Source: Oopsacas minuta
Taxonomy: Eukaryota; Animalia; Porifera
Assembly (NCBI GenBank): GCA_024704765.1
Contig: JAKMXF010000330.1
Span: 242,953-306,952 of the forward strand
DNA: 64,000 bases
Direction: 5' to 3'
Positions 1-64,000 of the stretch are shown piece by piece. The notes beneath the pieces are model-generated. The model was given only the letters and a program-made list of their open reading frames with translations, was not told the DNA's origin and ran no database searches. Made by a program: the position numbers and the translations under genes. Numbering within the stretch: the stretch's first letter is position 1; each line of letters begins with the position of its first letter.

Positions 1-1124
1 ATTCTGTCAAATAACGTGCTCATTAACGTGTCGTTGTCTACGCAATAAAGACTCTTAAAATAATATCGTGTGAGGAATTTAATTAGTTAAATTTGAGTAT
101 CTTTTCAAGAAAAACATCTCCTCCCTTCAATTGTAGCCCAGGAATACTTGCAAGACAAGTTCAAAATAGAACACTTTCATTGTGGAAATGATAATATTAA
201 TTCATTAAACTTTACATAATGCAATATCAAATTTTAATATTTCTAATTCCATCCTGAGATAAGGGCGGATCGGGGCAAGGATCAAGTATCCTTTTTGAAA
301 TATTACAATTCCTGAAGCTGTACGTATCCACAGATTCAGTATGTGTTACACAATTAGTGTTTTCCAGGTGCACTGGTGCATTGTACTGAAATCGTTGAAG
401 GTTATACCAAATCCACTATGGAAGGTGAAAATGCTAATTATACGTATTACGTGCAGGGCTGGTTTTAACCTGACCACATTTGTTCTATTAGTGCTGTTTC
501 TATGGTGAGTGAGATTCCAACCGGACACTTTCATAGGTCAGCAACGGTTTAACCGGGCCTGATTACATGGTTCATAATTGTTCGTTATTGAGGAGGCTCG
601 AAAATATGTTAGGCTGTAGTTCATTGGATAATTTGGGGAGTACTTAGACCAATGCATTCGCAATAGGAAACAGGTGAAGTATGAGGTAGGGATTGAATTT
701 GCTAAAACTTTGTAGATATACCATTTAGATCCTCTATTTAGTTTAAGTATATCCTTGAAATAGGGGGATGGGACACAAGTATATCTGGGGCCGTATGGCG
801 CAGGCTATACCTCCATTAAGTACATATAACTGCATAATCATCATATGTAACTATCTAGGGTAGGTCTAGGTGGACACGAGATCGTTGAACCTAAATACGC
901 TAGTGAATCAAATATGATAGTAATTACTATTATTAGCTTCGCTTACTCCCATTATTCTCCCTTAATAGATTTACCAGTATTGCTTTTTAATTTACAATTC
1001 ACCGATAGAATATTCAATAAGCACACACATACTATAATTATGGTTAGATATTGTAAATACTAGAAACTAGGACGATACAGAATAAAAGTAGATGCAGTTC
1101 ATTGCAAGTTCTACACTAAGGAGG

Positions 1125-1454
1125 CTACTCTCTGGCCATGCTGGAGCCTGAAGGATCCACTTCCCTTGCTTGTTGTATCAAGGCACAGACACCACAGAAC
1201 CAAACCAACAGTAGGGAGACAATAGCCGATTCATCGATGCCCTTCTGTTCTACTGTGACACGTCTGGTGTTGCACAGGCAGTAGAGACCGAGGAGAGGCA
1301 CAAACAAAGCAAGACAGTACTTGATCTTGCTGTCGTCTCCATGTACCTTGACTGCGGTGTTCATGAAGGTAATGCAAGGGCAGAAATATGTAATGATGCA
1401 GAGCTTGAAGTCACTGAAGCATCCGCAAAGTCCGTTCGACCAGGATCCAGACAT
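1125..1454 (-). CDS. PLAC8/cornifelin-family Cys-rich protein (109 aa, single exon)
   Basis: ORF begins MSGSWSNGLCGCFSDFKLCIITYFCPC, the WxxGLCxCFxD...CPC signature of PLAC8, and ends with a CALxQQARE-type motif. Confidence 0.9.
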   Translation of the reverse strand: MSGSWSNGLCGCFSDFKLCIITYFCPCITFMNTAVKVHGDDSKIKYCLALFVPLLGLYCLCNTRRVTVEQKGIDESAIVSLLLVWFCGVCALIQQAREVDPSGSSMARE

Positions 1455-4035
1455 GATAGATTATTGAAGAAAGTTGGAGAGTAGAAAGTTAGTAGAGAAA
1501 ATCGAACTGAGATCGAAAGTAATGAATAGAGCAAGCGATATCGATATTTATATATCAGATTCTGAGCGCCTATTGTTTTAGTCTATGGTAAGATTCTATT
1601 CAAAACAAGCATGTGGGTAGAATATCAACTTTATATCCAGACTTAGAAACCACCCCAGAACAAGCATGAATCCATAAATGGAAGAAGAATGCAATTAGTT
1701 TCAATATATAAAATAGCGCTTGCCCACACAAGGCGATCAATTGAACAAGTCATAAATCCTTAGAATGCAGTCAATAGAATTCATTACAATGGGAACACAA
1801 TTATTCACTTGGTATGCGAGGGATATAAAATGCTCAACAAAAAAATTACGTAGATTGAATTGACAAAATAATTCTGCTAAAGAAAGTTCCTCCTAAAATA
1901 CAAAATTTTATTGTAATTCCTTAGTAAATTTGAGTCCTTGGGGAGTTGGACTGATTTACTTACCGCCAAGTTTTAGGAAACAAAATCAAACCTAATTTTA
2001 AATTTCGTGTAGGGCTCTAAGTTAAATCCCTGGATGGTTGACAGGATCAGGAGAGTCACCATGCGAAATTACTGCTACCTCTGTGTAAATTTTCAAAAAA
2101 TAAGGTCTCCACCACTAAACCCAGACTCCAGACCCCCCGATTCCCAAACTTGGCGCCTATGAACCCACCCCTTGCAATATAGTAGTTCTCCATATTGAAA
2201 TAAGTTAGACCCAGTCCATCTGGTAGTTTTACATTATACAATCATCCGATTTGGTAATTATTATAATAATCTAGGATGCAAATCTAATGCTATTCTGGAA
2301 GAAGGAAAAACTAGCGTAATTGGAGCATGCTCCGTTTCAGTTTGGTGACATGGAGCGCGGACAAATTCAAACTCTTTTTCTCTCGGTTCGCTCGATCGTT
2401 AAATATCACTGACTAATATCTGAAGACCCTGGATTTGTCGGTTCTCAAAACGATATTACATCGTTTTCTACAATGCAATTTTTCTTTACTGTATAAAAAT
2501 TTAAAATATTTTGAGATCAAGGAACATAATTTCTTACTCAAGCAGGTGACAAAGGATTCCAGCCTAATTAACTATGTGAATTGGTAAAACAATATTGTGT
2601 GTAGTCTGCCATGTAATATAATCTCATAACAATCCAGTGCCGAAACTAACCAGGTTCGATTTGTATTTTAGAGAGGAGTAATTGTGAATATCTAGTCATT
2701 GTCTATAAAATAATTAATTGCTCTCTAATAAAATGCATTGTTGTGTCTTGTAAGTAGTTTTCTGATATTTTACGAGTACAGTAATAAAGTACGTAGTAAT
2801 ACAATCTTGAATTAGTTGGTGATAAGACGACCATTACTATTTCGTCTTTCTCAAGTTATCAGATAACATAATGCTTTTATATAGCAGATGTAAGAAAAAG
2901 GTTCACTGATTAGTACTACCACACAGCGCCTGCCTTTCTGGCACAAATAAATACATTTCTTTGGCTCAGTTTTGTCTTGTATCGAGAAATATTCATAGGT
3001 TCATTAAATTTGTACAAGTCGTATTACTCGTTTTAGAAATTGAGGAACTAAGTACTTGTATTACTTCCTGAAATATGATTATAAGAAATTAACTGAATTT
3101 CATAATATTGGAAATTGATAGAATTAGAAACAAAAGATAGCCGTCAATTTGAACATACTAAGAACCATCACAAGAATTTGAGCCATGGAAGTTAAAGGTA
3201 GAATGTATAAACAAAAACCTAAAGAATACAACGTAAACGCTAATTATTGACATGCATTTGGTAATAAATACTCAGATGGTATTAAGAAAGACAGCTGCAA
3301 TCAACTCTCAATAATTACCCAGCAGGGTTGCTGCGGGAAGTATTCCCATTTCCCATTCCCATTCTATCTCCATATGATTTCTGAAATTCCAAGGATTTTA
3401 CACATAACGATAAGGAATTATCATAATTTCACCTTCTTAACTATATTATTCCTCAAATCGTACGCCAAGAGCATCCCGCTCCCCTGGTGAAACCTTGCTC
3501 AGGTACTTACAGTCGAGCCTTTTTAATTGAAAAATGGTCCTATTAAGCGCATGGGCGTGGACCCCGGGATGGGGATATAATATATAGCCACCAGTTTTGA
3601 GGAATTGGAGATGATGGAATTAACCATTGTTGATTTGTTATCCCTACAAATTACCAAATATTAAGATTCATCACGTTTCTTAATTCACACCTATGATTCT
3701 CTATTCTATATGAAGAGAGGGTTCAAAATTCATCAAATTTCCCAGAAAGGATAATTGTCAGAGTTTTAGATATCAGAAATTATTCTTCATTAAGATGCCC
3801 TTACTGATAACTAACAAAGGTTAAAACTGGTCGAGGTTGAAAACAGTATTCATGAATAGCAGTCTTAACGAATACTGATAATATTTGGTGTTGATCAACC
3901 GTATCAGACAAGGACATTCAGTTGAAAACTTGTAATTAAGATACCTTAGTTTTTAATTAATTAAATTAATACTCATATCAAACAAAAAGTAAAATACAAA
4001 CAAATTAAATATGATCAAAACTAATAAATAACTCA

Positions 4036-5766
4036 TTATAGTGTTGAGTATGGACAGATCTCCGTAGCATTGAGATCAGAACTATTGAACAATCCAGATC
4101 CAAATAGTTTGGTAGGAGTAGAATGGTCGAAATAGAACCCCAAACCCAATGCAAAAGATGCTATGAACATTGCAATTAGAGCTAGTTTAATCAAGTCACG
4201 ATACCAACTCTTATTCACTTCCTCTATGAGTATAGGTTTAACATAGGAAGTCAACAATGCACTAGATTCTATATCTTCCTTGGAAGATTGACAACTAGTG
4301 ACAGAGCCGTAGGTAGATCCGTTGTCTTTATTGTGTCCATTGTGTTTGATTATACCAACGTTCTCTTGTGCGTTACTTGCTAGTTTCCTCCAATCCATAC
4401 ACAATAGAAGTATAAAGAATAATACGGCTTGCACAGCTATAGCAGAGGCGAGACCGATCCAGTAACCCATTGTATCCATTTTAAGCACAACACACAAGCA
4501 TATAGCAAGGGGAAGAGCAATCAGCTGAAAAGCTAGTAAGTTTATAATGGAAGCGATACCCTGACGACCACACCCCTTTAGAATTCCGCTCATCACTAGT
4601 TGAAATCCATCAATAGTCTCGTAAATAGCAGTAATGAAGAGAGTACTAGTAGCCCCAGCTATGATACATTCATCTGAAGTAAACAAGAGAGGTAGGTGAG
4701 ATTTCAATAGAAAAACTCCTACAGAGAAATGCATTCCAATTGCTAAGATTATAGAAATACACAGAAAAGAAACTTTACGAGCTAAAGCGGGATTATTAGC
4801 ACCTAAGAGATTTCCAACTCGAACAGTTGCAGCCACAGTAAAACCGATAGGGACAGAGAACAGCTGACTACTTACATTAAACATAACTGAATAAATGCCA
4901 ATCTCTACTTTTGGGTTGGCGCTAGTGCCTCCTACAACCAAAAATCCTACCTCAAACGTCCACCATTCAAGACACATCATAATCAATCCAGGAATTCCAT
5001 ACTTACAATAATGTAACCAACCTCTGAAAGCATCACTACCCCAACCAGGCCATGAAGTGTGATACAAAGGAGAACAACGGATATACATTACATACAAAAT
5101 AGCCAGAGACCAATATGATATGGAAATTGAGATAGCAGAACCTTCCACACCAAATCCCAGATGTACTACAAACAAGTATTGACAACTGATATTCACTACA
5201 TTTCCTATAACTGTTAGGAATATGGTAGGATTGACTACATTCTGTGTTTGTAGAAACTTAGTGGAGAGAGTGAATAATACAACAGCTGGCTTAGCAACAC
5301 ATAAGATTCTCAGGTATTTACCAGCTATAGCAGCTACTTCCACATCTTGATGTAACAAAATCAAAATGGATTCAGCATTCAACCACAATGCCCAAATAGG
5401 GAAACACACAAGTAAGCTAAGAATGATAGCACGCTGGAAATACACACCCACAAGACGATAGTTCTTACCTCCGTAAGCTTGTGAACACAGTGTATCCATA
5501 CCAGAACTAAATCCTATCACAATAGATGTACCTGTAACATTAGCGAATGACAATGCTAGTGATGCTCCGTCTAAATATGTGCCAACACCAATATGTCCTG
5601 TGAATACTAAACTGGTAAATGGAATCATTTGTGCTCCAAAAGCAGTTATCACACTTGGCCAAGCTAGTTTGTTAATGATGATAAATTCACGAATCAGCCA
5701 GAATGATAGGATCCTTTGGTACCAATTTTTAGGTTGTGGCTTATGAATTTGCGAAGTTTCTTCCAT
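4036..5766 (-). CDS. SLC47A: MATE (multidrug and toxin extrusion, SLC47-like) transporter, copy 1, intronless
   Basis: 576-aa multi-pass ORF with MATE motifs GMDTLCSQAYG, GIPGLIMMCLEWW, VRVGNLLGAN and GILKGCGRQ, plus the C-terminal extra TM helix seen in animal MATEs. Confidence 0.93.
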   Translation of the reverse strand: MEETSQIHKPQPKNWYQRILSFWLIREFIIINKLAWPSVITAFGAQMIPFTSLVFTGHIGVGTYLDGASLALSFANVTGTSIVIGFSSGMDTLCSQAYGGKNYRLVGVYFQRAIILSLLVCFPIWALWLNAESILILLHQDVEVAAIAGKYLRILCVAKPAVVLFTLSTKFLQTQNVVNPTIFLTVIGNVVNISCQYLFVVHLGFGVEGSAISISISYWSLAILYVMYIRCSPLYHTSWPGWGSDAFRGWLHYCKYGIPGLIMMCLEWWTFEVGFLVVGGTSANPKVEIGIYSVMFNVSSQLFSVPIGFTVAATVRVGNLLGANNPALARKVSFLCISIILAIGMHFSVGVFLLKSHLPLLFTSDECIIAGATSTLFITAIYETIDGFQLVMSGILKGCGRQGIASIINLLAFQLIALPLAICLCVVLKMDTMGYWIGLASAIAVQAVLFFILLLCMDWRKLASNAQENVGIIKHNGHNKDNGSTYGSVTSCQSSKEDIESSALLTSYVKPILIEEVNKSWYRDLIKLALIAMFIASFALGLGFYFDHSTPTKLFGSGLFNSSDLNATEICPYSTL

Positions 5767-6605
5767 TGTAGAAAAGGTAAATAAATAATCACAAAATAAT
5801 AAATGTTTATATATACATTATTTCTCAGGATATAAAGTCATAAATCTAGACACCCGAATAAGTAAATGGGTCAGATCTACTGGAGCTATTATGATTGAAT
5901 TAAAGACAGAAATCACTAGCTATGGACAAGACATGTTTGATTCAATTGCTGCTGAATTAGGCACCATGTCCCAAAGACAATAAGCATCTAAACAGGAGAC
6001 TAATAAATTGGCTTTGAATACATCATTGCATTGATGGGGTATATGAGACACACAAACTAGGAACAATTTACTTTCAATTTTAGAAATGATTACACTAGTA
6101 CATTTTATGCTTAAGATACTTGAGCTAATCAGAAAATTCAAATCTCTGTCTAGGGCCAACAGTGCAGTAATCACCATATGCATTGTGTTTTTCTGTAAAA
6201 TATGGGATAATATTAGTGCTAGTGTAAATCAGCCATAATATGTCAATAATCTCAATATGGTGGTAGATGGAATTCAGGCCTAATCTAGGGATTATATAAA
6301 CTGTATACGTAGTCTATTGTAGTAAACAAATGAAATATATTCATCAAGTAAGATAGAAATATAAGTGCATCTAATAAGCAAACGCATGAGCTTAAAACCT
6401 AGGGAAATTTATGCCATGGGGATGGTTTGGGATTCTCCCAGATTTGGGGAATGGCGATCAGTTTTCTACTCATCCCCTAGCGAAAAAGTCTCCATTTCCA
6501 TGTGATTGAGCCATAGGGCTTAATCAGGAAATCATATCCATAAGTAAATATATATTTAATAAATAACTTTCTAATACAAGATACGAGTACTATAAATCTC
6601 AATAA

Positions 6606-8297
6606 TCAGTATGGACAAATTACATCAGTTGAGTTATGTGTGGAATTATACACTATATTGGGATAGGAGATGAAATTAGAGCTTGATTTCTTGAAAGAGA
6701 AACCCAAACCAACTGCAAAGAATGCTAAGAAGAGCAAACAAATACAAATCTTAATTAATTCTTGATATGATATTTTGCTTGGCATTCTCCATTTCTGCTT
6801 AATCTCGTTAGGTAGCAGAGAACTTGATTCAGAACATTCCAGAGACGAAAGACTGTTGCCATTGAAGAGTTGAGGCTCAGAAAGTCCAACATTAATCATA
6901 GCTATATCAGCAACCTTCCTCCAATTAGTGCACACAACGAGTAAAAAGAATAAAGCCGCCTGAACAAATATAGCTGACGCCAGACCTATCCAATAGCCCC
7001 TGGTAGCCAGTTTCAATACAACAGATAAACATATGGCAAGTGGTACAGCAAAAAATTGGTATACTACGAAGTTAGCGATAGAACCGATATTCTGACGACC
7101 ACATCCCTTCAATATGCCCCCTGACAACAGTCTTAACCCATCAAAGTTCACATAAATAGCAGTAAGAAATAGAGTCTGAGTAGCTCCAGCAATAATGCAA
7201 GCATCAGTTGTGAACAAAAGAGGTATGCGAGATTTCAGTATAAATACTCCTGTGGAGAAGAGTACTCCTATCACAAGAATAATACCAAGACACAAGTATG
7301 CTACTTTACGAGCTAAATACGGTTTGTTAGCGCCTAAAAGATTTCCAACCCTAACAGTTGCGGCTATAGTAAATCCGAGAGGTACCATAAATAACTGAGC
7401 ACTGACGTTAAACATAATTGAATAAATACCAATTTCAACTTTAGGATAAGCGCTAGTTCCTCCGATGACCAAAAAACCGATTTCATACGTCCACCATTCA
7501 AGACATAGCATTATCAATCCAGGAATTCCATATTTACAATAATGTAACCAATCATTGAGAGCGTCACTACTCCACCCTTGCCATGAAGTGTGATACAAAG
7601 AAGAACAACGGATATACATTACATACAAAATAGCCAGAGACCAATATGATATGGAAAGTGAGATAGCAGAACCTTCCACACCAAATCCCAGATGTACTAC
7701 AAACAAGTATTGACAACTGATATTCACTACAGTGGCGATACTGTTTAGAAATAAGCATGGGTTAACAATATTTTGTGTCTGCATGAATTTATTAGCTAGA
7801 AGGTATATCATCACAGCTGGCTTAGCAACACATAAGATTCTCAGGTATTTACCAGCTATAGCAGCTACTTCCACATCTTGATGTAACAAAATCAAAATGG
7901 ATTCAGCATTCAACCACAATGCCCAAATAGGGAAACACACAAGTAAGCTAAGAATGATAGCACGCTGGAAATACACACCCACAAGACGATAGTTCTTACC
8001 TCCGTAAGCTTGTGAACACAGTGTATCCATACCAGAACTAAATCCTATCACAATAGATGTACCTGTAACATTTGCGAATGACAATGCTATCCCCGTTCCA
8101 TCGAAGTACACTCCGGTGCCAATATGTCCAGCGAATAGCAAAGTTACAAAAGGAAACATTTGCCCTGTAACAGAGGATATCACACAAGGCCAAGCCAACT
8201 TATTGATTACGATAAGCTCATGTATCAGGGAGTTTGTTATTAACTGCTCATAGAACTTCCTCAACTTAAGATGACATGAAGTCCCAGGAACCGGCAT
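6606..8297 (-). CDS. SLC47A: MATE transporter, copy 2, intronless
   Basis: 563-aa ORF with the same MATE motifs. Confidence 0.93.
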   Translation of the reverse strand: MPVPGTSCHLKLRKFYEQLITNSLIHELIVINKLAWPCVISSVTGQMFPFVTLLFAGHIGTGVYFDGTGIALSFANVTGTSIVIGFSSGMDTLCSQAYGGKNYRLVGVYFQRAIILSLLVCFPIWALWLNAESILILLHQDVEVAAIAGKYLRILCVAKPAVMIYLLANKFMQTQNIVNPCLFLNSIATVVNISCQYLFVVHLGFGVEGSAISLSISYWSLAILYVMYIRCSSLYHTSWQGWSSDALNDWLHYCKYGIPGLIMLCLEWWTYEIGFLVIGGTSAYPKVEIGIYSIMFNVSAQLFMVPLGFTIAATVRVGNLLGANKPYLARKVAYLCLGIILVIGVLFSTGVFILKSRIPLLFTTDACIIAGATQTLFLTAIYVNFDGLRLLSGGILKGCGRQNIGSIANFVVYQFFAVPLAICLSVVLKLATRGYWIGLASAIFVQAALFFLLVVCTNWRKVADIAMINVGLSEPQLFNGNSLSSLECSESSSLLPNEIKQKWRMPSKISYQELIKICICLLFLAFFAVGLGFSFKKSSSNFISYPNIVYNSTHNSTDVICPY

Positions 8298-9113
8298 TGT
8301 TGAAAATGAAAAATTGTAATTGATTATGAATTTTGTATGTTAAAATTATGTATAAGTATGTCAGAGTAAATATCTCTAATCATAGAATTAATTCCACCAA
8401 TGAACGGGACAGGTGGATAGACATTAGACAATTGAATGAAATGCATTGTTTAATTCAACTCGTAGTTGGAATCGTAATTATTTCTATTAACACGAGGGGG
8501 GTAGTAGATAATGGATAATCTCTTCAATAGAAATTGCAAGAAAATTTGGCACATACACTTTATTTACTCGAATAGTAGCAAAAGTAATTATTATTTTCTA
8601 GCCACCCTCTGACAGGAGTTACCTCTCTAGAATACGATAATTGTATTATTGTATATGTGTACAAAAATACTATTCGTTGGAACCAAATCTAATTTGAATG
8701 TTGCCGATAGTTATAGCAAATGTCATTCTATAAGAGACAATTAATTAATTATTGCCTACACTGATAGCCGCCTAAATAGTAAAATTATGAATCTAAGGTT
8801 ATTCAGGATAAATATACTTAGGGGGGTGTATAACCCTTGAGCACCATTCTATTCAAACCCAATAAGACAATACTTAGCAGGAGTGATGAGTTGCCATCGT
8901 ACTATTCAATTTTAACAGACGGTATACGTACTGCATATACGTACACTGCAGTTATAAATCTATACATATTTGTCAAACAAATGAATTGTTAAAATTTTCA
9001 TGAGAATTGGAGTATTGGCTACTATCCATTCACAATTTGTCTCGAGACTAAATTGGAAATATTCTACTCTATAAATTACATGGAATATAATTAAACTCAT
9101 CAAAATTAATACA

Positions 9114-10778
9114 ATGCAAGAATACGAGTTTAGAAAATGGTATAGAACAGTTTCTTCATTCTGGCTGATTCATGAATTTATCATCATTAACAAACTAGCT
9201 TGGCCAAGTGTGATAGCTGCTTTTGGAGCACAAATGATTCCATTTACCAGTTTAGTATTCACAGGACATATTGGTGTTGGCACATATTTAGACGGAGCAT
9301 CACTAGCATTGTCATTCGCTAATGTTACAGGTACATCTATTGTGATAGGATTTAGTTCTGGTATGGATACACTGTGTTCACAAGCTTACGGAGGTAAGAA
9401 CTATCGTCTTGTGGGTGTGTATTTCCAGCGTGCTATCATTCTTAGCTTACTTGTGTGTTTCCCTATTTGGGCATTGTGGTTGAATGCTGAATCCATTTTG
9501 ATTTTGTTACATCAAGATGTGGAAGTAGCTGCTATAGCTGGTAAATACCTGAGAATCTTATGTGTTGCTAAGCCAGCTGTTGTATTATTCACTCTCTCCA
9601 CTAAGTTTCTACAAACACAGAATGTAGTCAATCCTACCATATTCCTAACAGTTATAGGAAATGTAGTGAATATCAGTTGTCAATACTTGTTTGTAGTACA
9701 TCTGGGATTTGGTGTGGAAGGTTCTGCTATCTCAATTTCCATATCATATTGGTCTCTGGCTATTTTGTATGTAATGTATATCCGTTGTTCTCCTTTGTAT
9801 CACACTTCATGGCCTGGTTGGGGTAGTGATGCTTTCAGAGGTTGGTTACATTATTGTAAGTATGGAATTCCTGGATTGATTATGGTGTGTCTTGACCTTT
9901 GGACGTTTGAGGTAGGATTTTTGGTTGTAGGAGGCACTAGCGCCAACCCAAAAGTAGAGATTGGCATTTATTCAATTATGAATAATGTATGCGAACAATT
10001 ATATTCATTTACAGTTGGTTATGCAATGGCTACAAATGTTCGTATTGGAAATCTCTTAGGAGCAAACAATCCAAGTTTAGCTCGTAAAGTAGCATGCTTG
10101 TGTCTTGGAAATATTTGTGTGATAGGAGTACTCTTCTTTGTTGGATTGTTTCTACTCAAATCTCAATTACCTTATTTATTCACAACGGATGCTTGTATTA
10201 TCGCCGGAGTTTCACAAACTCTAATCATTATTGCTATTTTCGAGAATTTTGATGGACTACAGTCAGTTGCTAGTGGTGTACTGAAGGGGTGTGGTCGTCA
10301 GGGTATAGCTTCGATTACAAATTTGATAATTTTCCAGTTTATCGCTACACCTCTTGCCGTATGCTTATCTGTTGTATTGAAAATGGATACCAGAGGATAC
10401 TGGATAGGAATGGCAACAGCGATATTCCTACAGGCTGTTATTTACTTGACAATTCTCTTCTTTACTAATTGGAGGAGAGTAGCAGATATTGCACAAGAGA
10501 ATGCAGGCATTTCTCAAATCACAACAAAAGAAAACATTTCTCTTCTCAGTTCTCTCTTGGAGTCTCCTGACAGTAATCCTAATCATAAAAAGGGGAAGAA
10601 ATTTGTGTGTAGAGATATGATGAAGTTGTCAATTATTTTCCTATTTATCTCTTCATTTGTTTGTGGTGTGGCTTTCTCTTTCAAACACCAGCACATTCGG
10701 CTACAGTTCAATATTACTATATATAATAACTCATCTCTCAGTGTTAATACTACTACTCAATCCCTGTGTCCATATTAG
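9114..10778 (+). CDS. SLC47A: MATE transporter, copy 3, intronless
   Basis: 554-aa ORF with the same MATE motifs, transcribed divergently from copies 1 and 2. Confidence 0.93.
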   Translation: MQEYEFRKWYRTVSSFWLIHEFIIINKLAWPSVIAAFGAQMIPFTSLVFTGHIGVGTYLDGASLALSFANVTGTSIVIGFSSGMDTLCSQAYGGKNYRLVGVYFQRAIILSLLVCFPIWALWLNAESILILLHQDVEVAAIAGKYLRILCVAKPAVVLFTLSTKFLQTQNVVNPTIFLTVIGNVVNISCQYLFVVHLGFGVEGSAISISISYWSLAILYVMYIRCSPLYHTSWPGWGSDAFRGWLHYCKYGIPGLIMVCLDLWTFEVGFLVVGGTSANPKVEIGIYSIMNNVCEQLYSFTVGYAMATNVRIGNLLGANNPSLARKVACLCLGNICVIGVLFFVGLFLLKSQLPYLFTTDACIIAGVSQTLIIIAIFENFDGLQSVASGVLKGCGRQGIASITNLIIFQFIATPLAVCLSVVLKMDTRGYWIGMATAIFLQAVIYLTILFFTNWRRVADIAQENAGISQITTKENISLLSSLLESPDSNPNHKKGKKFVCRDMMKLSIIFLFISSFVCGVAFSFKHQHIRLQFNITIYNNSSLSVNTTTQSLCPY

Positions 10779-11760
10779 GGTATCCTGAATATTTAGGATA
10801 TTATTACTTTTCGTATTAAGAGTTTATGAAGTCTAATAATTATTAACTATATTTCTCGCACTGTTCCATATGCCCCTGGGGAACATTTTTCAATTTCCCT
10901 TATAAATCCCTCCTACAGCCCGGAATGAGGGACCTGGAGGCAAGCATAGATAGGTGAATTATGATGACATAATGATTGATCCCGTATGTAAACAGCATTT
11001 TGTATAAATAAGATTGATGACATGTTGAGGTAGATGGTCTCCTCAGCACTAGTGTTTCGAACATTTTCTCATGAAATAGCGAATATAATCTAAATTCGAT
11101 TCATTTTAATGATTTTAGTGCAGCACCTATTGGAAAATGGCCGATTGGTATGGAAGATGTGCGACATCTGTACCCTTCGTACCTGTGAAGTCTATTGTTG
11201 TCAAATCTGATGGATCCAAATGAGGCTCACTGATTTGGACACAATTTCACTATTATTTACTTTCTCACATTAGTGATTTTAAACAAAATATAACACTAAT
11301 GTACTATCATGGTAAGACAGGACATATCCTATTTTCGCCATCCATTGCATTGCAAAAACTTTAAAATTCTACTGATCTACGAATCTAACAATGGATAGAT
11401 TTTACAAAAGTTGATAACTATGGAATCTAGAGATTCAATTAACATAGATCAACACATAAGTGCATTTGGAGGCTAGATTGTGTTTGACTTTAGTTTAAAC
11501 TTCAAAGTTTAATATTTGCACAATTATACCTCTCAAATTAAAGTTAATAATGAAAACACAGATTTAATTCTAATATCTTGCCGCGGGTAACTGGGTGTAT
11601 GGGTAACTGGGCGTATGGGTATCTATGGGTACATACAATACGAATCTGACATTTTCAGAAATTTAAATTTACGATTATTCAAAATTTCACGCATTAATCC
11701 TGATCAGATTAACCCTGCTCGTCGTTGAAAAAGAAATTCTGAGATGATTTTCAATGATAG

Positions 11761-11922
11761 TAGACTCCGCTTAATAGAGTCACGGTTAATTGAGTTACTT
11801 GGCCAGAAACAGAACCATACAATAGTGTTAAATTAGTCACGTTTATCGGGCTAAAACCTTTATTCCGATTTATCGGGTCAAAATGGCCCTAATTCAGATG
11901 TGAATCTATTAAGCGGAGTCTA
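11761..11922. mobile_element. MITE with ~23-bp terminal inverted repeats
   Basis: TAGACTCCGCTTAATAGAGTCAC (11761-11783) vs GTGAATCTATTAAGCGGAGTCTA (11900-11922), one mismatch. Confidence 0.6.
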
Positions 11923-12147
11923 TCATATAGCATTAATATGTGAAATATATTAATCATAAGATAGAATCGTTTGGCAGTTGCTCAAGTTAGAATCTAACAT
12001 TGTACCAATACTAGGCACTCTCTGATCTCAATTACAGTGGAACCCAACATGATGGTCAGCCGTATAAAGCGGTCACCGTCATTGACAGATTCCAATACAT
12101 ATATATTATAACCTAATTAATCCATATTATAAATGTATACTCAATAT

Positions 12148-13353
12148 ACTCTTAATACGAAAAGTAATAATATCCTAAATATTCAGGATACCCTAATATG
12201 GACACAGGGATTGAGTAGTAGTATTAACACTGAGAGATGAGTTATTATATATAGTAATATTGAACTGTAGCCGAATGTGCTGGTGTTTGAAAGAGAAAGC
12301 CACACCACAAACAAATGAAGAGATAAATAGGAAAATAATTGACAACTTCATCATATCTCTACACACAAATTTCTTCCCCTTTTTATGATTAGGATTACTG
12401 TCAGGAGACTCCAAGAGAGAACTGAGAAGAGAAATGTTTTCTTTTGTTGTGATTTGAGAAATGCCTGCATTCTCTTGTGCAATATCTGCTACTCTCCTCC
12501 AATTAGTAAAGAAGAGAATTGTCAAGTAAATAACAGCCTGTAGGAATATCGCTGTTGCCATTCCTATCCAGTATCCTCTGGTATCCATTTTCAATACAAC
12601 AGATAAGCATACGGCAAGAGGTGTAGCGATAAACTGGAAAATTATCAAATTTGTAATCGAAGCTATACCCTGACGACCACACCCCTTCAGTACACCACTA
12701 GCAACTGACTGTAGTCCATCAAAATTCTCGAAAATAGCAATAATGATTAGAGTTTGTGAAACTCCGGCGATAATACAAGCATCCGTTGTGAATAAATAAG
12801 GTAATTGAGATTTGAGTAGAAACAATCCAACAAAGAAGAGTACTCCTATCACACAAATATTTCCAAGACACAAGCATGCTACTTTACGAGCTAAACTTGG
12901 ATTGTTTGCTCCTAAGAGATTTCCAATACGAACATTTGTAGCCATTGCATAACCAACTGTAAATGAATATAATTGTTCGCATACATTATTCATAATTGAA
13001 TAAATGCCAATCTCTACTTTTGGGTTGGCGCTAGTGCCTCCTACAACCAAAAATCCTACCTCAAACGTCCAAAGGTCAAGACACACCATAATCAATCCAG
13101 GAATTCCATACTTACAATAATGTAACCAACCTCTGAAAGCATCACTACCCCAACCAGGCCATGAAGTGTGATACAAAGGAGAACAACGGATATACATTAC
13201 ATACAAAATAGCCAGAGACCAATATGATATGGAAATTGAGATAGCAGAACCTTCCACACCAAATCCCAGATGTACTACAAACAAGTATTGACAACTGATA
13301 TTCACTACATTTCCTATAACTGTTAGGAATATGGTAGGATTGACTACATTCTG
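12148..13353 (-). pseudogene. 5'-truncated inverted duplicate of MATE copy 3 (reverse complement of 9618-10823)
   Basis: ORF 12193-13305 translates identically to the C-terminal part of copy 3. Reverse-complement identity runs 9618-10823 vs 12148-13353 (1206 bp). No N-terminus is present. Confidence 0.9.
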
Positions 13354-14801
13354 ATCGTGATTTAATTTTGCAAGGCTATTCCATCAATAGAAACATTTCA
13401 GACGCCATTCAATTATTTGGAGAACTGGAAGACATTGATGCTTTCTTTTCATTACCAACAAATCAAAGATTTAACCTGACTCACCAACCATTATCAACAA
13501 TAGATATTCTACCTGCTTCTCCCTTACATTTCTATACGTGCATTTTTAGATGGTTTCATTTACTTGTGTACCACCTGAATTGTAACAAGCTCACATGGTC
13601 ACCATCATCAAAAGAAATTAAAGACTCCATGGTGGATGTGCGAACCATAGTTCAAGACGTAACAGGTCTAAGAATTGACCAACCAGACCCCAAAGGAGGC
13701 ACTACTTCCACTGGTGGTGTGGCTCAAAGAGCTTTTTCAAACGATTCCAAGTTTATTGAATACGCAATGTCTTTGGTTAAGATTGATCAAGGGATTCACT
13801 TTGTAAATTGCACACACAATTATCTGTCATTCTGAGAATCATAAATTCAGACAGAAAAATCAATACAGAAGAATTGAGTAACCTTTGTACAGACACCTAT
13901 CTCCCTATTCTTCAACCCTTTCCCTGGGTGAACATTACACCGACTTTACATAAATTACTAGTCCATTCTGAAGAAATACTGAGAGATGAACTTTTGGGTA
14001 TGGATTGAAATGCTTTAGTGAAGAAAGATCCGAAACCTGCAACAAATCAATCAGGAAATATAGGGAAAATCTAGCAAGGAAAACTTCCTTAGAGGATAAT
14101 GTCGTTAATATATTTGTCAGACTCTCATCTGAAAGTGATCCTGTGTTAATGAAATATCGGTCCACAGTGGGGTACGAAAAGTGCGGAGAATACGGTCATA
14201 CCCGAAGAGCTAAGTGCTGTAGAGACAATGCAACAGATTTATTAGGATCATCTATTGATAATATCGTCAAGGGCCTTATTATTGATACGATATTGTAACA
14301 ACGTAGTTTGCTGAATGTTAGTGAATAAATAATACAATAAAACATCCCTTAATATAAGTGCTTATTGTTTTTATCCAGAAATTGTTAGAATTGATATATA
14401 TATATATTAGCAAAAAAAGATATTAAAATTCTAAAACCCATTTAGAAGTATGAAGTACAAAAGCAAAAATTATGAAAAAATTGTGTATGACGTCATTTTA
14501 TAAAAATTATGAGTAATTTTGAAATTCTAACAGTTATAATTGCTTCCATGGATATGATATACTATACCCAAATAATACAATTTATAGGGCTAACATTGTT
14601 ATACAATCAGATATTAAAGAAAAACAAAATTCAGCATAAAGCTATGACGTCAGAACATGATATATATAGAACCTTATAAAAATTTTGAATGCACCAAATG
14701 ATTCCTAGCATATGATAACCTATATGCTGATGATACATTATATATGTCTATTTCAAATGAAAGTACCCATTATTTAGTAACTCCCATTTTAAGCCACTGT
14801 G
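13354..14801 (+). mobile_element. 5'-truncated Transib/RAG1-like transposon (C-terminal transposase fragment plus right end)
   Basis: ORFs 13368-13835, 13808-14008 and 14005-14298 are frameshifted homologs of the 23200-24135 transposase (GGTTSTGGVAQRAF, TPTLHKLLVHSEE, SEERSETCNKSIRKYRENLARK). The element ends in CACTGTG at 14795-14801, with an end sequence similar to 24400-24442. Confidence 0.9.
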
Positions 14802-15039
14802 AGAATGTCACAAGTAGTAACATAGTATAATAGTCAGTACTCATGGGGTACAGCAATGAATATGTTAGTTCAAAACTCAATTTGTGCAAATAGTACGAAT
14901 CTGATTCATAGCTAACCAACTACCGAAATCTTTAAGGATGAGAATTTTGCATCATGTTTTCGATTGAAGATTAAACCTCAGATATGATGGTAAATGAGGC
15001 TCGACAAATATGCATACACCCACTTGATACATATTAATC

Positions 15040-15185
15040 AAGGGCGGATCCATTTTGAAGAGCGGGACTGTAATACGGATAGCTAGTGTATTTTACTATA
15101 GGTTCTCAAATTTCCTATAACCAGTTCTGGTTATAGGACTTTTAAGGGGTTGTAACCCCACAAACCCTCCCTTAATCCGCCCCTC
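15040..15185. mobile_element. Short MITE-like element (AGGGCGGAT...ATCCGCCCCT)
   Basis: Imperfect ~10-bp inverted termini around a GC-richer core. TSD not established. Confidence 0.4.
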
Positions 15186-15378
15186 TTAACGAATTTCTGA
15201 AACAATCTAAGTTAATAAGTATCGAATAGCAAATGCCAATTGACATCCTTAATCTATAAATATTTGAAGCAACACATTTGGTAACAATTAAAGCATACTA
15301 ACCAGCTACGAAAAACACAAATGGAAATCTTCCATAAGTATGAATATATGCAACGAAGCAAATTGCTGATATACTTAC

Positions 15379-18300
15379 CACATCTTTCCTTCCATAGTAA
15401 GACGCTAGTTCAAGACAGTTCTGATCGAGTTTGTTGGTTATATGAGGATCAGCTCCAGCCTAGAAATGCAACATAATTCAGAATAGTAAATATTCAAAAA
15501 AGGATATACTATAAAGTTTAGTAACAACTCACTCTGAGTAAGAATTCCACAAGAGCATACATGCCCTCTTGTGCAGCGATTATGAGTGACGTGTCATCAT
15601 TAGCATTCTAATTAAGATTATGTTTACTGGATATATTCAATTAGATTGGTTTCGTAAATTAGTGATAATGCTAACCTGTTGATCGATCTCAGGTCTGATC
15701 GGACTGTGTTCAACTAACAACTGTAATGAGTCATAGTCTCCTTGTTGACAAGTAGTGTGTAGCGGATAGTTACCTATATTCCCAAATAATATAATACGTA
15801 TACAAATAAATACAATGTCATTAAATACCTGATCTATCAGATATTCTAGGATCAGCCCCGTATCTTAGTAGCATTAGAAGAGCTTCCCTATAATGGAATA
15901 TGAAATAGGATAAGTAGAATAAGAATGGATAATAATTGATATTAAGCAGAGTCACAAAACTGTGAATACAAGTTAATGAAACTATAAGCCTATGACATAT
16001 GACAGTAGATGTCTAATGAAATACCTGCTTACATAGAATTATTCATAATCCAGAAATCTCGGCATCAATTACAATATGAATAATTCGGGATACAGACAAA
16101 TTGCTACAGGACAAATGACTACATGTACATTGTACAATAACTAAATTCTAGTACTTCCTTGCTAATAAGTATAGATACTAAATGAAATCATTCGTGAACA
16201 ATTCTGATAATTAACTACTGGTTTAAAGGGATGTGTGTGTTTCTACTAAATTTAATAATAAGTAAGCTAGAATAACATAAATGTGAAGTAATGAAGCACA
16301 AGTAAGATACAACACCATAGTACGTGTATCCTATGATTATCTCTTAATTCGTCCCTAAAGTTAATATGTGTGCAATCACTTAGAGGAATTCCATTGGTGA
16401 TCGGTGAAGGTACTAAGAACAAGATTGGTCAATCCGTCTTCATTATCCGAACTCTTATCGTTTAGATGGCTTATCCCTGCTAAAAATTTAGATTGCTTTA
16501 TCACAACCATCCTTGTTCTCGCCTGATTGTGTTAATCCATTTCCATATAGTTGGATGGTGGCAACCAATGGTAGCATAATAGGCTCTGTGCCATGCTTCT
16601 ACAACATTGGTTACACGCGGCATCCCTGGGATACAGCGTGATGGTAGTTACACAGCCTGATACTGTTCGACTTATGTAGGTAGTCTCAAAATACAACGCA
16701 AGTTCCAGAGAAGCTGGTATATCCAGTTGTTCTATTGCTTGAGGAAGGAGTTCTTGAACTGCAAATGGAGGCCAAAAGCAAGTGCACGAAGCATTCTTAG
16801 ACGAATAATTAATTGTTCATCGTTCATACAGTCTGTTTGGAGTCATAATTCTTGAATTTTACGCCAAACATTCTGTGTAAAATGAAAGTAACAACTTTTT
16901 ACTGTAGTTATCGACCATTCCATCTCAAAGGCATTGATTGCGGCTTTCCAAAATCCAAAATCATGCTTGTTGTAGATGCTGTTGGACAAAGGATTCTGAC
17001 ACGTTCCCACATTTGAGTGTATGTTGCTTCGATTTTATTGGGTAATAGTGTAAAAAGGCAAGGTCACAGAAGGCCAGCCTGTAAAGGATTTGACCTCCAC
17101 GCAATGTATGTATTGTATATCCTTTTAAGTGAAAAGTTCAAGCGCTGTTTTGAAAGTTCCATCTGCTAGCCAAATATTGAATGTTGTTTGCAGGTCACAG
17201 TTCTATTGATCCCAAATATTAGAAATCTTGCTAGTTCAGGACAGGAATCATATAATAGAAAGTTTTCCTCTTTAGCGGTCATTATGAACTCCTGAGGAAT
17301 GGTAAGATCATGAAGACTTTCTGTTTGAACAGGAGCTATATCTAGTACCAGCTTTTTCTACGAATGGTACGTTTCATGCTATCAAGTTTTGGTAGTTTTA
17401 CAGCAGTTGAAGAAGTAATTATTTCTAATTCGTCTTCAAGAATGTTATGAGTTGTGTTATGTGTTTGACGAACTTTACCTTTCATTCTATCCTTCACTTC
17501 TAAGCAATTGACAGCCAATATGCCTGGACTATATAGATGCCCTCCAGTACGCTTTACAATTTCATTAATTTTAGTATGGACTATGGAGCCTTGCTTTACG
17601 CAATCTGATTTTCTCGCATTGCCAGTGTGCAACATCCCCCAATAACTCTGTTTATTATAGATAAAACAGCCTTCGACAAGTTTGTAAGATTCCTTATGAA
17701 TAGTTGACGCGATCTGATCAACCTGAATTGATTTGGTTCCGTATTTGGTTCAGCCATCAAAAAATTATACCAATAATTTTAGAATTATGCGAATAGAAAT
17801 GCATAATTATTGCCAAACTGCCTATCATAATATCCGATTACAGCCGAAGTTTACGTTCGTAATGAAAGGAACATTAAAATTTCACTACTTCCTTTTAATC
17901 AATTTCCGCACCAAAAACGAGATTTTAGCACCTTTTTGACATCATAAAATCACACATTTTTCCGGCAGTATTCTGTTAATAGAAATGCAGAGACGAAGTC
18001 TCGCAATGTTTTTCCAAAGAAATTTAAAATGAAATCGGCTCCCTGCCCGATTTTTACCTAAAGACTCGGTAATTGGGACTTGTTTTTCTTAAATTTCCCT
18101 ACAAATTTGCTAAAATTGTATTTTCATTGTGTTAGAATTTTATTAGAAATTTATCGTTGATAATCGTCACTGAAACTGGGCTCATTTATAGAATGAATAT
18201 TCAAAACCCTGTAAAAATACCGTATTTAATTGGAATTTAATTCAACAAATGTGGGCACCTGACTAGTATATTTTACGTCAAAAATCAAAAAATTGCCATT

Positions 18301-20169
18301 AATTTTGATTCTAAATTGCAAACTGGGTGAATTTCAATGAAACTTTTTCGGATTTTTAGTCAACCAAGATATTTTCGAAAGATTAGTTATAAGTAGAGTT
18401 ACATTTCCATATAGTCGTTTTCCGTATCCCGAATAATTCGTTATAACTTGGATAACCTACTATATAATCCTTACACAATTCACATATGTATTTATGATAT
18501 AAATATTATTGCTCCTTTGAAAAAGTATAATATTGCAGATCAAAAAAAGATAAGTCCCAGCTGAAATACAGCCAGACGCTAATTACTTAAGTATTAGGTA
18601 GTCCTTACAATTGTAAAAACATAATATAAGTTCACATATACAATAATGGAATTTACATGAATTCCAGTTAATCTGTATTATTAAGACAGCCATATTAGTA
18701 TCACAGGTGCATATTTTATGGGCACTAACTCCAGTAACAATACCGTGTAAGCATATGGTACAAGAGTACAAACTTGTATATTTCCTTGGTTAGTTTAGTA
18801 TTTTAAAATGCTTTATCAAGACACTCATATGCTCATAGCATAGAAGTCGATATATTCAAACATATATTACAAGTAGAAACAAGTGCTAGGCCATAACAGT
18901 TATTCCGGTCTCCTTGATAGAGTTCGTATAAGTACTGTATTTTCTAAGTAACAGTGATTGAACTCACTTCTGTCCATACATGATAGCATGGTGAAGAGGG
19001 GTGTAGCCTCTTGAATCTTGAAAATTGGGACTAACTTTATTCCGAAATACACTACAAATATTATCAAGGAATAAAAGTGATTATTGTAAATAGAGAATGA
19101 ACATCAACGATATCCTTTGATATAATATAATCCAACTAATCCAATATTCCATAATCTATATGTAATCTACAATCCATCCGAACGCTCTAGTTATCATATG
19201 TATAACAAATATAATGCTGCTCTGAGCAACTAGGATAATTAGATCTGATTACAATTACAGCTATGTTTGATTGCAGATGATTGGAAAGATTGCTTGCAAA
19301 ATGTATTAAGTTAATACAATTTAAGTTACACGAGTCTACATACACAGACGATATAATAAGAATTACTGAATTTGCATTTAGATACGTGTAATATCAGACA
19401 AATTATAGAATTAAGTGTTAATAATAAGAACCATGAGTAGCTAGTTGTATTGTCTGATTATGAATTATTACGCAATAATTCGAAATTAACTAATAACCAA
19501 ATAAGGTAATTGGTAAAGTAACTTAATATCTCCAACTTATGTGAAAATAATGAAATAATAGTAAATAATAGTTGCAGAGCGGACGAGCCAAATTATATAA
19601 TTATAAATTGTAACCTATCTGAACAAGTCAATGGAATAAATTGTTCCGCTCATTCACACAATACCAACAATTCTATTCTGAGATAATAGAGTTATAACTC
19701 CAATAGCAAGCTATAAGTAATATAAATCCATGACATACCACATATGTGGTATGTCACACAAACAGCTTGTTTCATTATGTATGATATTATGCATTGGTGG
19801 TACAGTTCAATTGAAAATCTAGCAAACTTATTCTTTCGAGAAAAGACTGATTAACAATATAGAAATGAAATATAACTACCTCATTCCCAGGAATTGAACA
19901 GAATTAATTCAACTATATCCAAATATAATTAATTGCTAGTTCTCTAGGAATTCAAATGGAATATTCTATGATAATCAATTTTAAGGTAAAGAAGCAATCT
20001 TTCTATAGCTATAGAATGTAAAGAAGATAGAATAATGCGAAACTAATCAATTCAAAATAAATTCATATATGAAGCAAACAGACCCCTTCTTCGTAGTTCC
20101 AAGAAGACGCTTGATAGCTGAAATATTTCCTTTCTGAGTAGCCAAAATAAGATCAAGTTCACGACCCAT
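15379..20169 (-). CDS. Ankyrin-repeat gene (ANKS1/Caskin-like N-terminus); six exons found, 3' part not found
   Basis: Manually spliced exons with GT-AG and consistent phase: 20084-20169 (MGRELDLILATQKGNISAIKRLL), 18968-19051 (PNFQDSRGYTPLHHAIMYGQK), 15829-15887, 15676-15773 (GNYPLHTTCQQG), 15533-15607 (NDDTSLIIAAQEG), 15379-15459 (AGADPHITNKLDQNCLELASYYGRKDV). Not present in the ORF track. Confidence 0.85.
16078..18439 (-). mobile_element. Decayed MULE (Mutator-like) transposon in intron 2 of the ankyrin gene
   Basis: Minus-strand translation ~16450-17640 gives SCYFHFTQNVWRKIQELGLQ and TNVVEAWH (MULE DDE motifs) with stops. 16-bp inverted repeat GAATAATTCGGGATAC (16078) / GTATCCCGAATAATTC (18424-18439), one mismatch. 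No TSD found, so the ends are tentative. Confidence 0.75.
19193..19521 (+). repeat. 329-bp direct repeat, copy A (copy B at 24448-24776)
   Basis: No mismatch seen by eye between the two copies. Confidence 0.9.
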
Positions 20170-20675
20170 CTCACAAGCAATAAAGATAATGGAAAATACA
20201 AGAACAAAACTCGCAAAAACAATATCGACTTCTATGAAAATGCTCCAAATCCAATCAATACCAATTTAACTATTAGCAACAGTGTCAGTTAGTGGCAGAC
20301 ACTCAAATCAAAATATTACCAATCGCAAGTCAATGAGCAGATATAGTACAGATTATGCTATCATGCACATATACTATGGATATACAATTATATAAATATG
20401 TTATCTTCATCTGTTACTTAATTAATAGAATTCATATTATAATTAATAGTGGCTATTCTACCAGGATCTAAAGGACTATTCATTCTTTCATGTTGCTGAT
20501 TAAACACATGTTATGTTCATGATAATGTTATAAAAGAACTGTTAATATACCATACTAGGCCACATAGAAATTTAATATAGTTAATGAACACGCGATCTAA
20601 TCAGGTGAAAACAGCTGGTCCAAAATGTTATAAAGTAGAGAAAAAAGTTAGGTGAAATTATCCATATTCCATATC

Positions 20676-21116
20676 CTACTTGCTGCAAGAACTCAGGAAA
20701 TTTTTCTGGGTAAGAGTTTCGATTGACCCTGGTCTGAGCTCCTTTATCTTCTTTATAGCTTCATCTGAAGATAGACCATCAACTTTCATAAAATAGTAAG
20801 CTAGCATTGTACCAGTTCTACCATTCCCCATCTGACAATGAACTGCAACGGGTTTGTCTCCCCCAAGTGCTGACTGTACAGAATCAATAAAGCTATCTGC
20901 CAGAGCTACAGAAGGGGATTGAAAATCTTCAATGAAAAGATCAACCATTTCAATGTTATACTTCTTTGCATTTGCTTTGTATATAGCATCTGAGTATCCA
21001 GTTAAATTAATGAGAACTTTAATCCCATTCTGGGATAATAAAGAGAAATCTTCATCTTTGTACGGATAAGCCAAGCCGGCCAATCTACCTTCTGACACCC
21101 ATGAAAAGTGGTGCAT
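20676..21116 (-). CDS. DUSP23: Small atypical dual-specificity phosphatase, DUSP23-like
   Basis: FSWVSEGRLAGLAYP N-terminus, catalytic VHCQMGNGRTGTMLA (HCx5R) and RPGSIET. Confidence 0.88.
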   Translation of the reverse strand: MHHFSWVSEGRLAGLAYPYKDEDFSLLSQNGIKVLINLTGYSDAIYKANAKKYNIEMVDLFIEDFQSPSVALADSFIDSVQSALGGDKPVAVHCQMGNGRTGTMLAYYFMKVDGLSSDEAIKKIKELRPGSIETLTQKNFLSSCSK

Positions 21117-21266
21117 TGTTAATTTAAAGCTAAATATAATGTCTAACCTAAAATACTATTTGTAAACGTAGTGAATGACAACACAAGAATGTATTAAAAG
21201 TACATTGGTCAAGCTGTTTCTCACATAAATGTCCAATTGAGGGATGTTATAGTTTGGGATGTAATG

Positions 21267-24200
21267 CACAGTGGTTTGAATGCAAAGAATAGACAAAAAT
21301 AGATTTCATTTTTAATGGTTTAAACTCGTTCTTGTTTGTTTGAATAATGTTAATTTCAAATTTCACTTCGATCGAATACATATAGCTCTCACAATATGAA
21401 TTCAAAGAATCAATCAAAAATAGTTCTATTTGCGGTTTCAGTGATGCTAATATTAGCACCAAGTTTACTTGAGAACGTCACAGAATTCTCCAAATCTAAT
21501 TTATTTTATTTCCTCAACACAATTCTGTTATGCTAAATCTGATTTCCCATTTTCGTCAGTGTATCTTTACTAATTTGGATTCAAAGTTGATTTGACTAAT
21601 GGTACTTTAGAGGTACAATATTTTTTAAAAAAGAACTTCCAAATGACCGCAAAAAAAACACCACAAAACACCACAAAACACCACTTAGAAATTAATACCA
21701 AAATGGCATTATAATATCTAGAAAGACATATTAAAATGATAAGCCCCGAAACAGTGCGCAACATGAAAAATTTCAGCGAATTCCATTGTCACCTTTTAGT
21801 TGCTATGCAAGTTATATGCTAAATTTATCTACTCGATTGCAGCATTCCAATTACCAGTAAATATAATATATAAATACATGATTAATATGACATTAACAAA
21901 TCGAATTTACTGATAATCAACCGTTTACTACGCTTTTTTCAATGACTCAAGAACTTTCCCTAACTCTCATCTTGAATTTGCTAAGATTTTGAAAGACAAC
22001 AACAACAACAACTGTATCTCGACAACACTCAGTTTCTTTGAGCAGAACTTTCAAATGGACTTCGAAGAAAGGAAACAATTGGAAGCAACGCTCCTCCGAG
22101 TAAGAAGCAGGATCAGGAAGGCAAAGAAATCGCTAGATTGCTTAGAGGGAGACTGGTGGCATTGTGGTATATCCATGGAACCAGAGTTGAAGAGGAACCG
22201 TTTTTATGATACCGTTGAGCTGTCCTCAGATGAAGAAGTCATATCCACACTCTCAGCAAACCATAGGAAGAGTATTGACAATCTCACGATGCAACAACAA
22301 CGCTCACGACTCCCAAATGTCTTGGAATCTATCAAAGCACTCTCAATCGTTGAGAATATTTCAGAAATCGAGATAGCTACACTTGCCTTGCAACTACTAT
22401 CGAACCAAACAAAACAGCGAGAAATAGCTAAAGTTTCAAAATCTGTAGTTCATGACAAGTTTTCTGGTCAATTCGGTAAATTGTTGAAGAAAAGAGCTCG
22501 ATGTTACCAAGACAGTGTTCCTTGTAGATCTCCTAGAAATTGGCAGGAGGAAATACACACAACTCCGACATCACTTGCTATCTAGCGATATTCGTTTCCC
22601 GGCATACTATAGGGTAGTAGAAGAAAGAAACAGCATAATTTTACGGTCGGATATTCAGATGTACCCCAATCCTGAAACTCCACTTGGTGTATATATGACC
22701 TATGCTCATCACGTCCGCCATACTTTTTGCAGGCTTATGTCCACGCTACCGCCACCTCCAGCTCAAGATTTTCCCCTACAATTCCAGATAGCAGACGGAC
22801 TAGATGGCTCTGGAAGTCACACTGTATATAATCAATCAAACACGAATACAGATACTAAGTCGTTTATCTTATTCTGTTTCAGAGCTGTAAAGATAATAAG
22901 CAATAGCGGTCGCGAACTCTGGAAAAATAACACTCCCAATTCTCCTTTTGCTCAACGTCCGATTTTCCTCCTCGCTGCGAAAGAAAACGAAGCTAATATC
23001 AAGCGATTTATGGACGATCTGATCAATACTGATACTGATCTGATGAGAAGTGAAGGATTTACTCTTGGCCCTGATCAGCAAGTACGAGTCGACATTGTTG
23101 ATCAATGCTTGATGGGAAAATGGCAGGAATTCTATCTGGGGCAGGTGGGGCAAGTTGTCAATTATACACAGCAACACATAAGGAACTCAGTGATCGTGAG
23201 TTGATAATACAGGGATTTCTGTCAACAGGCACATTACTGATGCAATTCAACTTTTCGGTGAATTAGAAGACAGCCATTCGTTCTTCTCACTTCCTTCAAA
23301 CCAACGTTGTAACATAACGTACGAACCAACCTCAACAATAAACATCCTTCCAGCATCTCCGTTACACTCGTACACTGGCATTTTCAGGTGGTTCAATCTA
23401 CTAATTTATCATTTGAATTGTGGAAAACGTGCATGGTCACCAACATCTTTGGCGATAAAAAATTCAATGATATTTGTCAGAAATCTGATTGAAGAGAAGA
23501 CAGGAATGAAGATAGATCAGCCGAATGCAAGTGGAGGTACTAGCTCTACTGGTAGTGTAGCTCGTCGAGCATTTTCCTGTGATTCGAAATATATTGAGTG
23601 TGTATTGTCAGTTGTTGAAACAGAACACAAAGAAACACTTTCAAAACTACATACACACTTGTCAGCTATTCTTCGAATAATCAATTCAGACAGGATCATT
23701 AACACTGAGGTCTTTGGTGATCTATGCGCCGATACATATCTCTTGATCGTTGATTCATTACCTTGGGTGAGCATTACCCCAACATTACACAGGGTATTAG
23801 CTCACTCAGAAGAAATTTTGAAAGAGTTCAACCATGGGCGAGGTCTGAAAAGTTTCTCTGAAGAGGGATCCGAGGCATGCAACAAGTTACTAAGAAAGTA
23901 TAGGGAGAATCTTGCAAGGAAGTCTTCATTTGAAGATAATGCAATGGACATTTTCGTGAGACTGGCCTCTGAAAGTGACCCTGTATTGAATCAATTTCGT
24001 TCAAGTTTAGTTTGTGAAAGGTGTGGGGAACACGGCCACACAAAAAGAGCAAAGTGTTGTAGGGATAATACCGAAAATAGATTACTAGATTCTTCCATAG
24101 ACGAAATTGTTGATTCACTTATAATTAATTCATAGATTCATTAAAATTTTAAATCTATACACTCTTATCTAAATACTATACAGGGTAATAGTATATATAC

Positions 24201-24442
24201 AGAGTAGGAGATTTTTCTTATGAAGTGGAAATTTCTATGAGTTTTATTAAATAATTTTTAAAATGTGACGTCATCATAATATGTGATGACGTCATATCCA
24301 GAAATCTAGAAGCCATAGAAGAAATTTGATTGCCCCATTCGATTCCTCGGATACGATAACCTATTCGCAAATAATACATTGCATATGGCTATCTGGTACT
24401 AGAATACCTATTCTTTACTAACTCCCATTTTAAACCACTGTG
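21267..24442 (+). mobile_element. Complete Transib/RAG1-like transposon (3176 bp) with CACAGTG termini and 5-bp TSD TAATG
   Basis: CACAGTG at 21267-21273 and CACTGTG at 24436-24442. The first 11 bp of both ends are identical (CACAGTGGTTT). TAATG at 21262-21266 and 24443-24447. Internal transposase gene. Confidence 0.95.
21989..24135 (+). pseudogene. Transib/RAG1-core-like DDE transposase, interrupted by three 1-bp frameshifts (~22490, ~23100, ~23219)
   Basis: Joined reading gives ADGLDGSGSH (first catalytic D), SMLDGK (second D), SEEGSEACNKLLRKYR (E), TLHRVLAH (Zn-binding His pair) and C-terminal CERCGEHGHTKRAKC. The ORF-track start is TTG; the first ATG is at 22055. Confidence 0.9.
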
Positions 24443-24447
24443 TAATG

Positions 24448-25195
24448 ATCATATGTATAACAAATATAATGCTGCTCTGAGCAACTAGGATAATTAGATC
24501 TGATTACAATTACAGCTATGTTTGATTGCAGATGATTGGAAAGATTGCTTGCAAAATGTATTAAGTTAATACAATTTAAGTTACACGAGTCTACATACAC
24601 AGACGATATAATAAGAATTACTGAATTTGCATTTAGATACGTGTAATATCAGACAAATTATAGAATTAAGTGTTAATAATAAGAACCATGAGTAGCTAGT
24701 TGTATTGTCTGATTATGAATTATTACGCAATAATTCGAAATTAACTAATAACCAAATAAGGTAATTGGTAAAGTAAACTACCAGTAAAACGGTATTTTCA
24801 GACTCATAGAAAAATACCAAACTGCGATATATTCGGGGACTTAAGCATTTCGTTACCAGGATACCTCGACTCCTCCGGGATTTTATGCAAATCTTCCAAT
24901 GGATCCAATATGCTGCTGATAGAAACCGAAATGTTCAAGTACTTGGAGCATTCATTGTGAACATTTCGGTGTTTATCAGCAGTATATTGGGATCTAGTGG
25001 AAGAGATAGAAGATACGCAATCTTTCTATAGCTATAGAATGTAAATAAGATGGAATAATGCGAAACTAATCAATTCAAAATAAATTCATATATGAAGCAA
25101 ACAGACACCTTCTTCGTCCAAGAAGAGGCTTGATAGCTGAAATATTTCCCAACCCATCTCACAAGCAATAAATATAATGCAAAATACAAGAAAAA
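24448..25195. repeat. Partial duplicate of ankyrin-gene intron 1 and decayed exon 1
   Basis: 24448-24776 equals 19193-19521. ~25017-25195 resembles ~19994-20215 with substitutions and a ~30-bp deletion inside the exon-1 copy. Confidence 0.85.
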
Positions 25196-25290
25196 AATGT
25201 CCAGCAGACAGACTGGTAGTGCAGCTCAGGGTTATTTATGTTTGTTCTTGTCCGAAAAATCACCTTAATGGCCACTGTTCAGCCAATATA

Positions 25291-26565
25291 CAGGGTGGCT
25301 CCAAAGTTCTGATACAAACCATTTTGCCTATAATAATTTTCAGCATGACCTACATCATTGATTTTCTATATATAATTAATACATACTATTAGGAAGAGAT
25401 TGCCTAGTCATTTATTCAATATAACCACCCTTTTTGGAAATGACAGCCCTGAGTCTGTTCGGGAATCCTTCTACTGCGGCACGCAGTTTCTTGGGGTATC
25501 TTCTCCCATTCTCGACACAAGGAAATCTTTAGAGAGCTAACTGTGTTGTGTGACACAGAACAAGCCTTGTTTTCCAAGATAGACCATACAGAATAGTCCA
25601 TAGGATTTAAATCGGGACTGTATGGTGGCCATTCATCCTTGTGTATAAAATTGGGAGTATTGTGCTTCATCCAATCTTGGGTCGTATTGGCCGTATGGGC
25701 GGGAGCACCATCTTGTTGGAAGACAAATGGCTGTCCAGAAAACATGGTCTGGCTCAGACCTTTTACCACTGGCTCTAATACAAGCTCTTTGTATGTTTTG
25801 GCATTGATTTTCACTCCTGGTGGGATGAAAATCAGTGGTGTCCGTCCAACAGCAGAGACCCCAGCCTAAACCATCACCGACAGCGGTTTCTTCATCCGAC
25901 TGATATATCTGAACTTATCAGGGATCGCTGAAACTGAGATCGAGATGACTCTGTCGTTTTGGCTATTTGTAGCCTCTTCTATGGTGAAAATTTTCTCATC
26001 TGAGAAAAGGGTATTTTGAGAACCCCAATAGCGTGTAGTGCAAGTAGGCTCTTGCTCCGGGACACTCTCTTTTCTTTCACCGACCCAGATAGGAATTGTA
26101 CCTTTTAACAACCTTTTGTATTGCTCGGCGAGATATATTGAGCTTTAAGGCCATTTTTCCCATCGAATGGTGTGGGTTCCGCCGAATCCGTTCTCGCACC
26201 ACTTTCTTGAGAGCTGAGGTCGTTACAGAACATGGACGACCAGATCTCGGCTTGTCTACAGTGTCCCCAGTTTCCTTATATCGATTTATCGTTTTGTAGA
26301 TAAATACCCTACGTCCTTTTGCAATATTCAGCAGTTTCAAAATTTCTGAGGGACTTTTCCCCGCTACATGCAAGTCAATAATTGCTGACCTCTCAGATTC
26401 CATGGTCAATCACAATATTTTTTCGAAATACAATACGCTAAATTGAAATAATATTTATAAGGGAGCGCATAAGGTATGTCATGGAAAAGCAAATCATTGA
26501 GAATACTTCCTGATAATGGTTATATATTAATTGTGATTTTGTATCAGAACTTTGGAGCCACCCTG
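25291..26565 (-). mobile_element. Tc1/mariner DD37D (maT-type) transposon, non-functional transposase
   Basis: 28-bp perfect TIR CAGGGTGGCTCCAAAGTTCTGATACAAA with TA on both sides. HTH ORF 26077-26409, FSDEK, and QQDGAPAH...SPDLNPMD with 37 residues between the last two Asp. Premature stop at 25866-25868 plus frameshifts. Confidence 0.95.
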
Positions 26566-27496
26566 TACATGATGGAAGTTTGAAATTTGAATCACAGGTA
26601 CCCCTCAATGTTACGGATGTTCTGATGTAATGATTTTGGCCCGATGCAAACTCATCATGGGATTATTACGTCACCATGACTGACAAAAACATCTAAATTA
26701 TCCAAATTTCGATATTTTGAGAATTTCATAATATTCGAGACAGGAAATGCACAGATCACTAACCTAAAGCCACGTAAGAGTTGCAGTATTACCGCAGAAG
26801 GCTATTAATTCGAATTTGGGTCGACCATGGATAAAAAGTACTAAAATTTCCATAAATATTAACCCCTAGGCACCACTGTATTTAGATTATTGAGTAATAA
26901 TTATAAATGCAATAATCAGAGTTTAAGTGAGGTATTGCAACCAGTTTGGAAAAGACTTGGGTAGTAATTGGAAAACCTATTGACTGGGTTACATATAATT
27001 ATTGTCCAGTTTTTGCTGAGTTGGTCTTTTCGGGCAAACACTGAGCGATTGCAAGCGAATTTTGCAAGAAAAATTCAATAGAAATAAAAACAAATCCTTA
27101 CAAATCGCATATCGGATAAACATATAGATATATTATATCAGGTTACAGACACAATATCGTAAACCAAAGAGATGCACAACCTAATCATACAGGCAAAATA
27201 ATGTAAATAAATTCTCCAGGTAAATCACCGTGGATTGAAATATAATTATGGAGAGTCAAAATATTATGGATGTTATTGTGGTAAAATTAATTCAATTGTC
27301 ACAGAATGGATCTGTAGTCGTAGCAAACATAAATGGAAATCATACAAATTTCAAATATACTATACATAATATGAATAATGAATAATGTTTTCAATACGTA
27401 GGCAATTGATAAAATAGATAAATAGCAAGGTTGGCTGAATAAAGTAAAAACAAACACAGCAATAATCGAACCTTTACTGGAAGAGAATTAGAAAGA

Positions 27497-29491
27497 ATGA
27501 AAATATTCAATATTTACCAGTTAATTTTATACATATGCATTATATACAGTGCTGAATGTAGGACAATACGGAGACAAACTAATACAGATTTAATTATTAC
27601 GTCATCTGAAACAATCAATAACTGCGAAGTAGGGGACTACGAGGCAGCCTTTGGAGCGGATTTCCAAGTAAGAGAGAATTCTAACGTCACTCTCCTAATC
27701 AGTATCAATAGAAATCACCCTAGTTTAATCGGTGAATCTATGACATTGAGCTTTTTTAAAGATAATACAAATATACAACTCGTGTTTCCTAATTCGGTTC
27801 AGAGGTATCCAGTAGAAGCAATGCTAACGCCACCAAATGAACCAGAAATTACAAATTTATTCGTAGTTTACGAATTCGGGCTAGTAATTGTTGGGTTGAA
27901 ATTAAAATCTGGACAATCTAGTAATAACGGAGAGTATAAGATTGAAGTAGGAACCCTAAACACCCCGGTACTCACTACTGTCACTTCAATAATTGAGTTC
28001 ACTACCAGCTGCCCTGCAGAGCCAATTAGAGAAATTATTAACACAGATGAGAATGAAACTGTTTTTGAAGAAATAGGAAGCTATACACATAACTTTGGGG
28101 GTAGTATCCACGTGCCAACAGGCTCAGTCGTGTTCTTAAGAATTTCGTATGATGAGAATCACCCGGATTTTGAAGGAGAGGCTGTAGAAGTTACTTTGTA
28201 TAAAGACGGAACGCTATTGAGACCTGTATTGGGGTTTATTTCAGAAGGAGAGTTCGAATTAGAGCCAGATACAAGAGATATGTATCCTAACATATTCGTC
28301 AAGTTTGATTTTGGATACGTCTACAATTCGCTGGTAATTAGGAATGGTAATCCTGACTATAACGGTCAGTATACATTGACGATTTGTACAAGATCAAGAA
28401 CTGGAATAGCTAGTGCAACAACAAGAGTGTTGTTTGCTCCAGAGAGCACCTTGCCTCCTGCCTTGAAGAGGACAAATAAAGAAATATTTGTGTATAACAA
28501 AGATATAGCGTATATTCAAGGTATTATTGGAGACAGATTCATTGTTCTAACCCCCTCAAGTTTGAATTCTATAATATTATTTGCAGAAGATACAAATAAT
28601 AACAACAACATAAACTGGAATTGGTACTTTACTCCAATCGGTGGTAATAGAGAGCTGATTAGAAGATCACAAGATACTAAGATATTGAAATTCGAGAATT
28701 CTAGTGCTCTCTTATTGGATGGGAATGAAGAGAGATTAGGAGTGTATACTGTAGAGGCAACCAACAGTGCAGGATTTGATGTAGTGTCTTCAGAGATAAA
28801 TAATATAATGACACCGATGGTTAGCTTACCAGAGGGTAGAAATACAGTTGGAGCTATAAAGATAGGAGTACATGTAGATATAAGTACACCAGGTAATGAG
28901 AGAGTAGTGATAGAAGCAAGATATCAATCAGGGTTCCCTAGTACTATTACTAATTGGTTCTACTCCAAATGTAGAGATGGAGAGAGGAAGCAAATAGAAA
29001 ACTCAGATGATATGGAAATAATCACAGATTCTACTATCACCAGACTAATTATCAGAAATACAACAAGAATAGAGTTTGGATATTATTTCGCGATGGCATC
29101 CAATCTAGCTGGAGTTGAAGAAGCATACAGTATACTGGGTAAAGCTCCTGAATTGGAGGAAGTAAGAACATTCCATAATGTGGAGGGTTTCACACAGGGA
29201 CAAATAGGAGATTCATTCAAACTATCAAAAAACAGTTTGATATCAATTGAAGCTAATGCTCAGGGATTTCCACCTGTCTCATTCAGTTGGTTCAAGGTTA
29301 ATCCACTAGACTTGTATACAGAAGAGAGAAGGGCAGTGAACGGCGAGGATGTGAGAATAGGGAATACTCTCAACAAGAGTGTGTTTACGCTGTTTACTTA
29401 TCCATCATGTAATTTCATTAAATACACAGTAAGAGTGAGTAATGAACTGGGACAGGTAGAATTGTCTTCATATGTTCTTAATTCTTTATAG
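27497..29491 (+). CDS. Secreted protein with about five Ig-like (I-set-type) domains, single exon, 664 aa
   Basis: N-terminal signal peptide. Repeated FFKD/LYKDG/NWxY/FSWFK C-strand and GxY F-strand motifs. No TM segment. Confidence 0.75.
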   Translation: MKIFNIYQLILYICIIYSAECRTIRRQTNTDLIITSSETINNCEVGDYEAAFGADFQVRENSNVTLLISINRNHPSLIGESMTLSFFKDNTNIQLVFPNSVQRYPVEAMLTPPNEPEITNLFVVYEFGLVIVGLKLKSGQSSNNGEYKIEVGTLNTPVLTTVTSIIEFTTSCPAEPIREIINTDENETVFEEIGSYTHNFGGSIHVPTGSVVFLRISYDENHPDFEGEAVEVTLYKDGTLLRPVLGFISEGEFELEPDTRDMYPNIFVKFDFGYVYNSLVIRNGNPDYNGQYTLTICTRSRTGIASATTRVLFAPESTLPPALKRTNKEIFVYNKDIAYIQGIIGDRFIVLTPSSLNSIILFAEDTNNNNNINWNWYFTPIGGNRELIRRSQDTKILKFENSSALLLDGNEERLGVYTVEATNSAGFDVVSSEINNIMTPMVSLPEGRNTVGAIKIGVHVDISTPGNERVVIEARYQSGFPSTITNWFYSKCRDGERKQIENSDDMEIITDSTITRLIIRNTTRIEFGYYFAMASNLAGVEEAYSILGKAPELEEVRTFHNVEGFTQGQIGDSFKLSKNSLISIEANAQGFPPVSFSWFKVNPLDLYTEERRAVNGEDVRIGNTLNKSVFTLFTYPSCNFIKYTVRVSNELGQVELSSYVLNSL

Positions 29492-30995
29492 ATTGTATAA
29501 TAGTATGTATATCAATTAAATAAGTTCTAACTGTGTGATTGTTCTGTCTGGGAATATGTAATTTCAGTACATTCAGTGATAATTATAATATAATAATTAA
29601 GTAAATATGTTTATCATAACTTGTAGAGTCGTCAAAAATTGGGATCCTCACACTTGAGTACATCACAATATCAGTATACAAGCATATTAGACAAGTTCAG
29701 ACGATGTGATGAATAAACTGGAAGGGGAAATGATATCTAGATATCTATAAATGCATCAGCTACATAGAACAGTATTAAATAATCTCATTTTACCGTCTAT
29801 TTGTAGACCCAGGTCATTTCTTGGGATTTGTTATAACTAAAGCTATAATTTCGTGACGCTATATCTGTAGACTGTCTATAAACTTCCATAGAAGTATACA
29901 AATTTTGTTGACAGATAAAAACCCTTCGAAACCAATAGAGATTGTTTTAACTAATCCGGGAAGTGACCTGGGAAATTGGAAATACCGAATAATCAAATCA
30001 ACTTGGCCAACCAGACTATTAACTAAGGCGAGGGTCATAGATGGAACAGGTAAACCTGGCAGGTTGAAAATTAGCAACAGTTATAGATAGATATTACCCA
30101 CTGACATGCTAATTGTCCAAATTATTGCACGACATTCTGCTAACTCATCACTCAGGTTAGTAAGTGTAATGATAAGTTGTCTTAGTTTAAAGTTTCATTT
30201 GCAGGATTTGTTATTGTTTAATAGTTATTGAGATTGACCGGTCGAAAGCTGACTTGTTCCATTTCTGTGGCCTTGCTAAGGAGAGTAAATCTGTATCAAT
30301 TGACAGAATTGAAACTTTTAAGTCTGTAATTAATGAAATTCATTTTACAAATACACAACAACAGATAATTGATAAATAAACCACAAATAAATAATAAAAA
30401 TATTTATAATAGAAGAATAATTCAATTAAATAGGAAATTATACGAATAGCCTATACCAGAGATTGGTCGATTCCATCTCTGGCCTATACGCTAATTTCAT
30501 AATATAATATACGTATTACATGGCCAGCGGTGCCTATTAGAGCTAGTGGGTGTCATAATAATGGAGAGAGGGTGTCTAAACAACCCACGGTGGCCGCGGC
30601 CCTGTAATAGATACGTAATTGGTTAGCTACGATAAATTAATACAGAATATACAATTAATACAGATAACTAGAAGTTGTATCTTGCAACGTAGCAATTGTA
30701 GCATGTACTAGTATAATGTAATAATGAAATATAACTACAAAATATATTAAACCAATGATAAAGAAATTACATTAATTATATTATTTAATAAACGAAAAGA
30801 ATAAATAATTATAACAAACTAATTTCTGTAACTAAAACAGGAAACAAGTAAAACATATTATAAATGATACGCAAAATAACATAATAAGTAAGTAAATCAA
30901 ATAACAGAATATCACTACAAGATGTATGAATAATACGATAAATGATAATAGTGTAGTAAATGAATTATCAAAAAATACGTAGCCATAAAAAAGAG

Positions 30996-33152
30996 TTAGG
31001 GTCTAGGATAGAATCCACCGTGGAAGGGGGGAGGGTGTCCTAGAATGTTTGGATGTTGCATGTAGACACCAGAGGGATGGAAAGGCATAGGTGACATAGG
31101 TCCAGGTGAGAAGTTAAACGGAATAGGGGGAAAACTGGGCATTAAATTAGGAGGTCCTAACATAGCATGTGGTGGAAATCCGTGCATGGGAGTAAAAGGA
31201 GTGATAGGAGGTAGCGCCATGTTAGGCTCATCAAATGGCAACTGTTGTGAAGTATCCACCATATTATCATTGCTAGGTATAATAGCTGAGGAGCCGAGCA
31301 AGCCAAGAATCTTAGCTTGCAAATCCTTAGAGTTCTGATTCAAATCTGACTTTGATGGAGGAAATTTCTTTACAATTTGAGACAGTTGTTCCAGATCTAG
31401 AGAGTGTTTCTCTGGGGTAGAGCGAGGGGAGGAACCTGCTTCCCTAGAGGAGCGGATCATTTCTGGCGGATCTCTGGATTGGATGATCCTGTCTCTAATT
31501 GCTTCTTCGTACTTCTGATGATCAATATTGATGAGACATAGAGCGTCTTCTAAAGGCATGTTCTTGTGTTCCTGTGGATTCTTACCATGCAGAATAGTAA
31601 GAGTTATGGAGTTGTGCTGCTCATGTTGAGGGAGTATTATAATCGCATAGAGAAGATTCCTCCTCACTGCTCGATCCAATGATTCTGCTACTCCCATAGA
31701 AGGTGGAAGAGTTATTAAATTAGTTGTTACTCCCATGTGTCTGATCCGCTGCTCTACTTTCTCAGCATACTCCCTCTGCTTCTCACTAAGTATTATCAGC
31801 TCCATGTCTAGTATATCTTCTGCCTCAACACGAGACCGGATTCTAGCTTTCTTCTCTTCCACCCAACTCTCAGGGGGTATAGTGGAGGGGGGAGGGGGAT
31901 CCTCTCCCCCTCTATCCCTCTTCACTGGCCTATCCGACAGATCTCGTAGAGTGCTAACAGTATTCTCGGGAAAGTGCTGGTTAATAGAACGAGCAGGTCT
32001 ATTAGAACCAGAAGACACCCTTTTCCTGTTATCTATATTATCTCTGTTATGTAAAGATATTCTATCAAATACAGTTCTTGAAGCAGCCTTCCCTCTCGGA
32101 GTATTTGCTTCATCCGAGTACTCAGTTCTATCTCTATCAGGAGAATGTCTCTCTCTAGAATCGAAGTATCCTTCATTTCTCAGACCAGCTCTAACAGGAT
32201 ACACGTCTCTCCCACGAGTATTGTAGCTTGGAATTGGTGGAGACATTCTATTACGTTCTGTATATCTGGTATATGTCTCCTTCTCAAATATTCCTCTCCT
32301 AGGGGATCCTCTCCTCTGAGTGCTCGGGTCTCTCAAGAAGGTAGGGCTACGTTTCACCAGTGAGTAATCTCTACTTGGAGGACTGCGTCGTTTAGGACTC
32401 TCATCTCTTCTATGATGTACAGGACTACGGGCTTTGCTATGTGTACTGTGTTCTCTATACTGGTCATTACCTGTCTGCTTTCTGTCTCGGTAGGGAGATC
32501 TCTTGGACCCACTCCAGCTAGGGGGTTCTCTACTTCTCTCTCTCCTCCAGGTATCACGTTCTCTTTCTCTATCAGAATAACTGTCTTTAGAACCACGAAT
32601 AGGAGGACTGGATCTGTAACGATCCACCTCTCTCCCATATCTACTCTCATTTCTATCTGCAGGACTCCTACGCTCTCTCCCATATGACCTCACACTATGT
32701 CTGGTAGCGTCTCTACTGTCACTCATATGCTCCCTCTCCTCTCTGTCTCTGGGTCTCTCCCGTCTGTGATCTCGGTAGTCTCTCTCAGGACTCCTAGGTC
32801 CCATCCTGGCGCTGCGTCCAGGAGACCTATATGATCTCTTGAGAGGGGTCCTCTGTTTGTAACTGTCTCGCTCTGTTGACCTGTCTCTGTCTGAATTTCT
32901 TTCTCGATAATCCTCTCTGTTTCTGTCATCATATCTAGTATCTCTCTCCCTGACAGGAGATCTTTCTTTGTGACGGTAATCCATTTCAGGTGATGACTTT
33001 CGTTTCCGCTCATCCATCCAATCTCTTGATGTCCCGGTATTTTCGTATTTGATTAGTTCTTCTTTCCTGTTCTCATTGAGAACATCTGACAGTCTGCTGG
33101 ATTTCTCTCTAGAAACAGTCATCTCGTGATAACAGCTAGAATCAAGCCACAA
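30996..33152 (-). CDS. NCOA5: Nuclear receptor coactivator 5-like protein (RD/RS-rich N-terminus, anticodon-binding-like domain, Pro-rich tail)
   Basis: MELIILSEKQREYAE...YAIIILPQHEQHNSITLTILHGKNPQEHKNMPLEDAL matches the conserved NCOA5 domain. The ORF-track start is TTG; the first ATG is at 33122. Confidence 0.85.
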   Translation of the reverse strand: MWLDSSCYHEMTVSREKSSRLSDVLNENRKEELIKYENTGTSRDWMDERKRKSSPEMDYRHKERSPVRERDTRYDDRNREDYRERNSDRDRSTERDSYKQRTPLKRSYRSPGRSARMGPRSPERDYRDHRRERPRDREEREHMSDSRDATRHSVRSYGRERRSPADRNESRYGREVDRYRSSPPIRGSKDSYSDRERERDTWRRERSREPPSWSGSKRSPYRDRKQTGNDQYREHSTHSKARSPVHHRRDESPKRRSPPSRDYSLVKRSPTFLRDPSTQRRGSPRRGIFEKETYTRYTERNRMSPPIPSYNTRGRDVYPVRAGLRNEGYFDSRERHSPDRDRTEYSDEANTPRGKAASRTVFDRISLHNRDNIDNRKRVSSGSNRPARSINQHFPENTVSTLRDLSDRPVKRDRGGEDPPPPSTIPPESWVEEKKARIRSRVEAEDILDMELIILSEKQREYAEKVEQRIRHMGVTTNLITLPPSMGVAESLDRAVRRNLLYAIIILPQHEQHNSITLTILHGKNPQEHKNMPLEDALCLINIDHQKYEEAIRDRIIQSRDPPEMIRSSREAGSSPRSTPEKHSLDLEQLSQIVKKFPPSKSDLNQNSKDLQAKILGLLGSSAIIPSNDNMVDTSQQLPFDEPNMALPPITPFTPMHGFPPHAMLGPPNLMPSFPPIPFNFSPGPMSPMPFHPSGVYMQHPNILGHPPPFHGGFYPRP

Positions 33153-33480
33153 TCTTTGTAATCTGAATGAAGTGTAGGAGATGTAGTTGGCGAGAAATTT
33201 ACAAGTATTGCAAACTTACTTGAAATAAGTAAGCATTAAATAATGGATCACCGATATTCCCATCAGCCCGGGCCGAGACAATTATACTATTTTTAACCAT
33301 AATATGTACTAGATTTTCAAAATTTAGGTGATGAACTATAAACTCAATAGAAGAACCATGATTCGAAGAATAAATAGCAAAGTGGTAATAATTTAATTCT
33401 GAGCAATATATACACATAAATTCAAACATTGTAATTATGAAGAGATACAAGAATTGATGGAATGCAAAAGTATTATATTA

Positions 33481-33640
33481 TACCGTATTACCTTGTAGTA
33501 CATACGTAGAGGGGAAATTATTAACTCAGTACTTCCGTACGGAGGACCAAAATCACATAAATACCATGTGATGAATGAAAGGGAGGTGCTTATTCGAAGG
33601 GATCAGGGACAAGGAGGCTACTATCCGAGGTAATACGGTA
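33481..33640. mobile_element. TA-flanked MITE (Tc1/pogo-type ends)
   Basis: TACCGTATTACCT (33481-33493) / AGGTAATACGGTA (33628-33640), a perfect inverted repeat. Confidence 0.6.
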
Positions 33641-34036
33641 TATTAAACGAAACAAACCATTAAACCTAACGTCGTTATTCAGATTAGTTGATCTTTTAAA
33701 ATTGAGTTAATTGAAAGAATACGTCGCTAACCTGTAATTTAAATAAAAGCATGCATACCACAATTTATTATCGTAAAAAGCTCACTAATTAAAGTTGTAA
33801 TCTGCAATCTCACGGTATAATATATGAAGTTATGATTAATAATCTAATTGAGATTTTATAATGGGAGGAAATATAAAGTTCAAGGAATTAAAATCATATT
33901 GAGCTCTAGTATCTGCCATATATCAAAAATAAGCTACCTCTGGAAATTATAGTATCAGATAATATATCATGTGTATTCTGGTCTTACGTCTTATCATTGT
34001 AGTTCAATTGACTTGTAATTTGAAATAAACAATATT

Positions 34037-37000
34037 TCAATCACTAGAATCCGTATCAGCATTTTGTAACCATTCTACAATAGTATCTATACTTTTCCGT
34101 AGGCTTGTTCGTTTCTTCATCTCGTAGTTTAAAGGCTCAATACCATGCCAACTCAGAATTGATTCCTGAGAAATTATGTCTTTATCATACAGGTGGTACA
34201 AGATGTGCTGAAATATATGAGATACCATGCGATTGCCAATAGCAACTGTCTCTATTGCGTTAATAAGTTCAATCTAAAGGACAAAGTGTGTAGTAAGAAT
34301 ATGCATGTTACAGATACTATAATGGACAAATTGTTTCTTCAAAAAGGATGAAATGGCATCCTCATGATTTGTGGGGGTTAATTTCATTACTAGCATGAAA
34401 TCAAAAGGGCTGATTAGTGGAACTAATCAGCCCTTTTGATTTCCTGGCTAGTTTCAGAACTAATATAAGATATTTTCAATTAAGGACAACTATACTATAC
34501 CTCAAATTATACTTATATGCCACTTTCTATATCCACAAATAGCTTATTTAATTATCGAGAACTCTAAAAGTATAACCAAATTCATTCTTACTATCCACTT
34601 CTTACCACTACGTAATTTGACATATTAGAAGTGGTATATCAGCAATCTAACATGACTGACAGAATGAATTGCTTGTAGCCATTTTTTACTGTGAAGACTA
34701 CTACTTAGTGGCCAGTGTTGAAATGGTTGCCTTAGTTTTCTTGTTTCGGTATCTTTCCCCTGTTTGATTTGTTGAATATACATTAAATCTTCGTTAATCA
34801 AAACAGTAAATAAACTTATGAATGTGAATCACTACGGTAGAAATAAGGACACATGAGTATATATCCACAAAAGTGTCCATAAAACGACTAAGGCTCAATA
34901 AGCATGTTTGAAATTTGGAAACACAGTATTACTTGTGCTATATTTATTACGCAGTAGAATGATACTAACTGAAATCAGTTTAAATCAGGGGTGCGTGGGA
35001 AAAATTTGATTCCCTTTCCCATCTCATTCTCATAGGAAAATAATAATCACATTCCCACGGCAAGTCGCAACCCTGATTTAAATAATTGGGTCATTCTTCC
35101 ATAAGTACATCTCGTCTATACCTGTTCAATTAGAGATTGTTCGAACCATGTCACTACGAAATACGAATATGCGAGGATATATAGTATACTGTAGTAACTA
35201 ACTTCTTGTTCATCTTCATTGATAAGATTAACAAATACTTGCACTAAATGAGTAATTGTCGTTTTTACATAGTTGAGTAGTTCCTGTGGTGAGTTTACAG
35301 GTTGTGAGGGTCCATCTAGAACTACTTGCATAACATAGATACCAATCTCTTCCATTGGAATCACACTAGCATGTCTTCTACTTTTGATTTCCATTTGGAT
35401 ATTCTCTACTGCGACTGAATGACTAACTCCATACCGGATAATCTCCAACAAATCTCGGTAGAAAGCTTCCTCTGGATCATCATGAACAATTCCAATCTCA
35501 GGTGTCTCAGGACGTACCAGAATATCTACAGTAGGTTTACGCATACCCCAAACAACTGCCTCTGATTGCACAGGTCCTCCGCTTGTGGGATCAATAAGCT
35601 TAATATTCATTCCAGTACTTTCAGGACCTAATCAATAGTAAAATAGGACATTAAAGTCTTAAAAAACCTTGATTCTATCCATGTAGTCCCGCGATTGATA
35701 ATGGAGATCACACCTTCCAATTAATAGGGCATATGGTCCATTTAATACAGTTAAAATAAGACATGTTGTGTATGTATTATGAAGCACAAACCACGATCAT
35801 GGATGCATCAACATAGGTATAATTACAGGGTCCTGAATAATATAAGTCTCAGGACTACTCTTGGTTATTGGCAGTTAATTATAATAGTATGGTTTTAGAA
35901 TCTTATCAAATATGATACCAAGAAATAGACCAGTATCAAATATATTAATTTCAAATTGTAACACAGTAAGAGTAATAAGGAATGTAAAGTAAATATTGTT
36001 ATTATAATAGACTATAATTACAAGAAATTTGATTCACCCAGACTTAATTAGACTTTACAATTATTGATTACTGATAATATTTGCATTTTTACAACGCATC
36101 AATTAGGTGATATAATAATCAAACTGTAGAAATAAGAACACATAGTATATACTATCTAAGAACACGTAAGTAATAAAAGAGACAATTTATCACGTAGTGA
36201 TGTTCCAGACAAAACAATTACATGTAAATGAATTTAAGTGTGTAGAAATTAATATCTTAGACAGATTACAAGTATATCTTTCTGCTTGCTAATACGCAAA
36301 AAAGCTAATTCAAATTGGGTTTACTTATATGTTGTCGGCGATATTATCGACGAGATTTTAGAATTAAACCATATCTGTTCGAATAAAATTGACAAATGAC
36401 CTCTTTTTTAAAATTCATTGATAGAAAGTTTCCCAATAATTTCTACAAAAGCTATGCCATTGACACAAGTAAACTGGTCATAGACTAGTATATTGTCCAC
36501 GTCCCTGTGAAGGTCAGTCATCATTCTTGCGCCGGGTAAACGGATTGAATTCCACAAGATAAAACTGTGAGTTCGAGGCCTCATTTATAATTTGAAATTT
36601 ACCTAGGGATAATATCTAAGTTGTTTAATACGTCTTTCAATGAAGACGTATTACGTATTATACATTCAATCTACAATTTTTGGTGACGTAACTTCTATTA
36701 GGCTGATTTCTGCAATAAATATTTTGCACCAAACAGTAGTTCTCAAAGGTTAATGAGAAATCTCAGCATAGTTGACCAATTATATAATATATACAAGTCT
36801 AACAATGTAAAATCTCGTATTTCGAGGTTAACCTAGACGTAAAATACGTTCAAATAGATAACGTCTAACATATTATACGTTATACGCGTATTATACAACT
36901 TAGGATAATATTATAAATTGATGTAATAATTCATAATTACTCAGGTAAGTAATCAAGGTTACCACAGGCCAGCTAATACGAAGAGTAGTAAAAGTATCTT

Positions 37001-40000
37001 TTCAATTTGGCAGACAGTGGATAGATCATACTAAAGAATATATGCATAAATAATTGTAAAGAATTAATATACACATAGAGAGTAGCATAGCTCGAAAAGC
37101 ATCAATATGTAATACCCACACAAAAATATTTCTTTCCAAAAGTTAATTATCTTCAACACTGCAAATCCTTTGTAAAGCACATGCATAGGTAATCATTCTT
37201 GGGAAATATTAATTAAATTTAACTAAATAAATGAGTATATCGATTCTTTAGAAATATATGCATATACGACAGAATAATTACACCTTAAAAGGATGGAAAC
37301 GAATTAAAAGGAGATATTAAACAATAAGAATAGGTTAAATCATGAGAGAGTATTTGCTTCTGGTCATATGTTACATAATTTCAATCTTACATATAATATC
37401 AAGCATTGCTGTTGACATAACGAATAGTGACATTGCTTATGCATCTTCACGAGCTATCGTGTATGATTTCGTATCAGTTGAGACTAAGAATGTTTCTCCT
37501 CCGATCAAACAAGTTCATTTCGGAAATCCAGGGCATCCGAGTGATGTAGAATATCTAATACGTTTTGATAACGGGAGTCAATGGAATTTGATCCTGCAAT
37601 TAAACACACAACTTATCCCAAATAAATTCCAGTGTATACATCACGATCCCTTATCTGGCAATAAAATAATCGGTAATTCTATTGAGCACTGTTTCTACCA
37701 TGGATATCTCAGACAGGCTGGAGAGGATGATTCTATGGTAGCTGTGTCAACATGTAACGGCCTGCATGGTACAGTATATTCTAAAGGAGAAATCTACATC
37801 ATTCAACCCACTAGTCAACATTCTCCTAAGAAGTATTTCGTGCATAGCATAAAAGATGAACATCCTAGCCCGTATTCTGTGTGTGGTACAGAAACACAAC
37901 AACCTCAGGACCCCATACATGTCATACAACAGTTTAAAGAACACAAGATGATCAGAAGAACCACATTCAGCAAATTCGTGGAATTGTATCTGACGATAGA
38001 TAACAGCTTGTATGAGCTGATTAGCTCGGACACAACACTGAGTAGACAATATGCGATAGAAATAGCTAATGAGATGGACTTGATGTATAAGACAATAGGA
38101 GTAAGGGTTGCTATAGTGGGAGTACAAATCTGGAGCTCTACTGACCAGATCACAGTTAATAGAGATCTTGATATAACTCTGAATAACTGGTTACAATATC
38201 TACCAACACTAAAAGCACAAACTTCATTCACATACGATAACGCGCAGCTGATAATTGGCTTAGAGTTTCCATCAAATAATGTAATAGGTAAGGCTCCGGT
38301 TGGCTCCATGTGTTTTGAACTCTCAGGGGGAGTGAATAGGGATACGGCAGGGAACAATGCATTGCGGATAGCTTCCACAGTTTCGCATGAAATGGGTCAC
38401 AACTTCGGGATGCAACATGATGAAGATCGCAGTTGCTACGTGCCTTGTACAGATGGCTGTGTGATGAATGCAGTGTCATCTGGACAACCGGCTACTGAGT
38501 TCAGTCCATGTAGTGTAGATGATTTGAACACAAACTTAGCTGATGGAGTAGGTTTCTGCATATTTAATGAACCAACTAACCTTGCTACAGACCCAGTCTG
38601 TGGTAATGGATTCATTGAATCGGGGGAACAATGCGACTGTGGGCCTATAGCTACATGTGATAGTGTTGATCCTTGTTGTGAACCAGGACAGTGTATGTTG
38701 AAACCAGGTGCACAGTGTGCTACTGGGGAATGCTGTACGGATTGTCAATACAGCAGTTCCACACAAGAGTGTAGAGTTCGTGGGAATATCTGCGATCTAG
38801 CAGAGTACTGCACAGGCAGTGATAGTCTGTGTCCAAACAACATATTGAAGAGAGATGGACTGCCATGTACTGTCAGTACTGGAGACTCGTTCTGCTATCA
38901 AGGAGATTGCAAAACTCTGACAGGACAATGTAATTACCTCTGGGGTGTAACCAGCTCTGTAGGAGCTAATATATGTTTTGATGAACTCAACATTAATGGA
39001 GATACATATGGAAATTGTGGAGATGATGGCAATTCATTCATCGCTTGTGCTCTTGCTGACGTCAGATGTGGGAAAGTTCATTGCACTAACATAAGTTCAG
39101 GAGACTTCCAGCTTTCAGGAAATGTCTTATACAGTACAGTAACATTTTATGGTTCGGTTGAGGCTGTTTGTGAGGGTGCAAGTGTTGATGTGGGAAACGA
39201 TGTTCCTGATCCGGGGCTGGTATTCGACGGAACTCTCTGTGGTACAGATTCTATTTGCAAATCACAATCCTGTATCACACTACAGTCTCTAAACCTACCA
39301 ACTTGTCCTGACAACAATGGAATGGAATGTTCTGGAAATGGAGTTTGCACAAATGAAATTGTATGTGTTTGTAACAACGGATTCAGTGGGTCAGACTGTA
39401 GCATGACTGAACCAATAACCACACAAACTACAATAACTACACCTAGTTCTACAGTCAGCGCACAAACTACAATAACTACACCTAGTTCTACAGTCAGCGC
39501 ACAAACTACAATAACTACACCTAGTTCTACAGCCAGCACGCAACCTTCAACTAATACAACACCTGGATCAAGTCAGCCTACAGTTGTAGCTACTGACAGT
39601 CCAACAGTCAGCATCAATACCAACTATACTACATTCACTACAGTTATACTGCCTACAGTACCTTCTCCAATATTCAATAATGTGTACTTCCAAGTAGGAG
39701 TGGGTTTAGGAGGAGGAGTGTTGCTATTACTCATTAGTGCTGCCTGCTTACTATGCATCTGTTGTATATGTGTGAGGTCAAGGAAGAAGAATAAGAACAA
39801 GTATATATACAATAATAAAGATAAACAACTACAGATGCTGACAGGCAGTCAATATTCTCCATTAAGAAATGTTTACCCTCATAACGTTACCCTGGAGCCG
39901 ACAAATTACCCTGGACCTCCTCCTACCCCCCCGATGAAACCTAAGCCTAGTCACCCTCCAAGCACTAAGCCTGCTCTACCCCCTAATAAGCCTAAATCTA

Positions 40001-42188
40001 AGATATCTGAGACTAGGGTACCTGTATAGGACAATACAATACAAGTACATTTGCTATATATATAATGTTTAGAATATATGCTGTGTAATACAGTGTTAGA
40101 TACCACATAGTAGTATGTTTTGTAAATCTATGTAGTTTGTGTATAAATAAGATACTTACCTATATTGACAATGTCTTGTGCAAGAGAATGCGTGAATAGA
40201 GGAGTAAAGTCGCTACCTAGTGTAGGTGTTCTGTCACTACTACTCAGCTCGTCATGAGTTTGTATCGGTTCTATTCTCTGTATCAACCTAGTTCCTGGAG
40301 ATAGTTTGATATCTGGACCAATAGTTAGACCTCGAGAAATGAAGCTACTAGATCCTATGCTGCACCGTGATTTAATTATGACGTCATTAGCTATAATACA
40401 GCCTGTGATAGTACAATTATCATGAATAGTAACATTACTCCAAATATAGCTGTCTTCTATCTTCACATGTTCTCCAACTACTACGTTATCTCCCAGCACA
40501 GAATGAGTTATGGACGCGCCTGGAAATAGACAGGAGTATTAGCTAATTATATTTGCAAGACCGATGTATATAATAGCTTACCAGAGTGAATATGACATAG
40601 CTTCCCAATTACAACATTAACTTCCAAACGACTCCCTCTCTCTAGTGTTACACAGGTGCCTATATATATATTCCTTCTAGAATATTCGTACTTATCCCCT
40701 GGAGACAGCTTCAGATTAGAGTCAGGTACATAAGGATAGGTCCATCTCTCCATAGCATCTGTATTAATACAGTGATAAGCTAGAGGTGTGCTGGCAGAAG
40801 AGAGGTAGCATCTCCCATCTAGAATGTGCGTGTGTATCTGATTGCTTAGAAGCTCTTCATCCACAAGAATTCCATTAATAAAGTCTTCTATCGTTTGATA
40901 GTCGAAGTTCTCAGAGAATAGCTGTGGAACCTGATAGTATAGATAAATTTATTAACAATTATCCCACAAATTGTCAGTACATTGGATAATCAAACCCGCA
41001 ACCTCTCGAGCTCAGGGAGCTCTTCTTGAACGTTATCAATAGTTATTCCTTAACATAGACGTATTATACCTGGATACACCAGGGCAAATGTATTTGAAAA
41101 CCCAAAGGCATAATCTGAGAAATAATGACTTCTCTATACTCAACTCAAGTAAATACTACTCACTAGAGTATCAGAAAATTGAATGTTTTGTAGAACAACA
41201 ATTACATATAATTAAATAGTGTGTCCCTGAAAAATCTAACTTAAAAGCTGGGCATTATACTCCAGAAAATCACGGTCATACCATTTTCTGTCCCAAATCA
41301 TACGTCTAAAGGAATATACCAGCACCTAGATATACTCTATGTCACACTGACCTGAGGCGAGCAAATGAAGAGACATGTCTCTTGAATATCATAATGTAGC
41401 TCGACTGAGTTATGAGATAATATCTTATCAAGTGGAAATTTCAGTTTATTTCTGTATCCAGTCTTCTGATAGAAAAGCAGCTGTTTCTCATTCTGACTTA
41501 TCATAAGAGCTAGATCGTTCTCTTGAGTCCTACCTCTCTGTTGCGGGGCTCCTCTCTGAAATACCATCGTCATCATAGAACCTATAATTCAATTAACTAT
41601 ACATTAGCTATGGGGTAAGTTGTAAAGAGATTAACCTGGATTATTCTTCGTCCGTGTTCTGTGTTCCTTTATAATTTCTAACACGTCTACGTTAGAAATA
41701 ACACAACCGTACAGAAGCACAAAGTCAGAATGTATCAGCTGAGAAGAGTGCACATGTTTAAGACAACTGCCCAGAGAGTCACAGGTCTCAGAGAATAGAG
41801 AATGGATACTGAGCTTAGCTCCCTTCTGGATTAACATGAAATTCTTGATGAATTCCCCCAGCTACAAGAGAGGCAGAGTATAAACTTAGTATTTACATAT
41901 CTAATACCAGTCTGTATAATCTATCAGCTGATAGAATACTACCTCCTTTGAACAATGCTTGCCTACAATGAGTAGCTCCTGTATACCAGCACTCCTGAGG
42001 AAGTATAACGTATAGCTGAGGATAGGTTCATTAGCCACGGGGAAGAGACAGAGGGGGTAATTAGAGGAGAGGGGAGAGAAATACAAGTTGTAACAGTCAA
42101 TTAGGAGGACAGCTTGTAGAGTAGGCTCTGAGATTTGTTCTGATTTAGATCCCTCCCCACCACCTTTCTTCGAACCTTTCTTACTCAT
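34037..42188 (-). CDS. EIF2B5: Translation initiation factor eIF2B subunit epsilon, 7 exons
   Basis: Exons 41943-42188, 41636-41861, 41352-41581, 40582-40930, 40160-40519, 35203-35627 and 34037-34273, all GT-AG and in phase. Motifs: LQAVLLID, PLCLFPVAN, QLFSENFDYQ, left-handed beta-helix repeats, W2 domain ending VEWLQNADTDSSD. Confidence 0.93.
34986..35075. mobile_element. 90-bp hAT-type MITE in the last EIF2B5 intron
   Basis: CAGGGGTGCG / CGCAACCCTG termini. 8-bp flanks GTTTAAAT and ATTTAAAT (TSD with one mismatch). Confidence 0.55.
37342..40029 (+). CDS. ADAM metalloprotease-disintegrin (895 aa, intronless), nested antisense in EIF2B5 intron 35628-40159
   Basis: Signal peptide, prodomain, HEMGHNFGMQHD zinc motif, CGNGFIESGEQCDCG disintegrin, Cys-rich and EGF domains, TM helix, Pro-rich tail. 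Confidence 0.95.
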   Translation: MREYLLLVICYIISILHIISSIAVDITNSDIAYASSRAIVYDFVSVETKNVSPPIKQVHFGNPGHPSDVEYLIRFDNGSQWNLILQLNTQLIPNKFQCIHHDPLSGNKIIGNSIEHCFYHGYLRQAGEDDSMVAVSTCNGLHGTVYSKGEIYIIQPTSQHSPKKYFVHSIKDEHPSPYSVCGTETQQPQDPIHVIQQFKEHKMIRRTTFSKFVELYLTIDNSLYELISSDTTLSRQYAIEIANEMDLMYKTIGVRVAIVGVQIWSSTDQITVNRDLDITLNNWLQYLPTLKAQTSFTYDNAQLIIGLEFPSNNVIGKAPVGSMCFELSGGVNRDTAGNNALRIASTVSHEMGHNFGMQHDEDRSCYVPCTDGCVMNAVSSGQPATEFSPCSVDDLNTNLADGVGFCIFNEPTNLATDPVCGNGFIESGEQCDCGPIATCDSVDPCCEPGQCMLKPGAQCATGECCTDCQYSSSTQECRVRGNICDLAEYCTGSDSLCPNNILKRDGLPCTVSTGDSFCYQGDCKTLTGQCNYLWGVTSSVGANICFDELNINGDTYGNCGDDGNSFIACALADVRCGKVHCTNISSGDFQLSGNVLYSTVTFYGSVEAVCEGASVDVGNDVPDPGLVFDGTLCGTDSICKSQSCITLQSLNLPTCPDNNGMECSGNGVCTNEIVCVCNNGFSGSDCSMTEPITTQTTITTPSSTVSAQTTITTPSSTVSAQTTITTPSSTASTQPSTNTTPGSSQPTVVATDSPTVSINTNYTTFTTVILPTVPSPIFNNVYFQVGVGLGGGVLLLLISAACLLCICCICVRSRKKNKNKYIYNNKDKQLQMLTGSQYSPLRNVYPHNVTLEPTNYPGPPPTPPMKPKPSHPPSTKPALPPNKPKSKISETRVPV
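39422..39538 (+). repeat. 39-bp x3 tandem repeat encoding a Thr/Ser stalk (QTTITTPSSTVSA)
   Basis: Unit CACAAACTACAATAACTACACCTAGTTCTACAGTCAGCG, near-perfect. Confidence 0.9.
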
Positions 42189-42429
42189 CACGAGTTTATT
42201 ACCCTTATAGTACACGAACTATTGAACTTATTAATTAAGTGAAATAAGTACTCTAGCATTTTAATAAAAACTTCAAATGCAATTAAAATTCTGTAATAAT
42301 TAAAACATAATAATGAATTCAAGATAGAATATCAAATCATAGAATGTATGTACATAAGTATGTGATCATAAGACATCAGGTACAGCGTTAAAATCCCACT
42401 GAGCTACTTCAAAATATACAAGCTGTGAG

Positions 42430-43050
42430 CTAGCAGATACAATTCCGTTTTCTAACATTTCCTGTATCCTCTACACTAATATTATAATCTGGAGTCTCTA
42501 TCATATTATGTTCAAAAGTATTGTATAACTTCTGTGCTGAATACGCGAATGCACGGTCAATTTCTTCTACATCTTTTTTAGCTGAAAGTTCAAAAAAATG
42601 CATTGAATGTTCTTTTGCAAAATGTTCCGCTCGTGTACGGGGAACCTTTCGTTGTAACTCTAGGTCTGTTTTTGTACCGACAAGAAACTTCATTGGTTTT
42701 ACAGTACCTAATGTTTGTTTATCAAGTTCTCTTTCCCAATTAATTAAGCTTTCAAACGAGTCCGCATTTGTGATGTCATATATGAATAGTGCCCCGTGTG
42801 TACCCCTGTAGTATTTTCCTGTTATACTGAATCTGAATCTTTCTTGGCCTGCTGTGTCCCACAACTGGAGACGTATGTTACCTTCAGGACAGTCATGGAG
42901 TTGGACTGACTTCTCCCAAACGTCGAACCCAATCGTAACCTCGACATTCTCAGGAAATACATTAAATTTACAAACATGACATAGAGATGTTTTCCCAACC
43001 CCTGAGTCTCCTAATACTATCACTTTGTAGAGTGGGATACTCTCAGTCAT
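42430..43050 (-). CDS. Rab GTPase, Rab33-like
   Basis: GDSGVGKT, TIGFD, WDTAGQERFRFSI (one-residue insertion as in Rab33 QERFRKSM), ELSAK, and C-terminal CIC prenylation motif. Subfamily assignment is by eye only. Confidence 0.8.
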   Translation of the reverse strand: MTESIPLYKVIVLGDSGVGKTSLCHVCKFNVFPENVEVTIGFDVWEKSVQLHDCPEGNIRLQLWDTAGQERFRFSITGKYYRGTHGALFIYDITNADSFESLINWERELDKQTLGTVKPMKFLVGTKTDLELQRKVPRTRAEHFAKEHSMHFFELSAKKDVEEIDRAFAYSAQKLYNTFEHNMIETPDYNISVEDTGNVRKRNCIC

Positions 43051-44015
43051 TTCTAATTACAAGAAATTTTCATTTCACCAATCACTTAATAAATATGTAG
43101 ATAGAATGGCTCCCAACCATAACACACATATATGCTTGAAATAGCTACCAACGTTTATTGTAGTACAAGTTATTTTCATGGCATAATTTCATTGGATATT
43201 CATAACAAGACAATATTCTCAAATATTTCCTATTTAACATGAATTTCCATCGCAAAACGAGAATTTGATAGCAGAGGAATTATTATAACTTGTGATAATA
43301 ACCTCTAGCTCTATGTCCCAGGAAACTTGCAAGAGGAGACTAGAGTGATCATATGATTTTGTTAAAACCTGAGTGCCACAAATACATTTTCTAATATCCG
43401 AAAAAACAAAACAAAACTGAATCATAGTATTGACTAGCCCTAACATACATAGTGAAATTGCAAATAAGTGAATCCCAAATAAAAATCGAGACATCTTAGT
43501 TCATGTAGTTTGTCCCACTTAAACTGTACAACTTAATGGGATGAATGGGTGCAAGCGAGATGAATCCGTTCCTGGAAAGTTGACATGATTAAGAGTAGTC
43601 CTGTAAACGTAATATACATGAGATATTCTAGTGATAGCTCGGTTTGCACGTTTATAACGGAACAATTATTAATTTCAGTATACTACATATGTATACACGC
43701 ACCAAAATGCTCTAATGTGTTAATGTACCGTTGTATGATTTTTTACACCAGTTACTTCTAGTACCTAGTTTGTAGGTTATACAGTTATAGTATTTGCTCT
43801 TTTAAATATTTTTCATTCTATGAAATGATTCGATAAAGTTGATATAAATCATATATGTACTACGAATTCACAAAAAACATGTAAAACTACAGTGAACATT
43901 CTGTTGATAATTGTATAAATGGTATTTAATTAATATTAAATCTAGTACGTACATCATTGACCTATTAAATGTATTAATAAGCGCAGCCAAACGATAAAAT
44001 AATTTACAATCGATA

Positions 44016-47000
44016 TTATGGCTTAATAAACAGATGGGTTGGAATCATAGAGTTTGCGACACCTTCATATGGTCCAATGTCTCTGAGAAATCGAATCCAG
44101 AATCTTGGAAGTTTTAAGTTACCTGAGAAGGTTGGACATAGACAGTATGAGATTGTATGTTCGGAACGCGGGAGAACATTAAACGATTGAGCCTTGATCC
44201 CGCTAAAGAGGAAATCAGGGCTGTCATCTATTCCAACTTCAAATTCTTGTACAAATAGAGTCTTGTTGAATATTACGTAACGATAGTCCAATGGTTCGTA
44301 GATCTTCCCAAACGAAGGATGTACTGGTTTGATTATGAAAGGAATATCTTTAACCACCACACGAGGTAAATTGTATGTCATAGTTGTCTCGTTAAACTCC
44401 TCATTGTCATCATAAGCTATACGTTTCCATTTGATGACGTAATCTCCAATAGAGAATTTAGAATTAGCAGGCTGTCCATCCGGCACCTGCATACAGAATA
44501 TCTCAGATAGAGATTCTTCATGTTCAATAGCACATCCCTGTATCTGGGAATCGTTTAGTTGTGCTATTTCTAACGAGGGACTCTGCTTTAAACATGAATC
44601 AGTTATTTTCAGAGGCCATGGACAAGTAGAGGTAGTCTCAAGATGTAGAAGAAATGGTTCTTCGGACCTGACAGATAACTCTAGAGGGAGATATCTCATA
44701 GTGGTCAGATAGGGAATAATCTTGAAGGGATATACTATGTTGATAGAAGAACGACATTCTTTAATGCATGAACACTGAATAGACCCGTGTTCCCCTAGGT
44801 CACAATATATATCATAGCTAACCAGTAGATGGAATTCCTGTATACTAGCAGACTTGCTCTTAACACTTACTGACCTAGTAGCAACCTCTCCAGCTGTTAT
44901 TATATCTTGCTTGAATGTAAAATCCGTCAGAGATTCTAACCTGTTACCACAAATAGAGAGATCCTGTGCTAAACTGGTAACAATAGGTGTATCTTCTGAG
45001 GGTTTTAGGAGCTCTAGTTTAAATGATACATTAGAGATATCACTCTCTTCTTTGTTCTCCAAGATAAGAGTAAGTTTGTGTAAGTCTCCTACCAGGCTAG
45101 GTGAGGGGGTTTGGATGTAGAGACCTATTTTAGGCTCTCTGAGAATTATGTCAGTACTACAGTTGTTAAGTAGTCTGTTCCATTTCTTGGAGAATTCAAG
45201 TGGTGGTCGGATAGATGGCTGTCCCCATGATACAGGGGGTAGAGACCAGGTAAGGGTGACAGGATGCTCGTTACCACTGTATCCAATCTCTATGTGTATA
45301 GAATCAGCGTGAATAGAACTACCTACGTCATGTGTGTGTGGTAGGAAAGTGAATGTATGAGAGAATATAGAATAAGGATATAACATGAATGACTCCCCAT
45401 CTTGAGAGGGAGACAGAGTACAACATTCAGAGTAATACTCTCTAGATAGATGTATACTGATATTTTTAAGAGGAAGTACACGGGAAGAAGAAGAGAATAC
45501 GTATACATGTAGTATTACAATCTGATCAGCCTGGAAGTTATCTCTATCAAACAATACTTTACACTCAATACAACCAGCCAACTGATTCATGTCTAGTTTG
45601 ACATGTGATAGCTCTCTAGCTTCGCACATGTTACTCCATTCCATGTGAGTACTCTCTCTGAGGTGAGGAGGACACTTATCAGGAGAGTTAGGAGGCTGGT
45701 ACCTCAGGAACTTCTCTAGGGAGTCTTGTAACTGGAGCTTAGTTGTACTATCAGTAGGGCTGTAATGTGAGAGTGATTCTATGAGAATCATAACGAAGAA
45801 AGGATAGCTCTTCTCAAGATAAGCACAACATAGACAGAGCTCTCCTACTCTCTCTAGCAGACTCCACCAATGCTCACCTCTGAATAATAGAGATACAGTA
45901 CCTAACAGCAGATCTAGAATCTTCTTGTATTCTCCAGCTGAGAAGTACTCTTCAGCTAATTGAACCTTTATAGAGGCAGTCAGACGACGACTAGAGTACC
46001 GTTTGAATTGGTTAACAGCTCTACATAGCAACCCTATTACCTCCCAGTTATGTTCCACATTCCTCTCCTGCTCACACAGATAAGCTACACCAGCATTACG
46101 CATAGTATCGTCACTCTCCTCGTTCTCTGGTACTCCATCTCTCCAGGCGTACTGCCCGTAGAACCTTGGGTTTGGAGGTTTATATAAAGTAATAGAATTG
46201 CTGTTAACAGTAGGTAGCTTGTTAGAAGTATCTTTACGAGTCTTAGCATGCTTTGAAGCTATGACGTAATACATCCCCGGATTTAGAGTTTGTATACCAT
46301 CTAGAGCATCTGAGAACATTCTGGCAAAGTGACTGTTCTCAGCTGCTAGCCAATGTTGGTGTTGGAATGATAGGGAACGTGGTCCTTCATGTTTACGAAA
46401 TATCTCAATGTGTTTTTTGAAGTTACTAATTGCTTGTCTCGGATTGTCAACAAATGTCAATTGGCAAATCTTATAATTCAGAATCCCTGCTACCATCTTC
46501 ACTTCTAGAGCATTCCTATTATCCACTTGTATCTCCAAGAGATAGTTGTAAGCATGGTTGTAGTGCTTGAGGGCGACAGGCATTTCCTTCTTGAACTCTG
46601 AGAAGAAACCTATCTTGAACTGATGTCTAACGAACAGAGACAAGTGTAAAGGCTTGGATAGCAGGTCCTTATGAGCTCGTACTGTCTTTATACGTTGTGT
46701 ATAGTATAGCATAGCTTGTTCCATAAATGATATTTCTATCTTGAGGATACAGTCCATCATGCGTTCTGTGTATGGCAGGTGAAACATCTGTTCTACCTGA
46801 ATACCACAGGCCTGTGCAAGAGCAGTCATACGTTTAGCTGTCAGCTGATCAACAGGTGAACCACTATGAGAAGCATGGAACATGCGTGATTGAATGAGAA
46901 CAAGTAAAATACGTGTGTTCAAACCTTGTAGAGAGTGACGGAGACAAGATACACGGGAACAAACCTCTGTCTGTTTTTGGTCGTAGTCTTGTGCGTCCCA

Positions 47001-47345
47001 ATCAAGATCATAGAACAGTGCCAACACAGAAGGTAGTTTGTGGAGATGTTTCTGTATCCAGCTAGTTGGTATTATCCCTACAGGGATATAATTCTCGTAG
47101 TTTAGCCGCTGTTTAGATCTCACAGGATATTCGTGGGTAGCAGTTACCAGCTGGTAGTTAGTAATAGGACGTTTAGTACTTCTGTGTACAGTAAAGGCTT
47201 CGTGTATCCGTTTGTGTACGTCTTTCTCTCCTACGGCTAGCCCTACTAAGAATATGAGGGGGCGTGGGCGATGGGAGAGGTCATCTGGGAAGAACCCAGG
47301 ATCATTTGGACTCTTTTCTAATATTTTAGGCGCCTCAGACATCAA
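44016..47345 (-). CDS. TRAPPC11: Trafficking protein particle complex subunit 11 (1109 aa, intronless)
   Basis: YENYIPVGIIPTSWIQKHLHKLPSVLALFYDLDWD, FVRHQFKIGFFSE and GILNYKICQL resemble TRAPPC11. Length is also consistent. Confidence 0.9.
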   Translation of the reverse strand: MMSEAPKILEKSPNDPGFFPDDLSHRPRPLIFLVGLAVGEKDVHKRIHEAFTVHRSTKRPITNYQLVTATHEYPVRSKQRLNYENYIPVGIIPTSWIQKHLHKLPSVLALFYDLDWDAQDYDQKQTEVCSRVSCLRHSLQGLNTRILLVLIQSRMFHASHSGSPVDQLTAKRMTALAQACGIQVEQMFHLPYTERMMDCILKIEISFMEQAMLYYTQRIKTVRAHKDLLSKPLHLSLFVRHQFKIGFFSEFKKEMPVALKHYNHAYNYLLEIQVDNRNALEVKMVAGILNYKICQLTFVDNPRQAISNFKKHIEIFRKHEGPRSLSFQHQHWLAAENSHFARMFSDALDGIQTLNPGMYYVIASKHAKTRKDTSNKLPTVNSNSITLYKPPNPRFYGQYAWRDGVPENEESDDTMRNAGVAYLCEQERNVEHNWEVIGLLCRAVNQFKRYSSRRLTASIKVQLAEEYFSAGEYKKILDLLLGTVSLLFRGEHWWSLLERVGELCLCCAYLEKSYPFFVMILIESLSHYSPTDSTTKLQLQDSLEKFLRYQPPNSPDKCPPHLRESTHMEWSNMCEARELSHVKLDMNQLAGCIECKVLFDRDNFQADQIVILHVYVFSSSSRVLPLKNISIHLSREYYSECCTLSPSQDGESFMLYPYSIFSHTFTFLPHTHDVGSSIHADSIHIEIGYSGNEHPVTLTWSLPPVSWGQPSIRPPLEFSKKWNRLLNNCSTDIILREPKIGLYIQTPSPSLVGDLHKLTLILENKEESDISNVSFKLELLKPSEDTPIVTSLAQDLSICGNRLESLTDFTFKQDIITAGEVATRSVSVKSKSASIQEFHLLVSYDIYCDLGEHGSIQCSCIKECRSSINIVYPFKIIPYLTTMRYLPLELSVRSEEPFLLHLETTSTCPWPLKITDSCLKQSPSLEIAQLNDSQIQGCAIEHEESLSEIFCMQVPDGQPANSKFSIGDYVIKWKRIAYDDNEEFNETTMTYNLPRVVVKDIPFIIKPVHPSFGKIYEPLDYRYVIFNKTLFVQEFEVGIDDSPDFLFSGIKAQSFNVLPRSEHTISYCLCPTFSGNLKLPRFWIRFLRDIGPYEGVANSMIPTHLFIKP

Positions 47346-47917
47346 TTGATACTATTATTCGTGAGGCTAAATGAATGAGTAATTGAGTACACAGAGTTTA
47401 GAATGATAATATAAGATTGAACAGTTCTATTGCTTGTATAATGTCAATACACAAATATATTATTAAGAGATAAACCAGGGTTAATTAATAAAGTATACAA
47501 ATACTCATAATAGAATATATTAGCACAATGGACAAATGTTTCGTAAGAATAAGAAGTCACGACTGTTGTCTGTTATCAGATTTGGCTGATGGGATACATA
47601 CAATTCGTGACATGCAATTTAGTAAGAGGCTGATAGGAGCTAGGCAAACAGGTCCCTAGACTCCCGCTAATTATAGATAGGTTACACTGTAGTCACTACT
47701 GGCCCTTGAGTCTGATTCAAAATTTTCCGCCCTTCACCCAATTCTCAGTATTCAAATAGTAAAATATCCTAGATCCAAAGATTATGCCCCTAGTTCGCCT
47801 TATGGAAGGACGGCCCGACTGTAGTAAGTGCAGTAAAATCTTCATACCCATTCATTAGTAAATATATTACTGTAATTTAATGAAATAATTACATTAAAGT
47901 GTTTAATATTTAAAGTG

Positions 47918-48628
47918 CTAATCGTCATCAGTAGCTCTTCTGAAATTCCTCTTCTTGGATTTGAACCCTTGATTAAACTCTACACTCTTGTGCTCTTGAG
48001 AAGGTAGAATAGACTGTATAGTCCTCTCAGTGAATTCGAGAGGTTCTATGAGTTCTTCTTGATATTGTTCTATAATTTCGCTTGTATTTTCTTTCGGTTC
48101 TTCTACTGGTAGCCACATACCATAAGGGTGAGTTCGCGAGTCAGGATCTGGCTTGATTTTCTTAGCTGGAGGAATGAATATAGAATTGGAAGAGTCTTTC
48201 TTCTTATCGGATTTAGAGCCAAGAAATTTTGTCTTGTTTGAATGCTTTGTTGTACAAGTGGTTTCATGAGCTTCTTGTTTGGGAGAGAAGCTCATAGGAG
48301 CAGAGGGTTCTTGTTTTGGAGAGCTAGGTTGTAGCTTAGACGGAACCGTTCTCTTCTTTTGAGAATCAGGTTTAGCAACTCCAGACATGATATCCTGATG
48401 ATAAGACGCTAGCGCTGCCTCATCAATGTGTGCAAAGAACTTTTTAGCGAGTTTCTCCTCCTCGTTTTTCTTGGCAGACCTAATCCTAACTTCCTTCAAA
48501 TATTTAGCTACATTATCTTTATGGTTCTTACCACCTTCATGATGCGCCAAGCTAGCTTTGTTATCACCGAACCAGCACTTACATATCTCACAGTACTTTC
48601 TTGGGAGAGATTTCCACTTCTCTGACAT
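47918..48628 (-). CDS. WBP4: WBP4/FBP21-like U1-type zinc-finger protein
   Basis: WKSLPRKYCEICKCWFGDNKASLAHHEGGKNHKDNV matches the WBP4 N-terminal matrin zinc finger. HPYGMW and FKSKK match its C-terminal motifs. Confidence 0.78.
   Translation of the reverse strand: MSEKWKSLPRKYCEICKCWFGDNKASLAHHEGGKNHKDNVAKYLKEVRIRSAKKNEEEKLAKKFFAHIDEAALASYHQDIMSGVAKPDSQKKRTVPSKLQPSSPKQEPSAPMSFSPKQEAHETTCTTKHSNKTKFLGSKSDKKKDSSNSIFIPPAKKIKPDPDSRTHPYGMWLPVEEPKENTSEIIEQYQEELIEPLEFTERTIQSILPSQEHKSVEFNQGFKSKKRNFRRATDDD

Positions 48629-64000: not shown

Follow-up and report, generated by a model that had tools for sequence, protein, structure and literature searches.

Origin of the window and identity of the element

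Does a RAG1-like transposon in the genome of a sponge represent a new kind of RAG ancestor, or does it belong to a kind of transposon that is already known? Transib elements are RAG2-less relatives of RAG1, and it is from them that RAG1, the recombinase of adaptive immunity in vertebrates, is believed to derive. The question is raised by a stretch of 64,000 nucleotides (the window) in which the original prediction, made from the sequence alone, saw the DNA of an apparent sponge and, within it, a fully delimited member of the RAG-ancestor lineage. The host was correctly recognized, as the window is identical to the Oopsacas minuta assembly GCA_024704765.1 (contig JAKMXF010000330.1). We found the element to be real and cleanly bounded, but it belongs to the known Transib kind and does not constitute a novel type of RAG ancestor. 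Specifically, the segment at 21267-24442 is very probably a single, decayed copy of a Transib DNA transposon that is young and present in multiple copies in this glass sponge.

Boundaries, ends, and copies of the element

The element spans 3176 bp (21267-24442) and contains one RAG1-like gene (Table 1). The predicted CACAGTG heptamers at both ends and the duplicated TAATG on the flanks proved exact, with TAATG followed by CACAGTG at 21262-21273 and CACTGTG followed by TAATG at 24436-24447. These boundaries are not a product of chance, because the depth of coverage steps at both of them, the termini of other copies fall on identical bases, and other copies are flanked by their own perfect duplications of the target site (TSDs), each of 5 bp. 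Summed over mapped contigs rather than raw reads, which is also the basis of the variant evidence given below, the depth rises from ~100 outside the element to thousands inside it (~30-fold), with the step exactly at 21267 and 24442. Moreover, 8-11 contigs per run exit at 24442 into unlike flanks. In a related organism (run X5), where an empty insertion site was sought, the contigs end before they reach the junction. The original prediction had proposed a check of the ends and TSDs of other copies, and this check agreed with it: L002, L004, and L005, which are independent copies in the same assembly, share the termini of the element, and two complete copies besides the one in the window, L004 and L006, are flanked by perfect duplications of 5 bp (CTATG and TAAAG, respectively). 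We also observed TGAAA on both outer flanks of L002, and no TSD for the full-length copy L005 (AAACA on one side and TATTG on the other).

Table 1. Positions of the element, its parts, and a related fragment within the window.
Feature	Start	End	Strand	Remarks
Truncated sibling	13352	14801	+	Related Transib, 3' half only, at 67-74% identity; ends with CACTGTG at 14795-14801
TSD, left copy (TAATG)	21262	21266	.	Matches 24443-24447 exactly; at this junction, the 5-bp duplications of other copies differ in sequence
Left terminus	21267	21277	+	Heptamer CACAGTG (21267-21273) in the inverted repeat CACAGTGGTTT, which is exact over 11 bp; pieces of other copies on contigs begin at 21267
5' non-coding part of the element	21267	21941	+	Longest stop-free stretch 72 codons; ~97% conserved in same-family copies
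Left inner box AAAGAATAG	21284	21292	+	10 bp after the heptamer; same offset in L006
Transib transposase gene	21942	24135	+	~730 codons if unbroken; HzTransib homology and variants relative to sister copies
First catalytic Asp	22803	22805	+	In GLDGSG; aligns with RAG1 D600
Second catalytic acidic residue (Glu)	22983	22985	+	In AAKENE; does not vary across the family alignment
Zinc-binding CxxC	23156	23167	+	Alignment of relatives and sister-copy comparison
Third catalytic Glu	23872	23874	+	In SEEGSEAC; aligns with RAG1 E962
C-terminal zinc knuckle CERCGEHGHTKRAKCC	24013	24060	+	CX2CX3GHX5C, CCGHC type; motif defined in PMC10629977
Two TGACGTCA palindromes	24266	24294	.	Located in the 3' non-coding part; together give a hairpin pair of 11 bp
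Right inner box AAAGAATAG	24408	24416	-	Reads CTATTCTTT on the + strand; separated from the heptamer by 19 bp
Right terminus	24432	24442	-	Heptamer CACAGTG (24436-24442 as CACTGTG) in exact 11-bp repeat
TSD, right copy (TAATG)	24443	24447	.	Seen in the sequence

The two ends are asymmetric, and this asymmetry is conserved. In every copy compared and in the L006 family, the 9-mer AAAGAATAG is positioned at +10 in the left end and at +19 in the right end; the right offset is identical in L002, L004, L005, L006, and L007. The 11-bp repeat CACAGTGGTTT is likewise present in L002, L005, and L006. Together, CACAGTGGTTT and AAAGAATAG are kept across families that are only ~75% identical, and the spacers of L006 differ. 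In four copies, which represent three diverged lineages, one TGACGTCA is placed 155-156 nt away from the tip.

The family to which the element belongs comprises dozens of copies, of which the copy in the window is one dead member. Same-family copies are 94-98% identical when counting substitutions only (92-98% by BLAST with gaps). Among the copies compared, none that belongs to precisely this family was intact. Its sister family, represented by L006, has an intact 724-aa open reading frame (ORF) as the single gene between its terminal inverted repeats (TIRs).

The transposase gene is broken in this copy

The single transposase gene that had been predicted inside the element is present, and the frameshifts that the original prediction foresaw are real: the gene lies in four reading-frame pieces (22052-22489, 22491-23099, 23099-23218, and 23218-24132) and thus lacks the uninterrupted ORF of an autonomous element. 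Four indels break the frame, namely 4 nt missing after 21951, one additional A at 22490, and a single C missing after each of 23099 and 23218. In addition, the second Cys of the zinc-binding CxxC, an invariant zinc ligand, is changed to Tyr (codon TAC, 23165-23167), and this copy alone carries the change. Across 56 aligned relatives, the catalytic D, E, and E, the CxxC, and an HxxxxH motif are fully or almost fully conserved. Carrying four frameshifts and having lost one Cys that serves as a zinc ligand, the copy at 21267-24442 is dead and incapable of making a transposase. Introns were ruled out as the cause of the frame changes, as sister copies differ at these places by indels of 1-4 nt.

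We considered whether the copy could instead be a complete, functional, autonomous element in which the frameshifts are assembly errors. The break at 22490 falls within an A-run and most other copies read through each break site, as this explanation would predict. However, the genes adjoining the element in the window keep unbroken ORFs of 895 and 1109 codons, the copy also bears private in-frame indels alongside the private Cys-to-Tyr change, and the frameshift at 23218 is common to L002 copies, as real mutations would be, while most of the other indels are private to this copy. Assembly error is therefore an extremely improbable account, and we treat the damage as genuine decay.

Homology and fold place the element among Transib transposons

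In the public GenBank annotation, the transposase gene is split into three models, one of which matches PF26100 (RAG1_RNase_H); the gene models of the family carry this Pfam domain and the UniRef name 'V(D)J recombination-activating protein...'. Our own Pfam search of the ORF pieces, against a set of models lacking PF26100, gave only a sub-threshold RAG1 match (21.4 bits, cut-off 25), and the last ORF piece alone matched HzTransib of Helicoverpa zea in the PDB (6pqn, E = 1e-12). The nearest intact relative, P0190, matched HzTransib best (E = 1.3e-22, 83 bits, 23% identity), followed by BbRAG1L (6b40; 4e-10, 42 bits) and RAG1 (4e-4, 22 bits). In the comparison of folds, the AlphaFold model of P0190 (pLDDT 88.8) had Foldseek TMt values of 0.82 for HzTransib, 0.74 for BbRAG1L, and 0.66-0.75 for RAG1. 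The alignment with RAG1 took in the NBD and reached as many as 660 columns, more than the alignment with HzTransib. In a tree that is midpoint-rooted only and whose non-sponge relatives are metagenomic proteins on short contigs (ENA, Logan, and JGI), the element adjoins P0190 within a clade (support 100) that holds all O. minuta proteins.

The features by which Transib elements are recognized are all present: RAG1-core homology nearest to HzTransib, a D/E/E triad, a 5-bp TSD, TIRs with a CAC heptamer and an inner box, and a single gene. As in the Transib superfamily (Kapitonov and Jurka, 2005; PMC1131882), the element is 3-4 kb long and encodes a RAG1-core transposase of ~700 aa, and its heptamers are followed by a nonamer-like inner box, which in some of the published families is also short-spaced at the 5' end and long-spaced at the 3' end. 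Unlike that superfamily, the sponge element has a heptamer of exactly CACAGTG (the insect consensus is CACAATG), a spacing of 10/19 instead of 12/23, and a sponge as host. Its targets differ as well: the four TSD pairs seen, a small sample (n = 4), are AT-rich (20-40% GC), whereas published Transib targets are GC-rich, a reported but non-defining property. The 10/19 spacing has a counterpart in the pelagophyte AanRAGL (PMC9435367), whose 13-bp terminal element and second box 4 or 13 bp away give the same geometry when measured from the heptamer. Among solved structures, HzTransib (6pqn and 6pqx) is the best match and shares the D/E/E positions and zinc ligands of the sponge protein. It differs in lacking ~36 residues after the CxxC as well as the long N-terminal region, and its solved chain (497 residues) is ~230 aa shorter than the sponge protein.

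We also considered whether the element is of the RAGL/ProtoRAG type, or a remnant left after recent loss of RAG2L, which would bring it nearer than ordinary Transibs to the RAG of vertebrates. The element has the CCGHC knuckle and the segment after the CxxC that is kept in RAG1L and missing in HzTransib, the ends are asymmetric, and the fold aligns over more columns with RAG1, all of which would fit such an origin. Yet all three of these 'RAG1L-like' features have been published for Subgroup I Transibs (PMC9435367), and by sequence HzTransib is far nearer than BbRAG1L or RAG1. We also found no RAG2-like or kelch gene inside the element, where the longest stop-free stretch beyond the transposase gene is 72 codons, and the intact sister L006 likewise has one gene only. 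The element shares the core fold, heptamer-type ends, and 5-bp TSD with BbRAG1L/ProtoRAG and vertebrate RAG1, and the CCGHC tail with BbRAG1L, but its sequence similarity to both is much lower and the linked kelch RAG2-like gene of RAGL/ProtoRAG elements is absent from between its TIRs; it is, moreover, multi-copy and mobile, and not a domesticated gene. As there is no RAG2-like gene, the element is not ProtoRAG-like, and we regard a RAGL/ProtoRAG origin as very improbable. Thus, the placement in the RAG-ancestor lineage stands insofar as the element is a delimited Transib with an RSS-type heptamer, a 5-bp TSD, and features of the subgroup placed nearest to RAG1L in the literature. It falls short in that the element is a dead copy among dozens, from a family already flagged in public databases.

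Relationship to Transib subgroups

Within Transib, the literature places the subgroup carrying such features nearest to RAG1L (Tao et al., 2022; PMC9435367). This Subgroup I includes ctenophore Transibs, Hydra Transib-9, and bacterial Transibs; it shares the CTT1 tail with RAG1L, while the subgroup of HzTransib is assigned the CTT2 tail. The sponge element appears to match Subgroup I on three features: asymmetric TIRs (10/19), a CTT1/CCGHC tail, and an alpha11-alpha12 segment (ZnC2) that its zinc-binding domain has kept and that is absent from HzTransib. For the last of these, compared at the level of sequence, residues 420-471 of P0190 (52 residues) face 16 residues in HzTransib and are co-linear with BbRAG1L, with helices predicted there. 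The sponge knuckle departs from the canonical X4 spacing, a form found in many of the relatives, by being one residue longer (X5).

Alternatively, the element might belong to Subgroup II (HzTransib-like) or to an unnamed third Transib lineage, with the knuckle, the ZnC2 segment, and the asymmetry being retained or convergent and implying nothing special about the ancestor of RAG1L. In favor of this, HzTransib is the best solved match in both sequence and fold, Subgroup II too includes families with asymmetric ends (PMC9435367), and our tree placed no named Subgroup I sequence. The length of the segment after the CxxC (52 residues, co-linear with BbRAG1L, against 16 in HzTransib) and a CCGHC tail of the CTT1 and not the CTT2 type argue against it, and we consider it rather unlikely.

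Proposed mechanism of transposition

By analogy with solved relatives, we propose that intact members of the family would produce a transposase of ~730 aa that has the fold of the RAG1 core, uses a D/E/E active site, and binds both ends of the element. As in HzTransib, RAG, and BbRAGL, this enzyme would nick beside the CAC of each heptamer, and hairpins formed on the flanks would free the element. The 3'-OH ends would then be joined to the target 5 bp apart, which would produce the 5-bp duplication, TAATG in this case. The 10/19 asymmetry probably forces the pairing of one left with one right end, much like the 12/23 rule of RAG. The inner DNA is likely read by the NBD-like domain at the N-terminus and the CCGHC zinc knuckle at the C-terminus. 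Since both of its ends are intact, the dead copy could still be mobilized by the enzyme of an intact family member.

Significance and other observations

CACAGTG-type heptamers, 5-bp TSDs, asymmetric ends, NBD-like regions, and CCGHC tails have all been published for Transib/RAGL (PMC1131882, PMC9435367, and PMC10629977). The copy at 21267-24442 itself therefore adds little, as it is dead, its family is publicly annotated, and each of its notable features is already on record. Sponges are absent from Tao et al., 2022 (PMC9435367) and its supplements, and we found no description of Transib in sponges in the literature searched, though automated annotation flags these genes and the RepeatMasker table of the Oopsacas minuta genome paper includes a class covering Transib. 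Abundant young sponge Transibs with Subgroup-I-type features would extend the subgroup to another early-branching animal phylum, and the many variants of their ends that occur naturally could be used to test the pairing of asymmetric ends. More tentatively, and with more doubt than confidence, we speculate that the glass-sponge Transib radiation may be the one that best preserves, among animals, the proposed RAG2-less ancestor of RAGL, with asymmetric ends offset by 9 bp, a CCGHC DNA clamp, and a RAG2-binding segment, and that it may still be active and may, unlike other Transibs, prefer AT-rich targets. If so, it would provide a natural system for testing 12/23-type pairing without RAG2.

The window holds two further items of note. 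One is the truncated sibling upstream of the element (Table 1), which has AAATAATGG at the position of the right inner box. The other is a neighbouring phosphatase ORF on the minus strand.

A decayed Transib element in Oopsacas minuta

The window element (21267-24442, 3176 bp) belongs to an established superfamily, Transib, and has decayed. The original prediction of a well-delimited RAG1-like/Transib transposon was right: the element is real. The host, which had been called an apparent sponge, is the hexactinellid Oopsacas minuta: the protein of the flanking dual-specificity phosphatase gene is encoded on contig JAKMXF010000330.1 of assembly GCA_024704765.1, 12.4 kb of that contig match window 14676-27116 base for base, and among named proteins those of O. 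minuta are closest to the transposase. The last open reading frame piece alone matched HzTransib (PDB 6pqn) with an E-value of 1e-12, compared to 1e-3 for BbRAG1L and 3e-3 for RAG1. Searched exhaustively, a set of 1.8 billion representatives yielded 1792 relatives, the closest intact one being a 724-aa protein (P0190) with 65-85% identity to the four pieces in the window. P0190 itself matched HzTransib at 1.3e-22, BbRAG1L at 4e-10, and RAG1 at 4e-4. Its AlphaFold model (mean pLDDT 88.8, with a 56-sequence alignment as input) gave Foldseek TMt values of 0.82 for HzTransib, 0.74 for BbRAG1L, and 0.66-0.75 for RAG1, the RAG1 match spanning up to 660 columns and including the NBD. Within the 56-sequence alignment, E345, E642, C403, C406, H614, and H619 never vary, and D285 is almost invariant. 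The window element adjoins P0190 in a midpoint-rooted maximum-likelihood tree (support 99), and both fall in a clade (support 100), separate from metagenomic relatives, that holds every O. minuta protein sampled as well as proteins encoded on long ENA contigs. Protein clusters of the same kind number more than 100, and many are O. minuta gene models with the UniRef name 'V(D)J recombination-activating protein...'.

The positions first given for the two heptamers and the two TAATG pentamers are correct. Read off the window sequence, the left junction from 21262 is gtaatg followed by CACAGTGGTTTGAATGCAAAGAATAG, and the right junction (24408-24447) is CTATTCTTTACTAACTCCCATTTTAAACCACTGTG followed by TAATG. 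The exact inverted repeat is 11 bp long (CACAGTGGTTT). The two ends also have the 9-mer AAAGAATAG in common, at 21284-21292 on the left and on the complement of 24408-24416 on the right, spaced 10 bp and 19 bp from the heptamer, respectively, a 9-bp asymmetry between the ends. Transib families with differing spacers have exactly the same heptamer+GTTT block and 9-mer, which argues for selection on both end blocks and their spacing.

Copies of the family and their boundaries

To these ends we compared Logan contigs from a single sample (three runs), mapped on 21000-24700, and five further loci that were reached through related proteins and then aligned (see table). Summed depth was approximately 90-120 in both flanks versus thousands across 21248-24471. 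Contig pieces of other copies start at 21267 and stop at 24442, and 8-11 contigs per run exit at 24442 into unrelated sequence; the boundaries are thus those of a mobile, multi-copy family. L006 has the same ends, and L007 the same right end. The lack of a target-site duplication (TSD) in L005 may reflect recombination between copies or mutation of a flank. In L002, where the pentamer TGAAA borders one partial copy on its left and the other on its right, a single insertion seems to have undergone a later, partial inverted duplication. The TSDs seen, in only four pairs, are all AT-rich (TAATG in the window, CTATG in L004, TAAAG in L006, and TGAAA in L002), whereas Transib targets (Kapitonov and Jurka, 2005, PMC1131882) and RAG targets are reported to be GC-rich.

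Transib copies and associated features in the window and in the comparison loci
Feature	Source	Coordinates	Strand	Description
Dual-specificity phosphatase gene	window	20679-21116	minus	flanks window element
Sibling Transib	window	13352-14801	plus	3' half of a 67-74% identical relative; terminates in CACTGTG at 14801
TGACGTCA sites	window	24266-24294; 14645; 14488
L005	O. minuta	2827-5979		full-length, 97.8% identical; flanks unlike (AAACA vs TATTG), no TSD
L004	O. minuta			97.1% identical; TSD CTATG; interrupted by 2.7-kb foreign insertion
L001, L002	O. minuta			94-95% identical, decayed
L002 pair	O. minuta JAKMXF010000296.1	1-5397		two overlapping partial copies, opposite orientation, private variants in common
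L006	different ENA assembly			sister family, ~75% identical; intact 724-codon ORF, perfect TSD TAAAG, same end architecture
L007	another ENA assembly			5'-truncated, ~80% identical, right end same

The insertion in L004 (5241-7961) resembles a PIF/Harbinger-type element: its termini are CACTGCTCAACAA... and ...TTGTTGAGCAGTG, and it has a duplication of 3 bp (TAA). In one of the three runs (X1), summed depth over the ORF (21992-24099) was 20-30 times that of the element's non-coding ends, and it was flat over the element in the other two (X2 and X3); the excess could be RNA or additional ORF-only relatives.

The window copy is dead

Between the ends lies one long coding region on the plus strand, split across four frames. 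No stop-free stretch longer than 72 codons occurs outside this region, and the element therefore has no second gene, in agreement with the single transposase gene that had been proposed. We called damage by comparison with sister copies, and the calls agree with variants in the reads. The loss of AACT after 21951 cuts off the true start codon (ATG, 21942) from the remaining gene. There is an extra A at 22490, and a C is missing after 23099 and again after 23218, the latter change being common to both L002 copies. Private in-frame changes comprise a gain of 6 nt (21996-22001) and a loss of 3 nt (22228). The second cysteine of the invariant CxxC zinc site (23165-23167) is TAC (Tyr), as opposed to TGT or TGC in all other copies. 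All three catalytic residues (22803, 22983, and 23872) are retained. GenBank splits the broken gene into three gene models, one of which matches Pfam PF26100 (RAG1_RNase_H).

By homology with HzTransib, BbRAGL, and RAG, an intact transposase of the family would bind one left and one right end, presumably nick at the heptamer border and then form hairpins on the flanks, and integrate the element with a 5-bp stagger. Since the window copy lacks a working gene but retains both ends intact, only the enzyme of another copy could mobilize it.

Comparison with published elements

By definition, Transib elements are 3-4 kb long, encode a transposase of ~700 aa, produce a 5-bp TSD, and carry a CAC heptamer and a nonamer in their TIRs; in some families the 5' end is RSS12-like and the 3' end RSS23-like (Kapitonov and Jurka, 2005, PMC1131882). 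Of the two subgroups, Subgroup I is nearer to RAG1L and combines asymmetric TIRs with a CTT1 tail and a retained alpha11-alpha12 segment, whereas Subgroup II includes HzTransib (Tao et al., 2022, PMC9435367). We found all three Subgroup I features in the sponge family: asymmetric ends, a CCGHC-type tail, and the segment after CxxC. Directly after CxxC, HzTransib has only 16 residues opposite P0190 420-471, whereas BbRAG1L aligns co-linearly with these residues. The tail CERCGEHGHTKRAKCC has X5 instead of the canonical X4 of CX2CX3GHX4C (Martin et al., 2023, PMC10629977), the X4 form being present in many relatives, and the NBD-like region reads HRK, unlike the published GRPR/K type. Judged by these three features, the sponge Transib radiation appears Subgroup-I-like. 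The pelagophyte AanRAGL has a 13-bp terminal element with a second box at 4 or 13 bp (Tao et al., 2022, PMC9435367), which, counted from the heptamer, is the same 10/19 geometry.

Asymmetric TIRs, CCGHC tails, and GRPR/K-type NBDs are all known from Transibs (Martin et al., 2023). Our literature search found no description of Transib in Porifera, and the supplements of Tao et al., 2022 (PMC9435367) list no sponges. The O. minuta genome paper (PMC10280926) has Transib only in the RepeatMasker line 'Other (Mirage, P-element, Transib)', with 1552 elements and 1.22% of the genome. The features of the window element are already in the literature, and the genome is public and auto-annotated; the value of this copy is modest, as one more example from a sponge Transib radiation that is Subgroup-I-like.

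Genomic surroundings

The neighbours, which encode MATE transporters, an Ig-domain protein, an ADAM protease, TRAPPC11, and a RAD51 paralogue, are ordinary animal genes with long single exons, which fits the compact, intron-poor O. minuta genome (PMC10280926). The element lies 150 bp upstream of the phosphatase start codon (interval 21116-21267) and, given this distance, likely within the promoter region of that gene. Just downstream, a GenBank gene model (25416-25745, minus strand) with a weak DDE_3 (Tc1/mariner-type) match marks another transposon remnant. At its broken 5' side, the sibling Transib meets a truncated MATE gene (12193-13305, minus strand); three full MATE paralogues lie next to these, at 4036-10778.

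In the window copy, the 67%-identical sibling, L005, and L007, the CRE-like palindrome TGACGTCA is found 155-156 nt from the 3' tip; L006 and L004 lack it. Its two sites in the window copy form an 11-bp hairpin pair, and four of its eight sites in the window fall within the two Transib 3' regions.
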